Source: a virus
Lineage: Duplodnaviria; Heunggongvirae; Uroviricota; Caudoviricetes
Length of the DNA: 64,000 bases
IMG/VR virus record: IMGVR_UViG_2851955134_000009
Strand: one strand, 5' to 3'
The notes beneath the pieces are model-generated. The model was given only the letters and a program-made list of their open reading frames with translations, did no database searches and was not told where the DNA came from. Positions 1 through 64,000 of the stretch are shown here, one piece after another; positions within the stretch are counted from its first letter, which is position 1; each line of letters opens with the position of its first letter. The position numbers were made by a program, and so were the translations under genes.

Positions 1-1053
1 TTACGGGGTAATGCCAACCGCTGCCGCCACTTTGTCGCCACTTGGCAGCGTTGCCAGAGGATTGAAACGGAGCGCCGTTTCTAGATGATCCGGTGCCAGA
101 TGTGCGTAACGCATAGTCATTTTTATATCGTGGTGTCCGAGAATTTTTTGTAAGGCCAGAATGTTTCCACCCGACATCATGAAGTGCGCCGCAAACGTAT
201 GGCGCAGAACGTGTGTGAGTTGACCGCGAGGGAGCACGATAGACGTTTTTTCCATCACGGATAAAAATTGAAAATAGCAGTCTGTGAAGAAATTGAACCC
301 ATCAAGCGCCATGATCTCTTCGTAAAGCTCTTTACTGATAGGGATGCTTCTGTTTTTCTTCCCCTTCGTTCTGACAAAGGTAATTCGGTATTTGGTCACC
401 TGTGAGCGGGTAAGATTTACGGCTTCACGCCAGCGTGCGCCTGTGCTTAAGCATATCTTAACTACCAGTGCCAGAATTGGGTCCTGACGTTTGCAATCAG
501 CCAGCAATTCAACAATCTGCTCATGGGTAAGCCATGCCATCTCTTTTTCTGCGATGGTGAATTTTCGCATGTTCTCCAGTGGGTTCGGATACGACCATTC
601 GCCCAGACGGGATAGTTCGCTAAAAACACTACTTAGATAGCTTTGCTCCAGGTTAATGGTGACCGGGCTTGCTCCTTTCTTCCATTTCTCGCTGAAGTAG
701 ATCTCGCCTGTCAGGCGTTTATCTCGATAGTGGGCAAACATTTTAGAGGTGAGATCGGTTGCAAGAGGATTGCCCAGAGCGTCAACCATCAACAGCAATT
801 TGTCATAGACATGCTGCCCAGCTGTCAGAGATTTACCATGTAGTTTGAACCATAGCTCAACCACGTCTTTCAGTGTTCGACGATCCACTGATTCACCCAG
901 CCAGGGCTTTGCTTCGGTTTCTTCCATCGTGTGGCGCTCAAAAGCCAGTGCTTCGCCTTTGGTGGCGAATTGTTTACGCACACGACGCCCACTTCGTCCG
1001 GCGGGGTAACATTCGCAAAGCCATTTCCCTGTGGTTAGTTTTCGTACTGCCAT
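1..1053 (-). CDS. int: Tyrosine integrase (P2/186-type)
   Basis: 350-aa ORF with C-terminal HxxR...Y catalytic region (LRHTFAAHF ... MRYAHL); stop codon at window position 1-3, so the attachment site lies outside the window. Confidence 0.9.
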   Translation of the reverse strand: MAVRKLTTGKWLCECYPAGRSGRRVRKQFATKGEALAFERHTMEETEAKPWLGESVDRRTLKDVVELWFKLHGKSLTAGQHVYDKLLLMVDALGNPLATDLTSKMFAHYRDKRLTGEIYFSEKWKKGASPVTINLEQSYLSSVFSELSRLGEWSYPNPLENMRKFTIAEKEMAWLTHEQIVELLADCKRQDPILALVVKICLSTGARWREAVNLTRSQVTKYRITFVRTKGKKNRSIPISKELYEEIMALDGFNFFTDCYFQFLSVMEKTSIVLPRGQLTHVLRHTFAAHFMMSGGNILALQKILGHHDIKMTMRYAHLAPDHLETALRFNPLATLPSGDKVAAAVGITP

Positions 1054-1135
1054 AAAAAGCCCTCATATCAGAGGGCTAAATTTAACTGTATATGTAACCA
1101 GTAATCAATGTGTGATTACTATGAAACATACATTG

Positions 1136-2812
1136 CTAAGCAACATGTAGTTCATCGTTGGCGGAAGTGGCTGCTTTGCGCTCCTGCTCAATAGCTAGAG
1201 ACTCTCTATATTCTTTCGCCTCTGCAAACATTGTCCAGTGGGCGTTGATGTTCATGTCTTCAATAACTGATTTGATTTCTTTTAAATTTACGTTAAAAAA
1301 CTCTTTTCGTGAGTTAATTTTATTGACCTGCTTTTCGTTGAAAACTTTATGCAGATGGTTTTCTAATGATGGTGCATCATCACTATAAATCATCGCATGA
1401 ACATCGAACGAAAAAGGAACACTAGCATCTCCGAGTTCACGAACACGATCAAGTGGTTCAAGGCGGCGTGTCATTCCAATTTTATATACATCTTCGCCAA
1501 ATGAACCAATATTACTAATGATATAGACGTGGCCTGATCTGGTTTGTTGAGCCATAGAAATAGCTCGTTGATTTTTAGCTTCAGCTTCTTCATATTTTAA
1601 CTGTAGTTCAGCTATTTTTTGCTCTAAAGCTAAGCGTTGTTCTTCATTTGCAAGCATAAGTTCTTTCGTTGCTTTATTTATAGCTTGCTGAATAGCTTTT
1701 TCTTCTTTTTCAGCTTCTTTTATCGCTTTTTCATATTCTCTACGAGCTCTTTCCTCTTCACGAAGCTGTTCTTTAATCCTTCTTTGCTCTTCTTTTTCTT
1801 CGAGCATAATTTCATTAACTGCTACACCCCATTTTAGCTCGTTGAGTCTTGCCTGAAGATAGATGTCACTTATTTTTGCGGACCTAAAGGCAGAGCCATT
1901 GTAATTTACTAGTTGAAATGCATCTTTTATTTCTTGGGAAAGTTTTCCAAAATTGTTGTGTTTGACTTTTGATAAAATACTGTCAACTCTTCCATTGAAG
2001 GCATCCAAAACAAAGTTTATGGCAGTATTACGCCTGTTTTGCTCAACATAATCACACGAAGCAGCTTTATTAGTTTTTATTAATGATTTGGTTAACTCTC
2101 TGGCTTTTTGTAATTCCTTGCCTGCATCTGTAAATTCATAATTTTCTGCCAGCTCATCAAGTACACTACGGTTAGGGATGATCCATTCATCACCATAACC
2201 TTCAATTTTATTTTTCATTGATTTTGCAACTGCTTCATATTTTTCTGCAAACTCTTTAGCTTCATATGCTGAACCAGCAATCTCCTTTGCTCTTTCTTCT
2301 GCATCAGAAATAATTTTTACTGCATTGTCATTAGCATTTGAGATTAGCTCATTTGCTTTATTATTAGCATTATCAAGACGTTCTTTGGCTTTCAGGCGTG
2401 CATCGCGAGCGTCTTTGGTGATTGCTATAGCTTCGCTATTAGCGTTGCTTATTGTCATCTGAGCTTGATAATTTGCTTCGTTTACTGTTTTAGCCGCCTT
2501 AATTTGGGCTTCATCTATTTTTTGCTTGGCTATTGAGTCCGCATTTTTTATCTTATTCTCTGCATCCATTACTGCGCTGTGCAATTCTTCGTATTGCCAC
2601 AATGGTGCTGCTCGCCCTTCAAGCTCTGATAATTCTCGTACGGTCTGTGCTAGTTTTTCTTGATTTTCAATCAGTTGGTTAGAAAGGGCTATGTTGTTAG
2701 CTGTCAGGTTATCTATAGCCGCTTTGTGTTTTTTACTTTGTTTAAATAATATTACAGCTAGAACAGGGGCGAGAAATGCTAATAAGAGTATAACGATGGC
2801 AAATGAATTCAT
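1136..2812 (-). CDS. Membrane-anchored coiled-coil protein with C-terminal T5orf172/GIY-YIG-like domain (cargo)
   Basis: 558 aa; N-terminal TM helix, long K/E/A-rich coiled coil, C-terminal YIISNIGSFGEDVYKIGMTRR...HxxxF block; ATG with AAGGA RBS; visibly lower GC than flanks. Confidence 0.7.
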   Translation of the reverse strand: MNSFAIVILLLAFLAPVLAVILFKQSKKHKAAIDNLTANNIALSNQLIENQEKLAQTVRELSELEGRAAPLWQYEELHSAVMDAENKIKNADSIAKQKIDEAQIKAAKTVNEANYQAQMTISNANSEAIAITKDARDARLKAKERLDNANNKANELISNANDNAVKIISDAEERAKEIAGSAYEAKEFAEKYEAVAKSMKNKIEGYGDEWIIPNRSVLDELAENYEFTDAGKELQKARELTKSLIKTNKAASCDYVEQNRRNTAINFVLDAFNGRVDSILSKVKHNNFGKLSQEIKDAFQLVNYNGSAFRSAKISDIYLQARLNELKWGVAVNEIMLEEKEEQRRIKEQLREEERARREYEKAIKEAEKEEKAIQQAINKATKELMLANEEQRLALEQKIAELQLKYEEAEAKNQRAISMAQQTRSGHVYIISNIGSFGEDVYKIGMTRRLEPLDRVRELGDASVPFSFDVHAMIYSDDAPSLENHLHKVFNEKQVNKINSRKEFFNVNLKEIKSVIEDMNINAHWTMFAEAKEYRESLAIEQERKAATSANDELHVA

Positions 2813-2832
2813 TTTAAAATCCTTTTACTATA

Positions 2833-3429
2833 TTAATTCGAGACTATTGTACTTCTTATACAAGCAACCACTTCAATATCAGAAAATGCACATTCAAAGC
2901 TATTCTCTGCTGTTGTAATTTTAATCATTCCTTTAGGAAGCCTTGTGATTTTTCGAATGGAATAGGTTCCGTCGATATTGATTAACCAGTTTCCATCAAG
3001 TACTTCAGAAAATTTTTGATCACAAATGTATGTGACGAGTCCATCCTGAACAACAATTGGTGATGAAAGGTTTGCAGGAAGAAATGATGAATCGAAGACA
3101 TATGAACCGTCTTCAATCATTTTGCCTGCGGCAAGGCGAAACTTAACAAGCTCTTCTGTAGCTGCTGTCAGCGAGCTTTGCTTAAGGCCTTGTCCGGTAG
3201 TTAACCATTTGAGGGAGGTTCCTGTTTCAAGAGCACATTGGATTATCCAGTCAGCAGGAAATGTATCCCGCAAATACCTGTTCGCTAGTGTGCTTTTTGA
3301 TACTTCCAAGTGATCAGCTAAAGCCTGTCGTGTCGTAAAGCCATAGGCTTCGACTAATCGCTCAATCGCAGCCTTACCACCTTTATTGGGATTTATTTTG
3401 ATCTCACTTGGGTACTTTGATTTTGACAT
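2833..3429 (-). CDS. cI: CI-type lysogeny repressor (phage 186 CI-like)
   Basis: 198 aa; N-terminal HTH (AIERLVEAYGFTTRQALADHLEVSKSTLANR); divergent from apl/cII as in the 186 switch. Confidence 0.8.
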   Translation of the reverse strand: MSKSKYPSEIKINPNKGGKAAIERLVEAYGFTTRQALADHLEVSKSTLANRYLRDTFPADWIIQCALETGTSLKWLTTGQGLKQSSLTAATEELVKFRLAAGKMIEDGSYVFDSSFLPANLSSPIVVQDGLVTYICDQKFSEVLDGNWLINIDGTYSIRKITRLPKGMIKITTAENSFECAFSDIEVVACIRSTIVSN

Positions 3430-3524
3430 ATCTCTTTTGCGATCCTAGTATCAGTTTTGTACCCAATTGGGTACTTGTCACGATTACTACAGGCTCACCA
3501 CAAGCCAATAGGAGATGTTGCATC

Positions 3525-3746
3525 ATGACCCCTAACATTTCAATAACTCTGAATACGCCACACGTCACAATCGAGCGTTATAGCGAACTTACTGGTCTTT
3601 CAATCGACACAATCAACGATATGTTGGCGGATGGTCGCATTCCTCGGCATCGTCTTCGTAAAGACAAGAAAAGAGAAAAGGTAATGATCAACCTTGCTGC
3701 TCTTACCGTTGATGCACTTACTGATTGCAATGTTGTATTCAACTAG
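3525..3746 (+). CDS. apl: Apl/Cox-like excisionase and transcriptional regulator
   Basis: 73-aa ORF from internal ATG ([14 protein letters not shown]...), first gene of the rightward lytic operon opposite cI. Confidence 0.6.
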
Positions 3747-3778
3747 TTCCATTTTGGGATACATCAGAGGTGTCGACC

Positions 3779-4288
3779 ATGTTTGATTACCAAGTTTCCA
3801 AACATCCACATTTTGATGAAGCCTGTCGTGCATTCGCACTGCGCCACAATCTGGTGCAACTGGCAGAACGTGCGGGCATGAATGTGCAGATTCTGCGGAA
3901 CAAGCTGAACCCAGCTCAACCTCATTTATTAACCGCACCAGAAATCTGGCTGCTTACCGATCTGACTGAAGATTCAACGTTGGTAGATGGTTTTCTGGCA
4001 CAGATTCATTGTCTGCCATGTGTACCGATTAATGAGGTAGCAAAAGAGAAACTGCCGCATTACGTCATGAGCGCAACTGCAGAGATCGGGCGTGTTGCAG
4101 CAGGTGCGGTATCTGGTGATGTAAAAACTAGTGCCGGTCGTCGTGATGCTATCAGCAGCATTAACTCTGTAACACGACTGATGGCGCTGGCTGCTGTTTC
4201 ATTGCAAGCCCGTTTACAGGCTAATCCTGCGATGGCGAGTGCAGTTGATACCATGACTGGCCTTGGTGCTTCATTCGGTTTGCTGTGA
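3779..4288 (+). CDS. cII: CII-like lysogeny establishment regulator (186 CII-like)
   Basis: Internal ATG with AGAGG RBS; [20 protein letters not shown]...GASFGLL closely resembles 186 CII as recalled. Confidence 0.75.
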
Positions 4289-4295
4289 GGTGTTT

Positions 4296-4592
4296 ATGCT
4301 GACGAAAGAACCATCATTTGCATCGCTGCTGGTAAAACAAAGCCCGGCAATGCACTACGGTCACGGCTGGATCACGGGTGAGGATGGAAAACGCTGGCAT
4401 CCATGTCATTCACAAGATGAATTGCTGTCTGAATTGACCACGAGGAAACGGAGAAAGTCCAAATGTATGCGGCAGAAAGTGAAGTGGTTTATCAGTTTCG
4501 TTACAGAGGGGAGAGTTATTCAGTACCTGAAGATGATTTGCTCTGTTGCTATCCGTCATTGTCGGGCGATGGCAGTTACTTTTTCACGTTAA
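4296..4592 (+). CDS. Hypothetical protein (fil-position ORF); 3' end uncertain
   Basis: ATG with GAGG RBS; overlaps 4463..4687 in another frame, so one of the two may be mis-framed. Confidence 0.3.
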   Translation: MLTKEPSFASLLVKQSPAMHYGHGWITGEDGKRWHPCHSQDELLSELTTRKRRKSKCMRQKVKWFISFVTEGRVIQYLKMICSVAIRHCRAMAVTFSR

Positions 4593-4687
4593 AGGATGGG
4601 ACGTTTTTACGGGGAGAGCAGGTTAAAGAGACGATACGAAAAAATGTATCTCCTCTTGAGCGTTACCGTAAGAACAAAGAACGATAG
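4463..4687 (+). CDS. Hypothetical protein
   Basis: 74-aa ORF with GGAGAAAG RBS 7 nt upstream of ATG. Confidence 0.45.
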   Translation: MYAAESEVVYQFRYRGESYSVPEDDLLCCYPSLSGDGSYFFTLKDGTFLRGEQVKETIRKNVSPLERYRKNKER

Positions 4688-4709
4688 CTGCGTTTGGGGG
4701 ATATGAAGT

Positions 4710-5051
4710 ATGGCAATTAATGGCGCTGCAGCAACTGTTCCATTAAGCCCCGGTGAACGCCTGAATGGACTTAATCACATTGCGGAGTTAAGGGCGAAAG
4801 TTTTTGGCCTGAATATTGAGTCAGAGCTTGAGCGGTTTATTAAAGATATGCGTGATCCACGGGATATCAATAATGAACAAAATAAACGGGCACTGGCTGC
4901 CATATTCTTTATGGCAAAAATTCCAGCTGAACGTCATAGCATCAGCATTAATGAGCTGACCACTGACGAAAAGCGGGAGCTGATTAAAGCAATGAATCAT
5001 TTTCGTGCAGTGGTGAGCTTATTTCCCAGACGGCTAACCATGCCGAATTAA
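4710..5051 (+). CDS. Hypothetical protein
   Basis: 113-aa ORF, G-rich RBS upstream of ATG, within early operon. Confidence 0.5.
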   Translation: MAINGAAATVPLSPGERLNGLNHIAELRAKVFGLNIESELERFIKDMRDPRDINNEQNKRALAAIFFMAKIPAERHSISINELTTDEKRELIKAMNHFRAVVSLFPRRLTMPN

Positions 5052-5118
5052 CCAACTAATGAAATTAATGGCGTAAACCCGCCGGGCATCCCTTTATCTA
5101 AATTCAGGAGAATTGATT

Positions 5119-5352
5119 ATGCGTAATATTGAAACCCTCACGACTAAAACCGGACCGGATGACGCAGGGCTTAATATTTTACTGACAGAGGCTCGTCTGG
5201 AAGAACGCCGGGCAAGGGCTGAAGCAATGGCTGCTCGCCTTGATAGCCTGGCGTGTCATATCTCATCCCACCAGCTAAACCACGTGGAAGCGGCAGAACT
5301 GCTGCGCGTGACTGCTGAAGCAATCCAGAACGAAGCGCAGGAGATCCACTAA
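5119..5352 (+). CDS. Hypothetical protein
   Basis: ATG at 5119 with AGGAG RBS (track start at 5113 is TTG); 77 aa. Confidence 0.5.
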   Translation: MRNIETLTTKTGPDDAGLNILLTEARLEERRARAEAMAARLDSLACHISSHQLNHVEAAELLRVTAEAIQNEAQEIH

Positions 5353-5579
5353 TGGCTGATGCAATGGATCTCGTACAGCAGCGCGTTGAAGAAGAACGCC
5401 AGCGCCATATCCGTGCAGCCCGTGCCAAATCACCGGGCGTGTCACGCGTACTTTGCATTGAATGTGAAGCGCCAATTCCGCCAGCACGACGCCGCGCCAT
5501 TCCGGGAGTGCAGCTTTGCATTACCTGTCAGGAAATCGCAGAACTGAAAGGCAAACATTACAACGGAGGTGCTGTATGA
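5352..5579 (+). CDS. TraR/DksA-family C4 zinc-finger protein
   Basis: 75 aa with CxxC-x17-CxxC (CIECEAP...CITCQEI) at C-terminus; start overlaps upstream stop (TAATG). Confidence 0.7.
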   Translation: MADAMDLVQQRVEEERQRHIRAARAKSPGVSRVLCIECEAPIPPARRRAIPGVQLCITCQEIAELKGKHYNGGAV

Positions 5580-6433
5580 GCACCATCCTGAAATGGGCGG
5601 GAAATAAAACCGCCATTATGCCAGAACTGAAAAAATACCTTCCTGCTGGCCCGCGACTGGTTGAACCTTTCGCGGGTTCCTGTGCTGTGATGATGGAAAC
5701 GGATTATCCCAGCTATCTGGTTGCGGATATTAATCCTGATTTAATCAACCTCTATAAAAAGGTTGCCGCTGATTGTGAATCGTTTATATCTCGCGCCAGA
5801 GTTTTATTTGAGATCGCAAACAGGGAGGTGGCTTATTACAACATAAGGCAGGAGTTTAACTGCTCAACTGAAATTACTGATTTCATGAAAGCGGTATATT
5901 TCCTGTATCTCAATCGTCACGGTTACCGTGGTTTATGTCGCTATAACAAGAGCGGGCATTTCAACATTCCCTACGGTAATTATAAAAATCCGTATTTCCC
6001 TGAAAAAGAACTTCGCACATTTGCAGAAAAAGCCCAGCGAGCAACGTTTATCTGCGCCAGCTTTGATGAAACGCTGGCGATGTTGAAGGCGGGAGATGTG
6101 GTGTATTGCGATCCGCCATATGACGGTACGTTTTCCGGCTATCACACTGATGGTTTCACTGAAGATGACCAGTATCACCTGGCATCCGTTCTTGAACATC
6201 GGTCATCAGAAGGACATCCGGTCATTGTTTCTAACAGTGACACATCCCTGATCCGTTCGCTGTATCGCAATTTTACTCACCACTATATCAAGGTAAAACG
6301 CAGCATCGGTGTGGCAGCTGGCGAGGGTAAATCAGCAACAGAAATCATTGCTGTTTCCGGGCCGCGCTGCTGGATGGGATTTGATTATTCGCGTGGCGTG
6401 GATAGTTCTGCCGTGTACGGAGTACGTGCATGA
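5576..6433 (+). CDS. dam: DNA N6-adenine methyltransferase (Dam family, orphan)
   Basis: ILKWAGNK N-terminal motif and DPPY catalytic motif ([10 protein letters not shown]); GGAGG RBS; no adjacent restriction gene. Confidence 0.85.
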
Positions 6434-8844
6434 GTCATGCCGATATGAACAACTGCTGCGGCTTTAACGAGGCTGCCGCAGCATTCTCATGGAACAGCCC
6501 GAAAAAGGCCATTAACCCTTATCTGGACCCGGCGGAAGTTGCGCCGGTTTCTACGCTTTCAAACCTGATCACTCTGTACGCTGCCGATAACGAGCAGGAA
6601 CAGTTGCGCCGCGAGGCACTGAGTGATCAGGTCTGGGAGCGTTATTTCTTTAATGAATCACGTGATCCTGTCCAGCGCGAAATGGAGCAGGATAAGCTCA
6701 TTAGCCGGGCAAAGCTGGCGCATGAGCAGCAGCGTTTTAATTCAGACATGGTCATTCTGGCGGACGTCAACGCCCAGCCTTCCCATATCAGCAAGCCGCT
6801 GATGCAACGTATTGAATACTTCAGCAGCCTGGGCAGGCCAAAGGCTTATTCCCGCTATTTACGTGAGACGATTAAGCCATGTCTGGAACGACTGGAGCAT
6901 GTACGCGACAGTCAGCTATCTGCATCTTTTCGCTTTATGGCAAGCAATGAAGGGCTGGACGGCCTGCTGATCCTGCCTGAAATGAGTCAGGATCAGGTGA
7001 AACGCCTGTCCACCCTGGTAGCTGCGCATATGAGTATGTGCCTTGATGCAGCTTGTGGTGATTTGTATGCCACCGATGACGTTAAGCCAGAAGAAATCCG
7101 CAAGACATGGGAAAAGGTGGCAGCGGAAACCCTGCGTCTGGATGTCATCCCACCTGCGTTTGAGCAACTCCGTCGGAAAAGAAACCGCCGTAAACCCGTG
7201 CCCTATGAACTCATTCCGGGTTCGCTGGCGCGTATGTTGTGCGCCGACTGGTGGTATCGGAAATTATGGAAGATGCGTTGCGAATGGCGGGAAGAGCAGT
7301 TGCGCGCTGTTTGCCTGGTCAGCAAAAAAGCATCTCCTTATGTCAGCTATGAAGCCGTGATGCATAAACGTGAGCAGCGCCGTAAGTCGCTGGAGTTTTT
7401 CCGTTCTCATGAACTGGTGAACGAAGACGGCGACACGCTGGACATGGAGGATGTGGTAAACGCCAGCAGCAGCAACCCTGCGCATCGCCGCAATGAGATG
7501 ATGGCCTGTGTTAAAGGTCTGGAGCTTATCGCGGAAATGCGCGGTGACTGCGCCGTTTTCTACACTATCACCTGTCCGTCGCGTTTCCATTCCACGCTAA
7601 ATAACGGCAGACCAAACCCGACCTGGACAAACGCGACGGTAAGACAAAGCAGCGATTATCTGGTCGGCATGTTTGCTGCATTTCGTAAGGCGATGCACAA
7701 AGCCGGGTTGCGCTGGTATGGCGTGCGGGTGGCTGAGCCGCATCATGATGGCACAGTTCACTGGCACCTGTTGTGTTTCATGCGCAAAAAAGACCGCCGT
7801 GCCATCACTGCATTACTGCGTAAGTTTGCCATCCGTGAAGACCGCGAGGAGCTGGGCAATAACACTGGGCCGCGCTTTAAGTCTGAGTTGATTAACCCGC
7901 GCAAAGGAACGCCGACAAGCTACATCGCGAAATATATCAGTAAGAACATTGACGGTCGTGGTCTGGCTGGCGAGATCAGCAAGGAAACGGGTAAATCTCT
8001 GCGTGATAACGCTGAATACGTGAATGCCTGGGCGTCTCTGCATCGTGTTCAGCAATTCCGCTTCTTTGGTATTCCGGGGCGTCAGGCTTACCGTGAACTT
8101 CGCTTGCTGGCTGGTCAGGCGGCAAGGCAACAGGGTGACAAAAAAGCAGGTGCGCCGGTACTGGATAACCCGCGTCTTGATGCCATTCTGGCTGCTGCTG
8201 ATGCTGGTTGTTTTGCCACCTACATCATGAAGCAGGGCGGCGTACTGGTTCCCCGTAAATATCACCTCATCAGAACCGCTTATGAAATCAACGAAGAGCC
8301 GACCGCCTATGGCGATCACGGCATTCGTATTTATGGCATCTGGTCACCCATTGCAGAGGGCAAGATCTGCACTCATGCAGTGAAGTGGAAAATGGTTCGT
8401 AAAGCCGTTGACGTTCAGGAGGCGGCAGCCGACCAGGGCGCTTGCGCCCCTTGGACTCGTGGCAATAACTGTCCCCTTGCTGAAAATTTGAACCAACAAG
8501 GGAAAGACAAATCAGCTGATGGGGATACCAGGACGGACATTACCCGCATGGATGACAAGGAGTTGCACGATTACCTGCACAGTATGAGCAAAAAAGAGCG
8601 CCGGGAACTGGCTGCAAGGTTACGCCTGGTGAAACCGAAACGGCGTAAAGACTACAAACAGCGAATTACAGACCATCAGCGACAGCAGCTCGTCTATGAA
8701 CTGAAGTCCAGAGGATTTAATGGCAGCGAGAAAGAGGTCGATTTACTCCTTCGCGGCGGCAGTATTCCGTCAGGAGCAGGCCTGCGTATCTTCTATCGGA
8801 ACCAGCGTTTGCAGGAAGATGATAAGTGGCGAAACCTGTATTAA
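6430..8844 (+). CDS. A: Replication initiation endonuclease (P2 gpA family, rolling-circle)
   Basis: 804 aa; active-site tyrosine region [15 protein letters not shown]; ATGA overlap with dam. Confidence 0.85.
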
Positions 8845-8997
8845 TTACGCGGGTTAACAATTCGTGCTCTTAATAATACCAGGCATATCAGGCTAATGAA
8901 CGTAAAAAAACGTTTTACATCAGTAAGATTATTATATACTGTAAATATAAACAGTGGTTATGTATACAGTATTGCTTGTGGTGTCATAGGAGGAAAG

Positions 8998-9186
8998 ATG
9001 CAGGACTATTTTTTGGAGTCTTTGAAGCTCCAGCGCATTGATTTTTTTCTTAAGCTTGTAGCGGCTAGTGAGTGTAGTGATGAAGAGAAGGGGCTGGCTT
9101 TGCAGTGGGTTTCTGAACTGACAGATGAACTCATGGCAAAAATCAGAACCCACGAATACAACCGCTCAATGGATGTCATCAGCTGA
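8998..9186 (+). CDS. Hypothetical small protein
   Basis: 62-aa ORF from ATG with AGGAGG RBS. Confidence 0.45.
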   Translation: MQDYFLESLKLQRIDFFLKLVAASECSDEEKGLALQWVSELTDELMAKIRTHEYNRSMDVIS

Positions 9187-9196
9187 GGTGACCTTT

Positions 9197-9430
9197 ATGC
9201 GCATTGAAATAATGATCGATAAAGAGCAGAAGATTAGCCAGTCTACCTTGGACGCCCTTGAATCCGAGCTTTACCGCAATCTGCGCCCCCTGTATCCCAA
9301 AACGGTAATTCGCATCCGCAAAGGTAGCTCTAACGGTGTGGAACTGACCGGACTGCAACTGGACGAAGAAAGAAAACAAGTGATGAAGATTATGCAGAAG
9401 GTGTGGGAAGACGACAGCTGGCTGCATTAA
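9197..9430 (+). CDS. DinI-like SOS-response modulator
   Basis: 77 aa, MRIEIMIDKE...VWEDDSWLH matches the DinI pattern (MRIEV...W.ES..W); GAGGTG RBS. Confidence 0.7.
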   Translation: MRIEIMIDKEQKISQSTLDALESELYRNLRPLYPKTVIRIRKGSSNGVELTGLQLDEERKQVMKIMQKVWEDDSWLH

Positions 9431-9589
9431 GAAAAGTTGCTGGCGTCTGAACTTGGTTCTGGCGTCAGCAAGGTTGAACAACGAGTACAGTGAGGCGTTA
9501 GGTGTGGCGTTTATTTGATGAGTGAACGCCCGTTCTGCGACAGGTTCGGAGATTAAGGTTGAAACTACGGGCAAAATACCATCTTTTTC

Positions 9590-10015
9590 CTACTTAATTG
9601 AGTCCAGTAACAAGTTACAGTTACTCTCATTGTAGAGAGAACGAGCAATTAGTGTTACCTGCTTTCCATTCATTCCCGGCTTATCCCATAACACAGCTTC
9701 TTGCGACGCCACAAATTCAGCATAATCAATTATGCGTTGTTCGTGATCTGGTTCCTCATAGCCAAAGTATGAGAGCGCATCGTTGTAAGCGTGGTAAGCT
9801 GCTTTCTGTAATATCTTGATATCGGCTGTAGGTACTTGCTCCGTGTAGCTAGGATCTAATTGTGTGCTACTGCCATAGAATGCACATGAAAGGTAAGATA
9901 TTGATTTCTGTTGAGCTTTAGTTCCTTTCTCATAGTTTTTAGCTGTTACCGCCTGAACAGGGACGCTAACAAAGCTTGCAACCAGAATTAAAATTAATAC
10001 GTAAAAGCTTTTCAT
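9590..10015 (-). CDS. Secreted protein of unknown function (cargo)
   Basis: 141 aa with N-terminal signal peptide (MKSFYVLILILVASFVSVPVQA); low GC; GAGGT RBS. Confidence 0.6.
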   Translation of the reverse strand: MKSFYVLILILVASFVSVPVQAVTAKNYEKGTKAQQKSISYLSCAFYGSSTQLDPSYTEQVPTADIKILQKAAYHAYNDALSYFGYEEPDHEQRIIDYAEFVASQEAVLWDKPGMNGKQVTLIARSLYNESNCNLLLDSIK

Positions 10016-10288
10016 TTTGACCTCAGCCGAAACGTTAGAGAGACTATCGAAATTTGTAAAACCCGTGGCGATTCAGTTTGAGATCCTCCCCCTTACATGA
10101 TTTTTAATCAAATATATGCTTTTGTAAGCATACCTGTTAACCGAATTATTTATTTTTAGAGATCTTCCGACATACTGATTATGCCCGCTGAGGAGTTCAC
10201 CTTGCGTAAAGTCCGATTCGCTTTACTCGTCTGTGCATGTCTATGCTGCATGAGATTGCATGATCGTTTGAGGATCGTTTTTGCTAAG

Positions 10289-10312
10289 GCCCGCCAGAAC
10301 TGGCGGGCTTTT
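10289..10312 (+). terminator. Rho-independent terminator
   Basis: GCCCGCC-AGAACT-GGCGGGC hairpin followed by TTTT. Confidence 0.6.
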
Positions 10313-10357
10313 GCGTAGATCATGCTCCTGCATGAAAACCACTACATAAAGCGGGCA

Positions 10358-10376
10358 GGCGTGGCGGGGATACGAG
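10358..10376. other. Candidate cos (cohesive end) site of the P2-like phage
   Basis: GGCGTGGCGGGGA matches the start of the P2/186 19-nt cos sequence as recalled (GGCG[A/T]GGCGGGGAAAGCA.); lies between replication and head genes as expected. Confidence 0.4.
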
Positions 10377-10462
10377 CGCGCGTATTAGGTTTTATTTGAG
10401 AGCTTGTTAAATATGATGTTTCACAATTAGAATTGTCCGTAAATCATTCTGTTGGAGGCATT

Positions 10463-10645
10463 ATGGAATACTTAAGCGAAATCATTAGTTTTTTGGCAGG
10501 GGCGGGTATCAGTTGGGCTATTACTTTCAATGTGTATAATTACAAAGTAAAGCAAATTTGTATGAACCAAAGTTCTCCCATTCAAAATGGAAATACAGTG
10601 ACAAACGGAAGCATTGTCGGTAGAGATCAGACTAATTCTCACTAA
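10463..10645 (+). CDS. Small membrane protein, first gene of candidate cassette
   Basis: 60 aa from ATG with GGAGG RBS; one TM helix (IISFLAGAGISWAITF); C-terminal NGSIVGRDQTN motif repeated in the next ORF. Confidence 0.5.
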   Translation: MEYLSEIISFLAGAGISWAITFNVYNYKVKQICMNQSSPIQNGNTVTNGSIVGRDQTNSH

Positions 10646-10658
10646 GGGAGTGATTGGT

Positions 10659-11225
10659 GTGTTTAGTAAACAGGAGCAATCAGGTAATAGAGTAAGAAAT
10701 GGGAGTATTGTTGGAGGGAGTCAAACAAACCACATTACCAATATAGTTCGTAGTAGTAATCGAACTTTAGAGCGTTTGTACCAAAAGTTCTCTCAAGAAG
10801 ATGGAACTATGGGGGGGCAGGATTTTTGTGATAAGTTAAAGCACTATTTAGCCTCGGATACCAATCCAGATATAAGAGATTTAGCTACAAAGCTAACTGA
10901 TAGTGATAGAACTGAATTAATTTACTTTGCAACTGCTCTTAAAGAGCAAGCCCTCAAGGCGATAATGAAGTGCCAATCTTCCAAAACCGCACAAGAAATA
11001 TATGCGTTTATTCTTGATAAAATTCATGCTGATTTTATGCTCAAAATTACACCTCTTATTCAGAAGGATGAGGACCGAGTAATTGTTGATGAAAAAATTT
11101 CATTGGTATTAGAAAATATTAGTGAAATGTTGGGCGATAATTTGTTAAACTTATCCGAAAAGGATCTTTTGGGACTGTTGTATTTTTTAGGCGGAAATTG
11201 TTATATAAGGTGGGATAAATGTTAG
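10659..11225 (+). CDS. Hypothetical protein, candidate cassette component
   Basis: About 188 aa from GTG at 10659 (GTG at 10650 also possible); low GC; N-terminal NGSIVGGSQTN repeat; ends overlapping next start. Confidence 0.55.
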   Translation: MFSKQEQSGNRVRNGSIVGGSQTNHITNIVRSSNRTLERLYQKFSQEDGTMGGQDFCDKLKHYLASDTNPDIRDLATKLTDSDRTELIYFATALKEQALKAIMKCQSSKTAQEIYAFILDKIHADFMLKITPLIQKDEDRVIVDEKISLVLENISEMLGDNLLNLSEKDLLGLLYFLGGNCYIRWDKC

Positions 11226-11719
11226 TTTATCATCCAGCATATGATGCCTATCATTGTCTATTTAGAATGATGGCAATTATGGAAAATACAAATCGGCTTG
11301 AGATTGATAAGCTTAAAATATTGGATTTTTACATTTTATTTCCTGCGTTATTAAGTGAAGTGAAAATGCCGAGAGAATTTATTAAAATTAAAAAAACAGC
11401 AAAACTACATCATAATGAATATCATGATCCATTGAGTCCAAGGATTATTTTCAAGGAAATGCGTCAAATACAGGATGCAGCACTAAAATGTATGCTTGCG
11501 ACTGGTTATATTGATTCTGATGATTTCAGCAATGGTTTTGTCTCAAGAACAAATAAACAATTACCACTGAACCTAGCCTTAGAAATGGGCGTTTTTTTAG
11601 AGCGCAAAGAACCGTTTTCATCTTTCATTACACAAAAGATGGCTAAATTTGATCTGACTGGACCTGATGGATTGAAGGCTAGAACTAAACTTATGGAGTA
11701 TAGATATGACACTTATTAA
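11219..11719 (+). CDS. Hypothetical protein, candidate cassette component
   Basis: 166 aa; ATG with AAGGTGGG RBS; 7-nt overlap with upstream gene and 14-nt overlap with the ATPase gene. Confidence 0.6.
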   Translation: MLVYHPAYDAYHCLFRMMAIMENTNRLEIDKLKILDFYILFPALLSEVKMPREFIKIKKTAKLHHNEYHDPLSPRIIFKEMRQIQDAALKCMLATGYIDSDDFSNGFVSRTNKQLPLNLALEMGVFLERKEPFSSFITQKMAKFDLTGPDGLKARTKLMEYRYDTY

Positions 11720-13610
11720 GCCTACTCTTATTGTAACCAGATTAACAGTTTTTCAACACGGACATCGTGCATTTGATTGTGAATTCCACAAAGGTGTTAA
11801 CATTATTCGTGGGCGAAATAGTTCTGGTAAAACTACAATAATGGATATGCTGGCATTTTCATTGGGAGCTGAAAATATCAGGTGGAAACCACAGGCTTTG
11901 AAATGCACTAGAACAATCGTTGAAGTGCTTCTCAATAATGAGAAAGCATGCTTTAAACGAGAGATATCTATTGAGCAAATGCGACCTCTTTATATTTATT
12001 GGGGAGCGATGGATAAGGCTTTGAATGCTGGGGAACACGAATGGGATTTATACCCATTCAAGAGAACTGAGAGTAAAATTAGCTTCACCCAAGCTATTTT
12101 CAATGCATTATCAATGCCCTTGGCACAAGGTGCTGGTTCTTCTAATTTGACATTGCATCAGATTTTACGTGTCTTGTATGCAGATCAGCCGTCGTTACAT
12201 AGTCCAATTTTTCGATTTGACAGATTTGATAATGCTCTTACCCGTGAGACGGTAGGTGGATACTTATGTGGTGTTTATAATGATGAGTTGTACAATGCAC
12301 AACTTTCTTTAAGAGATGTTGAGACCGAACTAACAAAGAAAGTTACTGAATTAAAAAGTATCTTTACTGTATTAGGTAGATCTGGACAGGCTCCAGATTT
12401 ACAAGGTATTGATGAGAAAATAAAGCATCTAAATAAATTGAGAGCTATTGAGAATGTAAAACTAACAAATAGAGCTATTATAACTAATGAAGAAGGGGCT
12501 GATTCTGAAAAACGAATGGGTACTATCAGGGAGGAACTCAATGAAGCTAAAAGGAAATTATCTTCCCTAAAAGATAAAATCCAATCTTTGGATTTTGAAA
12601 TTTCAGATTCTGATATGTTTATATCAGAATTAAATGAGCGGCTAAAAAACTTAGAACAGTCTCGAGAAACGCGTGCTATATTTGATAGTATGAATTTTGA
12701 TTTTTGCCCTAGTTGTCTTTCCAAAATAGATAAGGCTCATAATGATCATGTTTGTCATCTATGTAAAGTGGAACAATTAGATGATAAAGCTGAAAATCAG
12801 TTATTAAGAATGAAAAATGAATTAACTCTTCAAATCAAAGAATCTCTTCAATTAATGGATAGAAGAAAAGAAGAGTTGGTAAGATTAAAGCGAGATGTTC
12901 CTTTAGCTGAGAGTGAATTAAAAAGGCTTGAACAGGATTATTTCAAAGAGTCACACTATTGGTCTTCACCGCAAGAGTTAGCTGTAGGTAAAATATATAG
13001 GGAAATTGGACGGCTTGATGAAGAAATAAAAAGAGCTTATGAAGATAAGAAGCTTATTGTTGTTATTAATGAACTTCAAGAGCGTCGCGATGAACTTCAG
13101 GCGGAAAAAAATAGACTTGATGATCTTATTGAACTTTATGAAGAAAAAGAGGAAGTTCTTAAAGATAAAATTTATGCTTCAGTGAGCTCAATAGCACAAG
13201 AGCTTTTACAAGAAGATTTGCCTTTGCAAAAAGAGTTTATGTCTCCTGAAAGTGTGGAGTTTAGTTTTACTGATAATAGCGTTTATGTGAATGGTAGTAA
13301 GAACTTTTCTGAAAGTTCAGCTGTAGTATTAAGGCATATATTCCATTTGGCACTACTTTCAGCAAGTATAGAGAACCACTCAATGCGACTTCCAAGATTT
13401 ATGATGTTAGATGGGATCGACGATGGTGGAATGGAAAAAGAACGGAGTCACAATTTACAGGAAATAATAATTGATGAGTGCTCACGTTATGAACATGATT
13501 ATCAGTTGATATTTGCAACATCTGAAATAAATCCCAAATACAGTGAGAGTGAATATATTGTTGGTGAGTATTATTCGCCAGATAATTATTCATTGAAAAT
13601 AATTGAGTAA
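11706..13610 (+). CDS. SMC/Rad50-like ABC ATPase with long coiled-coil insert and CxxC...CxxC hook-like motif
   Basis: 634 aa; Walker A GRNSSGKTT near N-terminus, about 300-aa K/E-rich coiled coil with CPSC-x10-CHLC, C-terminal Walker-B-like FMMLDGIDD; no TOPRIM or nuclease domain visible. Confidence 0.75.
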   Translation: MTLIKPTLIVTRLTVFQHGHRAFDCEFHKGVNIIRGRNSSGKTTIMDMLAFSLGAENIRWKPQALKCTRTIVEVLLNNEKACFKREISIEQMRPLYIYWGAMDKALNAGEHEWDLYPFKRTESKISFTQAIFNALSMPLAQGAGSSNLTLHQILRVLYADQPSLHSPIFRFDRFDNALTRETVGGYLCGVYNDELYNAQLSLRDVETELTKKVTELKSIFTVLGRSGQAPDLQGIDEKIKHLNKLRAIENVKLTNRAIITNEEGADSEKRMGTIREELNEAKRKLSSLKDKIQSLDFEISDSDMFISELNERLKNLEQSRETRAIFDSMNFDFCPSCLSKIDKAHNDHVCHLCKVEQLDDKAENQLLRMKNELTLQIKESLQLMDRRKEELVRLKRDVPLAESELKRLEQDYFKESHYWSSPQELAVGKIYREIGRLDEEIKRAYEDKKLIVVINELQERRDELQAEKNRLDDLIELYEEKEEVLKDKIYASVSSIAQELLQEDLPLQKEFMSPESVEFSFTDNSVYVNGSKNFSESSAVVLRHIFHLALLSASIENHSMRLPRFMMLDGIDDGGMEKERSHNLQEIIIDECSRYEHDYQLIFATSEINPKYSESEYIVGEYYSPDNYSLKIIE

Positions 13611-13614
13611 TTGT

Positions 13615-13645
13615 ATATGTGGCTGCTATTTTTGTAGCCACATAT
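13615..13645. terminator. Perfect 10-bp hairpin between convergent ATPase and Q genes (possible bidirectional terminator)
   Basis: ATATGTGGCT-(11 nt loop)-AGCCACATAT immediately after the ATPase stop; no clean U-tract. Confidence 0.35.
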
Positions 13646-13675
13646 AAATTACTGTCTGAACTTTATTGTTTTTGT

Positions 13676-14704
13676 TCAAAGTACGTATGGTCTAAACCTA
13701 ATTATTTCTATTTCAAGCCAGTCGTTTAATTGATCAAATCTTTTCTGCATGGGCACCAATTCATTGCGCATAAATACCTTACTAGCCTTCTCCACATCCC
13801 CAAACCCCCCAACATTATTCGGCAAAATTCCCATCATCTGAGGCGGTACGCGGTGTGCAGCCATCATGTCGTCCCGGCTCACGTTCTTGATGTTCAGAAA
13901 TTCATCTTTCGCTGCGACTTCTGACAACGGGATAATCTGAAGTCCGTCCTTTTTGCCGTTAGGCGAGTACATAAACAGATTGCGGAAGTTGCCTGGACCT
14001 TTGGCGCTTTTCATCGCGTTGCGGAGGTTGTTCACATCCTCCTGATTCTGCGCGGCGTCGGTCATGTACATGATGAAGCCTGCATGACTACCGTTGATGT
14101 AATACTTACGGCGGAACAGCGTGGCGGATTCGTTGAGCAGGGCGGATGGAATGGCAGAAAGATAGCCGGGCAGGCCGTAGATCTCCTGGTTGATGTCCGG
14201 TTCCATCAGATGAAAAATGCTGCCTTTCGTGAACTGATACGGCTGGGTTGTCATACCGTATTGCACAAACCAGTAGGTATCCAGGTCTAACCCGCGTCGG
14301 GTGTATTTTGCCAGCGCAGGCTCAAGGGCGATAACTTCACCGAATCGGTTCGTGCGTTTCTCCAGGTAGGCGTTACCAAATACCAGATAGTCCTGCACAA
14401 AACGCGAAAAAGCCTGTTGGCTGAGCAGCGGATGAGGGATATAGGTACTGGTCAGAATGTTGCACTTTACTGCAATCGGGGAACTGTGATGCACGGCAGC
14501 GCGGAAGGTGCGCGCCAGTCCGTCAAAGCTGACGGGAGGCTCATACCAGCGATCTGTCTGAACACATTCCACATAGTCCAGCAGTTCGCGGCGGTCAAGT
14601 ACTGGAACGGGATCACCGAAGCTGAATGCTTCGGCTGAAGTCTGGTTTTTATGCTGGATCTGATTCGTCGCCGCAGCGCGGTTTTTCTTACTCTTTCCCA
14701 TCAA
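13676..14704 (-). CDS. Q: Portal protein (P2 gpQ-like)
   Basis: 342 aa; size and position match P2 Q next to the terminase ATPase. Confidence 0.85.
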   Translation of the reverse strand: MMGKSKKNRAAATNQIQHKNQTSAEAFSFGDPVPVLDRRELLDYVECVQTDRWYEPPVSFDGLARTFRAAVHHSSPIAVKCNILTSTYIPHPLLSQQAFSRFVQDYLVFGNAYLEKRTNRFGEVIALEPALAKYTRRGLDLDTYWFVQYGMTTQPYQFTKGSIFHLMEPDINQEIYGLPGYLSAIPSALLNESATLFRRKYYINGSHAGFIMYMTDAAQNQEDVNNLRNAMKSAKGPGNFRNLFMYSPNGKKDGLQIIPLSEVAAKDEFLNIKNVSRDDMMAAHRVPPQMMGILPNNVGGFGDVEKASKVFMRNELVPMQKRFDQLNDWLEIEIIRFRPYVL

Positions 14705-16467
14705 AAAATCTCCACAATATTGCTGGTATTGGCGGACTCGCCCTGCAGCGGTTCGTTAAACAGTGCGTGCATTGTTGCCCAGGCCAGATCGGCGTGGCTG
14801 GCTTCTTCGCTGCGGCTGGCTTCATAGGTTGGGCGGTTGCCACTGGCGGTGGTGGCACGACGGATTGCCATGAATGACTGCGCAATGTCGGTGTGCCCGG
14901 CGTCAAACTCCAGACGGCGGTGGCTGATAATGTCGTAGGCCTTGAGTACCAGGGCATTTTTAACGTTGGGGTTGTAGACAAACTCCCGGACGGCAGGAAA
15001 GAACGCTTTCACGTTCTCGTAAACTCCGTGACCGACACCTGTCGAGTCGATACCGATATAGGTCACGTTGTACTGTTCGGTCAGTTTTTTGATGGCGTCA
15101 GCCTGGGCGCGGAAGTCCATCCCGCGCCACTGGTGACGCTCAAGAATGCGAAACTTACCGCCTGGCACGGCTGGCGGTGCCACCACCACGCATCCGGCGC
15201 TGTCGCCGTTCTGCGTACCTTTTGCCGGGTCATAACCGATCCACACTTCTCGCCAGCCAAACGGGCGCAGGGCCAGTGCATGAAAGTCGGTCCAGACTTC
15301 CCAACTGTCCACCATGCATGCCTGCAGCTCGCTGAGCGGAAATACGGACGCGAGATCGTCCACGAATTCACACATCAGCAGGTTCTGGTATTCGTCCGGG
15401 CTGTATTCCATGCGCAACTGGTCAAGGTCGAACAGGTTACAGCCGCCGCGCACCGCATCTTCCACGGTGACTATCTGGCGGTATTGCCCGTCTGCACACA
15501 GCAGGCCTGGAGCCAGATTGCTGTGGGACAGGTCGATGTCCACCTTGTCGGCTTTATTGCGCCCACGGTTGAATAGCGCACCGGACCAGAACGGATAAGC
15601 ACTGTGTGTCAGGCTGGATGGCGTGGAAAAATAGGTTTGTCGCCATTTTTTGTGAATAGCCATACCGGAAGCCACTTTGCGCAGCTCCTGGAATTTCGGT
15701 ATCCAGAAATATTCATCCAGATACAGGTTGCCGTGGTAACTCTGGGCCGTGCGGGCATTGGTGCCGAGGAAATACAGTGTGGCCCCGTTGGGAAGCACCA
15801 TCGGATCGCCTTTCAGCTCCACTTCCACTTCTTTGGCGAAGTCGATGATGTACTGCTTAAAGACGTGGGCCTGTGCCTTGCTGGCGGAAAGGAAAATCTG
15901 GTTACGTCCGGTAAGCAGAGCGTCAATCAGGGCTTCACGGGCAAAGTAAAAGGTCGCGCCGATCTGGCGTGACTTCAGCAGGTTGCGGATGCGGTTGGTT
16001 TTTCCGGCTTCCCACCAGTGGCGCTGGTAGTTGAACATGGAGGAATGGAAAATTTCTTCCAGCTTCTCAATCTGTTCATCGGTGAAAACATTCTTTTCAG
16101 GCTGACGGCGTGGGCCTTTGTTGCGGTTGGCGACGTTAGGGTTTAAGTCGGCTTCGTTGCCGCCATTGTTAAACTTGCCGATCCGCGCGTGGCGCTCCGA
16201 CTGGCGCGCCAGCAGGTCAATTTCTTTAAAGTCTTTCCCTTCTTTGTGCTCCTTCATAATGAGCTGGCAGTAGCGTGCGGCGGTAGTGAGCTGCATCTGA
16301 TCCAGCGGCCCATAGTCACCCCACTTGTCGCGTTTTTTCCAGCTGTGAACGGTTGCAACTTTCTCGCCCAGCATTTCAGCAATGCGGGCGACGCGGTATC
16401 CCTGAAAGTACAGCAGCATGGCCTGCCGACGGGGATCGAGATCTGCGGGTGTCAGTGTGGTGTTCAT
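14701..16467 (-). CDS. P: Terminase large (ATPase) subunit (P2 gpP-like)
   Basis: 588 aa; overlaps Q by 4 nt; divergent from O-N-M as in P2. Confidence 0.85.
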   Translation of the reverse strand: MNTTLTPADLDPRRQAMLLYFQGYRVARIAEMLGEKVATVHSWKKRDKWGDYGPLDQMQLTTAARYCQLIMKEHKEGKDFKEIDLLARQSERHARIGKFNNGGNEADLNPNVANRNKGPRRQPEKNVFTDEQIEKLEEIFHSSMFNYQRHWWEAGKTNRIRNLLKSRQIGATFYFAREALIDALLTGRNQIFLSASKAQAHVFKQYIIDFAKEVEVELKGDPMVLPNGATLYFLGTNARTAQSYHGNLYLDEYFWIPKFQELRKVASGMAIHKKWRQTYFSTPSSLTHSAYPFWSGALFNRGRNKADKVDIDLSHSNLAPGLLCADGQYRQIVTVEDAVRGGCNLFDLDQLRMEYSPDEYQNLLMCEFVDDLASVFPLSELQACMVDSWEVWTDFHALALRPFGWREVWIGYDPAKGTQNGDSAGCVVVAPPAVPGGKFRILERHQWRGMDFRAQADAIKKLTEQYNVTYIGIDSTGVGHGVYENVKAFFPAVREFVYNPNVKNALVLKAYDIISHRRLEFDAGHTDIAQSFMAIRRATTASGNRPTYEASRSEEASHADLAWATMHALFNEPLQGESANTSNIVEIF

Positions 16468-16609
16468 GGCACAAACCTACAGCCTTGAATGACGGCTTTC
16501 CCCGCCTGCGGTTTGTGTGGTTGTCGGTACAAATACCGCGCATTGTTTCACTGCCCCCATCACCGCAACCATAAGGCTCCAGTAAGTTTTTTCTAACGGA
16601 GCACGGCTC

Positions 16610-17443
16610 ATGACAGTGAAAGCAAAGCGTTTTCGCATCGGGGTGGAAGGTGCCACCACCGACGGACGCGAAATCCAGCGTGAATGGCTGGAACAGATGG
16701 CAGCCAGCTACAACCCGGCGGTGTATACCGCGCTGATTAACCTTGAGCACATCAAGTCTTATCTGCCGGACAGCACCTTTAACCGCTACGGCAAGGTGAC
16801 GGCGCTGTTTGCTGAAGAAATCACGGAAGGCCCGCTGGCAGGCAAGATGGCGCTGTATGCCGATGTTGAGCCAACGGAGTCCCTGGTGGAACTGGTGAAA
16901 AAAGGCCAGAAATTATTCACCTCTATGGAAGTCAGCCCGAAGTTCGCTGATACGGGCAAAGCCTACCTGGTTGGCCTGGCTGCCACTGATGACCCTGCCA
17001 GTCTGGGTACGGAAATGCTGACATTCAGCGCCAGTGCAGCCCATAACCCGCTGGCAAACCGCAAGCAGAATCCTGCCAATCTTTTTACCGCTGCAGAGGA
17101 AACGGTGATCGAACTGGAAGAAATCCAGGAGGACAAGCCGTCCCTGTTTACCCGTGTCACGGCGCTGTTCACCAAAAAAGAGCAGTCCGACGATGCCCGG
17201 TTCTCTGATGTGCATAAGGCCGTGGAACTGGTCGCCACTGAGCAGCAAAACCTGAGTGCGCGCACCGAAAAATCCCTGTCTGAACAGCAAGAACGCCTGT
17301 CTGAGCTGGAGACAGCCATGCAGGCACAGCTGACCGCCTTTAACGAACTGGTGGACAAGCTGAGCCATGAAGACAGCCGCCAGGACTACCGCCAGCGTGC
17401 AACAGGCGGTAACGCCCACGCTGACACTCTGACCAATTGCTGA
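16610..17443 (+). CDS. O: Capsid scaffolding protein (P2 gpO-like)
   Basis: 277 aa, first gene of rightward head operon. Confidence 0.8.
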   Translation: MTVKAKRFRIGVEGATTDGREIQREWLEQMAASYNPAVYTALINLEHIKSYLPDSTFNRYGKVTALFAEEITEGPLAGKMALYADVEPTESLVELVKKGQKLFTSMEVSPKFADTGKAYLVGLAATDDPASLGTEMLTFSASAAHNPLANRKQNPANLFTAAEETVIELEEIQEDKPSLFTRVTALFTKKEQSDDARFSDVHKAVELVATEQQNLSARTEKSLSEQQERLSELETAMQAQLTAFNELVDKLSHEDSRQDYRQRATGGNAHADTLTNC

Positions 17444-17459
17444 TGGAGCACAAAACCTG

Positions 17460-18518
17460 ATGAAGAAGAATACCCGCTTTGCTTTTAACGCTTACCTGCA
17501 GCAGCTGGCGCGTCTGAACGGTGTGGCAGTTGAAGAACTGTCCAGCAAGTTCACCGTGGAGCCGTCCGTGCAGCAGACGCTGGAAGACCAGATCCAGCAG
17601 TCCGCCGCTTTCCTGACGCTGATTAATGTCACCCCGGTGACTGAACAGTCCGGTCAACTGCTGGGGCTGGGTGTTGGTAGTACCATTGCCGGAACCACTG
17701 ATACCACCGCGAAAGAGCGTGAACCCGTCGATCCGACGCTGATGGTCGATGTGGAATACAAATGCGAGCAGACCAACTTTGACACGGTGCTGACCTACGC
17801 GAAGCTGGATCTGTGGGCGAAGTTTCAGGATTTCCAGGTGCGTATCCGTGACGCCATCGTGAAACGTCAGGCACTGGACCGCATCATGATCGGCTTTAAC
17901 GGCGTGAAGCGTGCGAAAACCTCCAACCGTAGCGAAAACCCGCTGCTGCAGGATGTGAATAAAGGTTGGCTGCAGAAAATCCGTGAGGATGCACCGGATC
18001 ACGTCATGGGCAGCACCACCACGGGCGGTGAAACCACACCGGGCGCGGTGAAAGTCGGTAAAGGTGGCGAATATGCCAACCTGGACGCCGTGGTGATGGA
18101 TGCCGTTAATGAGCTTATCGACGTGGTCTACCAGGACGATGACGATCTGGTGGTGATTTGCGGTCGTGAACTGTTGTCTGATAAGTATTTCCCGCTGGTC
18201 AACAAAGAGCAGGAAAACAGTGAAAAACTGGCTGCCGATATGATCATCAGCCAGAAACGCATGGGTGGCCTGCAGGCCGTGCGTGCGCCGTTCTTCCCGC
18301 CGAATGCGCTGCTGATCACCCGTCTGGATAACCTGTCCATCTACTGGCAGGAAGACACCCGCCGCCGTTCAGTTATCGACAACCCGAAACGTGATCGGAT
18401 TGAAAACTTTGAATCCGTTAACGAAGCCTATGTGGTTGAGGACTACCGCTGCGCCGCACTGGTGGAAAACATCCAGATTGGCGACTTCAGCGCCGCCGCA
18501 GCAGAAGCCGGAGCGTAA
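17460..18518 (+). CDS. N: Major capsid protein (P2 gpN-like)
   Basis: 352 aa, follows scaffold gene. Confidence 0.85.
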   Translation: MKKNTRFAFNAYLQQLARLNGVAVEELSSKFTVEPSVQQTLEDQIQQSAAFLTLINVTPVTEQSGQLLGLGVGSTIAGTTDTTAKEREPVDPTLMVDVEYKCEQTNFDTVLTYAKLDLWAKFQDFQVRIRDAIVKRQALDRIMIGFNGVKRAKTSNRSENPLLQDVNKGWLQKIREDAPDHVMGSTTTGGETTPGAVKVGKGGEYANLDAVVMDAVNELIDVVYQDDDDLVVICGRELLSDKYFPLVNKEQENSEKLAADMIISQKRMGGLQAVRAPFFPPNALLITRLDNLSIYWQEDTRRRSVIDNPKRDRIENFESVNEAYVVEDYRCAALVENIQIGDFSAAAAEAGA

Positions 18519-18521
18519 CCT

Positions 18522-19172
18522 ATGAACCTGAGTCCCGCACGGCAGCATCGCCTGCGCGTTCAGGCTGAACAGGCCGCCCGCGAGGGCGGCAGTGTTCGCC
18601 ACGCGTCGGGCTATGACCTGATGTTGCTGCAACTGGCGGAAGATCGCCGCCGTCTCAAGGGCGTTCAGTCCACGGTCAAAAAAGCGGAAATCAAAGTGGA
18701 GCTGCTGCCGAAGTACGCCGCCTGGGCGGAGGGTGTCCTGGCTGCCGGAGGCACTCAACAGGATGACGTGCTGATGTACGTGATGCTGTGGCGCATTGAT
18801 GCCGGAGATTATGCCGGGGCGCTGGAGATCGGGCGTCATGCCCTGCGTCATGGCTGGGTGATGCCGCTGGGTAACCGCAACGTGCAGACCGTGCTGGCAG
18901 AGGAAATGGCAGACGCAGCGCAGAGCGCAATGCTTGCCGCCACCGGCTTTGATGCCGATCTGTTACTGCAGACACTGGAACTAACAGACGGTCTGGATAT
19001 GCCGGACCAGTCACGGGCGCGTCTGCATAAAGCGATTGGCGCTGTCCTGAGTGAAAGCAATCCGGCTTCCGCCCTTAATCATCTCAACCATGCGTTACAG
19101 CTCGATCCCCGCTGTGGCGTGAAAAAAGACAAACAGCAGCTGGAGCGCAGACTGCGCAATGACAGCCGCTGA
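18522..19172 (+). CDS. M: Terminase small (endonuclease) subunit (P2 gpM-like)
   Basis: 216 aa, P2 order N-M-L. Confidence 0.75.
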   Translation: MNLSPARQHRLRVQAEQAAREGGSVRHASGYDLMLLQLAEDRRRLKGVQSTVKKAEIKVELLPKYAAWAEGVLAAGGTQQDDVLMYVMLWRIDAGDYAGALEIGRHALRHGWVMPLGNRNVQTVLAEEMADAAQSAMLAATGFDADLLLQTLELTDGLDMPDQSRARLHKAIGAVLSESNPASALNHLNHALQLDPRCGVKKDKQQLERRLRNDSR

Positions 19173-19267
19173 CAGAACGTGCCCCCGCGCACGGGCGGCA
19201 CGGGGTGGCGAAAGGCACTGCCACATCAAAACCCCGTCCACCGCCCTTTATTTCAGGAGAAAGCAGC

Positions 19268-19732
19268 ATGAAGTTTGTTGCGCCAGAACAGGCACCGGAA
19301 CAGGCGGAAATCATCAGAAATACGCCGTTCTGGCCTGATGTGGACCTGTCGGAGTTTCGCAGTGTCATGCGCACTGACGGTACGGTGACGCCGCCGCGTT
19401 TAAAGCAGGTTGCGCTGTCGGCAATTTCGGAGGTCAACGCAGAGCTGTATGAGTTTCGCAGACGTCAGCAGATGCTGGGGTATGTGTCGCTGGCTGAGGT
19501 TCCGGCGGAACAGTTGGACGGCAAAAGTGAGCGCATTCAGCACTATTTCAACGCGGTTTACTGCTGGGCACGCGCCATGCTCAACGAACGATACCAGGAC
19601 TATGACGCTACGGCATCCGGTGTGAAGCGAGGCGAGGAACTGGCGGAATCCTGCGGTGATTTGTGGCGTGACGCCCGCTGGGCCATCAGCCGGGTGCAGG
19701 ATGCGCCGCACTGCACAGTGGAGCTTATCTGA
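19268..19732 (+). CDS. L: Head completion/stabilisation protein (P2 gpL-like)
   Basis: ATG at 19268 with AGGAG RBS; 154 aa. Confidence 0.7.
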   Translation: MKFVAPEQAPEQAEIIRNTPFWPDVDLSEFRSVMRTDGTVTPPRLKQVALSAISEVNAELYEFRRRQQMLGYVSLAEVPAEQLDGKSERIQHYFNAVYCWARAMLNERYQDYDATASGVKRGEELAESCGDLWRDARWAISRVQDAPHCTVELI

Positions 19733-19935
19733 TGAAAGTGCGTGCGCATCAGTATGACACGGTGGACGCGCTTTGCTGGCGTCATTACGGGCGCACGCAG
19801 GGTGTCACGGAGCAGGTACTGAAGGCAAATCCGGGGCTTGCCGAATATGGCCCCTTTTTACCTCACGGGCTGCAGGTGGAGCTGCCGGACATTCCGACCA
19901 CCACCACCGTGCAGACCGTCCAGCTATGGGACTGA
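19732..19935 (+). CDS. X: Tail protein X (P2 gpX-like)
   Basis: 67 aa; MKVRAHQYDTVDALCWRHYGRT...GLAEYGPFLPHG resembles P2 gpX as recalled. Confidence 0.8.
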   Translation: MKVRAHQYDTVDALCWRHYGRTQGVTEQVLKANPGLAEYGPFLPHGLQVELPDIPTTTTVQTVQLWD

Positions 19936-19938
19936 ATT

Positions 19939-20154
19939 ATGACGCTTGAGCGAATCAGCGCCTTTATCACGTATTGCATCGCCGTTGTGCTGGCCTGGCT
20001 GGGGGATTTGTCCATCAAGGATGCTTCAACGCTGGGCGGCCTGATGATCGGTGTGCTGATGCTGGCTATCAACTGGTACTACAAACACAAAGCCTACCAG
20101 CTTCTGCGCGACGGGCAGATCTCGCGGGAGGACTATGAATCCATCAATCGTTAA
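19939..20154 (+). CDS. Holin
   Basis: 71 aa with two hydrophobic helices and charged C-terminus, immediately upstream of the lysozyme. Confidence 0.65.
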   Translation: MTLERISAFITYCIAVVLAWLGDLSIKDASTLGGLMIGVLMLAINWYYKHKAYQLLRDGQISREDYESINR

Positions 20155-20650
20155 ACGCTGCCTTGTCGGGGCTGTGCTGGCTATTGCTGCCACGCTGCCG
20201 GGTTTTCAGCAGCTTCACACCTCCGTGGAGGGACTGAAACTGATCGCCGATTACGAAGGCTGTCGTCTGCAGCCGTATCAGTGCAGCGCGGGTGTCTGGA
20301 CCGACGGCATTGGTAATACATCGGGCGTCATTCCCGGCAAAACAATCACGGAACGACAGGCAGCAGAAGGGCTGATCTCCAACGTGCTGCGTGTGGAGCG
20401 GGCGCTGGAAAGGTGTGTGAAGCAACAGCCACCGCAGAAGGTGTATGACGCTACGGTGTCGTTTGCCTTCAACGTGGGGACGGGCAATGCCTGTAGTTCC
20501 ACGCTGGTGAAATTGCTCAATCAGCGGCGCTGGGCGGATGCGTGCCGACAGTTGCCGCGCTGGGTGTATGTAAAAGGTGTGTTTAATCAGGGGCTAGATA
20601 ACCGCCGAGCGCGGGAGATGGCCTGGTGCCTTAAAGGAGCTGGACTATGA
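20135..20650 (+). CDS. Lysozyme/endolysin with N-terminal signal-anchor (SAR-type)
   Basis: 171 aa; hydrophobic N-terminus (LVGAVLAIAATLPG) followed by a lysozyme-like E...D...T region (YEGCRLQPYQCSAGVWTDGIGNT). Confidence 0.75.
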   Translation: MNPSIVKRCLVGAVLAIAATLPGFQQLHTSVEGLKLIADYEGCRLQPYQCSAGVWTDGIGNTSGVIPGKTITERQAAEGLISNVLRVERALERCVKQQPPQKVYDATVSFAFNVGTGNACSSTLVKLLNQRRWADACRQLPRWVYVKGVFNQGLDNRRAREMAWCLKGAGL

Positions 20651-21075
20651 TACGTGCGCTGGCGGTAGTGGCGGCGCTGGCACTCGTTGCGCTGGGCTGG
20701 CAGTCGTGGCGGCTTAACAGCGCCAGCCATACCATCGAAACGCAGCGCGCGGCGCTGAAAAGTAAAGCGCACGAACTAACGAAGAAAAATAGCCAGCTGA
20801 TCAGTCTGTCCATTCTGGCTGAAACCAACAACCGGGAGCAGGCGCGGCTCTACGCCGAAGCAGAACAGACCAGCGCACAGCTGAGACAACGACAACGCCG
20901 GATCGAGGAACTGAAACGTGAGAACGAGGATTTACGCCACTGGGCTGATACTCCTTTGCCTGCTGACATTATCCGGCTGCGGGAACGTCCGGCACTCACC
21001 GGAGGTGCAGCTTACCGTCAGTGGTTGTCCGCGAGTGACGCCGTGTCGGCTGGAGCAGGCAGCACCGCGCACTAA
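20647..21075 (+). CDS. lysB: i-spanin (Rz-like, LysB)
   Basis: 142 aa, N-terminal TM then charged coiled coil; contains embedded lysC in +1 frame. Confidence 0.75.
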   Translation: MIRALAVVAALALVALGWQSWRLNSASHTIETQRAALKSKAHELTKKNSQLISLSILAETNNREQARLYAEAEQTSAQLRQRQRRIEELKRENEDLRHWADTPLPADIIRLRERPALTGGAAYRQWLSASDAVSAGAGSTAH

Positions 21076-21154
21076 CGGTGATCTGAATGCGTTGCTGGAT
21101 GAAACGGAGGCCGCCTGGGCGGTCTGTGCAGACAAAGTGGACATGATTATTTGA
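20918..21154 (+). CDS. lysC: o-spanin lipoprotein (Rz1-like, LysC), 3' end replaced by Mu-like insertion
   Basis: Lipobox LTLSGC; 78 aa; stop codon TGA is the first 3 nt of the inserted element; reconstructed empty site gives a 96-codon ORF. Confidence 0.7.
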   Translation: MRTRIYATGLILLCLLTLSGCGNVRHSPEVQLTVSGCPRVTPCRLEQAAPRTNGDLNALLDETEAAWAVCADKVDMII

Positions 21155-21200
21155 TGCGCCGCGCGATAAATGCGCTCTATCTTGTGCGATAAATGGCATC
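21152..21200. repeat. Right-end terminal repeat region (transposase binding sites)
   Basis: TGATGCGCCGCGCGATAAATGCG...GTGCGATAAATGG, two GATAAAT motifs 22 bp apart; resembles the Mu R-end as recalled. Confidence 0.7.
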
Positions 21201-21229
21201 CACGCGGCGTTTCATTATTTGAAAAAGAA

Positions 21230-21802
21230 TTACATTTCAGGTTCCGTTATGACAGTCCCAACAGGGTGATAGCGGTAGATCGTTGACAGTCCAATATCAT
21301 AGATAATTGCCAGCCGCTTTCTGTCATACCCTTTCTGGAGCAATCTTGCGATCTGCTCATGCTGCTCCTTCGTCAGTTTCGGGCGACGTCCTCCAACTCT
21401 CCCTTGTGCTCGCGCAGCAGCCAGTCCTGCCAGCGTGCGCTCAACTATCAGTTCACGCTCCATTTCTGCCAGTGCACCCATCATATGAAAAAAGAACCTT
21501 CCCATCGGAGTGCTGGTATCGATTGAATCCGTCAGACTGCGAAAATTGACACCTTTTGCGCGTAGCTCTTCTGTGAGAGCAATGAGGTGTTTCATTCTTC
21601 TACCCAACCGATCCAGCTTCCAGACCACCAATGTATCCCCTCTTTTAAGGCACTTTAAAGCGCGTTTCAGGCCTGGTCGTTCCGACTTGGTTCCGCTCAT
21701 TTTGTCCTCAAAAATCTGTTCACATCCTGCGCACATTAATGCATTGCGTTGCAAATCTGTGTTTTGGTCATTTGTTGACACACGTATGTAGCCAATCAGC
21801 AT
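21230..21802 (-). CDS. gin: Serine DNA invertase (Gin/Hin/Cin family)
   Basis: 190 aa from ATG at 21802 (MLIGYIRVSTNDQ...); resolvase catalytic N-terminus and C-terminal HTH; adjacent to invertible tail-fibre segment. Confidence 0.9.
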   Translation of the reverse strand: MLIGYIRVSTNDQNTDLQRNALMCAGCEQIFEDKMSGTKSERPGLKRALKCLKRGDTLVVWKLDRLGRRMKHLIALTEELRAKGVNFRSLTDSIDTSTPMGRFFFHMMGALAEMERELIVERTLAGLAAARAQGRVGGRRPKLTKEQHEQIARLLQKGYDRKRLAIIYDIGLSTIYRYHPVGTVITEPEM

Positions 21803-21915
21803 TAAAAATACTCCCTTTTGAGTGGTTAAAGTACTGAGATAATGTGAGGAGGATTTGAGAGATAAACGTTGGTTTGGGGGAAGGCTCTGCATTGCCTGTT
21901 GGTGTACCGGTTCCA

Positions 21916-21948
21916 TGGCCCACCGCCACACCGCCAGCAGGCTGGTTA
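21916..21948. repeat. Inverted repeat, left crossover site of invertible segment
   Basis: 33-bp TGGCCCACCGCCACACCGCCAGCAGGCTGGTTA, perfect inverted copy at 23394..23426. Confidence 0.8.
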
Positions 21949-22335
21949 CAGTGCAACGGAGCTACGTTCACCAAAGAACAATATCCTGTTCTGGCCAGAG
22001 TCTACCCGACCCTCCGTCTTCCCGATTTGCGCGGTGAGTTTATCCGTGGATGGGACGGTGGTCGCAAGGTTGATACCGGGCGTGCGCTACTTTCATTTCA
22101 GGAAGGGACTATCGTATCCGGTTTTGATGATAATGATACCGGAGATATCAGTTCGCTCGGCTCTACACAATACGGATTTGGTGACGCTTTAACCTCTAAT
22201 CAACTGGGGGTCATAAATGGCAAAAAGTGGATATTTGATGCATCCTCTAAAGGTGCACAAAGATATGACTGGTGGGCTTATGTATCAGCTCGCCCCCGCA
22301 ATATCGCATTTAACTATATCGTGAGGGCGGCGTGA
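21949..22335 (+). other. Silent alternative tail-fibre C-terminal cassette (Sv'-like)
   Basis: Shares the GEGSALPVGVPVPWPTATPPAGWL junction and the C-terminal NYIVRA with the expressed fibre; no own ATG (track start is TTG inside the repeat). Confidence 0.7.
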
Positions 22336-22341
22336 TACCGT

Positions 22342-22956
22342 TCAGCCGGCAAGCGCCAGTGGCGCTTCCGGCCAGCTGATTTCAGGTGCCTTGCTGATAT
22401 CCAGTGCGTTCAGCTCGTCGATATAATCCAGCACGGCGTTCAGTTTTGCCGTTTCTTCTGGTTTCAGACTGCGACCTGCCCGCAGTTTGAGGTTGATGAG
22501 GTCGATGGACTTCATCGCCTGATCCACCCGTTCCTGGCGTTGCAGTCTGGCAACCTCCAGCTCTGCGGCTCGCTGCCGTTCAGTATCGGTTACCCACGCC
22601 TCACCGTTCCAGGTATCCCATGGCGTGGCCGGCTGTTTTGTGGTGGTGTCCGCCGGGTAATCACCCGGCTGGGTAATCTGAACGGGAGTACCGTTCTCCG
22701 TGCTGTATACCGTCTCGCCGCGGTGATCAGGCACATGTTCCCACCCGTTCAGCGTGGCAGTCCGGCAAACCACGTAACCCGAAATTGCCTCCGGCGGTGC
22801 ATCGGCGCACGAATGTGCCGGAGTACCCACCCCAAGGGCGAGATACTCCACAGAGGATGAGGTGTATTCCCGGGTTTCCTCGTCATAGTGATATACAGTG
22901 ATATCGCCCGCTACAGTGGCGATACCGTTTTCATCCAGAACTGCAGTGTTACTCAT
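22342..22956 (-). CDS. Tail fibre assembly protein (Mu U-like chaperone)
   Basis: 204 aa, immediately downstream of the fibre gene, inside the invertible segment. Confidence 0.8.
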   Translation of the reverse strand: MSNTAVLDENGIATVAGDITVYHYDEETREYTSSSVEYLALGVGTPAHSCADAPPEAISGYVVCRTATLNGWEHVPDHRGETVYSTENGTPVQITQPGDYPADTTTKQPATPWDTWNGEAWVTDTERQRAAELEVARLQRQERVDQAMKSIDLINLKLRAGRSLKPEETAKLNAVLDYIDELNALDISKAPEISWPEAPLALAG

Positions 22957-24725
22957 TAAACTGCCCTCACAATGTAATTAAGTGCAATGCTACGGGGTCT
23001 GACAGTGATACCCTTCGCATACCCGCTTCTGATAGAGGTCAGAATAGTAGCCTGCATACCATTGTCTGACATTGCCACGACAGGATCGCTGAATGTTGTC
23101 CCGTCCGGCATTTTAAAGCTGCCCTCACGAAGGTCTGTAATGGAATCTTCATTGTTGAATCCCATGCCGACTATCCCCGAGGTTCCCGTAGTGTCCTGGT
23201 TATAATAATCCAGCATTGCTGTTCTTAACAGCGTTGCCCCTTGTGCGGACAGCAACTTACGTCCTGTATCAACTTTGCGCCCGTCGTCCCATCCACGGAT
23301 AAACTCACCGCGCAAATCGGGAAGACGGAGGGTCGGGTAGGCTCTGGCCAGAACAGGATATTGTTCTTTTGTAAAGGCGCGCCCGTCGCACTTTAACCAG
23401 CCTGCTGGCGGTGTGGCGGTGGGCCACGGAACAGGCACACCAACGGGTAGCGCCGAGCCTTCTCCTAAACCAAGGTAATTGAGGACATCTTTTATACTGC
23501 CCTTAGCGATAATAGCGCGACCAATAGCTGTAAGGGTTGCCAGCGCTGCGCGGTCTGCTCCGGTAAAATAAGGCAACCGATCTGCTGCAGTGGCAAGTCC
23601 TGCCAGAGCAGTGAGCGTGGCATCTGCCGGTTGTTTTCCGTTTGCCAGATCGTATGCAGCCTTGACCGCTTTCGGTGTGGCGGCCAGTATTTCAGACGTG
23701 CTGTTGATGGCACTGCTCAGTTGTACGGTGCCTTTTGCCGTCAGCGAGGCCGCAGGCACTCCCGTTATCTGACTCCACGGGTGAGTGTGGCTGGCAGGCG
23801 CCTTGCCGGCTGCCAGGTCGTATGCAGCCTTGACCGCTTTCGGTGTGGCGGCCAGCGTTTCAGACGTGCTGTTGATGGCACTGCTCAGTTGTACGATCCC
23901 TTTACGGGTCGTTGTTGCATCCTGGGCTGTGTATTTTCCCCGGGCCAGATCATACGCGATTTTCACAGCCTTCGGCGTGGCAGCCTCAGTTTCTGATTGA
24001 CTGTCCGTGGCGCTGCTCAGTTGTACGGTGCCTTTTGCCGTCAGTGAAGCCGCAGGCACTCCCGTTATCTGACTCCACGGGTGAGTGTGGCTGGCAGGCG
24101 CCTTGCCGGCTGCCAGGTCGTATGCAGCCTTGACCGCTTTCGGTGTGGCGGCCAGCGTTTCAGACGTGCTGTTGATGGCACTGCTCAGTTGTACGATCCC
24201 TTTACGGGTCGTTGTTGCATCCTGGGCTGTGTATTTTCCCCGGGCCAGATCATACGCGATTTTCACAGCCTTCGGCGTGGCAGCCTCAGTTTCTGATTGA
24301 CTGTCCGTGGCGCTGCTCAGTTGTACGGTGCCTTTTGCCGTCAGTGAAGCCGCAGGCACTCCCGTTATCTGACTCCACGGGTGAGTGTGGCTGGCAGGCG
24401 CCTTGCCGGCTGCCAGGTCGTATGCAGCCTTGACCGCTTTTGGTGTGGCGGCCAGCGTTTCAGAGGTGCTGTTGGTGGCACTGCTCAGTTGGGTGAACCC
24501 CTTAGCTGTCAGTGTCGCGTCCGGGTGGTTACGGGAACGTACGTGTTCAGCCAGTGACTGTGCGGCTTCCTCCGTTTTCTTCTTCAGCCATTTCGTCCTG
24601 TTTGCCAGTTGCCGGGGGGCTCGATTTGATATCCCGTCTGCACCACCCAGAACCGGATCTGATGTCTCCAGTTGATAGATATTTTCTTCCCACTTTTCTG
24701 TTTCATTCAGGTTTCCCATAATCAA
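22956..24725 (-). CDS. Tail fibre protein (Mu S-like) with repetitive shaft
   Basis: 589 aa; about 100-aa repeats (GTVQLSSA..S.SET.AATPKAVK.AYDLA); C-terminal 145 aa lies inside the invertible segment. Confidence 0.85.
   Translation of the reverse strand: MIMGNLNETEKWEENIYQLETSDPVLGGADGISNRAPRQLANRTKWLKKKTEEAAQSLAEHVRSRNHPDATLTAKGFTQLSSATNSTSETLAATPKAVKAAYDLAAGKAPASHTHPWSQITGVPAASLTAKGTVQLSSATDSQSETEAATPKAVKIAYDLARGKYTAQDATTTRKGIVQLSSAINSTSETLAATPKAVKAAYDLAAGKAPASHTHPWSQITGVPAASLTAKGTVQLSSATDSQSETEAATPKAVKIAYDLARGKYTAQDATTTRKGIVQLSSAINSTSETLAATPKAVKAAYDLAAGKAPASHTHPWSQITGVPAASLTAKGTVQLSSAINSTSEILAATPKAVKAAYDLANGKQPADATLTALAGLATAADRLPYFTGADRAALATLTAIGRAIIAKGSIKDVLNYLGLGEGSALPVGVPVPWPTATPPAGWLKCDGRAFTKEQYPVLARAYPTLRLPDLRGEFIRGWDDGRKVDTGRKLLSAQGATLLRTAMLDYYNQDTTGTSGIVGMGFNNEDSITDLREGSFKMPDGTTFSDPVVAMSDNGMQATILTSIRSGYAKGITVRPRSIALNYIVRAV
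23394..23426. repeat. Inverted repeat, right crossover site of invertible segment
   Basis: Reverse complement of 21916..21948, located inside the fibre gene at the constant/variable junction. Confidence 0.8.
23640..24480. repeat. 300-bp tandem repeats within the tail-fibre gene
   Basis: 23761..24060 and 24061..24360 are identical, with diverged partial copies on both sides. Confidence 0.85.
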
Positions 24726-25312
24726 CTGCTCCCGTGGTTATAACTGCCATCATGGATGGCGGTATTGTTATAGCGAATGGCCACAGACTGATACTCCAGG
24801 CTGGCCAGATGGCAGCGGGCCGGTGCAAATGCAGCCAGCGTCTGACGCAGCATCGCGGCCTGATCGTTAGTAATGGGCTGTTTCAGAATAACGCGATAAA
24901 CTGCCCAGGCGGCTGCATCTCCATGAACAAACAGTCCGTTATAGCTGCGATTGCCGTCGTAACTGAGACGACCTGTGCCTTCAATCAGATCCACTTCACC
25001 AAAGCCAAAACGGCGGATAACTTCCCGGATTGACCACGGCGTCCCTTTATACCGGTGCAGTTCGATGGCTGCTTTTATAAGCATGCGGCGAACATCGTCC
25101 GATTCCGCCAGCTCCCAGCCATCGCCAGACAGTGAGAACTGCTCGCCCAGCCATGGCAGCGCGGAACTGTCGACGATATCGACGAGAAAGACCATCAGTA
25201 CGCTCAGGTCGATGTTATCCAGCCGTCCTGCCAGTCTTCCCAGCGTCCTGAGACTGATATCACCCTCAAGCGGTGGCGGGAGTTGTAATGGCTCAGTCAT
25301 CAGACACTCCAC
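24722..25312 (-). CDS. Baseplate/tail protein (P2 gpI-like, Mu gp48 position)
   Basis: 196 aa, between J-like baseplate gene and tail fibre. Confidence 0.7.
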   Translation of the reverse strand: MECLMTEPLQLPPPLEGDISLRTLGRLAGRLDNIDLSVLMVFLVDIVDSSALPWLGEQFSLSGDGWELAESDDVRRMLIKAAIELHRYKGTPWSIREVIRRFGFGEVDLIEGTGRLSYDGNRSYNGLFVHGDAAAWAVYRVILKQPITNDQAAMLRQTLAAFAPARCHLASLEYQSVAIRYNNTAIHDGSYNHGSS

Positions 25313-26396
25313 TCATGTTAAGAGTGATTGCCGTACAGTTTGCCCATTCGTTTTCTGCCACCACCCGCAGTGCCGGTGTCACCAGTTCAACCTGGTACAC
25401 CCCGGAAACGGACAATGCACTGATAATCTGGCTGGGGACAATATCACGCCCCAGCGTGGCGGCACGTGATGCCACCCAGTTCTGTATGGCGCTGTTAGCG
25501 GCATCTTTTACAGACCTGGCATCCTGATCACGATAGATCGTAATCCTGGCTTCAATGGTGTAATCCACCTTCACTGGTGTTTTAGCCCGCACTGTATCAG
25601 TGAGTGGCCTGACTTTCTCATCAGAGCAGAAACTCTCTACCAGCGTGAGAACACCGCCGTCCGGCAGACCGGTACTGAGCAGCGGATACAGATCTACGGT
25701 CCCGGGAACCGGGGAAAGCACAGCAACATCGACAATGTTGGGATGGGCCTGCATGGCATGAAAGCGGTATGCGCCACGGCTTCCGGCATTGGTGAATGAC
25801 TCCGGGGCCAGCCTGATACGCTCCCGGAGCCTGTCATCGTCTTCCTGTTCTGAACCGCCGGAACTGGCCGTCAGATTGCTCACCAGCAGGTCGACGTTAT
25901 CAATCTCATCGAGTAACTGACTGACCTGCGCAGGTTGCCAGCCGTTACCAGCGGTACCGGGTTCGGTACAGGTGGACGTGACATTGACCAGCAGCAATCC
26001 GGCCTTCAGTACCACATCTGTATCGGTGGCAAAAATAACGCTGTCGGAAGCGCTGACGCGGGTGCCTGCCGGGATCAGCACATCAATGGCCAGTGCCTCA
26101 TCTACGGAGAACTGGAGCGTGGTGGTGGCAGGCTGCGCGGCAAGACGGTATACACCGACCAGTTCACCGAGGTAATCAATCATCGGCTCACGGGCAAAGG
26201 CGACCAGATTCTGCTTTGCTGCCTCCTGTACCGCAACCCTGACCAGCATTTCGCGATAGGCCCACAGATCAATCAGCAGACGTTCTGCCTGTGCCGGGTA
26301 CAGCGTTTTGCCGGTATCCGCTTCATACTTCGCAATCATTTCTGCCGTGATTTTGTCGGCATCGCGTTCAATAAAATCGGGTTCTGTCAGCGCCAT
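25293..26396 (-). CDS. Baseplate protein J-like
   Basis: 367 aa in W-J-I order. Confidence 0.75.
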   Translation of the reverse strand: MALTEPDFIERDADKITAEMIAKYEADTGKTLYPAQAERLLIDLWAYREMLVRVAVQEAAKQNLVAFAREPMIDYLGELVGVYRLAAQPATTTLQFSVDEALAIDVLIPAGTRVSASDSVIFATDTDVVLKAGLLLVNVTSTCTEPGTAGNGWQPAQVSQLLDEIDNVDLLVSNLTASSGGSEQEDDDRLRERIRLAPESFTNAGSRGAYRFHAMQAHPNIVDVAVLSPVPGTVDLYPLLSTGLPDGGVLTLVESFCSDEKVRPLTDTVRAKTPVKVDYTIEARITIYRDQDARSVKDAANSAIQNWVASRAATLGRDIVPSQIISALSVSGVYQVELVTPALRVVAENEWANCTAITLNMSGVSDD

Positions 26397-26734
26397 AGCA
26401 GCTCCTGAGTCCGGGTCTGTCCGTCTGAGCCTTTCCAGCTCACCCGGAGCGTAAGATGTTCGCCGTCGACGGCGGGTTTAACTGACATAAGCTGGCAGCG
26501 GGGCTCCCAGCGCCGGATGGCATCGACGGATTCGCGCACCACATGCGGAATGGCCCGGTCTACAGGCCAGTCGATATAAAGATGCAGATTGCTGCCGAAC
26601 TCCGGGCGATGCGGGTCGCTGCCGCGGGGAGTCCGCAGGATAATTTGAATCGCCTGCCGGATATCATCCAGCCCCCGGACAATTTCGCCGGGAGCCTGCA
26701 GGGCTGGTTGCCAGAATACTGAGGTCGTTTTCAT
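26387..26734 (-). CDS. Baseplate wedge protein (GPW/gp25-like)
   Basis: 115 aa, conserved position between V-like and J-like. Confidence 0.7.
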   Translation of the reverse strand: MKTTSVFWQPALQAPGEIVRGLDDIRQAIQIILRTPRGSDPHRPEFGSNLHLYIDWPVDRAIPHVVRESVDAIRRWEPRCQLMSVKPAVDGEHLTLRVSWKGSDGQTRTQELLWR

Positions 26735-26788
26735 GGGGGCAGTATTGCCCCCGTGCGGGAACGCTGATATTAAAGGCGTTTAAGAAGC

Positions 26789-27385
26789 TCAGTGGGAGTG
26801 GTGGCTGGAGTTTTCGCCATCAGACAGCATACTGCCCGTGGCATGGGCATTCCCTTTAATCTCGATATTGCCATGGATGGTCGCGGTAACACCTTTACCA
26901 CCAGAACCCGCCATGCCTCCTTCGTAAATCAGCTTTCCCCTGACACGCAGATCTCCGGTAAGTTCGGTTTCCGGTGCGTCAATCGTGGCTTTCTGTGTTT
27001 TCAATACCACATCAGCACCACACTCAATGACAATATGCTCAATGCCGCCCCGGATGGTCAGAGTGTGCGTCTTCCGGTTGTAGCTGTACTCTGCACCATC
27101 AGCAAACCGGGTTCCCCGGATATTTTTGTCACTGAACGGTGGTTTATCGACGTCTGAATACACCGCGCCCAGAATAACACCATCCTCGCCGTTGGCATCG
27201 AGCAGCACCTCAACCTGCTCCCCCACGTCAGGGAGCCAGTAATCTTTGTTATCCTGGGTATTGCGCTGCAGCACGTTAAGCCAGTTTGTGCGCAGGTTAT
27301 CGCATTCAGGCAGACGAACGCGGGCCTGAACCCTGTCGGCATCAACGGCACTGACCGTACCGACCTGACGAGTGACACCAGTCAT
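26789..27385 (-). CDS. Baseplate spike/hub protein (gpV-like)
   Basis: 198 aa with Gly-rich C-terminus. Confidence 0.7.
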   Translation of the reverse strand: MTGVTRQVGTVSAVDADRVQARVRLPECDNLRTNWLNVLQRNTQDNKDYWLPDVGEQVEVLLDANGEDGVILGAVYSDVDKPPFSDKNIRGTRFADGAEYSYNRKTHTLTIRGGIEHIVIECGADVVLKTQKATIDAPETELTGDLRVRGKLIYEGGMAGSGGKGVTATIHGNIEIKGNAHATGSMLSDGENSSHHSH

Positions 27386-28536
27386 TTTTTCTTCTCCTTA
27401 ATCACCGTCGATGTACTGCCATCCGGGTGATAAACCGTGAGTTTCTGAGTTTTTTGTTTTTTCCCTCTTGTGACTGGCCCCCGTGCCACTTCCAGCTCTG
27501 TGGTGTAGCCGCTGTTACGGTCAAACGCATGGCGGGCAGTGGTTATGAGCCATGGCCCGGATAACTGCCCAAAACCCACCAGTTCAATTTTGTTGCCTGC
27601 TGTCAGTTGAGGTGTTCCCGTCAGCGTCAGGGAGCCGTTCTGCTGGTATTCGTTATGTCTGGCCAGTGCTGAATCCGCTTTAATCCGGGCACTGTCCGGG
27701 TCGCTGACGCGGCTGTTAACTTTAAGTGAGTCAGCGCTGGTAACCTTACCACCTTTGAGCTTTTTGTCGCTTTCACGGGTACCACCATCAGCTTCGTAGA
27801 CGATCAGTTTTTTACTGCTGCTTTTCTGGTGTTTTACCTTTGCAGATTTATAGACCCGGTTGATGGTGTCACGCAGGGAAAAGCGGGCCACATCCTGCGG
27901 TTTTAACTGCCTGACCGGCTCCTGACTGCGCAGTGTGGCCAGATGAGAAAAAATCAGCTGGTCACTGACCACTTTCACTGCATAACCATACTCGCTGGCC
28001 AGCCGGCGCAGAAAACCCACGTCGGTTTCAGCATACTGGGTCACCCGGTCGATTCTGATGGACTCAATGCTGCCCACCAGTTTCAGTCGGTGCTTTCTGG
28101 CAATCCGCCCCGCAACAGCTGCCAGCGTGGTGTTCTCAAAACCACGACTGGTTTTAGTCCGCAGAGCACTGTTAACCGAGGTGGCCACCCCACGGATAGA
28201 AACAACGGAAGCGGGCGAACTCACTTCGATCTCGTCTATAGAGAACGTACCGCAGGACAGCAGCTTCTCGCCCTGATAGCCCATTTTCAGCGTCAGCGTG
28301 TCACCCTTGCCCGGATACCACTTATCCAGCCAGCGGCCATCGGTGTCGTCCAGCTCCACCTCAATGGTATCGGACTCATTTTTGATGTTATCGCTCCAGG
28401 TCACACGGGTGACATAAGGCGCGATATCAGAGGTGATGTTTTTCTGCAGATACCACAGAGTGAACACCGGTGTCAGCACATCGCTGACGCTGGTTAACGC
28501 TGATGTGACTTGCGCAGTGCTGTTTATCTCAGCCAT
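27382..28536 (-). CDS. Tail protein (P2 gpD-like, Mu P position)
   Basis: 384 aa, downstream of tape measure in Mu order. Confidence 0.7.
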   Translation of the reverse strand: MAEINSTAQVTSALTSVSDVLTPVFTLWYLQKNITSDIAPYVTRVTWSDNIKNESDTIEVELDDTDGRWLDKWYPGKGDTLTLKMGYQGEKLLSCGTFSIDEIEVSSPASVVSIRGVATSVNSALRTKTSRGFENTTLAAVAGRIARKHRLKLVGSIESIRIDRVTQYAETDVGFLRRLASEYGYAVKVVSDQLIFSHLATLRSQEPVRQLKPQDVARFSLRDTINRVYKSAKVKHQKSSSKKLIVYEADGGTRESDKKLKGGKVTSADSLKVNSRVSDPDSARIKADSALARHNEYQQNGSLTLTGTPQLTAGNKIELVGFGQLSGPWLITTARHAFDRNSGYTTELEVARGPVTRGKKQKTQKLTVYHPDGSTSTVIKEKKK

Positions 28537-28739
28537 GGGGCAATATCCTCTTCTGTACGGGCTTCTTCAGCCTCAATCACCGGGATCAGTAACAACAGCC
28601 CGGAGGGCAGCACCGGCGTGATGGCCACGTGCGGATTGGCGGCAATAATCCGGGGATAGCCCAGCGGGTCACCGTAGTACTGCCATGCCAGCGAATCCCA
28701 GCGCTCTCCGTCACGGGTAACATGTTCAAGAAACATCAC
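28524..28739 (-). CDS. Tail protein X-like
   Basis: 71 aa; WDSLAWQYYGDP...PSGLLLLIP pattern resembles gpX family. Confidence 0.6.
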   Translation of the reverse strand: MMFLEHVTRDGERWDSLAWQYYGDPLGYPRIIAANPHVAITPVLPSGLLLLIPVIEAEEARTEEDIAPWLR

Positions 28740-29620
28740 ACACTCCTCGTCAGTATTCTGGCGGCCATTGCACTTAATCCCGGAGACATGCGGTTGAATG
28801 CTGTGCTGGCGGCGTTAAGCTGCCCGGAAACGGTATCCAGAGCACCTGCAATATTTCTTTTGTCCACACCACTCAGCGCAGACTGTGCCTGCTGTACATA
28901 CGTGGCTGCTTCGCTGGCTGTTCTGGCCAGACTGATGGCATCGGGCATGGATTCAGAGAGTGCGTTAAACGCCGGAACACTTTTCCCCAGAGCCCCGGAG
29001 ATATTACCCAGTCCGCTCATCAGCCCCGGCACACGGGTCAGTGCGACAACGGGGTTATCCTTCATTTTCTGTGTCACCCGAACGGCGCTGATAGTGGTCT
29101 GGAGTACAGACTGCGCCTGTTTCGCATAGTTGACGCCGTTGCGGATGAACTGCGCCACCCCTGAAGGTGAAGGAATGGCACCGGAGACCGCCCCGACACC
29201 CGGGAGCTTCGTGCGTATTGCCGGTGGTTGCAGAGGATTTTTCGGATCACCGGTGTATTCCCGGAGAGACACGGTGGCACTGACAGCCAGCACGTTACCG
29301 GTGCTGTCTGTCTGCTCGCTGGTTGCGGTCACATCGGTAATCACGAACCAGCCACGATAGTCACCGTTGCCGAAGACCAGCGCCAGTGCCTGATGGGCTT
29401 TCATGGTTGTTCGCAGTCTCGCCAGCTCCACATCGGGTGCACAATAATGCTGATGGAAGACCAGACTTATCTGGATTTCGTCCAGCCTGTCGCCGACGAA
29501 CTGCAGGCCAGGCTTACCCCCGATGCGGGCATGCTCCGCATAATCGACGCCGAACGTGGCCTCGAAGCCGTCCCAGTAGGTAATCAGATCAAACTCAATA
29601 TCACCCAGTACGGCAAACAT
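28736..29620 (-). CDS. Tail protein (P2 gpU-like N-domain, Mu N position)
   Basis: 294 aa, directly downstream of tape measure. Confidence 0.65.
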   Translation of the reverse strand: MFAVLGDIEFDLITYWDGFEATFGVDYAEHARIGGKPGLQFVGDRLDEIQISLVFHQHYCAPDVELARLRTTMKAHQALALVFGNGDYRGWFVITDVTATSEQTDSTGNVLAVSATVSLREYTGDPKNPLQPPAIRTKLPGVGAVSGAIPSPSGVAQFIRNGVNYAKQAQSVLQTTISAVRVTQKMKDNPVVALTRVPGLMSGLGNISGALGKSVPAFNALSESMPDAISLARTASEAATYVQQAQSALSGVDKRNIAGALDTVSGQLNAASTAFNRMSPGLSAMAARILTRSV

Positions 29621-32571
29621 CAGCGGTACTCCTTACGTTGTTTCTGAGCCAGCAGACGCTCCAGCATTTTTTCCAGCTCATGCAGACTCATATTCAGGGC
29701 ACCAGTCAGTCCTGCAGGCGCTGTGGTTTCCCTGCCATTGAGGAAAAACTGAGGATTAAAGCTGACCTGGATACCACCAGACGTTCCACCGCCGGTTGCA
29801 GCTGCACCACGGCCTGAATATCCGGCAGCCAGGATTTCAGGCGAGGGGATACGGGGAACATCCGGTGTCATCTCATTTGCCAGACGTTGACCTGGTAAAG
29901 TCGATGCCCGGGTGGAGATCGGAATAGCGGGCATGGAAGACAAACTATTGATTACGGATCCGATCGCATTTTTAGCAGACGACATAAACCCGTTGATATC
30001 GGGCAACGGCATACTGAAGCGAACACCTGAAGTGTTATCCCGTATTTCTGGCCCCTGAATGCTCACGGGCATTCTGGGGAGCAGTTCACTGGCCATTCGC
30101 TGCCCGGCCAGAGCTGCAATCGGAGTGCTCCGCTGCAGGCCAATGGCGGCCCCCTGCGCGATATTGTCACCAAAGCCCATAAACACGCGGCTCGGCGAAT
30201 GAATACCCAGCTTTTCACTGAACCAGCCACTGATGCTGTCACCCATTCCGGTTACACTGGATTTGAGCGACTCCCATTTGTTTTTGATACCGTTAATCAG
30301 ACCGTCGACAAGATGGCCACCGAAGTCGGTGAACTTTGCCGGCAGATCAACACCAAGATATTTCAGCGCAGCTGCAAAGGCTTTATAGAGCAGACCTGCC
30401 GGCGACCAGTTAATCAGCAGCTTACCAGTTCCCGCGATACCGCCGTTAAAGGCCTCCTGAATGTCAGACCAGCACTGTTTAAACCAGCTACTGATGCTGT
30501 CACCCATTCCGGTTACACTGGATTTGAGCGACCCCCATTTGTTTTTGATACCGTTAATCAGACCGTCGACAAGATGGCCACCGAAGTCGGTGAACTTTGC
30601 CGGCAGAGCAACGCCGAAATATTTCAGCGCAGCCGCAAAGGCTTTATAGAGCAGCCCTGCCGGCGACCAGTTAATCAGCAGCTTACCAGTTCCCGCGATA
30701 CCGCCGTTAAAGGCTTCCTGAATGTCAGCCCAGCGCTGTTTAAACCAGCCACTGACTGTCCCCCAGTTGCGGTAGATAAGGTAAGCTGCTGCCGCGACAG
30801 CGGTGATAACGAGACCGATGGGATTCATCATCAGCGCTCGCCCAATCCAGAGAACGGCACGTGCAGCGCTCATAAAACCGCGAACGAGGCTGCCCGCCAG
30901 AACTTTGCTGAGTTTCAGTCCTCCGCTGGTCAGTCGGCTAAATCCAGTGACAAGCCAGCGTAATTTGCCACCTTCTCCTAGTGCGGTAGTCAGTCGATGC
31001 CAGTTGGTCCGGAGTAAAACAGCAGTTTTCCAGACGTTCACAAAGGGGGAAATAAGGAGATTCAGCCCCAGTTTGAGACCAACAGTCGCTATCTTAATCG
31101 CAAGGAGCGCACTGATGAGCTTAAAAGCCCCACTGACAAATTGCGGGTGAGTCGCCACCCAGTGTTTTGCCCCCTGAATGAGTGGGATCAGCTCCTGAGT
31201 CAGAGAAATAAAAGAGGGGGCGAGCTGATCGCCCAGCGTAATAGCCAGATCGCGACTGCTGACCATAAGCGCTTTAGTGGCTTCAAGGGGAGATTTCAGC
31301 CGCTGATCGTAAGCACTGGCAAGCAAATCGTTATCCGCAGCCCTGAGAGCACCGGCACGGATCTCGCGATATCTGTCCATGTTGGCCAGCATCGGGCGGA
31401 TAAATGCCATGACCTGCATATCCGCGAACATATCGCCCAGACCAAAGTTTTTCGCCAGAGCCTGAAGTGCCTCATCTCTTGCCGTATCATTCTTTATTTT
31501 CATGGCGGATTTGAAGCCGGCCAGCGCTTCGGGGCTTTTGGCATTGAGGTAACGTTCTATAACACTCAACATCCCTTCAATCGGAGAGATCCCCGCAGCC
31601 TTATAACTCGCAACAGAACCCTGCAAATCAATACCCAGATCAGCAAACTGTTTCTGAGTATCGCGGGCAAAAATTTTGGTAAGAAAGTTTTTAAAATTAT
31701 TGGCTGCTTCGTCGGTGGAGCCCGCACCGATTTTTGCTATCTGGAGACTGGCCCCGATTTCAGCAACAGCCTCTTTTCCACTGGCAATACCCGCCATCAT
31801 TGGGGCCAGGGACTGCATCCACTTGACCTGATCCGGGATTTCAAATGACCCCTGGTCACCGGCATAAGCCATAATATTCTGGACGGCACTAAAATCTCTG
31901 GCCGCACCTTTCAGGGAGTTTTGCCAGACTGCGGCCACTTTTGCCCAGTCCTGAGATGACGTGCGTGTTGCCGTTGCCGCGCGGGCAATATCCGGCATCA
32001 GAAAACCGATATCTGACAAGTTATCAATATTGTCGCTGATGAGCGAACCCACCGCCTCCTGCAGTTCATCCTGATACTGATTGTATTTTTGCGCCCAGCC
32101 TTTTATCTGTCCGGCAAGTGCATCCCGCGTTTTATTGTCATATTTTGCGGTGATCGACATATCAATCATTTTGTCCTGAAAAGACATGGACTGCTGAACG
32201 GCAGGGGAAACCGTATGATAAACAGTCTGTGCCATGCCATACGCTTCAATCCCCTGACCATACAGCGCCATGCGGTTAGCTTTCAGCGCATCACTGGTGG
32301 CTGATGCCGCTGACAGACGGCGCTGCTGGCGCTCAATTTGCTCCATGGTGCGGCTTACCCGCAGCAGCTCGCTGTTGAGATGCTGCATCCGGGAAGAGCC
32401 CAGTTGACCATAACGTTCTGTTGCACGGGTTAAAGCGTTCTGACGTTCCTGCAGGCGGCGTGAGGTATCGCTCAGGGAATCAAGCGCACGGCGGGTACCG
32501 CTCATTGCAGAACGGAATGTGCTGCCAATCATCCCGCCGATAACAACGCCGACTGAAAACTGTCCCGACAT
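29620..32571 (-). CDS. Tail tape measure protein
   Basis: 983 aa, helical and Gly/Ala-rich, internal 87-aa tandem duplication. Confidence 0.85.
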   Translation of the reverse strand: MSGQFSVGVVIGGMIGSTFRSAMSGTRRALDSLSDTSRRLQERQNALTRATERYGQLGSSRMQHLNSELLRVSRTMEQIERQQRRLSAASATSDALKANRMALYGQGIEAYGMAQTVYHTVSPAVQQSMSFQDKMIDMSITAKYDNKTRDALAGQIKGWAQKYNQYQDELQEAVGSLISDNIDNLSDIGFLMPDIARAATATRTSSQDWAKVAAVWQNSLKGAARDFSAVQNIMAYAGDQGSFEIPDQVKWMQSLAPMMAGIASGKEAVAEIGASLQIAKIGAGSTDEAANNFKNFLTKIFARDTQKQFADLGIDLQGSVASYKAAGISPIEGMLSVIERYLNAKSPEALAGFKSAMKIKNDTARDEALQALAKNFGLGDMFADMQVMAFIRPMLANMDRYREIRAGALRAADNDLLASAYDQRLKSPLEATKALMVSSRDLAITLGDQLAPSFISLTQELIPLIQGAKHWVATHPQFVSGAFKLISALLAIKIATVGLKLGLNLLISPFVNVWKTAVLLRTNWHRLTTALGEGGKLRWLVTGFSRLTSGGLKLSKVLAGSLVRGFMSAARAVLWIGRALMMNPIGLVITAVAAAAYLIYRNWGTVSGWFKQRWADIQEAFNGGIAGTGKLLINWSPAGLLYKAFAAALKYFGVALPAKFTDFGGHLVDGLINGIKNKWGSLKSSVTGMGDSISSWFKQCWSDIQEAFNGGIAGTGKLLINWSPAGLLYKAFAAALKYLGVDLPAKFTDFGGHLVDGLINGIKNKWESLKSSVTGMGDSISGWFSEKLGIHSPSRVFMGFGDNIAQGAAIGLQRSTPIAALAGQRMASELLPRMPVSIQGPEIRDNTSGVRFSMPLPDINGFMSSAKNAIGSVINSLSSMPAIPISTRASTLPGQRLANEMTPDVPRIPSPEILAAGYSGRGAAATGGGTSGGIQVSFNPQFFLNGRETTAPAGLTGALNMSLHELEKMLERLLAQKQRKEYR

Positions 32572-32646
32572 AGTGGTTAACCTCCGGGGAAGGTGAAAAG
32601 ACGTGAGGGGATAACGCAGAACAGCCGCTACTGGCGGCTGTCTGTA

Positions 32647-32904
32647 CTATGATTTGTCGCCGTACTCGCTTTTTATTTGCTCTTCAGCCTGCTCCAGCCA
32701 CATCTCCAGATCGTCAGTATCGAGGGCATCAATCTCCCCCGGCTGAAACCGGAACCATCTCGCCAGCAGCCCCTGCGCCTGCGTCAGCGCCTTTGTCGCT
32801 CTCACCCATCCCCGTGATGAGCTGAAATCGTTTCTGTAACTGCAGGTAATCAGCCAGATCCATATTGTCGAGATCTTCCGGGAGAAGACCAGTACTGCGG
32901 GCAA
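32647..32904 (-). CDS. Frameshift extension of tail assembly chaperone (E'/T-like), expressed only as a fusion
   Basis: ORF in +1 (= -2) frame relative to the chaperone, overlapping its 3' end; no own start (track start is TTG). Confidence 0.6.
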   Translation of the reverse strand: MPAVLVFSRKISTIWIWLITCSYRNDFSSSRGWVRATKALTQAQGLLARWFRFQPGEIDALDTDDLEMWLEQAEEQIKSEYGDKS

Positions 32905-33064
32905 TCAGCGGTTCGTCCCAGTCTGCCGGGTTTTTGCTGATTTTGCGCACCTGCTTCAGGTCTTTTACCGTCAGGCGTTTCAGTTCAACCAGCTCAATTC
33001 TGGTGCCTGCAGCAGTGGTGAAGGGATAAGACAATTTAAAAGTATCGGATGGGGTCTGTGACAT
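32729..33064 (-). CDS. Tail assembly chaperone (gpE/G-like)
   Basis: 111 aa, upstream of tape measure; G5 run 2 codons before stop. Confidence 0.75.
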   Translation of the reverse strand: MSQTPSDTFKLSYPFTTAAGTRIELVELKRLTVKDLKQVRKISKNPADWDEPLIARSTGLLPEDLDNMDLADYLQLQKRFQLITGMGESDKGADAGAGAAGEMVPVSAGGD

Positions 33065-33161
33065 GATTGTGCTCCTGTGTAAGTTCAGGGCAGTATGTCG
33101 GGAGAAGCGCGTGACGGATATTAAAGGAGATTAAGAAGAAGGGGCCGGAGCCCCTGTGATG

Positions 33162-33443
33162 TCAGCAAGTGCGAAACCCCTTGCAGTTACGCAGGAAAGC
33201 GATGAGAAGCGTCTTTCCCTCAGATTTGCCGGTGCCGGAGAACCAGTGGTCGGGAGGCTCCCATGCTTCAATCAAATCCGCCAGTCTGCGGGCCTTTGAA
33301 CGTGTGCAGTCAATCGGGTCATTGGTTTTACGGGTATTAAAAAGGGTTTCCACCCCCGGAATATCAAGGAGGGTAAACCACGTACCATTTGACATGCCCA
33401 GTGCCGCACATCGTCCTCCTTTATCCGTCAGTTCAACACTCAC
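33162..33443 (-). CDS. Hypothetical protein between tail tube and chaperone genes
   Basis: 93-aa ORF, same strand as tail operon. Confidence 0.4.
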   Translation of the reverse strand: MSVELTDKGGRCAALGMSNGTWFTLLDIPGVETLFNTRKTNDPIDCTRSKARRLADLIEAWEPPDHWFSGTGKSEGKTLLIAFLRNCKGFRTC

Positions 33444-33445
33444 CG

Positions 33446-33967
33446 TCAGCCCCCGATATTGATACGGTAGTCAGTCAGTTGATCAACACCGCCGACCCGG
33501 AAGATGTTGGCCAGATAGTCCAGTTGCAGCAGCTCTTCACCATCCAGTACCTGTCTGATATACGTGCATGTGAAGCTACTGGAGAACTCGGCGTTCTCGT
33601 GCTGTTTGAACGTCCCCAGCGGGTTCTTCTTGAACATAATCGTCAGGAAGGTGACCAGCGGGATTTCGTCAATCAGCCCCTGCGAGCTGTAGCGCTGGAC
33701 GCTGGAACGACACTGCAGTGCCAGCGACCTGTACGGGTTCGCGGCAGACAGCATCGCATCGCGGTAAAAGCTGTTCCATTTGATTTCGCCTTCCAGTTTG
33801 TCAAAACCAGCCGGGAGTTCCACCTTACCCACCATCCCCAGCGCCTTGTGTTCCTGCATAATCATGGAGACATCGGGGAGTTTAACTTCCTCAGCCCGTC
33901 CCAGCAGGTTAGTACCATCCAGATAGATGTTGGCATTCGTGATGCGGTTTATCTCAATCTTTGACAT
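33446..33967 (-). CDS. Tail tube protein
   Basis: 173 aa, immediately after sheath gene. Confidence 0.8.
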   Translation of the reverse strand: MSKIEINRITNANIYLDGTNLLGRAEEVKLPDVSMIMQEHKALGMVGKVELPAGFDKLEGEIKWNSFYRDAMLSAANPYRSLALQCRSSVQRYSSQGLIDEIPLVTFLTIMFKKNPLGTFKQHENAEFSSSFTCTYIRQVLDGEELLQLDYLANIFRVGGVDQLTDYRINIGG

Positions 33968-35394
33968 CAGTTGCCCCCTTTCAGGGTTAACAGGTATTCC
34001 GAGGTGATCTCAGTCTCAAACGTCAGTCGCTCCAGCGGCGGTGGTGGCGTATATTTGTAGCTCAGCAACAGGTGCCCGGCGGCCAGCTCCGTCTCCGGAT
34101 TGCGGGCCGGATCAAACCAGCAACGGAAGCCCAGTACCGCACCATCACCAGTCATTTTGCGACCGTAGGCGTTGACCGACTCCGTCAGTGCATCAATCAG
34201 CGCCTGAGTAATCGGCATGTCGATGTACTGCTGGCTGAAATAACGAATGGACTCGTTGATCACATCACCGGTGCGGCGAACGTTCTCAAAGTTACGCATA
34301 TGGGTGACCGTTGGCCATGCTGCCGTCCGGTTACCCCACAGACGAAGGCCGCTGCCGTAACTGCTGAATACCGTGGTGATCCCCTGTTCGTTAAGCAGGT
34401 TCACCTCACTCTGCGGGTCATCAATCATCGCGGACAGCTGGCGCTCCACGCCGGTGATCCCCAGAATCTCCTGATTGGAGGATGACCACCAGTAGCCCTT
34501 GTCCAGATCGACTCTGGCACGCAGACCTGCTGCACGCTGGCTGAGCGGCTCCAGACGCTCCGTGTTTGTCACCGGGTCATATACCTTCACATGCGGATAG
34601 CACAGACGGACGCGGTCGGAGCTGGTATTGAAGTTAATGGTGCCTTCCGGGCCACGACCTGCCAGAGCCTGTGCAAAGGTGGTACCGACAGGCGCATCAA
34701 TGTAGGTTACCGCGCCCAGCTTCTCTGTCATGGCGATAAGCTCAACTGCTACACTCTTCTGGGTGCAGAACACCGGCGCAATCAGAATTTTGGCAAAATA
34801 GCCGTACAGGTTGAAGCTGTCGTTAAGCAGCTTCATGCCGGTTCGGTTTCCGGCGCTGTTCACCCCGCCGATGATGTCCGCCGCAGTCACCTTCGACGGG
34901 TCCGCGTACTCATAGCTCACCTTCACGCTGCCACCGGCCTCAATAGCCTTGCCCAGGTTCGTGAGCACACCCGCCTGCGCATCAACACGGTAGTCCGTGT
35001 TCGCCGTGTGGGTGGTGCTGCCTTCACTGTTTTTCACCACCACATTAGCGACAACCGGATGCGCAAGTCTGGCCTGCCCTGTCGATTTGTCAAAGGTAAC
35101 CACTTCACCCTGGATCGCCGTTTTATGTTTCGCCGGGTCGAGGACGTTAATGACCAGAACGGTGCCTGCACCATGGTCATAAATCGCATCCAGCGCCTGC
35201 GGAATGGTAAAGCCGGTGAACTGGCTGCCAAATGCCGCTGCGTCTTTCTCAGACAGGCACTGTACCAGCGTATTGACGTCCCCCATCGGGGCGGTACCAA
35301 TCAGGCCAATAACGGCAGATTTCACCGTTTTAACCGGGCGGGCACCGTTTTCCACCTCAATGGTTTCGGGACCATGCAGATAGTTAGCTGCCAT
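33967..35394 (-). CDS. Contractile tail sheath protein
   Basis: 475 aa, sheath-tube-chaperone-tape measure order. Confidence 0.85.
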   Translation of the reverse strand: MAANYLHGPETIEVENGARPVKTVKSAVIGLIGTAPMGDVNTLVQCLSEKDAAAFGSQFTGFTIPQALDAIYDHGAGTVLVINVLDPAKHKTAIQGEVVTFDKSTGQARLAHPVVANVVVKNSEGSTTHTANTDYRVDAQAGVLTNLGKAIEAGGSVKVSYEYADPSKVTAADIIGGVNSAGNRTGMKLLNDSFNLYGYFAKILIAPVFCTQKSVAVELIAMTEKLGAVTYIDAPVGTTFAQALAGRGPEGTINFNTSSDRVRLCYPHVKVYDPVTNTERLEPLSQRAAGLRARVDLDKGYWWSSSNQEILGITGVERQLSAMIDDPQSEVNLLNEQGITTVFSSYGSGLRLWGNRTAAWPTVTHMRNFENVRRTGDVINESIRYFSQQYIDMPITQALIDALTESVNAYGRKMTGDGAVLGFRCWFDPARNPETELAAGHLLLSYKYTPPPPLERLTFETEITSEYLLTLKGGN

Positions 35395-35638
35395 GGGTGT
35401 CCTCCGTTTTCACTTCGCTGTCACTGCTGCTTCTGCGCTTTGGTGACTGCACAGCCGGTGTGCCGGCGAGTTTAGTCTCTTCAGGTACCGGCGTCAGATG
35501 TTTCAGCGCCACCAGTACCTTCACGTAGTCATGCTCCTCCGGCAGGGAAAACGTCTTCCCCGGCCAGAGCAGGATTTCGGTTCCGTCCGACAGCGTGACG
35601 CCGCTGGCCGGGCCGGAATAGCGGTATGCTTTCATCAC
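35384..35638 (-). CDS. Hypothetical protein (Mu gp38 position)
   Basis: 84-aa ORF in morphogenesis operon. Confidence 0.5.
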   Translation of the reverse strand: MMKAYRYSGPASGVTLSDGTEILLWPGKTFSLPEEHDYVKVLVALKHLTPVPEETKLAGTPAVQSPKRRSSSDSEVKTEDTHGS

Positions 35639-36099
35639 TCGCTTTCCTCATAGTTCACTTCGGTTAACAGCGGGCCGGACGGTAAATCGCTGTCTTCGAT
35701 AAAGACGCTTTCAGTCGCGAAGTCGAGGGCGTATTGCCACAGCCCCCTGACTTCACCGATAAACACCTCGCGGGTCAGCCAGATACGACGGCGGCAGCCG
35801 GGCGGGGTGTAGCCACCGAGAATGCGGCGGACAGCATCCAGGACATTAATCGCCCCTTTTTTACCGTTGAGCTGGCGGAAGACCACCGTGACGCAGAGCT
35901 GGATAGTCTGAGGCTGGATCACCGCACCGGTATCATCCGGCCTGTCAAAGCGCGAACCGGCATAGCTCAGCAGCAACGCGCCAACCGGATGGTTCAGGCG
36001 ATATTCAGCCGGTTTCTCCGGGAAGTACTCCACCTGCAGTTGCGGCAGGTTCTCGCGTAACCGGGCCAGTACCGCATCAAGGACGGGCAGAACGTTCAT
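35635..36099 (-). CDS. Virion morphogenesis protein (Mu gp37 position)
   Basis: 154 aa, overlapping neighbours. Confidence 0.55.
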   Translation of the reverse strand: MNVLPVLDAVLARLRENLPQLQVEYFPEKPAEYRLNHPVGALLLSYAGSRFDRPDDTGAVIQPQTIQLCVTVVFRQLNGKKGAINVLDAVRRILGGYTPPGCRRRIWLTREVFIGEVRGLWQYALDFATESVFIEDSDLPSGPLLTEVNYEESE

Positions 36100-36545
36100 C
36101 AGTATTTCTCCAGTAAACCGTCACGACCGCCGAAAGTGGCCGGGCGACTGCGTACACGAAACTCTCCTGGCTCAGGCACATCTTTCTGAGTGGACGGCAG
36201 CCCCAGCGTGAGCCTGTTATCACGTAACTCCCTGAGTTGCCGCAGCGCTTCTTTGTGGTCATCCTTCACCGTATCCGGGAGGTCACCTTCCGGGCGGCGG
36301 GCGTAGAGCCGGTAACGGACCAGCGTGATGGCAATGTCCCGCAGAACGGTCGGTATCTCCGCCAGCGGCAGGATATAGCGTCCGCGCAGATGGGCATCAA
36401 TCAGCTCGTCGGCATAGCGGATACAGCTGTCCACCACACGGGTATTCACTGTTGCAGGCGAGTCGAAGTCCATATCTTCACTGGTGAGCTCGATCAGCGT
36501 TCGTTCCGGCACCTGCGCAAGCAAATCCTCCAGGGTGCAGTACAT
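36099..36545 (-). CDS. Head-tail connector-like protein (Mu gp36 position)
   Basis: Start reassigned to internal ATG (MYCTLEDLLAQ...) 1 nt after upstream stop; 148 aa. Confidence 0.55.
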   Translation of the reverse strand: MYCTLEDLLAQVPERTLIELTSEDMDFDSPATVNTRVVDSCIRYADELIDAHLRGRYILPLAEIPTVLRDIAITLVRYRLYARRPEGDLPDTVKDDHKEALRQLRELRDNRLTLGLPSTQKDVPEPGEFRVRSRPATFGGRDGLLEKY

Positions 36546-36546
36546 C

Positions 36547-36882
36547 TCACACCCCGCGCAGGATACGGATGATGTCGCCTTCGGCCTTTGCCTCATCCAG
36601 TGCAATGCCACAGGATTTACCACTGTCAGCCTGAGGAACAGCCCTTGATTTGGCATCAGACTGTACCAGTGCCCCTCTGGAAACTGCCGCTCCCGTTTCA
36701 ACTGCAAGGATCCCGGTCACACTCACCGGGGTCAGATCACCTGCACGGGCATCCACCTGGGCGACACCGACGGCAACGGCACCCTGCTTACATGCGCCGT
36801 TATCTGCTCCCACAAACCTCTGCTGAGTAAGTGCAGTACTGGCTGTGACTGTCATGGTCAGAGTGACCTGCTGTGTAGTCAT
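36547..36882 (-). CDS. Hypothetical protein downstream of major capsid
   Basis: 111 aa, Ala/Gly/Val/Thr-rich. Confidence 0.5.
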   Translation of the reverse strand: MTTQQVTLTMTVTASTALTQQRFVGADNGACKQGAVAVGVAQVDARAGDLTPVSVTGILAVETGAAVSRGALVQSDAKSRAVPQADSGKSCGIALDEAKAEGDIIRILRGV

Positions 36883-36892
36883 AGACTTCTCC

Positions 36893-37846
36893 TTACTTCA
36901 CTATATTTGTAACGAGATAACCGGCATCCCCGCCCACGACCGCCACCTTATAGATGTCGGTATAACGGCAGTACTTCACCTTTCCGCCCACTCCATCGTA
37001 TTTATCTGCCACCGGCATCCCCTTACGTCGCAGGGTATACCCGAACGATGGTTCATTTTCGTCGGCACTTTCGGCACCTTCTCGCGGTGGAGTGACATAG
37101 AAGAGCATGAGATTATCTCCCCAGATGTCCACCGGATATTTGTTCCGGTTGCCTGCATCAGTCATGGATGCCATGGAAACAGGCTCACCCACAATGACCT
37201 TGTCCAGACCAAAAAGCTCCCTGAGGATTTGCGGGGTGATCCGTTTTCTCTCATTAAGTCCCAGAGCAGTGGTGATGGCTGGATGATATCTCAGCAGGGG
37301 CATCACACTGGCTCCCATGACCATCAGATTGGGTCTGACCCCGATCTTACTTCGCACAGCTTCAATGCCTCCCTCAATGACCTCAACAGGATCACCATGG
37401 CCTCCTTCCCAGCGTTCAACAGACGTCATCGTCTTTACCGAAGATGCCGGGTACACTTTTTTGTCCTGCGCAAGACGGGCAGCAATAAGCTCACGGCGAA
37501 GATGAATGCCATTTGTCACCCGCCGGATTGCCTTGGCCTCTTCGTTGAACATTGACTCCGTCTGTTCACGGTAGTCCACAGGTGCAGCAAGATCGTGCTC
37601 ATGCAACACCAGATCCAGCGTACTGCTCTTTTCCCTGATCAGAACATTACTGTCTGCCCCCACAGCACGGACGGTATCAACTTCCACAAACGCTGATCTC
37701 CCGAAAACGGGGACCGTTACCGCTTCTCTGTCCGTATACACAACCGGAAATATATGTTCTCCGATGAAGGCTGCATTCCTGTAGCCACGCGCGATGCTGG
37801 TCATAACAGGATCAACAACGCGTTTATTTTTTAAGTAATCAGACAT
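36893..37846 (-). CDS. Major head protein (Mu T-like)
   Basis: 317 aa, after protease/scaffold gene. Confidence 0.8.
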   Translation of the reverse strand: MSDYLKNKRVVDPVMTSIARGYRNAAFIGEHIFPVVYTDREAVTVPVFGRSAFVEVDTVRAVGADSNVLIREKSSTLDLVLHEHDLAAPVDYREQTESMFNEEAKAIRRVTNGIHLRRELIAARLAQDKKVYPASSVKTMTSVERWEGGHGDPVEVIEGGIEAVRSKIGVRPNLMVMGASVMPLLRYHPAITTALGLNERKRITPQILRELFGLDKVIVGEPVSMASMTDAGNRNKYPVDIWGDNLMLFYVTPPREGAESADENEPSFGYTLRRKGMPVADKYDGVGGKVKYCRYTDIYKVAVVGGDAGYLVTNIVK

Positions 37847-37855
37847 GCTTTCTCC

Positions 37856-38971
37856 TTACAGGCAGCGTGTGACAGCAGCCTCATAGCTGATGCCTTCTTT
37901 TTTCGACAGTTCCACAGCCTTCTGGTGCAGTGCCAGACGGTCAGGGTCGGCTTCTGCAAACTCCGTCACATCCACTTTCACCGTGTCGCCGACACGCTCC
38001 TTCGTGGCCTGTTCGGCGAAGTTCATCACCGGCTCCCCGTCGGAGAGCAGCGAACGGAAGGCGGTGGCCAGCGGTGTGCGGCTTTCCCCCTCAGCAAACT
38101 CCACCGGCTTGTCGCCACCGGCGACGGCATCCAGCAGGGCAACCACCACGGAGGAGGCGCGGGGAGCCAGACGGCCCTCTGCGACCAGTTTTTCTGCAAA
38201 GGCCACATTGTCCTTATGCAGTTGCTCCTGTCTGACCTGTGCATCACGCGCATCGCGATCAGCAGCCTGCTGCTTCAGGCGGCGGTTCTCCGCCTGAAGG
38301 GCTTCAATCTCTTCTTTTGTCATCGATGATTCCTCGTTACTTGCGGAAGACGGCACCTGGCCTGTCTCACTGAATTGCGCACCTGCTGCATCCTGCGACG
38401 GTGTGTCGCGGTACGCCTCTTCGCGCAGACTGTTGAGCTGCCATTCCGGCAGAACTTTTTCTGCTTCGTCCAGACTGAAGCGGGCGATCAGAAAATCGCG
38501 CAGCTTTCCCCACAGTGAGGCATTCGTGATGGCCTGCCAGTCGGCGAACTCCACCACACCTTCTTCCTGCTCACTGAAGGACACCTGTTTCAGTCCTTTG
38601 ACGGAAGGTGGCTGTGCCCCAAGAAAGCCCACATGGCGCAGGTAGAGCACGCCGGGCTTCGGATTGGACGGTGAATCCGGGAGGTAGAAAGAGGCAGACA
38701 CTTTTTTGAATCGTCCGTCGGTGACCATCTCAGCAAACTGCGGGTCCAGCTGGGCAGGCTCTGCCATCAGATCGACGCCGCTGAGCGACAGGGCTTTCAC
38801 CCAGCCCCACGCCGGGTCTTCCGTTCTGGGATGACCAATCACGAGTGGTGCTTCATGGACGGACGGGTCATAGGCTTTCACGCAGGCGGCAAGATCGTCT
38901 GGCGTGAACGGCAGTTTTTTGCCGTGCATATCGGTATGAGTACCGGCTTTAAAAATGTGAATGGCTGACAT
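37856..38971 (-). CDS. Head maturation protease/scaffold (Mu I-like)
   Basis: 371 aa with acidic coiled-coil C-terminal half. Confidence 0.75.
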   Translation of the reverse strand: MSAIHIFKAGTHTDMHGKKLPFTPDDLAACVKAYDPSVHEAPLVIGHPRTEDPAWGWVKALSLSGVDLMAEPAQLDPQFAEMVTDGRFKKVSASFYLPDSPSNPKPGVLYLRHVGFLGAQPPSVKGLKQVSFSEQEEGVVEFADWQAITNASLWGKLRDFLIARFSLDEAEKVLPEWQLNSLREEAYRDTPSQDAAGAQFSETGQVPSSASNEESSMTKEEIEALQAENRRLKQQAADRDARDAQVRQEQLHKDNVAFAEKLVAEGRLAPRASSVVVALLDAVAGGDKPVEFAEGESRTPLATAFRSLLSDGEPVMNFAEQATKERVGDTVKVDVTEFAEADPDRLALHQKAVELSKKEGISYEAAVTRCL

Positions 38972-39185
38972 TTTGCTGTCCCGCGTTATGTTGTCGGAGA
39001 CAGTTTGTGAGAAATGCGGGCCCGGCGATTTTAATCTGCTTTAGAAAACATCAGGGGAGAAGGACAGGGAAAGCAATGTGGTGAACCGGAGGCAGTTATA
39101 AAACAGAGGCTGTAAAGCCTTTATAAAGGTAATACAGCCCCTCATTCGCTGGCAATGATAAATCACCCGCCTGAAGAGAGAAAAC

Positions 39186-39644
39186 TCAGCGACGGGCCGC
39201 TGCTTCAAGATGGCGGACAATGGTATCGAGGATGGGGACTACCACTTCAGGCTGTAGCTCTCCATCCTCCGTCACCGGCAGGAACGGGCGGGCCGGAAGT
39301 TCAACAGACTCATTACGCCCCGTTTTACCCCCGAACTGGTGAATGGCACCGTAAACAACGTTGGTCCCCACAACAGCCTGCCGGTCGTCATGCTCGGTTG
39401 ATACTGACCCCATCAGACGCCCGGTATCCTGCAGTGTCTGTCCGTTACGTTCTTCCGCTGCCAGCGAGGGCATCCACCCCGGACGCCCCTCATCAAGAAA
39501 GTTAAACTGTGTTTCCGCCAGCAGGGTTCCGGCGATTTTGCGCATCGCAGGCTCCATGTCTGTGGCAGCCAGATCCAGCGCACGGAGGCTCCGGCGCAGG
39601 GATTTATCATTAATGGTGACACTGACCAGGTTATCGGAAGCCAT
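39186..39644 (-). CDS. Virion morphogenesis protein (Mu G-like)
   Basis: 152 aa between F-like and protease. Confidence 0.65.
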   Translation of the reverse strand: MASDNLVSVTINDKSLRRSLRALDLAATDMEPAMRKIAGTLLAETQFNFLDEGRPGWMPSLAAEERNGQTLQDTGRLMGSVSTEHDDRQAVVGTNVVYGAIHQFGGKTGRNESVELPARPFLPVTEDGELQPEVVVPILDTIVRHLEAAARR

Positions 39645-39646
39645 TG

Positions 39647-40468
39647 TTATCCTCTCAGTTCCTGTTGTGCCAGTGGCTGAAGCGTACCCTGATAGCGGGC
39701 CAGGTCGGGACGGTATGCTGCCCCCGGTGCATAAGACCAGCCGACGTCGGTGGTCACCTTCGTGGTGCCGGTATTAAAGGTGGCCACGTTCCACATTTCG
39801 CCGGTTTTCTCTGAGACCAGTTTCAGTTCCTGGCCCATGGCAGAGCCGGAGCTGATAACCTTCAGGCCACGGGCACGTACATCCGCCGCACTCAGGGCAA
39901 TCACACTACAGCGGCAGCGCCAGCCGTTCGGCGGGTAAAATGCCTGCCAGAACGGGTCATCCCAGCGCAGCACCAGACCATGCAGCGCCAGATGGCTCCT
40001 GCGGGTATGGCTGTCGTTGATGCCGGTATACATCCAGTACGGCCTGTCGTCGACGTTTTCCATCTGCTCCGCCCAACGACCGGCGCTGTAGAGTACGGAC
40101 ATATTGGTGCGAAAGATGGTATCGAGCCGCCACGGACTGCCCTGCTGAATGGTGACCGGCTCACCCGTTACCGGGTCAGTCGTGTCACGCGGTCCCCACC
40201 ATCCCCTGCGCTTCAGCGCCGGCTCCAGCTCCTGCCGGAACCAGCGATCGGTTTTTCCTTCATCAACAGCCTGCTGCAGTGTCCCGCGAATATCTTCCAG
40301 AATATCCAGGCGGGTCACTTTAGCGACGGTAAAGGCGCGGGCATGGGCGTCCTGCCACATTTCTTCCTGGTCCCAGGTAATCTGATACCCTTTGGACTTC
40401 AGGTAGCTGACTGCCCGCTTCGGGGGAAGCGTCATGCAGTACGCCAGTTCAGCCGTTGTCACGCTCAT
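39647..40468 (-). CDS. Minor head protein (Mu F-like)
   Basis: Start set to ATG at 40468 (GGGGG RBS); about 273 aa; follows portal. Confidence 0.7.
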   Translation of the reverse strand: MSVTTAELAYCMTLPPKRAVSYLKSKGYQITWDQEEMWQDAHARAFTVAKVTRLDILEDIRGTLQQAVDEGKTDRWFRQELEPALKRRGWWGPRDTTDPVTGEPVTIQQGSPWRLDTIFRTNMSVLYSAGRWAEQMENVDDRPYWMYTGINDSHTRRSHLALHGLVLRWDDPFWQAFYPPNGWRCRCSVIALSAADVRARGLKVISSGSAMGQELKLVSEKTGEMWNVATFNTGTTKVTTDVGWSYAPGAAYRPDLARYQGTLQPLAQQELRG

Positions 40469-41945
40469 GCAGCTGCCCCCAGATATTTGCCACAAAGAGA
40501 ATACGGGCCAGCCGCTCCTGCAGATCGTCCGTGTTCATCTGAGGGTAGAGCTCCGCCAGTTCGCCCAGCAGCTCAGTCGGGTTAACCCCGTTTTCGACCC
40601 GTCTGAACAGAGGTGCCAGGACGGGTTCCAGCGTGCCATTTAACACACCTCCGTTCATCAGAATGTCCAGCGCGTCGTCAAGCTGCTGCTGAGCCTGAAT
40701 ATCGGCATCAATCGCCTCGGCAAATGACAGCGGCAGCATGTTCTTCTCGCATTCTGACGGTGGTGTCTCGTCAATATCGCCGTCCTGCAGCTGGTACTCA
40801 CGCTTGAAGTATTGCGGGGTCAGACGCAGACCCGCCCGGGTGAGTTTTTCATCGCGGGTGGCACGGGTGTCATCAATGGCCTCCTGTTCCCACATGGCCC
40901 AGACCGGACACGGCACATCGCCGAAGTTCAGGGTGACCACCGTTCTTATGACCTGATTCACTGCCGCCTGAATGATGTCCGCATCCGCATCGCGGATATC
41001 AGCCGTCACCTCCAGCCCGGCCTGTGCAGAGGCCTTGTTACTGTTCGCTTCCGTGGTCTGATTCTGACCGAGTAATGCAATGGAGATCTCACTGCGTGAC
41101 AGTGTGATCAGCTCGCGGAATACCTCGCTGCTGTCCGCCTTGCCATCCGCTGCTTTGAGTTCGATGCTGCTGTCATCAGGGATGGCGGCCACCGCGTCCT
41201 CCACCATCTGCTCCATGGAGTCCAGCAGTTTTTCAATCTCTGCATCATTTGCACCCCTCGGGTGCTTACCGATGACCCAGGGGGAGCCAAACTTTTCGGC
41301 AAAGCGGAGCCAGAATTTCATCCCGCCTTTCTTGAAGGCGACCGGCCAGAAGCACATGGACAGGTCCGGGAAACCGTAAGGATTGTCATACGAGGCATCC
41401 TGTGCCGGCACCACGAATTTTGACGGTGACAGCAGCTCACCCTCCACACCCGCATCACGAGCCCGGAAGCGCAGGCAGTTGTCCGTATCAAACTGAAACC
41501 ACTCAGGCGGTTTGCCGACAATATCCGTCACCGCCCACGCCCTGACCGAACGGCCCCACATGATTTCACAGGGCTGATACCCGTAGAGCACGGCATCGCT
41601 CATCTCACCGATGATGCGGGACAGATCCAGATCGTCGAGCATGTCGCGGATGAAACGGAAGACCCGGGCAGAAGCGTGACCGCGCTCCAGTCCACGTTCC
41701 AGCGATTTGACCGCTGCTTTACGTCTGCGGATACAGCCCCCGACCAGCGGGTCGGTGCGCAGTTCGCGGTAGATACGGATATCCCGTCCCTGAGCCTTGA
41801 GAATGGGATCAGGGTTGGGCAGGTACATTCCCAGAGCGTAAAAGTCGATGGCGCGGCTGCGGGAGGCAATCTGCGCGGTCAGTGACTTTTTGGGTTCGGC
41901 AAACGCCACGAACTCATCGGGTGAAACCCAGATACCTTTTGCCAT
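40449..41945 (-). CDS. Portal protein (Mu gp29-like)
   Basis: 498 aa, ATGA overlap with terminase large subunit. Confidence 0.8.
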   Translation of the reverse strand: MAKGIWVSPDEFVAFAEPKKSLTAQIASRSRAIDFYALGMYLPNPDPILKAQGRDIRIYRELRTDPLVGGCIRRRKAAVKSLERGLERGHASARVFRFIRDMLDDLDLSRIIGEMSDAVLYGYQPCEIMWGRSVRAWAVTDIVGKPPEWFQFDTDNCLRFRARDAGVEGELLSPSKFVVPAQDASYDNPYGFPDLSMCFWPVAFKKGGMKFWLRFAEKFGSPWVIGKHPRGANDAEIEKLLDSMEQMVEDAVAAIPDDSSIELKAADGKADSSEVFRELITLSRSEISIALLGQNQTTEANSNKASAQAGLEVTADIRDADADIIQAAVNQVIRTVVTLNFGDVPCPVWAMWEQEAIDDTRATRDEKLTRAGLRLTPQYFKREYQLQDGDIDETPPSECEKNMLPLSFAEAIDADIQAQQQLDDALDILMNGGVLNGTLEPVLAPLFRRVENGVNPTELLGELAELYPQMNTDDLQERLARILFVANIWGQLHERDNG

Positions 41946-43468
41946 CAGAATCCCTCCAGCATACGGGCCGCCTGACGACGACGTCGTGAGCTTGCCTTCA
42001 CCGGCCCTTTGTTAATTTCACGGCTGGCGAAATACGCCAGCGCCAGTGCGATGGCTGAATCCCCGTGGCGTTTACCACCATCAGCCTTTGCTTTTGAGCG
42101 TTGTTCCGGCACGCGGGGGACACCGTTCACCACCTGAACGGCCCGCAGGTCATCCAGTGTGTCTTCATCTTTTGGTAAGTCCAGCAGGTTACCGTCTTCC
42201 AGTGCAGCTTTGACCGGAGGCATATGCTCCCGGTACCAGCCTTCGGTTGGCATCACCTGCTGAACCCGGCTGGAGCCGTAGCGCTGCATGGCGTATTCAG
42301 CCAGATAGGCACCATTACCACGGGCATCAAATGCTGCACCCAGCAGACCGGGCAGGCCATCCATCAGATACCAGGTGATTTGCTCCTGCTGTCTGAACGG
42401 CACGTTACGCAGCTCCAGTACGAATGGCACGCGTCGTACCAGGTTCTTCTCCTGCAGCAGGGGATAGTCCACCGACAAATCACCGCTGCGACCAAAGTCG
42501 CGCCCCAGGAAAGAGCGGGCATCAGTGGGGAGTGCCTCCAGCAAGGGTTTCAGATGCTCATCAAGCCAGTCCTGTGTCTCGTGGAAGCGAACCTCATCAG
42601 ACAGCAGTTCATAACCTTCCTTGCAGGTCAGACGCAATACTGGCGTATCAGCGGACATTCGGGACTCTATCAGGGCACGGGACAGCCAGGCACCGCCACC
42701 GTTGGCCGGAATACAGTCAAGCTCTTCGGATGCGCCGGCACCGTAGAATTTGTACACCGACGCCATCCAGGCCAGCTCGGATGCCTCCGACCATTCCTTC
42801 CCGGTGCGCAGACAAACGCGCTGGAACAGCCCCTCAGATACGGCTTCCCGGAAAGTGATGCGATGTACGCTGCCTCCCTGACGTCCGGCACGGATATCTC
42901 CGATAAGCGTACTGAATGGATTGTCGTCACCGTCATGGGTGGAGATAACGCGTACCTTGCCCCCCCAGATAAGCATCGCCAGCGCCGCTTTCAGCAGTTC
43001 GTCCAGTTGCTCATGGAACGCCGCTTCGTCGATAACAATAATACCCTGACGGCCACGCAGGTTAGACGGGCGGCTGGAGAGCGCGACAATGCGAAAGCCG
43101 GAGTCAGGAAATTTGATGGTGTAAGTCCTGATGTGTTTGTCGTCGTCGTCCTCTTCCCAGAATCCTTCTTCAATTTCACTGGCCGCATAGTTGAATGCCC
43201 GTGCCCACATCGCACACGCCTGAATGTATTCGACGGTCATGTCCTGGTTATAAGCGATGTAATACACATTCATCCCGCCTGCTGGCGCAGAAGAGGCGGC
43301 GGTCAGTACGTTATCGGATGCCTCAGCCCATGTAATACCGGTACGACGGCTCTTTTCTATCACCTTAAGCGGAGAGGCATCTGCCACCCAGCGCTGCTGG
43401 TAGGGCAACAGAACGGGAGGGGCATCATAACCGGAAGTGTCTGGTATTACCGGCGTGAACTGGCTCAT
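41945..43468 (-). CDS. Terminase large subunit
   Basis: 507 aa, position upstream of portal. Confidence 0.8.
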   Translation of the reverse strand: MSQFTPVIPDTSGYDAPPVLLPYQQRWVADASPLKVIEKSRRTGITWAEASDNVLTAASSAPAGGMNVYYIAYNQDMTVEYIQACAMWARAFNYAASEIEEGFWEEDDDDKHIRTYTIKFPDSGFRIVALSSRPSNLRGRQGIIVIDEAAFHEQLDELLKAALAMLIWGGKVRVISTHDGDDNPFSTLIGDIRAGRQGGSVHRITFREAVSEGLFQRVCLRTGKEWSEASELAWMASVYKFYGAGASEELDCIPANGGGAWLSRALIESRMSADTPVLRLTCKEGYELLSDEVRFHETQDWLDEHLKPLLEALPTDARSFLGRDFGRSGDLSVDYPLLQEKNLVRRVPFVLELRNVPFRQQEQITWYLMDGLPGLLGAAFDARGNGAYLAEYAMQRYGSSRVQQVMPTEGWYREHMPPVKAALEDGNLLDLPKDEDTLDDLRAVQVVNGVPRVPEQRSKAKADGGKRHGDSAIALALAYFASREINKGPVKASSRRRRQAARMLEGF

Positions 43469-44013
43469 GTGGCAATCCCCAGAATCTCGCGACGAAGTGC
43501 CTGTACTGCGTCGCTTGACAATCCGCCCTTACGGGCAATTTTCTCGGCCGCATTCGCTGCAAGTTCTGCTTTTTCCTTGACCTCACTCTGAAAACGCTTG
43601 AGATTGACAGAGGCGCGGGTCAGGGTCGCAATATTGCGGGAAGCGGTGGCCAGCAATTTCGCCCGATCAGTCGGATCATTCTCGTCACTGACTTGTTGCA
43701 GACGCATCAGGATGTCGATCATCTCCGTCTGGATCAACGTCATCAGTCCCGCAGAACGGTCATCCGCATCATCCCCCGCTTCACGAGCCATCAGCCTGGC
43801 TGCTTCAGTTGCCGCACGAACACGGGCCAGTTGCTGCTCCATTTTGTAGCCGAACCGCTGCAGGGAGGAGCGGGTTATCACATATCCCCTCTCTTTTAAC
43901 AAACTTTCAAGTTCAGCATAGCCGGTGAAATTATTCTCCGTCAGCGCCCGCTCCAGCCAGCGGCGGACATCCGTCGGCAGAGAATCAATGCTGCTGCGAC
44001 GTCCCATAATCAC
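43465..44013 (-). CDS. Terminase small subunit-like protein (Mu gp27 position)
   Basis: 182 aa helical protein directly upstream of terminase large subunit. Confidence 0.55.
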   Translation of the reverse strand: MIMGRRSSIDSLPTDVRRWLERALTENNFTGYAELESLLKERGYVITRSSLQRFGYKMEQQLARVRAATEAARLMAREAGDDADDRSAGLMTLIQTEMIDILMRLQQVSDENDPTDRAKLLATASRNIATLTRASVNLKRFQSEVKEKAELAANAAEKIARKGGLSSDAVQALRREILGIAT

Positions 44014-44321
44014 TCACTCCAGTATTTTTCCGGTCGGGCAATACCCGGGCCGCATTCCACGGTGTATTCCACAATATCCACACCAAGGCGACTCAGATCG
44101 GCAAACCAGTCACCGGACGGTCTCTTCTCCAGCTCCACCATTTTGCGATCTGCCAGATAATCAAGCTCCCGGCGCAGCTCCAGTTGCGTGGTGTCCGGGT
44201 AGATGGCGCGGGACACGTCCAGCAGCAGCGTCTCGCTGGCGGTGTAAGGGCGGGTTTTGTTCAGGGCAACCAGCAGACTCCAGCGCAGGGATTCACGGCG
44301 TACCCGGGTAATATCGACCAT
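44010..44321 (-). CDS. Hypothetical protein
   Basis: 103-aa ORF coupled to neighbours. Confidence 0.45.
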   Translation of the reverse strand: MVDITRVRRESLRWSLLVALNKTRPYTASETLLLDVSRAIYPDTTQLELRRELDYLADRKMVELEKRPSGDWFADLSRLGVDIVEYTVECGPGIARPEKYWSE

Positions 44322-44647
44322 TATTGACCTCCGGTATTGCGGTACTGCTGTACCACTTCCAGTTTGTTGTAAAGCGCGTCCAGTTTGGCCTCGATGACTG
44401 TCTGGCCACGGATATAATCCTCGCGACGGACATAATTCAGCGGTAAATCCGCTTTAAATCGCATAAATTCTTTTTCCAGCTCGCCCCAGTTGGATGCAGA
44501 CTGTTGCAGGGCCTGTTCAAGAGAGGCGAATCGTGCCGCCTGGCGTTCTTCTGTTTTACTGAACAACCATTTGGCGAGCCCTCCCACAAACCCCATGAAG
44601 GTGAGCAAAAAACTCACCACCGTCCAGAATTCAACCTGCAGTGTCAT
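44321..44647 (-). CDS. Membrane protein, lysis-region
   Basis: 108 aa with N-terminal TM helix. Confidence 0.5.
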   Translation of the reverse strand: MTLQVEFWTVVSFLLTFMGFVGGLAKWLFSKTEERQAARFASLEQALQQSASNWGELEKEFMRFKADLPLNYVRREDYIRGQTVIEAKLDALYNKLEVVQQYRNTGGQ

Positions 44648-45294
44648 TTCTGTAATCCTTCCCGTTCATCCAGTAGCGCGTTTATCTGGTTCCGCCAGCG
44701 ACGACATTGCCCTGCGTTGTCGATGATGTTGGCGAGAACGTCACGCTGGGAGACGCCTGAGTCGCGTAGCCAGGCGTCAGCGGTTTCAGGTTGCCCGGTC
44801 GCTGTGCCAGAGCGGGTGCCAGTGGCGGCAACTGAGTCTGAATGACCGCTGTCGACGGATGCGTTGTCATATCCGAGTGCGGCGTTGTACTGGCGCACGA
44901 AACCGCGAGTAAACACGCACTCAATGGGATGGCTCTTACCTTTTTCATCAATCCAGCGCTGTGTGACATCGTTAATTTGCCCCTGTAGTTGTTTATTCCG
45001 GCTCTCCAGTTGAGCAATCTGCTCAAGGTAACTGGCTTCAGCCTGCTGCCCGGCGGCCACCTGCTCCTGATACCGTTTTGCCCAGGCCCGCAACGCAGCG
45101 TTCTCAAGCGTTGCCTGCTCCGTTTTGTATTTGTCGAATGCTGACTGCAACTGACTGAGCGCGGTATTACCGTCACGCTTTGCAGAGTCATGACCACTGC
45201 TGTATCCCATGGCATACAGGCCGACCAGAAAGGCATTGATAAGAATGGCCAGCAGAATGCCGCGCCACGGCAGCTTTTTAACCAGATGCCACAC
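44644..45294 (-). CDS. Spanin-like lysis protein (TM plus coiled coil)
   Basis: Start set to GTG at 45294 with GGGAGG RBS; TM GILLAILINAFLVGLYAMGY then coiled coil. Confidence 0.55.
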   Translation of the reverse strand: MWHLVKKLPWRGILLAILINAFLVGLYAMGYSSGHDSAKRDGNTALSQLQSAFDKYKTEQATLENAALRAWAKRYQEQVAAGQQAEASYLEQIAQLESRNKQLQGQINDVTQRWIDEKGKSHPIECVFTRGFVRQYNAALGYDNASVDSGHSDSVAATGTRSGTATGQPETADAWLRDSGVSQRDVLANIIDNAGQCRRWRNQINALLDEREGLQK

Positions 45295-46018
45295 AACTGC
45301 TGCCTCCCCATGTGAGATATCGCGGTGCCAGCTCGCGCAGGATGCGTTGTGGATAATGGCGGTTCTCCCGCCAGCTGGCAGCATTGCGTCCGGCATTCAC
45401 CGTGGCGACATGTCCGAACCAGCGCTGACTGTCCAGCCCCAGATATGCGGCGAGCCGCTGGTCACGGCGCACCCAGCCCGGGCCACCGTTATAGCCCGAC
45501 AGTGTCATGGCCATACGCTCGCAGTCGCTGGCGGCACTGATGCGCTGCCACAGCCAGCGGTCATAACTGACCAGCGCCCGGATAGCCCATGCCGGATTAA
45601 ACGGCTCTCGACTGCTCAGCGCCGGCATCAACTGGCTTATCCAGTCGGCAGTGGCAGGCATAAACTGCGCCAGTCCCTGAGCCCCCACCGGCGAGATCGC
45701 ATCAGGTCGCCAGCCGCTTTCCTGATGCAGTTGCGCAGCGAAATCAGCCACCGGCGCAGACAGTCCCCATTCAAGCCGGGCATTACGGATCACATCATCG
45801 CGATACTGCAGGGCAGCCCGCGGGGGCTGTGCTGCGGATGCCTGACTGAAAAAGCCACCACACCAGAGCAACATTGCGACAAAGAATACCCATGCCATAT
45901 GAACCAGAAAGGTCCCGGCGCGGACTGACAGGCGTTCGGTTCTGATGAAGACCCGAAAGGCTTCGAAAGCCAGTTTCAGGGACATGCATACAATCCAGGT
46001 GATCTGCGGCCAGTTCAT
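45278..46018 (-). CDS. Lytic transglycosylase endolysin with N-terminal membrane anchor
   Basis: SLT-type motif (LHQESGWRP...AQGLAQFMPAT) and hydrophobic N-terminus; follows holin-like gene. Confidence 0.75.
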   Translation of the reverse strand: MNWPQITWIVCMSLKLAFEAFRVFIRTERLSVRAGTFLVHMAWVFFVAMLLWCGGFFSQASAAQPPRAALQYRDDVIRNARLEWGLSAPVADFAAQLHQESGWRPDAISPVGAQGLAQFMPATADWISQLMPALSSREPFNPAWAIRALVSYDRWLWQRISAASDCERMAMTLSGYNGGPGWVRRDQRLAAYLGLDSQRWFGHVATVNAGRNAASWRENRHYPQRILRELAPRYLTWGGSSCVASG

Positions 46019-46020
46019 GA

Positions 46021-46371
46021 TTAAAGCCCCATCGCAACAGCCAGACAGACAGCTGCAACAATCAGTGCACGACGAAGCAGGGCGGCAGCAAACACCAGAT
46101 GAAGCCCGGTCTGTACGGGCCAGCGCCCCTCAGCCATGAGGCGCTCGTCATGCTTCAGGTACTGCCCCGGGCGGGCCTTCGGGAAGAGCGAGCGGTCCAG
46201 CCAGTAGCCGAGAACGGAGGCGAGGGAGATGAGAGAGAGCTTGTACACCACCACCGGCAGCTGCTGGGGCGAGACCAGCGCGATGATGAGGAGCAGCAGT
46301 ACGGCGGCAACAAGCCAGCCACGCAGGCGGGTTTTTTGTACGTCTGCGATAAGGGAGGTGAGTTTTTTCAT
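46021..46371 (-). CDS. Holin-like membrane protein
   Basis: 116 aa with 2-3 TM helices, first gene of leftward late/lysis operon. Confidence 0.55.
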   Translation of the reverse strand: MKKLTSLIADVQKTRLRGWLVAAVLLLLIIALVSPQQLPVVVYKLSLISLASVLGYWLDRSLFPKARPGQYLKHDERLMAEGRWPVQTGLHLVFAAALLRRALIVAAVCLAVAMGL

Positions 46372-46503
46372 AAAGATGTCTCCTTGTGTAGTGGAGACAG
46401 CATCACAAATACGGGGCGCGAAGGATTTTAAAGCGCGTTAAGAGAGCCGGGGATACGGGATGCGCAGAATAAACGATGAATTATTCACAGAGGAGAATAC
46501 GAT

Positions 46504-47247
46504 ATGACGCACACACTGAATCCGGTCATCACTGTCACTGTGTCCGGTCCTGTGGGCAGCGGTAAAAGTTACGTACTGGCGCGGATAGAAGAGATGGTGA
46601 AACAGGAACTCGGAAACAGCGTCATTGTCGATGCTGCTGACGTGGAGAATGAGCGCCGTATGAGTGGCGATGATCTGACGACCTGGCAGAAGCCACGGGC
46701 TGGCACAGTGATCAGGCTGGAGGAATACACGGGACAGGGCCTGTTGTCATACGGCGAGGAGCGTATCTGTCGGACGAATGAGCTGCTGGATGTTATATGC
46801 CCCGCGGGCCGGCAACCCTGGATACTGCCCGATGCACTGCATGCCACCATTGCGGCACTGATGACAGTTTACGATCAGGAACTGCTCATGAAGGAGTTAC
46901 GTAAACTCACCGGTCAGCCAACAGAATGTTTTTCGGCCCCGAAGTACGGGAAGCAGGAACACATCCCGGTGAACACAATCCCCGTTAACCAGCCTCCCCG
47001 GTTCTTCGACGAATACATTCTGACACCGGAAAATAAAGCTGAGCATGAAGAGATCAAAGAGGCGTTGTTCCGGGAAATCAGGAAGATTGCTGAAATGCAA
47101 CTGGGGGGCGGGCTGGACAGAGTGATGGCGAGAGGAGAATGGGAGTCGCTGTTTGAAAGAGTTTCCCCGGAATTACTGCCCCTCGCACTGGCTATCGGGA
47201 TTATGCAGACAGCAGATAAACCTCACTTACGTTCATCAAACACGTAG
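46504..47247 (+). CDS. P-loop NTPase of unknown function (accessory)
   Basis: 247 aa; Walker A GPVGSGKS at residues 15-22; lies between lysis genes and repressor. Confidence 0.55.
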   Translation: MTHTLNPVITVTVSGPVGSGKSYVLARIEEMVKQELGNSVIVDAADVENERRMSGDDLTTWQKPRAGTVIRLEEYTGQGLLSYGEERICRTNELLDVICPAGRQPWILPDALHATIAALMTVYDQELLMKELRKLTGQPTECFSAPKYGKQEHIPVNTIPVNQPPRFFDEYILTPENKAEHEEIKEALFREIRKIAEMQLGGGLDRVMARGEWESLFERVSPELLPLALAIGIMQTADKPHLRSSNT

Positions 47248-47300
47248 CGCAGAATATTTTGCCGGTGAGTACATAAAAATCATCATTTAAGGAGTGCATC

Positions 47301-47516
47301 ATGAATCCCCGATTAACGTTAACAGAACATCAGCGCCGTGCTGAAGCAGTGAACAATGTTCTGGAAGATATTATCCGGTTACATCGCGGAGAACTGAGTG
47401 TCTGTCGTGCCGCTTTTCATTTTCAGGGAATACAAAAGCAGTTTGATACTTCTGTTTTTGCAGAAGGTATTACTTATGCCCTGGACCGGATAAGGTCAGA
47501 AAATCGCCCCGGATAA
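47301..47516 (+). CDS. Hypothetical small protein
   Basis: 71 aa; AAGGAG RBS. Confidence 0.5.
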   Translation: MNPRLTLTEHQRRAEAVNNVLEDIIRLHRGELSVCRAAFHFQGIQKQFDTSVFAEGITYALDRIRSENRPG

Positions 47517-47707
47517 TCCCTAAACCACATTAACAGAAATCCCACTATCCCTGCCGCATCATGAAAGAACGACCAGCCCGGTGCTTCGGACCCACCGGGC
47601 TGGCCATCGTCCCACAGAAGTGGCTGTGAGCCGACCGAGGTTCAGTCAGTCTCGCGAGACCAGACTAGCCTGCCATATTTTTAATAATTGTAAAAGGCTT
47701 ACAGATT

Positions 47708-48472
47708 ATGAAAATGCAGACATTACCCATCGTTCCATGGATTGGTGGCAAACGCCGCCTTGCAAAACACATTCTGCCGCTGTTTCCGGCGCATGAATGT
47801 TATGTGGAGCCGTTTTGTGGGGCAGCAGCGCTCTATTTTCTTAAGACACCCGGCAAGATCGAAGTCATCAATGATATCAACGGTGAACTGGTGAATCTGT
47901 ACCGGGTGGTAAAGCATCACCTGGAAGAATTTGTCCGCCAGTTCAAATGGGCGCTGGTCAGCCGTCAGATCTACAAATGGCTGCAGATCACCCCGGAAGA
48001 AACACTGACGGATATCCAGCGTGCGGCACGGTTCTACTACCTTCAGAAGCAGGCGTTTGGCGGCAAGGTGGCAGAGCACAGCTTCGGTACCTCCACCACA
48101 TCCCCGCCACGCTTCAACCTGCTGCGTATTGAAGAAGAACTGTCAGCGGCACACCTGCGGCTTTCCAGAACAGTCATAGAACACATGGACTGGCAACAGT
48201 GCATTGAGCGTTATGATCGTCCGCACACGCTGTTCTACTGCGACCCACCGTACCTGGGTACGGAAGGCTATGGTGTGGATTTTCCTGAAGGGAACTACTC
48301 GCGGCTGGCAGAGCTGGCCCGGTGCATCAGAGGAAAAATGATAATTTCGGTGAACGACATCCCGCAGATGCGCGAGGTGTTCACTGGACTGAACATACAG
48401 ACAGTGAATATCAACTACAGTCTGGCGGGTAAATCCACGCCGCGCCGTGAACTGCTAATCTGCAACTTCTGA
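47708..48472 (+). CDS. DNA N6-adenine methyltransferase (Dam-like, orphan)
   Basis: 254 aa; PWIGGKRRL N-terminal motif and DPPY catalytic motif (LFYCDPPYLGT); no restriction partner. Confidence 0.85.
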   Translation: MKMQTLPIVPWIGGKRRLAKHILPLFPAHECYVEPFCGAAALYFLKTPGKIEVINDINGELVNLYRVVKHHLEEFVRQFKWALVSRQIYKWLQITPEETLTDIQRAARFYYLQKQAFGGKVAEHSFGTSTTSPPRFNLLRIEEELSAAHLRLSRTVIEHMDWQQCIERYDRPHTLFYCDPPYLGTEGYGVDFPEGNYSRLAELARCIRGKMIISVNDIPQMREVFTGLNIQTVNINYSLAGKSTPRRELLICNF

Positions 48473-48588
48473 AACAAAACCGGAAAGCACAATGCTTTCC
48501 GGTAAACCAAACAACTTCCACTATGTCACTGGCGATGTTTTCTGAAATCATCCAGATCAACCACCTGTCTTTTGTGTCCGGGTCAGTA

Positions 48589-48936
48589 TCAGCCTGCGAT
48601 TTTTCCTGGTTTTGGCTGAGTATAGAAGCGCCCAACCTCAAGAAATGAGCGTCGTTGCTCCGGAGTCATTTCATCAAATGCGTCCATTAATTTCTGTTTG
48701 TCTGGTGACATTTTTGGGATAGCGTTGGTAGTTGCATCCCCTCTCTGTCCCGTAACAACGTAAAGCACGTCAAGCCCCAAAGTAGCCCAAATTGCCAAAG
48801 CATCTGCTCCGGGAGCGGATTCATCCTTTTCCCACCGCAATTGGCTTTTATAGGATGCCCCCACCAATTCAGCAAACTCAGACTGACTAAATCCTAGGCG
48901 GTTTCGTTCTTCTTTTAATCGTGAACCAAGTGACAT
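48589..48936 (-). CDS. Repressor-like HTH protein (XRE/Cro-C1 type)
   Basis: 115 aa; HTH (RLGFSQSEFAELVGASYKSQLRWE); divergent from Ner-like early operon. Confidence 0.7.
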   Translation of the reverse strand: MSLGSRLKEERNRLGFSQSEFAELVGASYKSQLRWEKDESAPGADALAIWATLGLDVLYVVTGQRGDATTNAIPKMSPDKQKLMDAFDEMTPEQRRSFLEVGRFYTQPKPGKIAG

Positions 48937-49029
48937 TTTTGTCCCAATATCTATTTACATATCCCATTATTGGGATAATAATCTAACAAATATAAAGCAA
49001 ACATCATTGCACTAAACAAGGAGACAACA
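48937..49029. promoter_or_regulatory. Divergent promoter/operator region between repressor and early operon
   Basis: AT-rich; inverted repeat CCCAATA (48943..48949) / TATTGGG (48968..48974); GGAG RBS before early gene. Confidence 0.45.
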
Positions 49030-49218
49030 ATGACTGCAGACCAGGTCAAAGCTCATTTCCGTCGCAATGGGATCACTTTTACCCAGTGGGCAAAACAGAA
49101 CAACTACACCAGAGCGGAGGTTTACCGCGTACTGAATGGCCAGGTAAAAGCGAACTACGGCAAAGCCCATGAAATCGCTGTCAAGCTGGGATTAAAAACC
49201 ATCACTGACGCCGCTTAA
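49030..49218 (+). CDS. Ner/Cro-like small DNA-binding protein
   Basis: 62 aa, first early gene; HTH-like NYTRAEVYRVLNGQ. Confidence 0.55.
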   Translation: MTADQVKAHFRRNGITFTQWAKQNNYTRAEVYRVLNGQVKANYGKAHEIAVKLGLKTITDAA

Positions 49219-49271
49219 AAAGATACAGCATACGAAAAAGATTATCACATATTGAAAAAAGAGGTGTGCAG

Positions 49272-49580
49272 ATGAGTAAGACGAATGTTTCAAGCTCCGG
49301 CAGTCGCATCCTCCGGGTACTAAAAGCGCTGCGTGGTCATGCTCTGAACGGTATTTCCAACGGTGAACTGGCAGCAGCACTGCACGAGTCACCGGCGAAC
49401 ATCAACCGGGCACTCAACACCCTCATTGAAGAAGGGCTGGCTCTGAAACTGGAGAACGGACGTTTCGCACCGGGCATTCAGTTGCTGCAGATCGCCATGG
49501 CCCACAGTAACGAGATGGCACGTGCACAGGATCGTATTAACGAAATTAACCAACGTGTTATTTCAGGAAGTCGTTTGTAA
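49272..49580 (+). CDS. Hypothetical DNA-binding protein
   Basis: ATG at 49272 with GAGG RBS; 102 aa. Confidence 0.5.
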   Translation: MSKTNVSSSGSRILRVLKALRGHALNGISNGELAAALHESPANINRALNTLIEEGLALKLENGRFAPGIQLLQIAMAHSNEMARAQDRINEINQRVISGSRL

Positions 49581-49590
49581 GGAGTAATCA

Positions 49591-50508
49591 ATGGGACGCA
49601 CCAAATCACCGGTTAGCACTGAACTGAACGTCGAGGTACCGCTGTCGGATGATCTCAATGTCAGTCTGAACGCCATGACACAGCATCGCATGGAAATCAT
49701 GCAACAGTTCGGCGATGGTCTGCCCTATGAGCGCGATCGTGTTGTCCATGAGGCACGCTTTTATATGGCACAGAGCGCTGAGGCCATGCTGGAGGCAGGT
49801 AAACGGCTAATAATCCTTAAGGAAAATGAACCACACGGGGAGTTTATAAAGATTCTTGAAAGTGAGTTGGGGCTGGCATACCGGACATCTGTGAGAATGA
49901 TGCAGGCATCGACAAAATACTTATCCCCGGCGCTGAAACCAAATGTGCCAACGTTGGCACATTTGGGAAAAGCCAAACTTTTCGAATTAATGACAGAAGA
50001 CGACGAAGAGCTTGCCGAACTGGCCGACGGCGGTACGGTTGCCGGCCTGACGCTTGACGATGTTGATCGCATGTCAGTACGTGAACTTCGTCAGGCCCTG
50101 CGCGAAGCGCGCGAAACCAATGCAGCACAACAGCGTGTTCTAGCCGACAAAAATGAAAAAATCGACTCACTCTCCACCAGGCTGGAGAAAAAATCCCGTA
50201 TTCAACCGCCTGAGCCTGATGAAGAGGTGAAGAAGCTGCGGGCGGAAGTGACCGCATTAGCGGTTGAGGCGGAATCTGCCATCGCCGTCCGGCTCTCCGG
50301 TGCCTTTGAAACCCTGTGTGAATACTGCAGTAAAAACATGATTGATACCCCCAGAGATTTCATGGCCGGTCTGGTCTGCCAGATTGAACGCAGTGTTCAT
50401 GCATTGCGTGAGACGTTCGACCTTGATGCCGCACCATCGGGTAACGATGTCCCCGCATGGCTGACCGAACCGGAGCCTGAAATCAACCGACCGGAGGGCA
50501 TGCGTTAA
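49591..50508 (+). CDS. Hypothetical early protein
   Basis: 305 aa, acidic, coiled-coil segment. Confidence 0.55.
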   Translation: MGRTKSPVSTELNVEVPLSDDLNVSLNAMTQHRMEIMQQFGDGLPYERDRVVHEARFYMAQSAEAMLEAGKRLIILKENEPHGEFIKILESELGLAYRTSVRMMQASTKYLSPALKPNVPTLAHLGKAKLFELMTEDDEELAELADGGTVAGLTLDDVDRMSVRELRQALREARETNAAQQRVLADKNEKIDSLSTRLEKKSRIQPPEPDEEVKKLRAEVTALAVEAESAIAVRLSGAFETLCEYCSKNMIDTPRDFMAGLVCQIERSVHALRETFDLDAAPSGNDVPAWLTEPEPEINRPEGMR

Positions 50509-50825
50509 TGAACACGAATAATACACAAAATATCCTGATGGACAGCCCGGAAGCACTGGGGCACGCACTGTGTAATCTGCTGCCGGAGATGGTGCAGGGT
50601 TTCCGCGTGGTGACACCTTCCGGTGAAATCTGCGTACCCGCACAGGAGGCGCATCCGTTTGTACTGACGATGGAAGTGATGCTGATGCAGCAGATAAGAC
50701 GTCTGCAGCATCAGTCAGCATTGCGCCCGGCAGTTGCGCCGCAACCGGTAAATAACGTGGTGAAAACCTGCGATGGCGAAACCCTGCGCGACCGTGCCAG
50801 AAAAATTGCCGCCAGAATCGGATAA
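50508..50825 (+). CDS. Hypothetical protein
   Basis: 105 aa; TAATG overlap. Confidence 0.45.
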   Translation: MNTNNTQNILMDSPEALGHALCNLLPEMVQGFRVVTPSGEICVPAQEAHPFVLTMEVMLMQQIRRLQHQSALRPAVAPQPVNNVVKTCDGETLRDRARKIAARIG

Positions 50826-50840
50826 CAGGGAAGACAAGCT

Positions 50841-52610
50841 ATGACCCCGGCACTGACTGAAAAACTTGTTGAAACAGCCCGCGCGGCACGTAATGCGGGG
50901 CATGGTAAACGCGGTGCAATATACGACGCTGCCTGTGCTGAACTTGGCATGTCCCGCGCCACTCTGCTGCGCAGGCTGAAGGAGGTCTCTGTGACTGATA
51001 AACGCAAAAAACGCGCCGATGCCGGACGCAGCACCCTGACCCGCGACGAAGCCGCGCTGATATCTGCCACACTACGTGAGGCCACCCGCAAGAACGGTAA
51101 GCGTCTCTATTCCATCGCGGATGCAGTGGAAACCCTGCGGGCTAACGGCTTTATCTCCGCAGGCAGAACAGATGAAACCACCGGTGAGTTTTTCCCGTTG
51201 TCCGAAGATGCCATCAGTCGTGCCCTGCGTAACTATGGCCTGCACCCGGAACAACTGGATGCCCCTGCACCGCATACCGAAGTGGCCAGTCTGCACCCCA
51301 ATCATGTCTGGCAGATTGACGCCTCACTCTGCACGCTTTACTACCTGAGCAATGGACATAAAGGGCTGCAGGTGATGGACAGCGCGAAATTCTACAAAAA
51401 CAAGCCCGCTAACCTTGCCCGTATCGCCAGTGACCGCGTGTGGAGTTACGAGATTACCGACCATGCCAGCGGCTGGATTTACGTTGAGTATGTGACGGGT
51501 GCGGAATCCGGTGAGAACCTGTGTTCTGTGCTTATCAACGCCATGCAGGAGCGTGGCGGCGCAGACGTGCTGCACGGCGTGCCAAAAATACTCTATCTCG
51601 ACCCCGGCTCGGCAAACACCGCGGGTATGACGAAAAACATGTGCCGCTCACTGGGCATCGACCTGATAGCGCACAAGCCGCATAACGCCCGCGCCACCGG
51701 ACAGGTGGAAAAGGCGCGTGACATTATCGAACGCAAGCTGGAGCCGGGTCTGAAGTTCCGGCCGGTTCACAGTCTGGAAGAACTCAACGCGCTGGCCGCG
51801 AAATGGCGCAGCCACTTTAACGCCACGGCTGTTCACAGCCGCCACGGTAAAACCCGCACGGATATCTGGCTGAAGATTACTGCTGAGCAGCTGAAAAAAG
51901 CGCCTTCCGTTGAGGTATGTCGTGAACTGGCTGTGGCGGCACCAGAACTCCGCAAAGTCACGCCAAAACTTCGTGTCTCGTTCCGGGGCACTGAATTTGA
52001 CGTATCAACGGTACCGGGCGTACTGGTCGGTGAAAAACTGATGATTACCCGTAACCCGTGGCGCAGCGATGTGGCACAGGTGGTTCTGACCGGTGAGGAC
52101 GGCCACGAGACGTTCTTCCTGGTCGAAGAGGTCAGAAAGAACGAGTTTGGCTTTGCTGAAGGCGCGGCGGTATTTGGCGAAAGTTACAAAGCCCTGCCGG
52201 AAACCCCGGCGCAGATGGCGGCAAAAGAAACCGAAGCGCTGGTCACCGGTACAGACAACGCCGCAGATGCAGCTGCCGCACGCAAGGCGAAGGCGCTGCC
52301 GTTCGGCGGGCGGCTTGACCCGTATAAACATATTGATGACGCCACACTTCCGGCCTGTATACCGAAGCGTGGTCAGGCCTCTGACGTACGCGGACCGCGC
52401 ACTGAACAGCGTCCCATGACTCATGTGGAGGCCGCGAAAGCCCTGCGCGGGAAGTTTAGCGCAAACGGCCTGACCTGGACGCCGGAACATTACCGCCAGT
52501 TAACAGCACAGTACCCGGACGGCGTACCGGAAGCCGCACTGGATGAAGTCATGGCCACGCTGACCACGCCGGCCCGCAGCAGCGTTATCAGCATTGTTAA
52601 CGGCAACTGA
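50841..52610 (+). CDS. DDE transposase (retroviral-integrase-type core), transposable-phage A-like
   Basis: 589 aa; N-terminal HTH; core with HVWQIDAS, YLDPGSANT and downstream E; followed by AAA+ partner. Confidence 0.8.
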   Translation: MTPALTEKLVETARAARNAGHGKRGAIYDAACAELGMSRATLLRRLKEVSVTDKRKKRADAGRSTLTRDEAALISATLREATRKNGKRLYSIADAVETLRANGFISAGRTDETTGEFFPLSEDAISRALRNYGLHPEQLDAPAPHTEVASLHPNHVWQIDASLCTLYYLSNGHKGLQVMDSAKFYKNKPANLARIASDRVWSYEITDHASGWIYVEYVTGAESGENLCSVLINAMQERGGADVLHGVPKILYLDPGSANTAGMTKNMCRSLGIDLIAHKPHNARATGQVEKARDIIERKLEPGLKFRPVHSLEELNALAAKWRSHFNATAVHSRHGKTRTDIWLKITAEQLKKAPSVEVCRELAVAAPELRKVTPKLRVSFRGTEFDVSTVPGVLVGEKLMITRNPWRSDVAQVVLTGEDGHETFFLVEEVRKNEFGFAEGAAVFGESYKALPETPAQMAAKETEALVTGTDNAADAAAARKAKALPFGGRLDPYKHIDDATLPACIPKRGQASDVRGPRTEQRPMTHVEAAKALRGKFSANGLTWTPEHYRQLTAQYPDGVPEAALDEVMATLTTPARSSVISIVNGN

Positions 52611-52620
52611 GGAGGGAAAC

Positions 52621-53787
52621 ATGCTGGTACTGAAGCAGCAACTGAAAGAGGCCCGTATTCCACAGGCGGTGGCGGCGAGAGCTGTCGATGTTTCTGAGGC
52701 CACGCTGGCCCAGATTGTGAATCATAACGCGTGGCCCCGCACCAGCCCCGGAGAAGTGCGCCGGCGTCTTGCGTCCTGGCTGGAAAGTCAGGGGATTGAT
52801 ACAACGAAGAGTTTTGATGCTGTACAGGGCGCGGCCACGCCCCGTACAGCGGGTACCACAGATAAAACGAGCCTCAGTGAGGAAGAGAATATGTTACTCA
52901 AAAAACAGGTGTTATTTCCAGCAACCAAAAAAGCGTTTGGTCTTTTCCGTGACCCGTTCGCCGATGAAGCCATGCAGGGTTCTGATGATGTGTTCACCAC
53001 CCCGGACATTCGCTACGTGCGTGAGGCGCTGTACCAGACAGCCCGTCATGGTGGGTTTATGGCCGTCATCGGTGAGTCCGGTGCGGGTAAATCCACGCTG
53101 CGCCGCGACCTGACTGAACGTATTAACCGCGAGAATGCGCCGGTAATTGTTATCGAGCCATACATCATCGCTATGGAAGACAACGATGTGAAAGGGAAAA
53201 CCCTGAAGGCAGCAGCTATTGCCGAAGCCATTATCAGTACCATCGCACCACTGGAAAGCATCAGACGCAGTCAGGACGCCCGCTTTCGCCAGTTGCATCG
53301 CGTCCTGAAAGACAGCAGCCAGGCGGGGTTCAGCCACGTTCTGGTGATTGAGGAGGCCCACAGTCTGCCCATTCCGACACTGAAACACCTCAAACGCTTT
53401 TTTGAGCTGGAGTCCGGTTTCAAAAAACTGCTGTCCATCGTGCTGATTGGCCAGCCGGAACTGGCGACAAAACTGTCTGAACGCAATATGGAAGTCCGTG
53501 AAGTCGTTCAGCGCTGTGAGGTGGTCGAACTTCTGCCTCTGGACAATAACCTTGAAGAATTTCTGACGTTCAAACTGCAACGGGCCGGTAAACAACTGAC
53601 GGACATTATGGACGCCAGCGCAGTGGATGCCATACGTGCCCGCCTGAGCAATCCGGGAAGTCATCGTAAAAATATGGTCAGCCTGCTGTATCCGCTGGCC
53701 GTCAGTAACCTGGTAATAGCCGCCATGAATCTGGCCGCTGAAATCGGGGTTCCACAGGTCAACGCTGACGTTGTCAAAGGAGTTTAA
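52621..53787 (+). CDS. AAA+ ATPase transposition helper (Mu B-like)
   Basis: 388 aa; N-terminal HTH; Walker A GESGAGKST; Walker B VLVIEEAH. Confidence 0.8.
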   Translation: MLVLKQQLKEARIPQAVAARAVDVSEATLAQIVNHNAWPRTSPGEVRRRLASWLESQGIDTTKSFDAVQGAATPRTAGTTDKTSLSEEENMLLKKQVLFPATKKAFGLFRDPFADEAMQGSDDVFTTPDIRYVREALYQTARHGGFMAVIGESGAGKSTLRRDLTERINRENAPVIVIEPYIIAMEDNDVKGKTLKAAAIAEAIISTIAPLESIRRSQDARFRQLHRVLKDSSQAGFSHVLVIEEAHSLPIPTLKHLKRFFELESGFKKLLSIVLIGQPELATKLSERNMEVREVVQRCEVVELLPLDNNLEEFLTFKLQRAGKQLTDIMDASAVDAIRARLSNPGSHRKNMVSLLYPLAVSNLVIAAMNLAAEIGVPQVNADVVKGV

Positions 53788-53789
53788 TA

Positions 53790-54059
53790 ATGAAATCCAC
53801 CACAGGTATCAACCAGCAAATCAGCAAAGTGCAGTCAGCCATTATGGCGCTTAAGGCGACGAACACGGATGTACAAAGCATCACCATCAGGGGTAACAAA
53901 CCTGTCATCCGCGTTTCCCGGAGTGCGCATTGCATGCGCATGCTTGAGCAGGGAAAGGCCTGTTATCTGTATACCGGACATGACCACAGGGGATATTTCC
54001 GTCAGGGCGTTTTCGAACTGCACGGCTGTCGCGTCGTGTGGCCGGAATCTTTGTGGTAA
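53790..54059 (+). CDS. Hypothetical protein
   Basis: 89-aa ORF directly after the ATPase gene. Confidence 0.45.
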   Translation: MKSTTGINQQISKVQSAIMALKATNTDVQSITIRGNKPVIRVSRSAHCMRMLEQGKACYLYTGHDHRGYFRQGVFELHGCRVVWPESLW

Positions 54060-54086
54060 TCAGCACAACCGGAGAAATCATAAAAT

Positions 54087-54617
54087 ATGGCAAAAAGTAC
54101 AAAAGGGGCAAAACGTATCAAGGCCGCAGCGGCACTCTGGGTACCAGGGACACGCGAAGAGGTCATTGAGGGAATCAGACTACTCGGTGACGCACAACGT
54201 GAACTGGTCAGGGCTGAAACAGAAATGAATGACGCCATTGGCGATATCACCGCACGTTATGCCCCGCTCACCGAGAGCCTGAAAAAACGCATGGCCGAAC
54301 TGCAGTCCGGTATCCAGACATGGTGTGAGGCGCACCGTGATGAACTGACCGGCAACGGGAAGGTGAAGTTCGCTAACCTTACCACCGGCGAGGTGCAGTG
54401 GCGAAACCGTCCGCCATCAGTCAGTATCCGTGGGGCGGATAATGTTATTGAATTACTGAGACGTCTGGGGCTTGAGCGCTTTATTCGTGTAAAAGAGGAA
54501 ATAAATAAAGACGCTATCCTGAATGAAAAAGAGGCCGTGAAAAATATTCCCGGTATTTCCATTAAAAGCGACATTGAGGATTTTTCAATAATTCCTTTTG
54601 AGCAGGATGTGCAGTAA
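54087..54617 (+). CDS. gam: Gam-like host-nuclease inhibitor
   Basis: 176 aa; strong similarity to Mu Gam as recalled (RIKAAAA...TEMNDAI...WCEANRDELT...SIRG...FIR.K.EINK.AIL...SDIEDFSIIPFEQ). Confidence 0.85.
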   Translation: MAKSTKGAKRIKAAAALWVPGTREEVIEGIRLLGDAQRELVRAETEMNDAIGDITARYAPLTESLKKRMAELQSGIQTWCEAHRDELTGNGKVKFANLTTGEVQWRNRPPSVSIRGADNVIELLRRLGLERFIRVKEEINKDAILNEKEAVKNIPGISIKSDIEDFSIIPFEQDVQ

Positions 54618-54714
54618 ACACACCACGTTAATTATTTAATAAAAACATTTTCTTTTTTATTCCGGCGTCAGCGCCGCGGGCTTCTGCACGCCGGAAACAG
54701 AGGAGAATTAAATC

Positions 54715-54909
54715 ATGATATTTAAATGTATTCAGTGCGAGAGGGATATAACAGCCCTGCGTTTTCACAGCGCCATCGCCGTGATGTCCGGTAAATACCA
54801 CATCCCTGCGGTACGCGTCACCCTGGTCTGCCCGTACTGCAGCCAGCATTTTTCGGCGGACGTGCCCGTCATGGAATTCTCCCGCCCTGACAGGGAGGAC
54901 GCGCAATGA
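54715..54909 (+). CDS. Small zinc-ribbon protein
   Basis: 64 aa with CxxC (CIQC) and CxxC (CPYC); GAGGAG RBS. Confidence 0.5.
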   Translation: MIFKCIQCERDITALRFHSAIAVMSGKYHIPAVRVTLVCPYCSQHFSADVPVMEFSRPDREDAQ

Positions 54910-55178
54910 TTACCCCACAGGAAGCACGACAGCGCACCCGAACCCTTGTTGAACACTATGTCAACGAGTGTGAATGCCGCAACCTCACCGATGTGAAGCA
55001 CGTCCTGACGGCACTAATCAGTATGGCCGCTCAGGCCATTGTGGCAACCAACGGAAAGGCGGCTGCCCTGCAGGTACTGGTGAACACACTCACCCACACG
55101 GCAGAGCATGAGGTGCCGTACCGGATGGAAACCACTGCAGAAGGCGGCCTGCACATCACCGTCAGCCGGAAGCACTGA
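54906..55178 (+). CDS. Hypothetical protein
   Basis: 90 aa, ATGA overlap. Confidence 0.45.
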   Translation: MITPQEARQRTRTLVEHYVNECECRNLTDVKHVLTALISMAAQAIVATNGKAAALQVLVNTLTHTAEHEVPYRMETTAEGGLHITVSRKH

Positions 55179-55187
55179 GGGCGCGGC

Positions 55188-55484
55188 ATGACACGGAACA
55201 CCATACTCACCCGCACCGCCCTCTACCGTCTGGCCCTGCAGCGTTTCGGGCCGGACGCACAGGCCCTGAAACTGACAGAAGAGGCCGCTGAACTGGCGGC
55301 CAGTGCTGCCCGCAATCTGAACGGACAGGGCAGCGAAAGTGACCTCGCGGCAGAGCTGGCAGACGTGGAAATCATGACAGAGCAATTGCGCCTTCAGGGA
55401 ATGGACCGGCTGATTGACTTCCACAAACAGAAAAAACTGGAACGTCTGGCTGCACGACTGGGCGTGATTTACACGAACGAGTAA
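55188..55484 (+). CDS. MazG-like nucleotide pyrophosphohydrolase domain protein (tentative)
   Basis: 98 aa with paired acidic helices KLTEEAAELA ... AELADVEIM typical of the MazG/NTP-PPase fold. Confidence 0.45.
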   Translation: MTRNTILTRTALYRLALQRFGPDAQALKLTEEAAELAASAARNLNGQGSESDLAAELADVEIMTEQLRLQGMDRLIDFHKQKKLERLAARLGVIYTNE

Positions 55485-55498
55485 CCGGGAGGCATTCA

Positions 55499-55714
55499 AT
55501 GGCTGACATACTCAGGGAAATCACCGCATGGACACTGATTCTTACTGGCCTGGCGACATGCCTCAGTGCGGGAGCAGCCCTGGCTGCCCTGCTGATGCAC
55601 ATAACAACACAGTGGTTATGGGAAAAGCTTAAAGCAGCATACAGCCTGAAAGAGCTGTCCGACGCTGTCCGGGCATGGAAACGGCAGAAAAATACCGGAG
55701 ATACAGAACAATGA
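55499..55714 (+). CDS. Small membrane protein
   Basis: 71 aa, one TM helix. Confidence 0.45.
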   Translation: MADILREITAWTLILTGLATCLSAGAALAALLMHITTQWLWEKLKAAYSLKELSDAVRAWKRQKNTGDTEQ

Positions 55715-56394
55715 CAGACCAGAATAAACACATTGAGAAACTGAAAAAGTTGCTGGCGCTGGCCGCATCCGGCAACCCGCACGAGGCCGCTCTGGCACTG
55801 CGCCGAGCCCGTAAACTGATGGATGTTCACGGCATCACACATTCCGACATTGCTATGAGTGATATTGATGAAACCATCAGTCATTACTGGCCGACAGGCA
55901 GTCTCCGTCCACCGCGCTACATGCTGGGCCTGATGAACATCATCCGCGAGGCATTTGGTGTTAACTCCATCATTCACCCCGGCACGCATCCGTCTGTGGG
56001 GTTCTACGGTAACCGGGAACGAGCGGCACTGGCTGCGTACACCTGGGAAGTGCTGGTCCGCCAACTGAAAAAGGCGCGTCAGCAGTATATCAGCGCACAG
56101 AACAAAAGAATAAAAAACGCCACCCGTACCAGCCGTGGAGACCAGTTTGCTGAAGGCTGGGTACTGGCCGTTATCAGTGAAATACAGTCCTTTGCCCTGA
56201 CCGATGATGAGCGTGAACTGATGCAACAGTGGCTGGAACATAAATACCCGCAAACGCAAACCACCAGGGCGCGTAAACCGGGAAGAAGCCGCAATGGCGA
56301 CGTCTCGCGCTATGCGGGGTTTCGTGAAGGGCAGAACGTCAGACTGCACCGCCCGGTCAGTGGGCAGGAACAGCAGAAACTGGAGGCCAGATGA
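55711..56394 (+). CDS. Hypothetical protein (DUF2786-like N-terminus)
   Basis: ATG at 55711 (ATGA overlap); N-terminal KLKKLLALAASGNPHEAA motif. Confidence 0.5.
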   Translation: MTDQNKHIEKLKKLLALAASGNPHEAALALRRARKLMDVHGITHSDIAMSDIDETISHYWPTGSLRPPRYMLGLMNIIREAFGVNSIIHPGTHPSVGFYGNRERAALAAYTWEVLVRQLKKARQQYISAQNKRIKNATRTSRGDQFAEGWVLAVISEIQSFALTDDERELMQQWLEHKYPQTQTTRARKPGRSRNGDVSRYAGFREGQNVRLHRPVSGQEQQKLEAR

Positions 56395-56621
56395 TTACGT
56401 TATCAGGTAACAGCCGGAAATTAAAAGCCTGCCGAATATCTCCCAGATACCTTTTTGCCCGCGCCTTTTTTAAGAACGTCAGGCCGGGGATCACAATTGG
56501 TGTTATTGCCGGACGCGAACAGGTTGAAAAATACATGTCAGGTGCATGGTGGAATAAAGACCCTGTCATTGCTGCCCGTAATATTCATATCAGTTGGGGG
56601 GATATTCAGAATGACTGCTGA
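56391..56621 (+). CDS. Hypothetical protein
   Basis: 76 aa, ATGA overlap. Confidence 0.35.
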   Translation: MITLSGNSRKLKACRISPRYLFARAFFKNVRPGITIGVIAGREQVEKYMSGAWWNKDPVIAARNIHISWGDIQNDC

Positions 56622-56826
56622 ATCTGTTGTATGTGCCCTGTTCTGGTATTGTTTTGTCGGTTGGTGTACTGCTGAACTGCACCGCCGTTCAGGGTTTTAT
56701 TCACGTTACAGTGGTGCCGGTTACTGGATTAGCTGGTCGGTGATGTTCCTGTGCTGGCCTGTGGCATTTCCTTTATATGTCTATTATATCAGTGATGCAG
56801 GCAGAAGGAGCAACGATGATGACTAA
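56611..56826 (+). CDS. Small membrane protein
   Basis: Internal ATG at 56611 with G-rich RBS; two TM helices. Confidence 0.4.
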   Translation: MTAESVVCALFWYCFVGWCTAELHRRSGFYSRYSGAGYWISWSVMFLCWPVAFPLYVYYISDAGRRSNDDD

Positions 56827-57268
56827 ACAACGTCTTATCCAGCTTATCCATATTGCCCGTAATGAACTGGGTATGGATGAAGACACCTACCGCCAGATGT
56901 TACAGGGGCTGACCGGTAAAGCCTCAACCAAAGGAATGGATACCACACAACTAAACTGCGTGCTGGAATCCATGAAAAAGAAAGGCTTTCGCGTTAAACC
57001 AGCCAGAAAAGCCAGCTCCGGTTTACCGCTGGATAACCATCCGCAGTCCAGGAAAATTCGTGCGCTATGGCTTGAAATGGCTGCTGCCGGCATTGTTCGT
57101 GACCGTTCAGAAAATGCATTAGCGAGGTGGATCAAGCGGGAAACGGGCATCAGCGCCCTGCGCTGGCTCAGTACTGAACAGGCAGGCAGTGTTATTGAGA
57201 AACTGAAGAAGTGGCAGCACAGAGCTGCGGGAGTAAAACATGAGCGACCTGAATCAGTTTCGAAGTAA
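56816..57268 (+). CDS. gemA: GemA-like regulatory protein (Mu gp16 family)
   Basis: 150 aa; MTKQRLIQLIHIARNELGMDEDTYRQML...; AGGAG RBS. Confidence 0.65.
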   Translation: MMTKQRLIQLIHIARNELGMDEDTYRQMLQGLTGKASTKGMDTTQLNCVLESMKKKGFRVKPARKASSGLPLDNHPQSRKIRALWLEMAAAGIVRDRSENALARWIKRETGISALRWLSTEQAGSVIEKLKKWQHRAAGVKHERPESVSK

Positions 57269-57638
57269 AGGGCCGGAACTCCTGGTGGAACTGGCACAGC
57301 ATACCTCTGAGACCGTTCGCGAGATTATTGATATTGAGCCCGCAATTGCCGACCAGATTGGTCAGGCCGTCGCGAACCGCATGATGCAGGTCTGGGGCGG
57401 GCAAAACGTTTATTTCCCGATGGGCATGGTATGGAAGGTCAGTCAGCGCGACCGGGAAATCTTCAGGGAGTTTAACGGACGTAACCACCATGAACTGGCC
57501 CGCAAATTTGGTGTTTCGCTTCAGTGGGTCTACAGCGTGGTTAAGCGGGTAAGAAAAGAAGAACTGGATCGGATGCAGGGCAGGTTGTTTGATGAAGATC
57601 TGCCAGAGGAGACGAAAGACGTTAACAAATCCAGATAA
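57240..57638 (+). CDS. mor: Mor-like middle-operon transcriptional activator
   Basis: 132 aa; C-terminal HTH (ELARKFGVSLQWVYSVVKR); position after gemA as in Mu. Confidence 0.65.
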   Translation: MSDLNQFRSKGPELLVELAQHTSETVREIIDIEPAIADQIGQAVANRMMQVWGGQNVYFPMGMVWKVSQRDREIFREFNGRNHHELARKFGVSLQWVYSVVKRVRKEELDRMQGRLFDEDLPEETKDVNKSR

Positions 57639-57682
57639 TTCCTGCTTGTTAAAGTCCTTTCAAAAATCTCCTTATTGTATAA

Positions 57683-57714
57683 AAGCACGGTAGACCCCTT
57701 ACCGTGCTTTTTTT
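57683..57714 (+). terminator. Rho-independent terminator ending the early operon
   Basis: Perfect 10-bp stem AAGCACGGTA/TACCGTGCTT, 7-nt loop, followed by T7. Confidence 0.8.
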
Positions 57715-57752
57715 ATGCTCTCTCTTTAGTATTCAGGATGCAGGGAGAAAAT

Positions 57753-58385
57753 ATGTTTGACGTTTCGTTGTTAAATCTGCCATGGGCAACACTGGTGACC
57801 CTGACCAGTGGCTATATTGGGTATTTTATTGCGAATGTGGGACTGAAGGATCACCACAAGCCCATTGAGGTGACTTTTTCTTCGCTGATTTTTGGCCTGA
57901 CAGCAATGATGGCTTACCAGGCTGTTATGTGGGCAGGTCTGAATGCCTGGCTGGCAACACCACCAGCACTTCTGTGTGCCGTTACATGCGGTGCGTGGTG
58001 GCGCAGGTACGGTCGCAAATGGATGTACAGATTACTGTGGAATAATGATATTTCATGGTCTGACGATACCAGCTCAGCATGGCAGGCAATGTTTGATCAA
58101 ACAGGCTTCAGCGTTACCGAGGTCAGAGTGATTCTTCGCGATGGTTCCGGTATGATGTCACGGCTGCCAGGGAACTTTGAAGAGTGGCCTAACGGTCCGT
58201 TTACCCTGGGGAATAAAGGCGATATGGTTCTTTACGTCACGCACAGCAGCCCTTCAGGCAGTAACGAATGGGAAGAGTATAAAGGCGTGGTTGATAAGTA
58301 CTGGGGAGCTCTGGCAACCTATATTCCAGCAGATCAGATTGCCAGAGTGGAGATCAGGCGCGTTCGTGCAACGAACGATGAATGA
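57753..58385 (+). CDS. Membrane protein moron at the element left end
   Basis: ATG at 57753 with GGGAG RBS; 210 aa; 3 predicted TM helices at N-terminus; separated from early operon by a strong terminator. Confidence 0.6.
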   Translation: MFDVSLLNLPWATLVTLTSGYIGYFIANVGLKDHHKPIEVTFSSLIFGLTAMMAYQAVMWAGLNAWLATPPALLCAVTCGAWWRRYGRKWMYRLLWNNDISWSDDTSSAWQAMFDQTGFSVTEVRVILRDGSGMMSRLPGNFEEWPNGPFTLGNKGDMVLYVTHSSPSGSNEWEEYKGVVDKYWGALATYIPADQIARVEIRRVRATNDE

Positions 58386-58689
58386 TGTTTATTTTTTCCC
58401 TGGGGCAGGGGCTGCCGGCATAGTGGTTTTATTGGCAGAGGAAGACGATTCTCCTTTTCTACCGGAATCGCGCTCGAACGTCACGATGTGCTTGCTTTTG
58501 GGCTTTTCTGAGTAATCCAGGCTATCATGCTTATTGTTTTGAGTAGTCATTGGAATCATCCTTTTTGTTGCGGGTCATGTTTCAGCAAACTCGATTCTAA
58601 GTTGCCAGGAAGGATGATTTCAATGCCCGACTTATCTATCGTATAGCGGAAAAGAATTTCAGTTCTGTTCACCAGAACCCATGTTAACC

Positions 58690-58746
58690 CACTCCAATTC
58701 GTTATTTATCTCACGGATCCCCCTTCATTTATCTCATGTCTGATCA
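58690..58746. repeat. Left-end terminal repeat region (transposase binding sites)
   Basis: Reverse complement reads TGATCAGACATGAGATAAATGA...GTGAGATAAATAA, same motif spacing as the right end. Confidence 0.7.
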
Positions 58747-58771
58747 ATTATTGCGTGTCAGGAGCGAAACA

Positions 58772-59203
58772 GTGAACAAACCACAATCCCTGCGCCACGC
58801 CCTCAATAAAGCGGTGCCTTATGTCCGCAATAACCCGGACAAACTGCATCTGTTTGTGGATAACGGTTCGCTGGTTGCCACGGGGGCCAGCTCCATGTCA
58901 TGGGAGTACCGCTACACCCTGAACGTGGTGATTGAGGATTTCAGCGGCGACCAGAATCTGCTGATGGCCCCGGTTTTGCTGTGGCTGCGTGATAACCAGC
59001 CCGATGCCATCAATAACCCGGCGTTACGGGAAAAGCTATTCACCTTTGAGGTGGATATTCTGCGCAACGATGTCTGTGATATCAGCCTCAACCTGCAACT
59101 GACGGAGCGTGTGCTGGTCAGCACTGACGGCAGTGTGTCGAGCGTTGAAGCTATAGCGGAACCTGATGAACCTGAAGAAATGTGGACGGTGAAACGTGGC
59201 TGA
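58772..59203 (+). CDS. R: Tail completion protein (P2 gpR-like)
   Basis: GTG at 58772 with AGGAG RBS; the track start at 58736 lies inside the Mu-like end and is probably not native. Confidence 0.75.
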   Translation: MNKPQSLRHALNKAVPYVRNNPDKLHLFVDNGSLVATGASSMSWEYRYTLNVVIEDFSGDQNLLMAPVLLWLRDNQPDAINNPALREKLFTFEVDILRNDVCDISLNLQLTERVLVSTDGSVSSVEAIAEPDEPEEMWTVKRG

Positions 59204-59642
59204 ACTGCAGAAAGTGGACGACTGGCTGAGTGCCTTGCTGGCGAATCTGGAGCCAGCCGCAAGAAGCCGCATGATGCGCCAGCTGGCGCAGGAACTACGC
59301 CGGACACAGCAGCAAAATATCAGAATGCAGCGCAATCCAGATGGCAGCAGTTATGAACCGCGACGGGTAACAGCACGCAGTAAAAAAGGCCGTATCAAAC
59401 GTCAGATGTTTGCAAAGCTGCGCACCACAAAATACCTGAAAACTTCCGCCAGCGCCGACTCTGCCAGCGTGCAGTTTGAAGGCAAGGTGCAGCGCATTGC
59501 CCGCGTTCACCATTACGGCCTGCGAGATCGCGTCAGTCGTAAGGGACCGGAGGTGCGTTACGCAGAGCGTCGCCTTCTGGGTGTAAATGATGATGTTGAG
59601 GCAATGACCCGCGACATGATTCTGCAATGGCTGGCGGGGTGA
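59196..59642 (+). CDS. S: Tail completion protein (P2 gpS-like)
   Basis: 148 aa, overlapping R stop. Confidence 0.75.
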   Translation: MAELQKVDDWLSALLANLEPAARSRMMRQLAQELRRTQQQNIRMQRNPDGSSYEPRRVTARSKKGRIKRQMFAKLRTTKYLKTSASADSASVQFEGKVQRIARVHHYGLRDRVSRKGPEVRYAERRLLGVNDDVEAMTRDMILQWLAG

Positions 59643-59710
59643 TCTTTGTATCAGCACTGATACAAGTTGCAGCACTGCCGCCTTTCTTCCCCTGATGGCA
59701 ACCTTTCCCT

Positions 59711-60289
59711 ATGAACGCACAATTAACCGAAATCATGCGCCTTATCACCAACCTGATCCGCACAGGGGTAGTCACCGAAGTGGACAGGGAAAACTGGCTT
59801 TGCCGGGTGAAAACGGGCGAGCTTGAAACCAACTGGATCAGCTGGCTGACGCTGCGTGCCGGGAATGCCCGTACATGGTGGCGACCATCGGAAGGTGAGC
59901 AGGTGGTGCTGCTGAGTCTGGGCGGCAATCTGGAAACCGCCTTTGCGCTGCCCGCTGTCTATTCGAATCAGTTCGCACCACCGTCGACGTCGGCGGACGC
60001 CTGCGTGACAGAACATCCTGACGGTGGCTGGTTTGAATACGAACCCGCCACCGGGCGCTGGTATGTCAGGGGCATCAAATCAATGGTCATTGAGGCTGCT
60101 GACAACATCACCATGAAAACCAGTGAGTTTGTACTGGAGGCTGACCGCACGCGCATTAACAGCGAAGTGGTGATCAATGGTGGCGTTACCCAGGGCGGCG
60201 GAGCGATGAGTTCTAACGGGATCGTGGTTGATGCGCATCAGCATACTGGCGTCCTGAAAGGCGGCGATACAACCGGAGGCCCGGTATGA
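59711..60289 (+). CDS. V: Baseplate spike protein (P2 gpV-like)
   Basis: 192 aa, V-W-J-I order. Confidence 0.8.
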   Translation: MNAQLTEIMRLITNLIRTGVVTEVDRENWLCRVKTGELETNWISWLTLRAGNARTWWRPSEGEQVVLLSLGGNLETAFALPAVYSNQFAPPSTSADACVTEHPDGGWFEYEPATGRWYVRGIKSMVIEAADNITMKTSEFVLEADRTRINSEVVINGGVTQGGGAMSSNGIVVDAHQHTGVLKGGDTTGGPV

Positions 60290-60645
60290 CGCTTTATAGC
60301 GGGATGAACAATACCAGCGGCAAAGTCATTACTGATATTGATCATCTGCGCCAGTCGGTGCGGGACATTCTGCTGACACCGCAGGGTAGCCGTATTGCCC
60401 GCCGGGAATATGGTTCCCTGCTGTCGGCACTGATAGATCAGCCACAAAATCCGGCATTACGCCTGCAGGTCATGTCGGCAGTGTATGTGGCGCTGAGTCG
60501 CTGGGAGCCACGGTTGACGCTGGATTCCATCACCATCAACAGCAATTTTGACGGTTCAATGGTGGTGGAGCTGACCGGGCGGCGGAATAACGGTGTGCCT
60601 GTGTCCCTTTCCGTATCAACAGGAGCAGAGAATGGCAGTGATTGA
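60286..60645 (+). CDS. W: Baseplate wedge protein (P2 gpW-like)
   Basis: 119 aa, ATGA overlap with V. Confidence 0.8.
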   Translation: MTLYSGMNNTSGKVITDIDHLRQSVRDILLTPQGSRIARREYGSLLSALIDQPQNPALRLQVMSAVYVALSRWEPRLTLDSITINSNFDGSMVVELTGRRNNGVPVSLSVSTGAENGSD

Positions 60646-61540
60646 CCTTTCGCAGTTGCCTGCACCGCAGATTGTGGATGTGCCGGACTTTGAGACGCTG
60701 CTTGCCGAACGCAAGGCAGAATTTGTGGCGCTTCATCCGAAAGATGAGCAGGAAGCAGTGATCCGCACGCTGGAACTGGAATCTGAACCCGCCACTAAAT
60801 TGTTGCAGGAGAACGCTTACCGTGAGTTGCTTCTGCGCCAGCGCATTAACGAAGCCGCGCAGGCGGTGATGGTGGCTTACGCGATGGGCGGCGATCTTGA
60901 CCAGCTCGCTGCCAACTACAACGTGACACGCCTGACGGTGACGCCTGCTGATAATGATGCTGTGCCGCCCGTTGCAGCTGTGATGGAAAGCGATGAAGCG
61001 TTGCGCCTGCGTGTGCCTGCAGCCTTTGAAGGGCTTTCTGTTGCGGGGCCAACTGCAGCTTATGAATTTCATGCCCGAAGCGCCGACGGTCGGGTGGCGG
61101 ATGCCAGTGCAACCAGCCCGGCACCTGCAGAGGTGGTGCTGACTGTCCTTAGCCGCGAAGGCGATGGAACTGCAGAAAAAGACCTGCTGGACGTGGTGGA
61201 AAAAGCTCTGAACAGTGAGAACGTCCGCCCGGTGGCTGACCGTCTTACGGTTCGCAGCGCAGAAATCATCCCGTATCGCGTGGAAGCCACCATTTTTCTC
61301 TATCCTGGACCGGAAGCAGAGCCGGTAATGGCAGCGGCAAAAGCCAGCCTGCAGAAGTACATCGCCAGTCAGACGCGTCTTGGTCGGGATATTCGCCGTA
61401 GCGCCATCTTTGCCGCCCTGCATGTTGAGGGGGTGCAGCGTGTGGAGCTGGCTTCTCCTCTGGCGGATGTGGTCCTGAACAAAACACAGGCGGCATCATG
61501 TACGCAGTGGAGCGTAACCAACGGAGGAACGGATGAATAG
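60632..61540 (+). CDS. J: Baseplate protein (P2 gpJ-like)
   Basis: ATG at 60632 with AGGAG RBS (MAVIDLSQLPAPQ...); 302 aa. Confidence 0.8.
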   Translation: MAVIDLSQLPAPQIVDVPDFETLLAERKAEFVALHPKDEQEAVIRTLELESEPATKLLQENAYRELLLRQRINEAAQAVMVAYAMGGDLDQLAANYNVTRLTVTPADNDAVPPVAAVMESDEALRLRVPAAFEGLSVAGPTAAYEFHARSADGRVADASATSPAPAEVVLTVLSREGDGTAEKDLLDVVEKALNSENVRPVADRLTVRSAEIIPYRVEATIFLYPGPEAEPVMAAAKASLQKYIASQTRLGRDIRRSAIFAALHVEGVQRVELASPLADVVLNKTQAASCTQWSVTNGGTDE

Positions 61541-62138
61541 TCTGCTGCCACCGGGTTCAACACCACTGGAGCGCCGACTGGCGCAAACCTGCAGCGGGAT
61601 TTCTGATCTGCAGGTGCCGCTTCGTGATTTGTGGAATCCGGCAACCTGTCCGGTCAGTTTCCTGCCTTATCTCGCCTGGGCGTTCTCTGTGGATCGCTGG
61701 GACGAGGGCTGGACAGAAAGCGTCAAGCGCCAGGTGGTGAAGGATGCTTTTTATATTCATCAGCATAAAGGGACCACCAGTGCCGTGCGGCGGGTGGTGG
61801 AGCCGTTCGGATTCCTGATCCGCATTATTGAGTGGTGGCAGACCGGAGAAACACCGGGCACGTTTCGCCTGGATATCGGCGTGCAGGACCAGGGCATCAC
61901 TGAAGATACCTATCTGGAACTTGAGCGACTGATAAGCGATGCCAAACCATGTAGCCGCCACATGATCGGCATGTCCATCAATCTGCAGACCAGCGGCCCG
62001 CATTGGGTGGGAGCCGCCAGCTATCTTGGCGAAGAAATCACGATCTATCCGTATATCAACGAAACGATTATTTCCGGTGGCACCGCGCATGAAGGCGGGG
62101 CGGTCCATGTTATTGACACAATGAGAGTGAATCCATGA
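61533..62138 (+). CDS. I: Baseplate protein (P2 gpI-like)
   Basis: 201 aa, GGAGG RBS. Confidence 0.8.
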   Translation: MNSLLPPGSTPLERRLAQTCSGISDLQVPLRDLWNPATCPVSFLPYLAWAFSVDRWDEGWTESVKRQVVKDAFYIHQHKGTTSAVRRVVEPFGFLIRIIEWWQTGETPGTFRLDIGVQDQGITEDTYLELERLISDAKPCSRHMIGMSINLQTSGPHWVGAASYLGEEITIYPYINETIISGGTAHEGGAVHVIDTMRVNP

Positions 62139-63493
62139 GCACAAAATTTTATACCCTGCTGACGGATATTGGCGCGGCGAAACTTGCCAGCGCCGCCGCG
62201 CTCGGTGTGCCGCTAAAAATTACCCATATGGCGGTGGGCGATGGCGGTGGAGTATTGCCAACGCCGGACGCAAAGCAGACGGCACTGGTAAATGAGAAAC
62301 GCCGGGCTGCGCTGAATATGCTTTATATCGACCCGCAGAACAGCAGCCAGATTATTGCCGAACAGGTGATCCCTGAAAACGAGGGCGGTTGGTGGATACG
62401 TGAAGTGGGCCTGTTTGATGAGTCAGGGGCATTGATTGCCGTGGGCAACTGCCCGGAAAGCTATAAGCCGCAACTGGCTGAAGGTAGCGGGCGCACTCAG
62501 ACCGTGCGCATGGTGCTGATTACCAGCAGCACGGACAATATCACCCTGAAAATCGACCCTGCTGTAGTGCTGGCAACCCGCAAGTATGTGGATGACAAGG
62601 CACTGGAGCTGAAGGTGTACGCGGATGATCAGATGGCAAAACATCTTGCCGCACCGGACCCGCATTCACAGTACGCGCCAAAAGCCAGCCCGACATTTAC
62701 CGGAACCCCCAAAGCGCCAACGCCAGCGGCGGGGAATAATACCACGCAGGTTGCGACCACTGCGTTTGTACAGGCGGCACTGACGGCCCTTATTAATGGT
62801 GCGCCAGCCACGCTGGACACGCTGAAAGAAATAGCCGCAGCCATTAACAATGATCCGAATTTCAGTACCACCATTAACAATGCGCTGGCACTAAAAGCAC
62901 CGTTGTCGAGTCCGGCACTCACCGGAACGCCAACAGCCCCCACGGCGGCGCAGTCGGTCAACAATACACAGATTGCCACTACGGCTTTTGTGAAATCGGC
63001 GATTGCAGGAATGGTGGGTTCTGCACCTGCTGCACTGGATACACTGAACGAACTGGCGGCGGCACTGGGGAATGATCCGAACTTTGCCACGACAATGCTT
63101 AATGCGCTGGCAGGTAAACAACCGCTGGACAATACGCTTACCAATTTGAGTGGAAAGGATGTAGCTGGTCTTCTCACATACCTTGGTTTAAGAGCAAGCG
63201 GGCAGTACACCGATAATTTGTTATTTACAGGTCCTGATGGTCTTAAGATTCAGGTGTTTCGCCGGACGCTCGCAAATTTGACTACTGTCGGTGTAGTAAA
63301 TTCTGTGCCAGTGACTTTCCCTGTCCCGTTCCCTGTTAATTGCTGGGGCGTTTTTTCTACCAAATTAACATGGGTTCAGATAACTAACTCATGCGAGTGG
63401 GTAAGCAATACAGGATTTACCGCTCAGGTCATGATGAATATTGCTGTAAATACAAACACCTCAGACGCTATGTTTTTAGCTATAGGATATTAA
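62135..63493 (+). CDS. H: Tail fibre protein (P2 gpH-like)
   Basis: 452 aa; conserved N-terminus, repeated TTAFV/NDPNF shaft motifs, low-GC C-terminal domain. Confidence 0.8.
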   Translation: MSTKFYTLLTDIGAAKLASAAALGVPLKITHMAVGDGGGVLPTPDAKQTALVNEKRRAALNMLYIDPQNSSQIIAEQVIPENEGGWWIREVGLFDESGALIAVGNCPESYKPQLAEGSGRTQTVRMVLITSSTDNITLKIDPAVVLATRKYVDDKALELKVYADDQMAKHLAAPDPHSQYAPKASPTFTGTPKAPTPAAGNNTTQVATTAFVQAALTALINGAPATLDTLKEIAAAINNDPNFSTTINNALALKAPLSSPALTGTPTAPTAAQSVNNTQIATTAFVKSAIAGMVGSAPAALDTLNELAAALGNDPNFATTMLNALAGKQPLDNTLTNLSGKDVAGLLTYLGLRASGQYTDNLLFTGPDGLKIQVFRRTLANLTTVGVVNSVPVTFPVPFPVNCWGVFSTKLTWVQITNSCEWVSNTGFTAQVMMNIAVNTNTSDAMFLAIGY

Positions 63494-63494
63494 T

Positions 63495-63935
63495 ATGAAT
63501 CGTTTTGTGTTCAGTCCATCTGAGTCCCGTTTTTATGCCATCGAGTGGCAGGCTGATTATGTTGATAATAATTGTTGGCCACATGATGCCATTAACGTTA
63601 GTGACAGCATTTATTATGAGTTTTCCGGCACTCCCCCTACAGGTAAGCAACTTATAACTTTAAATAACATGCCAGCATGGGGTGATATTCCTCCACCTAC
63701 ACGAGAAGAATTAATTGTCGCTGCTGATGTGGAGAAGCAAAAAAGAATAGATTTAGCCAATGATTACATGAACGGTAAGCAATGGCCTGGTAAAGCAGCT
63801 ATTGGTCGTCTGAAAGGTGAGGAACTGGCACAATATAATTTGTGGCTGGATTATCTGGACGCACTGGAGCTGGTCGATACCGCCAGTGCGCCAGATATTG
63901 AATGGCCTACGCCTCCGGCAGTTCAGGCCAGATGA
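63495..63935 (+). CDS. G: Tail fibre assembly protein (P2 gpG-like)
   Basis: 146 aa; C-terminal ...WLDYLDALELVDTASAPDIEWP typical of fibre assembly chaperones. Confidence 0.75.
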   Translation: MNRFVFSPSESRFYAIEWQADYVDNNCWPHDAINVSDSIYYEFSGTPPTGKQLITLNNMPAWGDIPPPTREELIVAADVEKQKRIDLANDYMNGKQWPGKAAIGRLKGEELAQYNLWLDYLDALELVDTASAPDIEWPTPPAVQAR

Positions 63936-64000
63936 CATCTGGCGCGGTGCTGGTATCAGTTGCCGTCACCGCGTCAATGTAATCCAGTACAGCGTTAAGG
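63907..64000 (-). CDS. Partial convergent tail fibre assembly gene (3' end only, rest outside window)
   Basis: Minus-strand frame encodes ...LNAVLDYIDAVTATDTSTAPDVIWPELPEA-stop, a fibre-assembly-chaperone C-terminus overlapping the end of G. Confidence 0.5.
   Translation of the reverse strand, partial: LNAVLDYIDAVTATDTSTAPDVIWPELPEA

Follow-up and report, generated by a model that had tools for sequence, protein, structure and literature searches.

Lamassu is among the most widespread bacterial defense families. In its Type II form, also known as ABC-3C (LmuA-LmuC-LmuB; DdmABC), the genes follow the order of effector-side protein, middle component, and SMC-like ATPase. LmuA is kept as a sequestered monomer, is freed when DNA ends are sensed, and then tetramerizes through its CTD, while the N-terminal part of canonical LmuA proteins is an enzyme, such as a Cap4 nuclease, a protease, SIR2, a hydrolase, or one of several others (bioRxiv 10.1101/2025.06.23.660979). 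The same structural work left open how the non-nuclease Lamassu effectors are activated (bioRxiv 10.1101/2025.06.23.660979).

A second group of described systems is built on matched motifs in the products of neighboring genes. In the bacterial Bell/NLR pairs (BASS1-10) and in the fungal HET-S/NWD2 pair, a motif at the C-terminus of the effector matches a motif at the N-terminus of the receptor, and oligomerization of the Bell/NLR receptor is thought to nucleate a fold that activates the membrane-targeting effector (Dyrka et al., bioRxiv 10.1101/2020.01.06.895854). In Bab/Agp, an abortive infection system of Escherichia coli, a 20-residue amyloid motif that the effector carries at its C-terminus and the sensor at its N-terminus transmits the signal, and Bab is a proven membrane-directed death effector (bioRxiv 10.1101/2024.11.07.622273). 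Kaur, Burroughs, Iyer and Aravind reportedly described in 2020 effector-associated domain (EAD) adaptor pairs, in which the same module is present on a sensor and on a separate effector and couples them homotypically. The EADs of these NTPase conflict systems are said to be folded, Death-like helical domains of ~80-100 residues, whereas the element described below is an unstructured peptide of ~20 residues.

In this work, we describe a predicted four-gene Lamassu-type (ABC-3C) operon in a 64,000-nt stretch of DNA from a tailed virus (IMG/VR record IMGVR_UViG_2851955134_000009), referred to here as the window. The gene order is that of Type II Lamassu; however, a 20-residue motif takes the place of the LmuA enzyme domain, and an additional, fourth gene codes for a membrane mini-protein bearing the same motif. 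We propose that the matched motif may serve as a homotypic coupling tag through which the Lamassu sensor would activate a membrane-damaging peptide, and we assign this reading a probability of roughly 55%.

The first gene of the cassette (10463..10645, plus strand) encodes a small membrane protein of 60 aa, MEYLSEIISFLAGAGISWAITFNVYNYKVKQICMNQSSPIQNGNTVTNGSIVGRDQTNSH, which matches phrog_17975, a family of unknown function (E 5e-9). Its Shine-Dalgarno sequence, GGAGG (10454..10458, plus strand), can be read directly 4 nt ahead of the ATG, and where a start could be assigned in the orthologous small ORFs, a purine-rich, Shine-Dalgarno-like run lies upstream in most cases. Hydropathy (Kyte-Doolittle maximum of 1.54 over 17 residues) and AlphaFold2 modeling point to a hydrophobic, Gly/Ala-rich helix, predicted to form a single membrane span at residues ~4-24 (10472..10534, plus strand); the modeled helix itself is single and covers residues 4-34, with pLDDT of 74-86. 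Basic residues follow the helix, from which, by the positive-inside rule, we infer that the C-terminal tail is cytoplasmic. A profile made from the orthologues retrieved 181 small-protein clusters, with lengths of 47-114 aa among the 120 listed, and the pattern F.AGLGAGW..K is conserved among the orthologues. The small gene is located directly 5' of the CTD9 gene in 44 of 46 genome loci and on 23 viral contigs. In each locus the small ORF was chosen by its motif anchor; hydrophobicity alone mis-picked several loci. Pfam matches of the window protein are weak and scattered, none being below E 0.01, and a Pfam scan of 31 small proteins at E <= 10 returned scattered, weak membrane-protein noise only. 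The gene is unannotated in RefSeq (NZ_CP080126.1), and its product is matched neither in PADLOC nor in NCBIfam; therefore, automated defense finders would call the system incomplete and miss its likely effector. A minus-strand ORF listed at 10472-10642 is a mechanical ORF lying over the small gene and is unsupported.

The second gene (10659..11225, plus strand) has a GTG start and encodes a protein of 188 aa, assigned to the Pfam family PF20285, CTD9 (E 2.1e-30, residues 74-185). PGAP annotates a CDS at the same coordinates in NZ_CP080126.1 as an 'ABC-three component system protein', and the CTD9 homologues are of 171-208 aa. A mechanical ORF list had begun this gene at TTG 10614, but the start is most likely GTG 10659, because the Shine-Dalgarno sequence AAGGGAG (10644..10650, plus strand), which shares nucleotides with the small gene's TAA stop (10643-10645), is located 8 nt upstream, because PGAP uses this start in NZ_CP080126.1, and because the resulting length of 188 aa is like that of the homologues. 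With this start, the two genes do not overlap and are 13 nt apart; translation of both is likely.

No enzyme domain was recognized in the CTD9 protein, in which the 73 residues ahead of the CTD9 domain match no domain in Pfam. STAND, TPR, and PIN domains are likewise absent from this motif-bearing, 188-aa protein according to Pfam and PADLOC, the PADLOC LmuA models do not recognize it, and a membrane helix was found in none of the 38 CTD9 homologues. The protein can be classified as LmuA-like by its predicted docking domain, with the effector domain absent. An Azospirillum homologue (locus L044) has a DUF676-like esterase fused to CTD9 and lacks both the motif and the small gene. Since CTD9 comes without an enzyme here, while the locus without a small gene has the esterase, the small protein seems to replace the effector domain, and we propose it as the effector of the system. 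The AlphaFold2 model of the CTD9 protein has a mean pLDDT of 60.7 and is too uncertain for structural comparison; Foldseek gave no matches to it in the PDB at E <= 0.001, and a sequence search of solved structures with the CTD9 profile and the ATPase gave no usable match, and thus no link to the deposited Lamassu structures.

The remaining two genes encode the putative middle component and the ATPase. The MC5 (LmuC-like) gene (11219..11719, plus strand) overlaps the CTD9 gene by 7 nt, and its product matches PF20291 over the full length (E 1.6e-57) and the PADLOC LmuC model weakly (E 8.7e-4). It is in turn overlapped by 14 nt by the gene of a 634-aa SMC/Rad50-like ABC ATPase (LmuB-like; 11706..13610, plus strand), which matches PADLOC LmuB over residues 5-572 (E 9.8e-43) and contains the Walker A sequence GRNSSGKT. 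Its N-terminus has partial Pfam matches to AAA_15, SMC_N, and AAA_23, as well as SMC/Rad50-type N-terminal matches in NCBIfam that are below the cut-off. The CTD9 and MC5 Pfam families were defined for ABC-3C, the LmuB match is strong, and the genes are overlapping or tightly spaced, all of which agrees with the predicted four-gene operon.

The operon is located between a P2-type replication nickase gene (phrog_91, E 2e-291) and a portal gene (phrog_68, E 7e-175), and PGAP annotates the same P2-like flanks in an E. coli locus of 99.8% identity. The same cassette occurs on 23 IMG/VR viral contigs; in a search begun from the small protein, all three sampled matches lie in a cassette of the small gene, CTD9, MC5, and the ABC ATPase; and another locus (L047) has a defense-island neighborhood. 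The flanks place the operon in the variable cargo hotspot of a P2-like prophage, and anti-phage defense is its predicted function.

The repeat that links the first two genes had been noticed in a sequence-only reading, which described an NGSIVG..QTN motif at the end of the small ORF and at the start of the next one, about 100 bp apart and in different frames. The repeat is present at this place, and its spacing and frames are borne out. The tail copy, QNGNTVTNGSIVGRDQTN (10583..10636, plus strand; NGSIVG from 10604), corresponds to residues Q41-N58 of the small protein, and the head copy, QSGNRVRNGSIVGGSQTN (10677..10730, plus strand; NGSIVG from 10698), corresponds to residues Q7-N24 of the CTD9 protein; the copies are 94 nt apart. 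The core is identical at 9 of 11 residues and the extended motif at 13 of 18. Composition is biased in both segments, which might suggest a chance likeness of two low-complexity, Gly/Asn-rich stretches that are functionally unlinked. Such a likeness has next to no probability: the local alignment of the tail and head scores 64, whereas shuffling the second protein 5000 times gave 24 +/- 4 and never more than 47; the family pattern matches two sites in the whole window, i.e., the tail and the head, and in 52 related loci (~0.93 M six-frame residues) nothing but the equivalent sites; and the motif is conserved and co-varying across phyla. Membership in the bactofilin or hexapeptide-repeat families was considered as well and rejected, as the corresponding Pfam match is absent.

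The consensus of the motif family is approximately [VT]xQx(G/N)Nx(V/A)xG(D/S/H)(I/L/M/V)(V/I/A)(G/A)(G/R)(D/N), and its composition is G 17%, N 12%, V 11%, D 9%, T 8%, Q 7%, and P 0.2%. Its flavor differs between loci, e.g., NGSIVG in the window and GHMSGRDVNV at locus L040. Asp and Lys/Arg residues are conserved in the motif, whose hydrophobic runs are just 3 residues long. The head motif is kept at the N-terminus of 33 aligned CTD9 homologues, with Q7, N10, G15, and V18 conserved in at least 90%. Regular secondary structure is absent from both copies in the AlphaFold2 monomer models, which show no beta strands in the motif of either protein; confidence is low for the head copy only (pLDDT below 50 for residues 1-33 of the CTD9 protein, compared with 67-78 for the tail copy).

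The sequence-only reading had also called the two copies similar at the DNA level, which is not borne out, and had suggested a recent tandem duplication or one membrane-anchored gene split by a frameshift or stop. The spacing of 94 nt between the copies, their different frames, and the gap of 13 nt between the genes would suit these readings. Nevertheless, a recent DNA duplication, or a single gene that is broken or read by programmed frameshifting, is refuted by the comparisons that follow. The core DNA is identical at 21 of 33 nucleotides, distributed over codon positions 1, 2, and 3 as 9/11, 10/11, and 2/11; identity over 60 nt is 32/60; and the same codon is used at one of the nine identical core residues. 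Synonymous sites are fully randomized both in the window and over 45 loci, where 197 same codons were counted at 469 identical residues, compared with 190.5 expected from codon usage, and where the nucleotide identity of tail and head is 0.65, 0.69, and 0.38 at the three codon positions. Codon sharing at the chance level across these 45 loci also rules out gene conversion as the source of the likeness between partners.

The comparison of homologous loci disagrees with a split gene in the same way. The two genes are separate in all 44 genome loci, defined as those having a motif-type CTD9 gene with upstream DNA, and on all 23 viral contigs; five metagenome loci also have two separate genes with the same motif arrangement. 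The hosts of the 44 loci include Enterobacterales, Pseudomonas, Burkholderiales, Rhizobiales, a Bacteroidota MAG, and a Firestonebacteria MAG. A fused single ORF was found neither among the 120 listed of the 181 small-protein clusters nor among the 38 CTD9 homologues. The relative frame of the small and CTD9 genes varies, with 10, 12, and 23 loci per class; therefore, no frameshift is conserved, and the idea of a programmed one falls. The homologues thus keep two genes and the motif pair, mostly with start signals, which is the arrangement that the sequence-only reading itself had counted against a split. What stood closest to the evidence was its suggestion of a deliberately duplicated element: although the duplication is not a recent one at the DNA level, the motif is kept by selection on both proteins, and the copies co-evolve. 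Both pairs, that of the genes and that of the motifs, are ancient, and the motif is maintained by protein-level selection, not by DNA homogenization.

The two motif copies co-evolve within each locus, because tails and heads match their own partners better than the partners of other loci. The alignment score of own partners is 57.3, compared with 41.3 +/- 1.5 for shuffled partners, and none of the 10000 shuffles reached 57.3. Phylogenetically independent pair contrasts gave 15 positive and 3 negative results with 4 ties (sign test p=0.0038, Wilcoxon p=0.0005). In a fixed-anchor alignment, partners are identical more often than expected at nearly all variable columns of the motif; this column alignment mis-registers some pairs and is to be read qualitatively, and the co-evolution statistics were taken from local alignments.

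Co-variation of this kind would equally arise if both copies bound one diverging third partner. According to this explanation, the tail and the head bind the same site on a third component and never each other, so that membrane peptide and CTD9 protein would compete for that site or exchange on it, and the flavor of the motif would follow a changing pocket. The MC5 protein, the coiled coil or head of LmuB, or a host chaperone or protease would be candidates for this partner. The lack of regular structure in the monomer models, usual for short linear binding motifs, and the conserved charged residues are consistent with it. We nonetheless regard it as unlikely, since the strict location of the motif, at the very C-terminus of the one protein and the very N-terminus of the other, is the hallmark of homotypic pairs and is unneeded for binding to a pocket, no candidate pocket was found, and LmuA in the solved Lamassu complexes docks by its CTD and not by an N-terminal peptide (bioRxiv 10.1101/2025.06.23.660979).

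If the motif is a homotypic coupling tag, the following sequence of events may be envisaged. By analogy with the solved Lamassu complexes, the LmuB/LmuC complex would keep the CTD9 protein bound in monomeric form, and release would follow when foreign DNA ends are sensed. Freed CTD9 protein would oligomerize via its CTD; this release-and-oligomerize step is carried over to it through family assignment. The oligomer would cluster the N-terminal motifs into a beta-sheet nucleus, possibly an amyloid-like one, which could recruit the membrane peptide by its identical tails or act as their template. Assembly of the tails would bundle the Gly-rich helices of the small protein, and the membrane would be permeabilized, leading to the death of the infected cell by abortive infection. 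The Lamassu effector would, in other words, have been moved out to a separate mini-protein and re-attached via the matched tag.

A direct contact between the tags could also have a more static role. The small protein might be a membrane anchor, and a constitutive, non-amyloid beta-zipper between the motifs might hold the Lamassu complex at the inner membrane, e.g., near the sites of phage DNA entry, with toxicity or interference arising from another activity. The predicted topology, with a cytoplasmic tail, would suit such a tether, as would the length of the motif, which is appropriate for a two-stranded zipper with NG, GG, or RG turns between V/I-containing triplets. The tether would, however, leave the system without an effector, given that CTD9 has no enzyme and that the locus lacking the small gene carries an esterase, and we consider this role decidedly improbable.

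A close counterpart of the coupling-tag reading is Bab/Agp (BASS11; Ibarlosa et al.), in which adjacent genes also lie in a prophage defense hotspot. In both systems, the product of the upstream gene is small, with a hydrophobic helix at its N-terminus and a motif of ~20 residues at its C-terminus, the downstream, sensor-side protein has this same motif at the N-terminus, and the motif is polar and Gly-punctuated. Bab, though, has a four-helix Babybell sheath of ~80 residues around helix 1, whereas the small protein described here, with 60 aa, consists of a helix, a linker, and the motif. Amyloid formation has been demonstrated for Bab/Agp, while the present system is known from sequence and models and is likened to it by layout. 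The AlphaFold2 model of the small protein has one helix only, and no Bell, Hell, HeLo, or other death-domain fold was recognized among its weak Pfam matches; by description only, its N-terminus, in which ME-x-L-S precedes the Gly-rich helix, resembles the published 'MEPIS' helix 1. As in Bell/NLR and HET-S/NWD2, the matched motifs occur in neighboring genes. The system shares with amyloid pairs the placement of the motif in adjacent genes and the co-evolution of its copies, but the receptor-side protein is neither an NLR nor a TGP. In Bell/NLR systems, the receptors are NB-ARC/NACHT STAND NTPases, in contrast to the Lamassu/ABC-3C complex, and the pairs occur mainly in multicellular Actinobacteria and Cyanobacteria, as opposed to the mostly unicellular Proteobacteria and temperate phages observed here.

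A more specific form of the proposal is that the Lamassu-type sensor signals by prion-like amyloid templating, with CTD9 oligomers nucleating a 20-residue cross-beta motif that would convert the identical tail of the membrane peptide. We put this forward tentatively, as a possibility that we would not yet favor; the charged residues and short hydrophobic runs of the motif would suit a linear binding peptide or a simple beta-hairpin zipper as well. If amyloid templating is true, the 60-residue peptide would be the smallest amyloid-controlled death executioner known, and amyloid signaling would no longer be confined to NLR and TGP receptors, and would include common unicellular Proteobacteria as well as P2-like temperate phages. 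No connection between amyloids and Lamassu was apparent in the titles and abstracts of the literature searched; within that literature, co-assembly of the tag as a beta or amyloid structure would join two fields that are otherwise unconnected. To the question of how non-nuclease effectors are activated, the cassette suggests one answer, namely that the effector may be a separate mini-protein joined only by a matched terminal tag. If true, this would provide a small and tractable E. coli model, with an effector of 60 aa, an adaptor of 188 aa, and natural variants of the motif.

As regards transcription of the operon, a terminator scan called none 3' of the ATPase gene, and promoter-like sites 5' of the small gene are no commoner than in shuffled sequences. 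A hairpin with a T-run at ~10289-10313 closes the upstream unit, and for this reason a candidate promoter region, consisting of two overlapping, weak sigma-70-like matches (9/12 matches), was placed at 10404..10447 on the plus strand.

Four co-directional, tightly packed genes lie on the + strand of the window, as judged from its sequence and the ORF list. The first is a small ORF (10463-10645, +; ATG with GGAGG 4 nt before) encoding a protein of 60 residues, MEYLSEIISFLAGAGISWAITFNVYNYKVKQICMNQSSPIQNGNTVTNGSIVGRDQTNSH. Its TAA is separated by 13 nt from GTG 10659, most likely the start of the CTD9 gene (10659-11225, +; AAGGGAG 8 nt before; 188 residues, N-terminus MFSKQEQSGNRVRNGSIVGGSQTNHITNIV). 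We prefer this codon to TTG 10614, the start in the mechanical ORF list, because PGAP uses it in an E. coli chromosome with 99.8% identity and it fits the homologue length. In that chromosome (NZ_CP080126.1), the small gene (3064-3246 of the corresponding locus, L052) is unannotated. The LmuA-like CTD9 protein carries a CTD9 domain at residues 74-185 (PF20285, E 2e-30); the following gene encodes MC5, an ABC-3C middle component (PF20291, E 1.6e-57), and the last of the four an SMC/Rad50-like ATPase (PADLOC LmuB, E 1e-42). No NCBIfam model matches the small, CTD9 or MC5 protein, and in PADLOC the CTD9 protein has no LmuA match; automated tools would thus report an incomplete system.

A shared motif occurs as a tail copy in the small ORF (10583-10636, +) and a head copy in the CTD9 gene (10677-10730, +). 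The sequence-only reading had described a peptide repeat across the end of one ORF and the start of the next, the second copy lying about 100 bp on in another frame, and this description holds: the copies are separated by 94 nt, their frames differ, and their residues agree at 9 of 11 core and 13 of 18 extended positions. Their alignment score of 64 compares with 24 +/- 4 (maximum 47) in 5000 shuffles, and the family motif pattern has no match in the 64-kb window beyond these two sites. Because the score beats all shuffles and the pattern is specific to two sites, the peptide repeat is real, and chance resemblance is excluded.

The similarity claimed for the DNA of the two copies was not borne out. 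In the window, core matches amount to 9/11, 10/11 and 2/11 at codon positions 1, 2 and 3, and only one of nine identical core residues is encoded by the same codon. Across 45 orthologous loci, nucleotide identity between the copies is 0.65/0.69/0.38 at the three positions, and the same codon is used at 197 of 469 identical residues, against 190.5 expected from each locus’s own codon usage. Synonymous sites between the copies are thus saturated, both in the window and in the 45 loci, which rules out the recent tandem duplication that had been proposed and means that the likeness is maintained on the protein level. Codon sharing at chance level likewise rules out gene conversion as the cause of the similarity.

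The proposal that the two ORFs are halves of one membrane-anchored protein, split by a stop or frameshift, was examined by comparing homologous loci for a fused ORF. One genome per species was scanned for CTD9 relatives, giving 46 loci from Enterobacterales, Pseudomonas, Burkholderiales, Rhizobiales, a Bacteroidota MAG and a Firestonebacteria MAG. At 44 of these loci, the CTD9 gene opens with the motif and has a distinct small ORF immediately before it. The small proteins share a common layout: M-[DE]-[YW]-... leads into a single hydrophobic helix rich in Gly/Ala, a basic linker rich in Ser/Arg/Lys/Asn comes next, and the motif forms the extreme C-terminus. Of the two exceptions, L030 ends at a contig boundary that leaves no upstream DNA, and L044 (2969-4366; Azospirillum tabaci) has a DUF676-like serine esterase N-terminal domain fused to CTD9 and lacks both the motif and the upstream small ORF; by its domains, L044 represents the classical LmuA architecture inside the same CTD family. 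Among IMG/VR viral contigs, 23 have a CTD9 relative; every one of them carries the tail copy ahead of the CTD9 gene, and the search pattern also matches the head copy in 20. The relative frame of the two genes falls into three classes (10, 12 and 23 loci), so no frameshift is conserved. Consistently separate genes with intact starts, together with varying frames, rule out a split gene or frameshift. In L037 (3756-4477), from a beta-proteobacterial MAG, the head motif QRDNSAGGDIAGRDV is out of frame with the CTD9 domain of the same gene, which suggests a frameshift from assembly error or a pseudogene.

A profile search with the small proteins returned 181 clusters, with sizes of 47-114 aa among the 120 listed, and all three small proteins traced to their loci lie in a cassette of small gene, CTD9, MC5 and ATPase. 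One of these, on metagenome contig L047 (1-3891), stands directly downstream of a GmrSD-type enzyme and type I restriction HsdR, by gene content a defence-island setting.

The motif occurs in lineage-specific flavours that are common to both partners of a locus: NGSIVG(R/G)(D/S)QTN in the window, GHMSGRDVNV / GHMGGRDVNV in a Bradyrhizobium locus (L040), and GDQAGRDINK / GDVAGRDINH and GGDIAGRDV / GGDFAGRDI in two others (L039 and L029). Tails score on average 57.3 against their own CTD9 head and 41.3 +/- 1.5 against heads of other loci, and the own-partner score was attained in 0 of 10000 shuffles. Because related loci are not independent, leaves were paired along edge-disjoint paths of a neighbour-joining tree of the CTD9 domain (motif excluded), and own-partner and swapped-partner scores were contrasted for each pair; 15 contrasts were positive, 3 negative and 4 tied (sign test p=0.0038, Wilcoxon p=0.0005). 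Column by column, partners agree more often than expected at nearly all variable motif positions, a view taken qualitatively only because some alignment rows are mis-registered. Judged from these alignments, the tail and head copies co-evolve, and partner matching combined with saturated synonymous sites indicates that selection holds them matched. The earlier suggestion of a deliberately duplicated element comes closest to this evidence, with the addition of selection keeping the copies alike. Both copies could bind one common third partner, and this predicts the co-variation equally well as direct pairing. In three Rhizobiales-type loci (L040, L042, L046), the CTD9 heads have a much longer N-terminal extension before the motif and a second, weaker repeat after it (GGDLHIT, DGDVYLA, GGDVNIY).

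By its predicted domains, the cassette is a Lamassu/ABC-3C system whose LmuA-equivalent has a docking CTD and no effector domain. It shows three of the four architectural features of that family but differs in the fourth, the enzymatic N-terminal domain on LmuA. An additional, always-present gene, the small ORF, encodes a predicted membrane mini-protein sharing a co-evolving terminal tag with the LmuA-equivalent, and the feature is, on this comparative evidence, a conserved tag pair. CTD9 and MC5 were reportedly defined by Krishnan et al. 2020, who may already have noted this small gene, and novelty is qualified chiefly on that account.

In the Lamassu complexes of known structure, LmuA is kept as an inactive monomer; DNA-end sensing releases it, and it then forms a tetramer via its CTD, a route suggested to be general for other effector types (bioRxiv 10.1101/2025.06.23.660979). 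Adjacent genes whose products share a motif of ~20 residues, at the C-terminus of the effector and the N-terminus of the receptor, are described in fungi and filamentous bacteria (bioRxiv 10.1101/2020.01.06.895854), and the same layout is experimentally supported for E. coli Bab/Agp (bioRxiv 10.1101/2024.11.07.622273). In these pairs, the activated receptor nucleates an amyloid fold, which converts the effector motif and frees a hydrophobic N-terminal helix to act on the membrane (bioRxiv 10.1101/2024.11.07.622273; 10.1101/2020.01.06.895854). By analogy, the released CTD9 protein would oligomerise via its CTD and cluster its N-terminal motifs into a beta-sheet nucleus, which may recruit or template the cytoplasmic tails of the membrane peptide; its Gly-rich helices would then bundle and permeabilise the membrane, and the infected cell would die.

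Several properties are consistent with this mechanism. The motif (G 17%, N 12%, V 11%, Q 7%, P 0.2%) consists of four short V/I-containing segments punctuated by Gly. In AlphaFold2 models, the head motif has pLDDT below 50 (CTD9-protein residues 1-33), and the small protein forms a confident helix at residues 4-34 followed by a tail without regular structure, predicted to be cytoplasmic by the positive-inside rule because basic residues come after the helix. The small protein could alternatively be only a membrane anchor; the system would then be without an effector, whereas L044, the relative lacking the motif, carries an enzyme. Most likely, the tag pair links a Lamassu-type sensor to a minimal membrane effector. 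True prion-like amyloid signalling is a more tentative proposition, which we consider somewhat likelier to be wrong than right; if true, it would place amyloid signalling downstream of an SMC-type sensor.

The cassette resembles amyloid-signalling pairs in layout and partner matching, but its motif-bearing receptor is neither an NLR nor a TGP, and no Bell or HeLo domain is recognisable in the small protein. For these reasons, and because amyloid formation is putative here, we leave it outside the BASS families. The small-protein N-terminus, M-[ED]-[YW]-L-[ST]-x-I... then F.AGLGAGW (10463-10500 and orthologues), recalls, in a comparison by description only, the ‘MEPIS’ helix-1 motif of Bell and Hell domains and some anti-phage NLRs (Bab/Agp preprint, bioRxiv 10.1101/2024.11.07.622273). 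Lamassu, ABC and SMC systems go unmentioned in the Bab/Agp and BASS papers, and among the papers of the library searched, none that deals with both amyloid and Lamassu was apparently relevant by title and abstract.

The operon lies between the genes for a P2-type replication nickase (6430-8844; phrog_91, E 2e-291) and a portal protein (13676-14704, - strand; phrog_68, E 7e-175). It is preceded by further prophage genes, which encode a phrog_698 protein of unknown function (8896-9186), a DinI-like protein (9125-9430) and a protein of 141 aa whose N-terminus has a hydrophobic, signal-like segment (9590-10015, - strand; phrog_7437, function not known). A G+C-rich hairpin, GCCCGCC-AGAACT-GGCGGGC, followed by TTTT (~10289-10313, +; ~150 nt upstream of the small gene), resembles an intrinsic terminator that would end the unit before the operon; it was not among the calls of the terminator scan. 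The nickase-portal interval is presumably the known variable cargo region of P2-like phages, the site of anti-phage genes such as old and tin. Many cassette-bearing viral contigs measure ~30-36 kb, which fits the genome sizes of P2-like phages, and the cassette is rare in E. coli (3 of 5426 complete genomes).

Follow-up and report, generated by a model that had tools for sequence, protein, structure and literature searches.

ORF 11706-13610 of the window (the whole stretch of caudoviral DNA analysed here, 64,000 nucleotides) encodes LmuB, the sensor ATPase of a short (type II) Lamassu, or ABC-3C, anti-phage system of the MC5-CTD9 type. Its two flagged features, a cysteine cluster at the tip of the coiled coil and crippled catalytic motifs in the ATPase head, are real and conserved, and both are variants of what is already on record for LmuB. 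Since zero, one or two CxxC copies, a deviant Walker B motif and slow ATPase activity have all been published for LmuB proteins, the flagged protein is one more LmuB of known type. We propose that it belongs to an MC5-CTD9 Lamassu in which the cysteines would form an in-cis zinc ribbon, the head would work as a slow ATP switch and a small protein encoded upstream would be the effector, and we assign this explanation as a whole a probability of about 0.72. The features on which it builds are collected in Table 1.

Table 1. Features of the Lamassu operon and of its ATPase, in window coordinates; amino acid numbers refer to LmuB.
Feature	Coordinates	Strand	Basis
Candidate sigma-70-like promoter upstream of operon, TTGTTA-18-TAGAAT	10404..10433	+	consensus scan only
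Small ORF, 60 aa, candidate fourth component/possible membrane effector	10463..10645	+	synteny, phrog_17975, dN/dS
LmuA-like adaptor with CTD9, 188 aa	10659..11225	+	Pfam CTD9 (PF20285) E 2.5e-30, phrog_13193
MC5 middle component (LmuC equivalent), 166 aa	11219..11719	+	Pfam MC5 (PF20291) E 1.6e-57, PADLOC LmuC E 8.7e-4 (weak), phrog_13252
LmuB, SMC/Rad50-like ABC ATPase, 634 aa	11706..13610	+	PADLOC, Foldseek, phrog_1637
Walker A GRNSSGKT, aa 36-43	11811..11834	+	G41 and K42 in 145/146 (one gap)
Q161, probable Q-loop Gln (YADQPS)	12186..12188	+	invariant 146/146; assigned by ABC ATPase motif order
N-terminal coiled-coil arm, aa 193-328, break at aa 255-267	12282..12689	+	DSSP on AlphaFold model
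Cys4 motif CPSC-x12-CHLC, aa 334-353, predicted zinc ribbon or double zinc hook	12705..12764	+	translation, conservation, model
C-terminal coiled-coil arm, aa 359-502, break at aa 418-421	12780..13211	+	DSSP on AlphaFold model
Signature equivalent SESSA, aa 535-539, N-terminus of helix 536-556	13308..13322	+	S537 invariant 146/146
Deviant Walker B/D-loop FMMLD-GIDDGG, aa 565-575	13398..13430	+	D569 invariant; strand 565-568 in model
H-loop strand QLIFATSE, aa 600-607, Ser606 at His site	13503..13526	+	strand 600-605 in model

LmuB was among the families that the original prediction named for comparison, and LmuB is what the protein proved to be. The PADLOC LmuB profile matches the ORF at E 1e-42, the ORF also matches phrog_1637, and the RefSeq names of the LmuB, MC5 and CTD9 genes are those of ABC-three component system proteins. 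In an AlphaFold model built from 74 diverse sequences (pLDDT 89.9, pTM 0.70), which replaced one from 23 close homologues with a pLDDT of 70 and with 44-55 in the apex region, an antiparallel coiled coil divides the ABC head into two halves; SMC/Rad50-like ABC ATPases of ~600-650 aa built in this way are a Lamassu trait. Solved LmuB chains are the best Foldseek matches of this model (9hqu_A at E 1e-19, then 9hqx, 9uxh, 9nyg and 9ux7), with TM-scores of 0.46-0.53 against 9hqx, 9uxh and 9nyg, and Rad50, SMC and JetC rank below them. Furthermore, the breaks in the two arms (255-267 and 418-421) match folding point FP1 of Salmonella LmuB (aa 266-276 and 416-432). Whole-protein searches against PDB sequences, with the single sequence and with a profile, matched Rad50, SMC and LmuB solely in the Walker A region, and a profile restricted to the C-terminal half of the head retrieved no ABC ATPase from PDB. 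This half is too divergent for sequence alignment to solved ABC ATPases, so that the H-loop and D-loop were assigned from their place in the secondary structure and from the order of the motifs. Conservation was assessed in 146 sequences, namely the window LmuB and 145 cluster representatives sharing 27-52% identity; at least 413 cluster representatives match LmuB at E<1e-30.

Salmonella enterica LmuACB (9hqu/9hqx) and Vibrio cholerae DdmC (9nyg, 9uxh) resemble the window protein in their ~630 aa and in a short, kinked antiparallel coiled coil that parts the two halves of the ABC head. The Walker A lysine (K42 versus K40), the signature serine (S537 versus S536) and the coiled-coil break lie at similar positions, and a deviant Walker B, carriage on mobile elements and the order LmuA-like / middle component / LmuB are common to all. 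Identity to the solved LmuB proteins is, however, only 12-15%, and the C-terminal head half has no match at the level of sequence. Each chain of the window LmuB has two CxxC, whereas Salmonella and Bacillus LmuB have a single one and Vibrio LmuB lacks the motif; its family has Gly or Asn at Walker B +1, where solved short LmuB proteins have Gln; and its partners are MC5 and CTD9, as opposed to MC3 with CTD7 or CTD12. An enzymatic domain, nuclease or other, is missing from the LmuA-like protein, unlike in the solved Lamassu systems. As far as the available part of their article goes, the short Lamassu Clade O and the two-CxxC LmuB clades of Haudiquet et al. (PNAS 2025, PMC12663957) resemble the window system in their short LmuB, intact LmuC and C-terminal-only LmuA, and that part of the text makes no mention of a D-G/N Walker B, a missing H-loop histidine or a small upstream gene.

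Direct translation of the 634-aa ORF places CPSC at aa 334-337 (nt 12705-12716) and CHLC at aa 350-353 (nt 12753-12764). The spacer between them, LSKIDKAHNDHV, has 12 residues and not the ten originally given. The location at the midpoint of the coiled coil, where the hook of Rad50 sits, was borne out, the cysteines lying between helices 193-328 and 359-502 of the AlphaFold model. Poor conservation in homologues had been named as grounds for refutation; the four cysteines are instead kept in 146, 146, 146 and 144 of the 146 sequences, down to 27% identity, and Pro335 of the family motif C-P-x-C ... C-x-L-C is invariant. The spacer varies across the family from 11 to 16 residues, mostly 11-13, and an Ignavibacteria homologue carries CPNC334 and CFLC350 at the same positions as the window LmuB. 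A CxxC-x8-20-CxxC motif arose in 31 of 200,000 shuffles of the LmuB sequence, and the cysteine pattern hence exceeds chance.

Rad50 has one CxxC per chain with the zinc shared by two chains, a D-E Walker B, an H-loop histidine and the Mre11/SbcD nuclease as partner. Like Rad50/SbcC, the window LmuB is an ABC ATPase whose antiparallel coiled coil carries a C-P-x-C at its apex, yet it differs by a second invariant CxxC in cis, 11-16 residues on, by the D-G of its Walker B and by Ser606 at the H-loop site. No Mre11/SbcD nuclease gene adjoins it, its neighbours being the MC5, CTD9 and phage portal genes; in a published phylogeny Lamassu is derived from SbcC. Also alike, in that a long helix runs into a CxxC zinc-ribbon motif, are the COG1579-type C4 ribbon coiled coils (Msmeg_4306, PDB 5y05), but these have no ABC head and their ribbon follows the coiled-coil hairpin, whereas that of the window LmuB would cap it. 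Two homologues are named 'predicted nucleic acid-binding Zn-ribbon protein' by JGI. We rejected homology to Msmeg_4306, to which the profile match is weak (E 0.0012, residues 191-346) and largely one of coiled-coil composition; the relation is one of analogy, not membership.

Turning to the head, the Asp-Gly that was predicted in place of Asp-Glu at Walker B (FMMLDGIDDGG) is confirmed, and Glu is absent from this position throughout the family. Position +1 is Asn in 93 of the 146 sequences, Gly in 28, Thr in nine, Ser in seven, Asp in four and Ala in three, never Glu or Gln. The available text of PMC12663957 gives the short-LmuB Walker B consensus as hhhhD[Q/S/T/E]; Gly and Asn fall outside this consensus and thus extend it. 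A canonical glutamate elsewhere in the Walker B region would have spoken against the original prediction; there is none at +1, and position +3 is acidic in nearly all sequences (Glu in 139, Asp in five including D572 of the window protein, Asn in two), and +4 is Asp in 125 of 146. Judged from sequence conservation, the acidic residue at +3 could partly substitute for the catalytic base, or act as a relocated one. The H-loop histidine is missing as predicted, position 606 being Ser in 118 sequences and Ala in 16 but His in none of the 146; any histidine within 604-616 occurs in only six. Two other positions lie outside that of the H-loop: H582, kept in just 63 sequences, and position 599 at the start of the strand, which is His in 104 sequences and Tyr in the window protein.

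A head that lacks the catalytic glutamate and the H-loop histidine while keeping the Walker A Lys, Q-loop Gln, signature Ser and Walker B Asp fits an ATP-binding and engagement switch. In Salmonella, S536R is a head-engagement mutant of LmuB, the ATPase of LmuACB turns over at ~1/min and depends on DNA, and zinc hook, ATP binding and head engagement are all needed for defence (bioRxiv 10.1101/2025.03.14.643221). By likeness to published LmuB proteins, the window LmuB may be a slow ATPase too.

With a GC content of 36%, the operon forms an island in a P2-like prophage, where it is flanked by gpA and the portal gene. This locus is the gpA-portal defence hotspot, in which P2 defence systems concentrate (PMC13586616). 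The promoter candidate upstream is weak evidence, because promoter sites in the region are not more numerous than expected from shuffling. The MC5 reading frame overlaps both neighbouring genes and lies between the LmuA-like and LmuB genes. Thus a middle component in the Lamassu position and a C-terminal docking domain (CTD) on LmuA are present, while the N-terminal enzymatic domain on LmuA (nuclease, Sir2, protease, lipase, others) is absent. Further traits that define short Lamassu systems are abortive infection directed against phages or plasmids and an LmuB2:LmuA1:LmuC1 stoichiometry. For the adaptor gene, PGAP takes GTG 10659 as the start; CTD9 spans aa 89-200 of the 203-aa ORF (Pfam) and fills the C-terminal ~110 residues of the 188-aa adaptor, the N-terminus of which bears the motif SGNRVRNGSIVGGSQTN. 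The ~75 N-terminal residues gave no Pfam, PADLOC or NCBIfam match, and no LmuA model in PADLOC matches the CTD9 protein. All 111 CTD9 homologues examined are 117-208 aa long (170-208 in 110 of them) with CTD9 as the sole Pfam domain on record, and never do they carry an enzymatic effector domain. ABC-3C, MC5 and CTD9 were reportedly defined by Krishnan et al. in 2020; the literature searched makes no mention of CTD9.

Upstream of the CTD9 gene, and unannotated by PGAP, lies a small ORF whose ATG is preceded by GGAGG and whose product has a hydrophobic Gly-rich helix at its N-terminus and a tail, NGSIVGRDQTN, at its C-terminus, joined by a basic linker. The ORF has a match in phrog_17975 (E 5e-9), shows a dN/dS of ~0.17 against an Erwinia locus, and precedes the CTD9 gene in 27 of 27 loci examined (Proteobacteria, Ignavibacteria and Bacteroidota), with products of 51-68 aa. 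A single frameshifted gene, or two frames linked by programmed recoding, was rejected as an account of the small and CTD9 ORFs, since the frame offset is 0, 1 or 2 in different loci and the starts are separate. As the CTD9 adaptor has no enzymatic domain, the small hydrophobic-helix protein would most likely be the effector.

Metal-mediated dimerisation, as originally predicted, agrees with the apex site and with a C-P-x-C that matches the Rad50/SbcC hook, but less well with four cysteines per chain. A zinc knuckle is expected to have flanking beta-bridge residues, and four in-chain cysteines at such spacing are the standard pattern of an in-cis zinc ribbon. In the AlphaFold monomer, beta-bridge residues 333/340 and 349/356 flank the two CxxC (apex pLDDT 70-80). 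With four cysteines per chain, this suggests that the metal may fold the apex and not join chains. We thus favour an in-cis ribbon over a Rad50-style inter-chain hook; the monomer model fits domain-swapped inter-chain coordination as well. In a doubled Rad50-style hook, each Zn2+ would be held between two LmuB chains, each contributing one CxxC, which makes two metal bridges per dimer; zinc would then mediate dimerisation directly, in line with the original prediction. We judge this rather unlikely, even though the C-P-x-C at the apex is identical in form to that of the Rad50/SbcC hook, the hooks of Salmonella and Bacillus LmuB (one CxxC per chain) are juxtaposed in solved structures, and the available part of a published survey counts 0, 1 or 2 CxxC in short LmuB proteins, two being 'two copies' of the zinc hook (PMC12663957). 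The 11-16 residue spacer (mostly 11-13) is that of an in-cis ribbon, the beta-bridges form around each CxxC with no partner chain in the model, and Vibrio LmuB, according to the same part of that survey, dimerises without any CxxC, so that metal is not required for dimerisation in the LmuB family. The head invites a similar question, as it could belong to a hydrolase of normal activity whose catalytic carboxylate has moved (to D572 at Walker B +3, or to D573) and that works as a motor or clamp-loader and not as a slow switch. The conserved acidic residues at +3 (Asp in the clade of the window protein) and +4 are in line with this, as are two studies reporting ATP hydrolysis by LmuB complexes despite the deviant Walker B, at a 'moderate rate' in Vibrio and Bacillus. 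Yet the H-loop histidine, the second catalytic element, is absent as well, Asn or Gly at +1 provides no carboxylate at the canonical site, and Salmonella LmuACB reaches only ~1/min and requires DNA (bioRxiv 10.1101/2025.03.14.643221). We consider such an enzyme unlikely.

Decay of the whole system, the effector being lost and the motifs surviving as relics without present function, would account for a CTD9 protein without an enzymatic domain, for the rarity of the system in E. coli (3 of 5426 complete genomes) and for a short-Lamassu clade that has 'seemingly lost the effector domain', in the words of the accessible part of PMC12663957. The distribution and selection of the genes make this highly improbable. 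The gene set is intact with full-length LmuB in 25 of 27 loci examined, over several phyla, LmuB being apparently disrupted in one of the other two (L034) and shortened to 516 aa in the second (L035). Furthermore, each of the four genes has a pN far lower than its pS, dN/dS is 0.12-0.17 where calculable, the functional motifs are invariant and the family is large (at least 413 representatives, as given above). A Lamassu variant lacking a known effector, from a P4 hotspot, failed to protect in a published panel, which would weigh against the preferred explanation if the variant belongs near the present family. CP038295, the 'Lamassu-var' of the Domainator paper, was discarded as an instance of the same system as the window operon, being an MC2-type operon with different genes.

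Returning to the preferred reading of an in-cis ribbon, a slow switch and a small effector, one Zn2+ would be held by the four cysteines of one LmuB chain as a small zinc ribbon. The first knuckle may stem from the ancestral Rad50/SbcC hook, with the second CxxC standing in, in cis, for the partner chain, and the Zn site would stiffen the apex. In solved Lamassu complexes, two LmuB chains meet at this tip, which is also the docking site of LmuC and of the C-terminal domain of LmuA; LmuA and LmuC adjoin the hook in Salmonella LmuACB (bioRxiv 10.1101/2025.03.14.643221). The head would switch in an ATP-dependent manner, hydrolysing slowly or not at all, and binding of DNA ends produced by infection would release adaptor and effector, the hydrophobic-helix small protein serving as effector of the CTD9 system. 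More tentatively, and at somewhat less than even odds, the MC5-CTD9 Lamassu, probably the published effector-less clade, is a four-gene system with a split, non-enzymatic effector, whose motif-tethered small protein would lead to a membrane lesion. The small protein would contribute a single hydrophobic glycine-zipper-like helix; a pentapeptide-like motif, (G-G-D-h-x)x2, common to its tail and to the N-terminus of the CTD9 adaptor, and apparently co-varying between the two, would tether them. The Cys4-tipped, hydrolysis-impaired LmuB would sense DNA ends and free the adaptor, whose oligomerisation may then gather the helices into a lesion of the membrane.

In summary, the flagged features mark the gene as a Lamassu sensor in a P2 prophage hotspot, which is of value for annotation and unsurprising. 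A whole LmuB family with an invariant in-chain Cys4 apex goes slightly past published descriptions, as does a head that keeps the engagement residues and has neither a catalytic Glu, or even a Gln substitute, nor an H-loop His. The Cys4 family is a natural experiment on whether the SMC-like zinc hook serves dimerisation or the folding of the apex and the docking of partners. With catalytic residues lost and every ATP-binding and engagement residue kept, the family also suits the separation of ATP engagement from hydrolysis in Lamassu activation, an open question according to the Salmonella study (bioRxiv 10.1101/2025.03.14.643221). Finally, the small upstream gene could account for killing or arrest by 'effector-less' Lamassu.

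LmuB of the window adds a new member to a known family that was characterised recently. The PADLOC LmuB models match its ORF over the full length (E 1e-42), and the two genes 5' of it carry the Pfam domains MC5 (E 1.6e-57) and CTD9 (E 2.5e-30), the middle component and effector-tail domain, respectively, of ABC-three-component systems (ABC-3C), another name for type II Lamassu. The identical locus of E. coli PK8568, annotated in RefSeq as 'ABC-three component system protein', 'middle component 5' and 'ATP-binding protein', is flanked by a P2-type replication endonuclease gene on one side and portal and terminase genes on the other. With 36% GC the operon forms an island in the surrounding prophage (52–58%). 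Its site is the gpA-gpQ hotspot, in which defence systems of P2-like phages reside (PMC13586616). Among 5426 complete E. coli genomes the operon is rare, being found in 3, against >1200 that hold the hotspot border sequence. The conserved left border of this variable defence hotspot is marked by a GC-rich hairpin with a T-run after it (GGCCCGCCAGAACTGGCGGGCTTTTG), present in >1200 genomes of E. coli and also in P2-like phages, Fels-2 among them; with ~95 nt of flank it shows 83–96% identity among the matches listed. The same hotspot also holds, between a DinI-like gene and the Lamassu operon and on the opposite strand, a 141-aa ORF with a signal-peptide-like N-terminal segment (MKSFYVLILILVASFVSVPVQA), which matches phrog_7437, a group with no assigned function.

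Features of the Lamassu locus and its hotspot in the window
Feature	Position	Strand	Remarks
141-aa ORF	9590-10015	-	phrog_7437
Hairpin and T-run	10289-10395		hotspot border
Small ORF, 60 aa	10463-10645	+	MEYLSEIISFLAGAGISWAITF...NGSIVGRDQTNSH; GGAGG 5' of start; unannotated by PGAP
Shared tail/N-terminus motif	10595-10640 and 10674-10727		also at related loci L003, L006-L027, L033-L035
LmuB ORF	11706-13610	+	634 aa, translation
D301/F305	12606-12620 (aa 301-305)		N-terminal arm
CPSC	12705-12716 (aa 334-337)	+	translation
CHLC	12753-12764 (aa 350-353)	+	translation
Q376/E379/S380	12831-12845 (aa 376-380)		C-terminal arm
FMMLDGIDDGG, Walker B region	13398-13430 (aa 565-575)	+	translation
Divergent head positions	13398-13526		window clade

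The CPSC/CHLC pair of the original prediction is present, separated in the translation by 12 residues and not by 10. Together with the unusual Walker B region it is a real and highly non-random feature. A CxxC-x8-20-CxxC pattern arose in only 31 of 200,000 shuffles of the LmuB protein. In close homologues (53–99% identity) the four cysteines (Cys4) are all kept, as is the entire LDGIDDGGMEK segment. Among 1.84 billion cluster representatives, a profile search returned at least 413 matches at E<1e-30, and the window sequence was aligned with 145 full-length representatives of 27–52% identity (n=146). C334, P335, C337 and C350 are present in all 146 sequences and C353 in 144, with a spacer of 11–16 residues, mainly 11–13, and one outlier of 20. 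The Walker A Gly-Lys, Q161, signature S537 and Walker B D569 vary little or not at all.

A second AlphaFold model of LmuB, built from 74 sequences of 29–52% identity (a first, from 23 close homologues, was weak), reached pLDDT 89.9 and pTM 0.70. It shows an ABC head, an N-terminal arm (helices 193–224, 232–254 and 268–328) and a C-terminal arm (359–417 and 422–502); since the apex, residues 329–358, lies between the two arms, the cysteines cluster at the hairpin tip. Foldseek against the PDB ranked solved LmuB chains on top (Salmonella 9hqu_A, E 1e-19, then 9hqx, 9uxh, 9nyg and 9ux7; TM-scores ≤0.53), followed by Rad50, SMC and JetC. The coiled-coil breaks at 255–267 and 418–421 match folding point FP1 of Salmonella LmuB (residues 266–276 and 416–432). 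Two further groups of residues, D301/F305 and Q376/E379/S380, are ≥90% conserved; at ~30 residues from the Cys4 apex on each arm, they should lie opposite one another in the hairpin and may form a partner-binding or hinge patch. The second folding point of Salmonella LmuB is at residues 321–335 and 379–383.

Both flagged features are known traits of the LmuB family, given published descriptions: the number of CxxC copies in short LmuB proteins is zero, one or two, and their Walker B reads hhhhD[Q/S/T/E], that of long LmuB hhhhDD (PMC12663957). In Salmonella LmuACB, defence needs the zinc hook, ATP binding and head engagement, ATP turnover is ~1/min and DNA-dependent, and the LmuA C-terminal domain and LmuC lie beside the hook region (bioRxiv 10.1101/2025.03.14.643221). 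Beyond the observed position, conservation, fold and gene context, we infer that the four cysteines of a single chain would together form a small ribbon round one Zn. The spacing is standard for such sites, and in the monomer model each CxxC has single beta-bridge residues before and after it (333/340 and 349/356; apex pLDDT 70–80), as would be expected for two zinc knuckles. A doubled inter-chain hook is possible, and the single CQYC hook of Bacillus LmuB is indeed juxtaposed between its two chains; however, LmuB dimerisation does not need a hook, which argues for the in-chain ribbon, and Vibrio LmuB forms the same complex without one (PMC12663957). The original prediction is broadly right, yet its metal-mediated dimerisation is doubtful. 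In the in-chain ribbon, the first knuckle, C-P-x-C, resembles the ancestral Rad50/SbcC hook and the second would stand in for the partner chain; the metal would stabilise the apex as the platform to which MC5 and CTD9 bind and on which the two LmuB chains touch.

For the head, the residue after D569 is Asn in 93 sequences, Gly in 28, Thr in 9, Ser in 7, Asp in 4 and Ala in 3, and Glu or Gln in none of the 146. At +3, 139 sequences have Glu and the window has Asp; at +4, 125 have Asp. A catalytic carboxylate relocated to +3 is possible. The H-loop strand has the consensus Q-I-I-F-T-T-S, with Ser (118) or Ala (16) at position 606, and only 6 of 146 sequences have any His within 604–616. We favour a head that would hydrolyse little ATP and work as an ATP-engagement switch; the slow ATPase proposed originally may hold by analogy with published LmuB proteins. 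The window clade, D-G-I-D-D-G-G ... A-T-S-E, is a minority form against the family consensus D-N-I-E-D-K-G ... T-T-S-M, the GIDD form occurring in 3 of 146 cluster representatives only. It departs from consensus at several head positions together (Tyr599 versus His in 104 of 146), which may reflect a compensatory rearrangement of acidic residues round the active site.

No enzymatic domain was found on the CTD9 protein, CTD9 being the sole Pfam domain on record in all 111 homologues (down to 26% identity, including Ignavibacteria and Bacteroidota; 117–208 aa, 110 of them 170–208). Immediately 5' of the CTD9 gene (0–15 nt), an ORF of 51–68 aa is present in 27 of 27 loci examined, from several phyla. 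In the window it matches phrog_17975, and comparison with an Erwinia locus gives pN 0.17 and pS 0.59, similar to MC5, with dN/dS ~0.17. Its product comprises a hydrophobic, Gly-rich helix, whose Kyte-Doolittle 19-residue maximum of 1.1–1.9 is borderline for a membrane span, and a positively charged linker. Its tail, Q-x-x-N-x-x-G-G-D-h-x-G-G-D, has a second copy in the CTD9 protein, at its N-terminus; the shared motif reads NGSIVG[RG]xQTN in the window and G-G-D-h-x-G-G-D elsewhere, like two pentapeptide repeats. The copies co-vary by clade (identity 0.51 within a locus versus 0.32 across loci, from hand-extracted segments with kinship ignored), which suggests homotypic contact or gene conversion. 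A single frameshifted gene was rejected; because the frame offset differs between loci, the two are separate genes. In a Mucilaginibacter locus (5120-6993), probably a decaying copy, LmuB is seemingly split into three called genes of 58, 297 and 212 aa, with the small ORF, CTD9 and MC5 genes intact. 'Lamassu-var', published from a P4-like satellite hotspot (NZ_CP038295 4115500-4121500), is an MC2-type ABC-3C operon. It too encodes a short ABC-3C protein (205 aa) in which no effector domain is obvious, and it has one more gene upstream, for a 138-aa hypothetical protein; this is a hint that effectors may be split or missing in further ABC-3C families as well.

Altogether, the MC5-CTD9 LmuB family adds a fixed in-chain Cys4, Asn or Gly in place of Gln at the catalytic position and the lack of an H-loop His, a modest finding in itself. 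Somewhat more interesting is the conserved small gene: its product can reasonably be put forward as a candidate missing effector and may be the membrane effector of an 'effector-less' Lamassu clade.

Follow-up and report, generated by a model that had tools for sequence, protein, structure and literature searches.

Transposable phages that carry a Tn552-related transposase form an established group (Summer et al., 2004, and Toussaint and Van Gijsegem, 2017, as cited in PMC5977238). TG...CA termini are a hallmark of the BcepMu group (PMC2628397); the Burkholderia phages BcepMu and phiE255 (genus Bcepmuvirus) bear 23-bp imperfect repeats at their ends, and in this group packaging proceeds from a left-end pac site, a few hundred to 2,000 bp of flanking DNA being packaged as well (PMC2920897). 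Related Bcepmuvirus prophages of gut Pseudomonadota are reported to be inducible (PMC12629997). Prophages of this type have also been noted in E. coli ST131, and phages inserted in prophage regions have already been reported. The target-site duplication generated by Mu measures 5 bp, and that of Tn552 6–7 bp. The other system of relevance here is P2, in which monomeric circles are packaged from cos to cos and the head has room for ~33 kb. Its annotation (NC_001895, Peduoviridae; 33,593 bp) gives a pO operon composed of O N M L X Y K lysA lysB R S, with a terminator after S. The genes V W J I H G are placed under a promoter of their own, pV, whose activator site is centred ~55 nt upstream of V; R and S are essential tail-completion genes, while lysB and lysC are non-essential.

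The stretch of DNA analysed here (64,000 nucleotides, referred to as the window) was 100% identical to positions 4163205–4227204 of the chromosome of E. coli AR_0085 (NZ_CP029741.1). Two prophages are nested at this locus. The outer one, which is P2/186-like, lies between rcdA (ending at 4163100 of the chromosome) and ybjL (starting at 4236374), so that the composite measures at most 73.3 kb. Its left arm was 98% identical to Escherichia phage vB_EcoM-813R9 over 80% of the length of the arm. The early genes are arranged in the order int, a PD-Lambda-1-like gene, CI, CII, Fil, Dam, a replication endonuclease gene and an ABC-3C trio. The late genes follow as portal/terminase (Q, P), O N M L X, holin, lysozyme, lysB and lysC and, after an interruption of 37.6 kb, R S V W J I H G; the invertase gene, FI to D, and ogr are located outside the window. 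This late-gene order is like that of P2, as are the overlapping lysB/lysC spanin genes followed by R and S, and the Ogr-type late promoter sites pO and pV. Unlike P2, the outer prophage has a 186-type CI/CII/Fil immunity region, hotspot cargo of the PD-Lambda-1 and ABC-3C types where P2 has old/tin, and the 37.6-kb insertion inside its late region.

Both cargo positions are occupied by recognisable modules. Between int and CI, a gene at 1136–2812 (minus strand) specifies a 558-aa DUF4041/T5orf172 protein that matched PD-Lambda-1 (padloc, E 2e-120), an anti-phage defence system carried here at a classic P2 hotspot. A three-gene ABC-3C/Lamassu-like module (10659–13610, plus strand) is flanked by the replication and portal genes, at the position of old/tin in P2, and specifies a CTD9 effector-domain protein, a middle component MC5 and an LmuB-like ABC ATPase.

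The original prediction had placed a Mu-like prophage inside the 3′-end of the lysC gene of this P2-like prophage, with the late operon cut after lysC and resuming with R at 58772, 37.6 kb away. The nesting was borne out by TG...CA ends and by duplications at five insertion sites (see below), and the coordinates were confirmed. At the left junction, the lysC frame, which opens with a GTG at 20918, reads ...ATG ATT ATT TGA, and the TGA that closes it (21152–21154) consists of the three bases with which the inserted element begins, as had been proposed; the element starts at 21152 with TGATGCGCCGCGCGATAAATGCG. At the right junction, the GTG start codon of R lies at 58772, with an AGGAG at 58760–58764. 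The element occupies positions 21152–58746 (37,595 bp), has the termini 5′-TGATGCG...CTGATCA-3′, and is bordered on the left (21146–21151) and on the right (58747–58752) by perfectly matching copies of ATTATT. The extra DNA therefore amounts to 37,601 bp, namely the 37,595-bp element plus a 6-bp target-site duplication, and the insertion point is 57 nt before the end of lysC.

When position 21151 was joined to position 58753, the flanks rendered, as expected from the original prediction, an in-frame lysC of 96 codons that overlaps R, the corresponding 96-aa protein ending in MIIACQERNSEQTTIPAPRPQ followed by a stop codon. The reconstructed site was aligned with an uninterrupted prophage present in E. 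coli PK8568; over a region of ~6.4 kb, 6,151 bp aligned at 97.85% identity with 0 gaps, and ATTATT was present only once in the PK8568 prophage. The lysC–R junction was uninterrupted in the P2-like contig OM835953 as well. The two points on which the original prediction had staked its reading were thus examined: the 37.6-kb block does have transposable-phage ends, and its junctions rebuild a contiguous P2-like sequence. Another way of drawing the limits of the element, namely a duplication of 5 bp with one extra terminal base, was rejected. It is at odds with four other insertions of the same element, in which the same TG...CA termini are accompanied by different 6-bp repeats, so that the termini are fixed as TG...CA and the length of the duplication as 6 bp; a 5-bp join, moreover, frameshifts the reconstructed lysC.

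A search of 5,426 complete E. coli genomes found the AR_0085 junction in one of them, AR_0085, and in none of the others. This rarity is what might be expected if the arrangement were an assembly artefact, that is, a chimeric join of two separate prophages. However, the exact termini of the element abut perfect 6-bp repeats of a sequence that the empty site contains only once, the P2 arms are colinear, with no gaps, when the element is taken out, and the transposase gene was found as a single copy when searched for in AR_0085, which has no second copy of the element and hence no repeat to collapse. We consider an artefact of this kind extremely improbable. The uniqueness of the junction, together with the perfect duplication and the absence of further lesions in either phage, points to a recent insertion event.

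The family to which the inserted element belongs was established from its transposase, its transposition ATPase, its gene order, its DNA similarity and its ends, all of which place it in the BcepMu group. The transposase gene, tnpA (50841–52610, plus strand), specifies a 589-aa DDE protein of the Tn552/BcepMu type in which the only Pfam domain detected was rve, the Mu-transposase domains being absent. TnpA was 68% identical, over 98% of the protein (tblastn), to BcepMu gp09, annotated as a 'Tn552/IS1604 rve transposase', and 98.5% identical to the transposase of Escherichia phage PhiKM (PQ738613), which is classified as Bcepmuvirus. A search for solved structures with the transposase rendered no informative relative. 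The adjacent tnpB gene (52621–53787, plus strand) specifies an AAA+ (ExeA-like) transposition ATPase (AAA_22, 4e-20) that was 59% identical to BcepMu gp08 (E 3e-167), which is annotated as a 'DNA transposition protein'. At the DNA level, the element covered 98.7% of other E. coli copies at 92–99% identity; it was colinear with BcepMu over 26% of its length at 65–70% identity, and only 2.9% of it aligned to Mu, corresponding to gin, gam and two short patches.

The orientation of the element is inverted relative to the BcepMu map (minus strand), its 'right' end, with the tail-fibre and invertase genes, lying at 21152 and its 'left' end, with the Mor gene, at 58746. As in BcepMu, transcription of the early operon runs toward the left end, Mor being its outermost gene, a candidate repressor gene is divergent from it, and the lysis, Mu-like head and P2-like tail genes are found beyond the repressor gene on the other strand. 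As in BcepMu and phiE255, TG...CA termini are combined with 23-bp repeats at each end. The right-end repeats (21152–21197, plus strand) consist of two 23-bp units, each of which contains GCGATAAATG (21163–21172 and 21186–21195), and are presumed to be transposase binding sites; those of the left end (58701–58746, minus strand) consist of two 23-bp units containing GAGATAAATG and GAGATAAATA (58726–58735 and 58703–58712, respectively, on the minus strand). The units at both ends share the core G(C/A)GATAAAT. The right end showed 17 matches out of 23 to the right end of BcepMu, and the left end 15 out of 23 to the left end of BcepMu. Like the BcepMu group, the element has inserted at many unrelated sites with short target-site duplications. 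It differs from BcepMu at the right end, which bears a Gin-type invertase gene and an invertible fibre module in place of the BcepMu acyltransferase gene, and at the left end, where a 210-aa gene is additionally present outside Mor; the AR_0085 copy differs further in being located inside another prophage.

The original prediction had likened the right end of the element to that of Mu, and this likeness was reproduced: the terminal 23-mer matched the right end of Mu at 18 of 23 positions, which is the best 23-mer on either strand of the Mu genome. This match, and the presence of gin, gam and mor homologues, could be taken to indicate a true Mu/D108/SfMu-type phage (Muvirus) inserted by MuA and MuB with a 5-bp duplication. 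The element and Mu are indeed both transposable temperate myoviruses that have gam, mor/C and gin homologues and TG...CA ends. Nevertheless, BLASTP revealed no similarity between the rve-only transposase and MuA (best E 0.2), so little of the DNA aligns to Mu, and the early region is inverted, its genes being read outward toward the end of the element, while those of Mu (c-ner-A-B) are read inward from the left end; moreover, the duplication measured 6 bp at five of five sites. Transposase, duplication length, gene order and DNA comparison together rule out Mu proper, an assignment to which we give hardly any probability. The ends of the element match the architecture of BcepMu at least as well, and the likeness to the right end of Mu is a resemblance between the ends of different transposase families. 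By its sequence, the element is a Bcepmuvirus and not Mu, so that the 'Mu-like' of the original prediction holds in a broad sense and fails if Mu itself is meant.

The assignment of the termini relied on four more copies of the element, which were compared in other E. coli genomes at unrelated loci. The targets were tnaB in LH10-b-1, a LysR-regulator gene adjoining inaA in Ec1117, rstB in ABU 83972, and the gpJ/tail-assembly region of a lambdoid prophage in 2014EL-1343-2. The duplicated sequences were GTTATC, GCTAGT, ATTTGT and ACCGGC in these four insertions, against ATTATT in AR_0085, and the termini were identical in all five independent insertions. Overall, the element was present in ~630–740 of the 5,426 complete E. 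coli genomes (~12%), at many loci and almost always in the chromosome, and hundreds of the genomes that have it showed varied flanking genes. The common 'Mu-like' prophage of E. coli is of the BcepMu type, with 6-bp duplications, and is not Mu.

Of ~40 insertions inspected, three were in phage genes, with no sign of a bias beyond random targeting; one copy adjoins a lambda exonuclease gene. The insertion in 2014EL-1343-2 (NZ_CP024228.1, 1407300–1446500, duplication ACCGGC) represents a second case of nesting, and that copy of the element has broken tape-measure and fibre genes. Other nested prophages involve lambdoid hosts or site-specific integration, which sets them apart from the AR_0085 case, with its target in the lysC gene of a P2-like prophage; a lysC target in a P2-like prophage was found only in AR_0085 in the collection searched. 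Random insertion of a transposable phage, prophages included, is to be expected and opens no new question. Given the established phage group, the prophage insertions already reported and the other copy found within the tail genes of a lambdoid prophage, the AR_0085 composite is a further instance of a known phenomenon, and its biology is ordinary. It does show, in clean and fully resolved form, how transposition of one temperate phage can disable another. The composite also bears on prophage annotation, since tools may call it a single 73-kb prophage or split it wrongly.

RefSeq placed no pseudogene flags inside the inner element. A gene specifying a Gin/Cin-type serine DNA invertase lies close to the right end (21230–21802, minus strand; RefSeq; Pfam Resolvase 8e-51, plus HTH_7; 74% nucleotide identity to Mu gin), adjoined by a tail-fibre tip gene in the opposite orientation (21874–22335, plus strand; RefSeq). 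An HTH protein divergent from the early operon (48589–48936, minus strand) gave HTH_3 and HTH_31 matches just under the cutoffs and occupies the position of BcepMu gp17; it is a candidate for the immunity repressor. The early operon further includes genes for a Gam host-nuclease inhibitor (54087–54617, plus strand; Pfam Phage_Mu_Gam 1e-40) and a Mor/C-family late-transcription activator (57240–57638, plus strand; Pfam Mor 1e-43). The terminator scan detected a strong terminator-like hairpin 3′ of mor, at 57681–57711.

Two open reading frames lie outside mor at the left end, one of 210 codons (57753–58385, plus strand) and one of 53 codons (58389–58550, minus strand). Neither had a Pfam match, the 210-aa protein had no match in PADLOC, and both were conserved in other E. 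coli copies of the element; they look like a moron. Repeats were evident in two structural genes. The tail-fibre gene at 22956–24725 (minus strand) contains tandem repeats of ~300 bp at 23644–24525, seen as self-offset HSPs of 300 and 600 bp, and the fibre gene of the LH10-b-1 copy is larger by 600 nt; most of the variation in size between copies is explained by this difference. The tape-measure gene of the AR_0085 element has a smaller internal repeat of ~260 bp (30221–30773).

The truncated lysC (20918–21154, plus strand) specifies an o-spanin of 78 aa, with a lipobox (LSGC) whose Cys is residue 21, in place of the 96 aa of the restored protein; the loss of 18 residues that had been foreseen is thus confirmed. 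The displaced 3′-end of the gene, composed of the 18 codons for ACQERNSEQTTIPAPRPQ plus a TAA, was found at 58753–58809 (plus strand). The lysC gene of P2 also has 96 codons; the restored LysC aligned to that of P2 with no gaps and with 37 identities in 96 positions, and the restored gene overlaps R by 38 nt, the same overlap as in P2 (8455–8492). The features common to both proteins are the lipobox Cys, TNGDL, and a C-terminal Cys-Gln...Asn...Gln-Thr...Pro-Ala pattern. The positions of the latter, including Cys80, all fall in the segment removed by the truncation. The i-spanin gene lysB (20647–21075, plus strand) is full length; its 142-aa product was identical to PK8568 LysB at 137 of 143 positions and can be aligned to P2 LysB. 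RefSeq nevertheless calls the AR_0085 lysB an incomplete pseudogene (20647–20994 in window coordinates), although the open reading frame is full length; the truncation of lysC probably gave rise to this partial label during annotation.

The tail-completion genes R (58772–59203) and S (59196–59642), both on the plus strand, are intact according to RefSeq and can be aligned to R and S of P2, but they now lie 37.6 kb from pO. The original prediction had extended this separation from the late promoter to all the genes from R to G. To locate the promoters, the Ogr-type activator pattern TGT-N12-ACA was considered. A candidate site was found in the P–O intergenic region at 16514–16531, 87.5 nt upstream of the start of O; the corresponding pO/pP site of P2 is annotated ~95 nt upstream of O, and the assignment of the outer-prophage site to the divergent pP/pO promoters is by position only. 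A second site, TGTATCAGCACTGATACA, is a perfect TGT-N12-ACA at 59647–59664 and is centred 55.5 nt upstream of the start of V (59711), which is the spacing seen at pV of P2. Since the pattern was not enriched window-wide (16 occurrences found, 16.2 expected), such matches are informative only through their position upstream of O and V. The pO operon of P2 ends after S and the pV site has been retained here, so that only R and S would be cut off from pO, V to G probably keeping pV. The original prediction therefore stands for R and S and has to be given up for V to G.

Whether R and S might still be transcribed depends on the left end of the inner element. The 210-aa gene at 57753–58385 (plus strand), like the early operon, is oriented toward R and S, and between 58385 and 58772 the scan detected no plus-strand terminator-like site, so that weak read-through from this end may allow some expression of R and S. 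A scan for plus-strand promoter-like sites in 57600–59800 found none, and near both junctions the promoter and terminator scans rendered nothing above background except the hairpin after mor. If R and S were transcribed from the inner phage, and if this phage were removed or tolerated at packaging, the outer phage would still be functional; an intact ribosome-binding site and start codon for R, and the dispensability of LysC in P2, would fit such a situation. Against it are the strong hairpin at 57681–57711 between mor and the 210-aa gene, the lack of a plus-strand promoter-like site just mentioned, a DNA unit of ~73 kb that is more than twice the 33.6 kb of P2, and the excision that removal of the inner phage would require, which is not known to occur precisely at useful frequency in transposable phages such as Mu. 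A functional outer phage is accordingly a very unlikely outcome. A broader proposal, namely that insertions of the Bcepmuvirus type constitute a recurrent and perhaps non-random route by which prophages of E. coli become disabled and immobilised, with R and S possibly depending on outward transcription from the inner phage, fares only slightly better, and we regard it as improbable.

We are highly confident in the explanation that a BcepMu-type phage transposed into the lysC gene of a resident P2/186-like prophage, with the probable loss of the outer phage. The events would have been as follows. A BcepMu-type temperate phage would have lysogenised AR_0085 or a recent ancestor, TnpA (the DDE transposase) and the AAA+ protein TnpB inserting the phage genome into the chromosome at a cut with a 6-bp stagger. 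The target would by chance have been inside the P2/186-like prophage located between rcdA and ybjL, in lysC, and repair of the staggered cut would have given rise to the ATTATT duplication. The LysC o-spanin would thereby have lost its last 18 residues, including the conserved Cys, and the essential R and S genes would have been uncoupled from the Ogr-activated pO. The cos-to-cos unit would have grown from ~35.6 kb to ~73 kb, which would exceed the capacity of a P2-size head. Transposable prophages such as Mu are not known to excise precisely at useful frequency, so that the damage would be effectively permanent.

The uncoupling of R and S from pO, the length of ~73 kb, which should not be packageable in a head sized like that of P2 for ~33 kb, and the absence of precise excision lead us to conclude that the outer phage is very probably dead as an autonomous virus. 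The original prediction had described it as probably lysis- or tail-defective. The tail part of this statement is supported, essential genes having been moved away from pO, while the lysis part is weak, since lysB and lysC are non-essential in P2; the tail defect would thus be the graver of the two, and truncation of the spanin might by itself have little phenotype. As the element contains no RefSeq pseudogenes, the inner phage looks intact and should be inducible, replicating by transposition. It would be expected to package its DNA by the headful from the left-end pac site, adjacent R/S DNA of the P2-like prophage being included as the variable flank. On induction, AR_0085 would probably release only the inner Bcepmuvirus.

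Both nested phages have a Gin/Cin-type invertase gene together with tail-fibre/assembly genes in opposite orientations, at 21230–22956 in the inner phage and at 4227111–4228849 of NZ_CP029741.1, outside the window, in the outer one. A query covering the invertase gene matched two places in AR_0085. The two related inversion systems lie ~44 kb apart and could in principle cross-react.

A related pair of phages was found under the name 'Klebsiella phage KP12', which comprises OM835953.1 and OM835952.1 and was deposited with a Vequintavirinae taxonomy. One of the contigs is P2-like and 96% identical to the outer prophage; the other is BcepMu-like, with a transposase 92% identical to that of the inner one. 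KP12 was rejected as a case of the same nesting, since the o-spanin/R junction of its P2-like contig is unbroken; the two contigs look like co-purified or host-derived temperate phages in a mislabelled record.

Follow-up and report, generated by a model that had tools for sequence, protein, structure and literature searches.

The window, i.e. the whole stretch of 64,000 nucleotides that was analysed, comes from a virus of the Caudoviricetes and contains a Mu-like transposable prophage at 21152-58747 with the ends TGAT...ATCA. Comparison with an uninterrupted P2-like prophage reveals that the 5-bp target TTATT is duplicated, at 21147-21151 and 58748-58752. The element is assigned to the Mu-like group by Pfam matches to a DDE transposase, a MuB-like ATPase, Gam, GemA, Mor and Mu-type head genes; it is inserted at varied sites, as the flanking host genes differ among the genomes compared. 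The terminus at 21152-21229 carries two GCGATAAATG repeats and adjoins the last gene of the element, which codes for a Din-family serine DNA invertase of 190 amino acids (21230-21802, minus strand). This protein matches Pfam Resolvase (172 bits) and HTH_7, and its residues 1-182 match the Gin structures 4M6F and 3UJ3 with E=1.7e-93. The size of about 190 residues, the resolvase catalytic domain followed by a C-terminal HTH, and the relationship to Gin are those of the Din family. Its amino acid sequence is 84% identical to that of the pin/min invertase from pMCR_SCKP-LL83, a p15B-min-like plasmid.

The tail-fibre gene next to it (22956-24719, minus strand) has its C-terminus inside an invertible segment. 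The constant part, 23472-24719, is recognized by its Phage_fiber_2 repeats (370 bits) and by the RefSeq annotation of an identical locus, and includes three tandem repeats of 300 nt (family D1, 23634-24533). The expressed variable C-terminus, cassette Sv1 (22956-23471, minus strand, 171 amino acids), contains a Collar domain; its collar and its C-terminal NIAxNYIVR motif match the tip of T4 gp37 (2XGF). A silent alternative C-terminus, cassette B, occupies the plus strand at 21871-22335; it has 154 codons from GLGEGS to the stop and likewise matches Collar (PF07484, 58 bits). The two tips, both short modules of the T4 gp37 type made up of a collar and a tip, are 54% identical. They have in common the N-terminal collar and the C-terminal RPRxIAxNYIVRA end, and differ in their middles; the middle of each tip presumably binds the receptor, and inversion should therefore switch host range. 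An in-frame start codon in the fixed flank (ATGCCA..., as in Enterobacter and Cedecea) was considered for B and is absent here, the frame being closed by TGA at 21856-21858.

The tail-fibre assembly gene tfa (22342-22956, minus strand) lies directly downstream of the fibre gene, and its start overlaps the fibre stop (TAATG). Its product of 204 amino acids scores 92.6 bits against Caudo_TAP (PF02413, cut-off 22.1) and is 61% identical to HK97 Tfa (Gp29); judged by its sequence, it is a Tfa of the lambda/HK97 type and a predicted chaperone. The protein has 55-58% identity with the lone Tfa found in multi-cassette modules of P1-like and P2-like elements; with Tfa proteins that follow B-type tips elsewhere, the figure is 46-56%. 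The ORFs and Pfam matches agree with the initial annotation in placing the expressed C-terminus and the chaperone on the minus strand and the silent cassette on the plus strand, and also in the distance between B and tfa, whose stops are separated by 6 bp (22336-22341). The claim of one chaperone only, unlike the Mu G and P1 C segments, holds too: the segment has a single Caudo_TAP gene, and among its ORFs of at least 40 amino acids the five that are not annotated (51-107 amino acids) have no Pfam match at E<=1, nor does a chaperone overlooked through the choice of start codon appear among the segment ORFs scanned against Pfam.

Two 26-bp crossover sites, the only ones found by a pattern search of 21000-25000 of the window, delimit the segment. 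The left site (21857-21882, plus strand) reads GAGAGATAAACG-TT-GGTTTGGGGGAA; the right site (23460-23485, minus strand) reads TCCTCAATTACC-TT-GGTTTAGGAGAA on the minus strand and lies within the fibre ORF, between ...NYL and GLGEG.... They are imperfect palindromes in inverted orientation, share the central dinucleotide TT, and each includes an GGTTTnGGnGAA half-site; in the opposite-strand reading, AAACC-AA-GGTxx, they resemble the hix/gix/cix consensus. Natural orientation variants place the exchange within TTGGTTT, so that the invertible block is 21871-23471, or 1601 bp. At the left site, the right half-site (GGTTTGGGGGA versus GGTTTAGGAGA) travels with the cassette and the left half with the flank, as seen in the sister strains MS1737 and MS1494 and in PK8275.

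In MS1737 and MS1494 the 1601-bp block is an exact reverse complement, and the flanks have 0 mismatches in 2671 and 3129 nt. When the segment is flipped synthetically by exchange at the 26-bp sites, PK8275 and PK8261 match the resulting sequence in one piece with one mismatch (100.0% after rounding). The inverted orientation, sought as a check on the proposed switch, is also common: among 5426 complete E. coli genomes, 305 carry the segment as in the window and 294 carry it flipped. B is then in frame with the constant part, and a full-length fibre of 570 amino acids is annotated in MS1494; that tfa would oppose the fibre gene after inversion, as had been deduced earlier, is seen directly in MS1494 and PK8275. 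These genome comparisons indicate that the segment inverts by exchange at the 26-bp sites, and the natural inversion pairs, together with the domains of the invertase, bear out the notion of an invertible tail-fibre segment beside a Gin-type invertase. Comparable prophage loci of E. coli E2348/69 (PMC4272514) and of Enterobacter phage FRphi (PMC13418256) invert in culture.

The perfect 33-bp inverted repeat, TGGCCCACCGCCACACCGCCAGCAGGCTGGTTA, is indeed present at 21916-21948 and 23394-23426, where the initial annotation placed it, and had been taken there for the bracket of the segment, with the silent cassette starting at 21949. The true 26-bp sites are 46 bp farther out on each side, and the cassette actually starts at 21871. 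The repeat is the best-conserved core of inverted-repeat arms of 229 nt (21866-22094 and 23248-23476, 86% identity), which represent the homologous collar-coding 5' part of both cassettes; these arms are shared N-terminal coding sequence and not a recombination site. Being the longest perfect repeat of the region, the 33-mer is a candidate for the site that bounds the segment, but we give this view practically no credence: the 33-mer is devoid of the Din half-site pattern; the stretch of 46 bp that separates each 26-bp site from the 33-bp core is polymorphic and accompanies its cassette in natural inversions; and the sequence flipped by exchange at the outer sites agrees with real genomes at 0-1 mismatch. 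The half-site polymorphisms and the sister-strain comparison refute it. The corrected crossover sites are needed for locking or engineering of the switch.

About 600 of the 5426 complete E. coli genomes carry this module, which resides in elements of the Mu-like, P2-like and P1-like (p15B Min-type) kinds. The number of its fibre-tip cassettes ranges from 2 to 9, and tfa is always single. There are three cassettes in an ST131 prophage (L002) and in pB2C_96 (L005), four and seven in two further P1-like plasmids (L006 and L018, respectively), five in P2-like elements (L019/L020), and nine in pMCR_SCKP-LL83 (L021), which is reported to be 99% identical to p15B min (PMC5786510). All cassettes have the collar and the C-terminal motif in common, and those of the window show the traits of Min-type cassettes, i.e. 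the GLGEGSALPVG... start, the RPRNIAFNYIVRA end, and one tfa placed between a co-oriented and a tail-to-tail cassette. Every variant examined has one cassette tail-to-tail with tfa, of a type that differs among variants; three module variants each retain an intact one, and in L020 it is the tail-to-tail cassette that is expressed. Each Tfa subtype is always linked to one upstream cassette type. The exact module of the window (invertase, B, tfa and Sv1) occurs at about 97% identity in some 20 P1-like plasmids.

The window has two crossover sites and not more, which sets it apart from the multi-site Min type; copies of the module that are about 97% identical and have 3-4 sites do exist. ST131 strain R11 differs from EC958 just by the loss of the 439-bp cassette A, which is flanked by two direct sites; the remaining sequence aligns without a mismatch over 5000 nt. 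This precise deletion indicates that the two-cassette architecture of the window can arise from a three-cassette form. The window has this mobile module in its smallest form, with two cassettes; p15B Min is the classical multi-cassette example. The single tfa is neither peculiar to this locus nor a product of local decay, because the same module in Mu-like, P2-like and P1-like elements always has one; comparison of related segments for a lost U'-like gene gives one tfa as the rule across the p15B-Min-type family, and not a loss at this locus.

B itself is intact and almost unchanged across hundreds of genomes and three phage backbones, and the B type evolves under purifying selection, with dN/dS of 0.13-0.14 against diverged B-type copies; this estimate used copies in other positions, as the tail-to-tail copies are too alike for one. 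These data, and the full-length fibre ORFs formed upon flipping, speak against the option of a decaying cassette that the initial annotation had left. Outside the module, B-type tips directly precede their own overlapping tfa in Enterobacter (L011), Cedecea (L013) and E. coli Mu-like elements (L015-L017). The N-domain of Tfa proteins is fibre-binding (PMC9608196), and in the B-linked Tfa proteins it is 56-62% identical to that of the window Tfa.

Our main reading, to which we assign a probability of about 0.75, is that the locus is an active site-specific inversion switch of the Din family (Gin/Pin/Min-type) at the end of an E. coli Mu-like transposable prophage, with one Tfa for both tips. 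The invertase recombines the two 26-bp sites, one just 5' of its own gene and the other within the tail-fibre ORF. In the window orientation, the constant part is fused to Sv1, with tfa next in the same late transcript; in the flipped orientation, it is fused in frame to B, with tfa reversed. One generalist Tfa may then fold, and perhaps cap, every collar-type tip of the module, B included. Most likely the lone Tfa serves both tips, because B is intact and under purifying selection and B-type tips elsewhere have a homologous adjacent Tfa.

As tfa is reversed when B is expressed, supply of the chaperone in trans would be the likeliest option for B. Once the segment is flipped, late transcription crosses tfa in the antisense direction; the reversed gene might be expressed by low-level transcription that enters from the side of the invertase. 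As the last gene, 78 bp from the element end, the invertase leaves little room for a dedicated inward promoter. A scan of 21100-24900 found no consensus sigma-70 promoter on either strand. An extended -10-like motif, TGAGATAAT, at 21835-21843 (plus strand) is the only candidate found for the promoter of reversed tfa, and a weak one, since the motif occurs across the window at chance frequency (31 found, 32.8 expected); it may just as well be part of the promoter of the invertase, on the opposite strand. Two other signals were set aside. A hairpin with a T-run at 22433-22452 (plus strand), which would come after B upon inversion, resembles a terminator, and such sites are no more frequent than expected by chance (4 found, 4.6 expected); no counterpart is reported on the matching strand just past the tail-to-tail cassette in L019 or L021. 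In cassettes of the p15B type, the collar part repeatedly contains a promoter-like motif, CTGGCA-16-TAAAAT, which is missing from the cassettes of the window and is not above chance. Known RNA families have no match in 20500-25500.

The flipped state could be read otherwise. B, and generally the tail-to-tail cassette, may fold without Tfa, and the chaperone may belong to no cassette but the one it follows, so that inversion toggles between a Tfa-capped and a bare tip; in Mu and Ur-lambda, the chaperone remains on the fibre tip. We regard this as unlikely, yet it accounts for several observations: tfa and B are never co-transcribed, because no crossover site lies between the two; the sigma-70 scan gave no inward promoter; the Tfa subtype is always tied to the same upstream cassette type; and the tips, at 154-171 amino acids, are very short compared with the T4 gp37 needle. 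It is harder to reconcile with the B-type tips that precede their own overlapping tfa outside the module, with the homology between the N-domains of B-linked Tfa and of the window Tfa, and with the collar and C-terminal motif common to B and Sv1. Moreover, the T4 gp37 tip, a structural relative, requires chaperones (PMC9608196).

Much less probable still is that the flipped state is a dead end, in which B is a relic that has lost its own U'-like chaperone gene and is carried along by inversion, and B-tipped particles are fibre-defective. Classical two-chaperone relatives do exist (Cedecea L013, E. coli L015), and the gap of 6 bp between the stops of B and tfa agrees with such a loss. So do the cassette ends: tail-to-tail and tfa-preceding cassettes end in the Shine-Dalgarno-like ...GTGAGGGC, and stand-alone ones in ...GTAAGGGC, which fits a lost downstream tfa. 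A relic, however, would hardly be intact here and in hundreds of genomes with three phage backbones, nor would its type be under purifying selection, nor would an intact tail-to-tail cassette persist in each of three different module variants. Besides, about half of lysogens carry reversed tfa, and a dead end would cost half of all bursts. The lone Tfa acting on both tips remains our preferred reading.

Only tentatively, and at somewhat less than even odds, do we extend it to the whole family, in which one tfa inside the invertible unit would serve all alternative tips irrespective of its own orientation. This requires orientation-independent expression of tfa, e.g. from a weak promoter in the fixed flank on the invertase side, and the chaperone would then no longer be tied to the late fibre operon. 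Should the reversed tfa be silent, each switch would have one tip that is chaperone-independent or deliberately left uncapped, and inversion would toggle the Tfa cap along with the tip. Tail-fibre inversion switches set phage host range and are being applied to give phages, tailocins and P1/P2-based delivery particles new targets; one Tfa for 2-9 tips, with one tip never co-transcribed, poses a simple question about Tfa specificity and expression.

Among known switches, the Min multiple-inversion region of plasmid p15B is reportedly known from the work of Sandmeier, Iida and Arber in 1990-1992, and is said to be related to Pin. We represented it by the pMCR_SCKP-LL83 copy and the P1-like plasmids L005, L006 and L018. 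The likeness includes the 84% identical invertase, the 26-bp site pattern AAACG-TT-GGTTT, identical ends of collar-type cassettes, and one lambda-type Tfa with one cassette before it and another abutting it tail-to-tail. The differences are that the window has two sites and two cassettes and the p15B type 6-9, that the module of the window resides in a Mu-like transposable prophage and Min in a P1-like plasmid, and that the Tfa proteins are only 55-56% identical, with another cassette type preceding or abutting tfa.

The homology arms are 229 nt in the window versus 34 bp in Mu (SfMu/Mu description, PMC4406740). The Mu G segment with Gin and the P1 C segment with Cin share with the window an adjoining Gin-like invertase as the last gene of the late region, one site in the fibre ORF, two opposed alternative fibre C-termini, and a predicted switch of host range. 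Their two chaperone genes, U and U', serve one orientation each; the window has one Caudo_TAP gene in the segment in place of the Sv-U and Sv'-U' sets, and its tips are collar/gp37-like. The e14 element of E. coli K-12 is a defective lambdoid element with two tfa genes, tfaP and tfaE, in the K-12 annotation. Its P segment is similar to the window in that a Din invertase, Pin, exchanges fibre C-termini by inversion (PMC4272514, PMC12529663). The three-repeat P2-like locus of E2348/69 (PMC4272514) and FRphi (PMC13418256), neither of which is accompanied by a discussion of a chaperone gene, also have, by description, a Gin-type invertase and several alternative fibre C-termini, but differ in having at least three cassettes and P2-like backbones; all variants of these shufflons coexist in cultures. 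By our own calculation, the 50:25:25 isoform ratio of FRphi is the equilibrium expectation for a three-cassette layout with one large unit, like that of ST131. The locus in the window is otherwise an ordinary member of a family that has been described since the 1980s-90s.

The tail-fibre locus is an active Din-type inversion switch. Its serine invertase (190 aa, 21230-21802, minus strand), identified in the gene list and by domain search, aligns with the Gin structures 4M6F and 3UJ3 over 182 residues (E=1.7e-93) and shares 84% identity with the pin/min invertase of pMCR_SCKP-LL83, whose inversion region has been reported to be 99% identical to p15B min (PMC5786510). The tail-fibre gene (22956-24719, minus strand) encodes six Phage_fiber_2 repeats and a C-terminal Collar domain; its stop codon is overlapped by the start of tfa, which encodes a Caudo_TAP assembly chaperone (22342-22956, minus strand), and a promoterless Collar-domain cassette on the plus strand, B, stops at 22335, leaving 6 bp to the end of tfa. 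This layout and the perfect 33-bp inverted repeat (21916-21948 and 23394-23426) are as the initial annotation described them, and its claim of only one chaperone holds too, since Pfam searches with the other five tested ORFs of the segment (51-107 aa) gave no hit, even at E<=1.

The expressed tip, Sv1 (171 aa), and the silent tip B (154 aa) are 54% identical, with near-identity in the first 70 residues and the last 14 (RPRxIAxNYIVRA). A search with Sv1 gave a match to the T4 gp37 tip (2XGF) over the collar and a weak one at the C-terminal motif. Tfa is of the lambda/HK97 type (61% identity to HK97 Gp29). The constant part of the fibre contains three tandem 300-nt (100-aa) repeats, 82-90% identical (23634-24533). 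Fibre length in otherwise near-identical relatives is 443 aa in EC958, 587 aa in the window and 928 aa in pB2C_96, and the RefSeq annotation has frameshifts at these repeats in several copies, so that the repeat number appears to be unstable or hard to assemble.

The part of the proposed anatomy that did not stand is the boundaries, which had been placed at the 33-bp repeat. That 33-mer is where conservation peaks in a longer inverted repeat of 229 nt and 86% identity (21866-22094 and 23248-23476), the collar-coding 5' part common to both cassettes. At the outer edges of the longer repeat lie 26-bp sites of the Din-family pattern, GAGAGATAAACG-TT-GGTTTGGGGGAA on the left (21857-21882, plus strand) and TCCTCAATTACC-TT-GGTTTAGGAGAA on the right (23485-23460, read on the minus strand). 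Because the right half-site is not the same in the two (GGTTTGGGGGA versus GGTTTAGGAGA) and moves with its own cassette, exchange must fall within TTGGTTT, 46 bp outside the 33-mer.

Inversion itself, as initially proposed, is seen in nature. A synthetic flipped sequence, with crossover at the central TT, was searched against 5426 complete E. coli genomes and was found as a single piece, at 100.0% identity (rounded), in PK8275, PK8261 and many other strains. MS1737 and MS1494 share the prophage's chromosomal position and have identical flanks (0 mismatches in 2671 and 3129 nt), and a 1601-bp block, equivalent to 21871-23471, is an exact reverse complement between them. With queries of equal length, the window's arrangement was counted in 305 of the 5426 genomes and the flipped one in 294, about 1:1, as expected for a freely reversible switch. 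Equivalent loci of an E. coli E2348/69 prophage (PMC4272514) and of Enterobacter phage FRphi, where gin deletion locks the state (PMC13418256), invert in culture. Besides inverting, cassettes can be deleted from site to site: when the ST131 prophage by aroA was compared in R11, EC958 and R14, the R11 copy proved to lack precisely the 439-bp cassette A, which EC958 has between two directly repeated crossover sites, and to match EC958 otherwise (0 mismatches over 5000 nt). The two-cassette form therefore arises in this way from the three-cassette form.

The window's switch, which a Mu-like prophage carries, is the minimal member of the Min-type single-Tfa module; its exact module is about 97% identical in some 20 P1-like plasmids. 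One tfa accompanies three cassettes in the Mu-like ST131 prophage adjoining aroA and in the P1-like plasmid pB2C_96, four in the P1-like plasmid pCUVET20-PYO4.3, five in two P2-like prophages (L019 and L020), seven in a P1-like contig and nine in p15B-min-like pMCR_SCKP-LL83, and the lone tfa is a property of the module family. In every variant examined one cassette precedes tfa and another abuts it tail-to-tail; no crossover site separates tfa from the latter, which can therefore never be co-transcribed with it. In the window the tail-to-tail cassette is B, and two other types take that place in the P1-like and P2-like versions; every variant keeps it intact, and L020 expresses it.

A suggestion that B is decaying finds no support. 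B is intact in the window and in hundreds of genomes, flipped genomes encode a full-length 570-aa fibre ORF, and dN/dS is 0.13-0.14 for B-type copies diverged to dS of about 0.8-0.9, a value that comes from copies in other positions, tail-to-tail copies being too alike for the measure. This integrity also counts against the minor alternative that the flipped state is non-productive. B-type tips outside the module have a tfa of their own, overlapping and directly 3'; the examples are an Enterobacter P2-like prophage, another E. coli Mu-like phage, and a Cedecea phage whose segment is of the classical two-chaperone kind. These Tfa proteins are 46-56% identical to the window's overall and 56-62% in the N-terminal 125 residues; it is the N-terminal domain of TfaMu and Pam3 gp25 that binds the fibre tip, and such proteins can stay on the virion (PMC9608196). 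We infer that Tfa proteins of this family serve collar-type tips, and that the single one in the module is shared by all of its tips. Action on B in trans, across the whole family, is plausible, if unproven. The live rival is a chaperone-independent B tip: no consensus sigma-70 promoter was found on either strand of 21100-24900, and the sole candidate facing into the segment, an extended -10-like TGAGATAAT (21835-21843), is a motif at chance frequency in the window and could be part of the invertase promoter on the opposite strand, which keeps this rival standing. A small hint fits a past tfa behind the tail-to-tail cassette: such cassettes and those preceding tfa both end in Shine-Dalgarno-like ...GTGAGGGC, and stand-alone ones in ...GTAAGGGC.

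Several related loci deserve mention. Many p15B-type cassettes carry a promoter-like motif (CTGGCA-16-TAAAAT or TAGAAA-18-TAAAAT) at the same place on the coding strand of the collar part (pMCR_SCKP-LL83 locus, 2343-4802 and 6181-6152; L019, 6422-6395); its count does not exceed chance, and the window's cassettes lack it. The Enterobacter and Cedecea loci (5001-5040 in both) have an in-frame ATG (ATGCCA...) 12 codons before GLGEG, provided by the fixed flank from the invertase gene to the left crossover site. Any cassette on the invertase side could then be translated as a short stand-alone protein, together with the tfa that follows; in the window an in-frame TGA takes the place of the ATG. 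Three prophages of that other E. coli Mu-like phage type (L015-L017, 4001-6174) encode a 252-aa fibre with a B-type tip, then Tfa200, then a reversed Tfa146 and Gp53-like_C cassette, the classical two-chaperone arrangement; no invertase gene is called alongside, and host genes follow directly. The IncI-gamma/K1 conjugative plasmid pNDM5_LS003 (5031-6046) has an invertase identical to the ST131/P1-like one; invertase, left site and fibre cassette start, 99.3% identical to 21200-21908, lie between pilN and PilV shufflon remnants, and the adjoining ORF carries the annotation 'prepilin, shufflon protein A'. A tail-fibre switch and a pilus shufflon may meet here in a chimeric junction; a PilV-tail-collar fusion has been reported (PMC9881135).

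The switch comes last in a 37.6-kb Mu-like transposable prophage (21152-58747) whose genes include those for a DDE transposase, a MuB-like ATPase, Gam, GemA and Mor, together with Mu-type portal, F and Gp27 genes; the tail is P2-like, and only 78 bp separate the invertase stop codon from the end of the element. Different, often truncated, host genes flank this prophage in different strains. In the window it is inserted in the lysC/R overlap of a P2-like prophage, with a 5-bp target duplication, TTATT (21147-21151 and 58748-58752), and ends TGAT...ATCA. The insertion deprives R of its native 5' end and has thereby probably inactivated the P2-like prophage. Two GCGATAAATG repeats near the element end (21163-21172 and 21186-21195) may be transposase-binding sites. 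Early genes (49591-57638, plus strand) include the transposase (50841-52610), MuB-like (52594-53787), Gam, GemA and Mor; head, tail, fibre and invertase form the late block (21230-47000, minus strand), and a D12-class adenine methyltransferase (47708-48472) lies between. Whereas in Mu early and late genes run one way, in this element they diverge from the middle.
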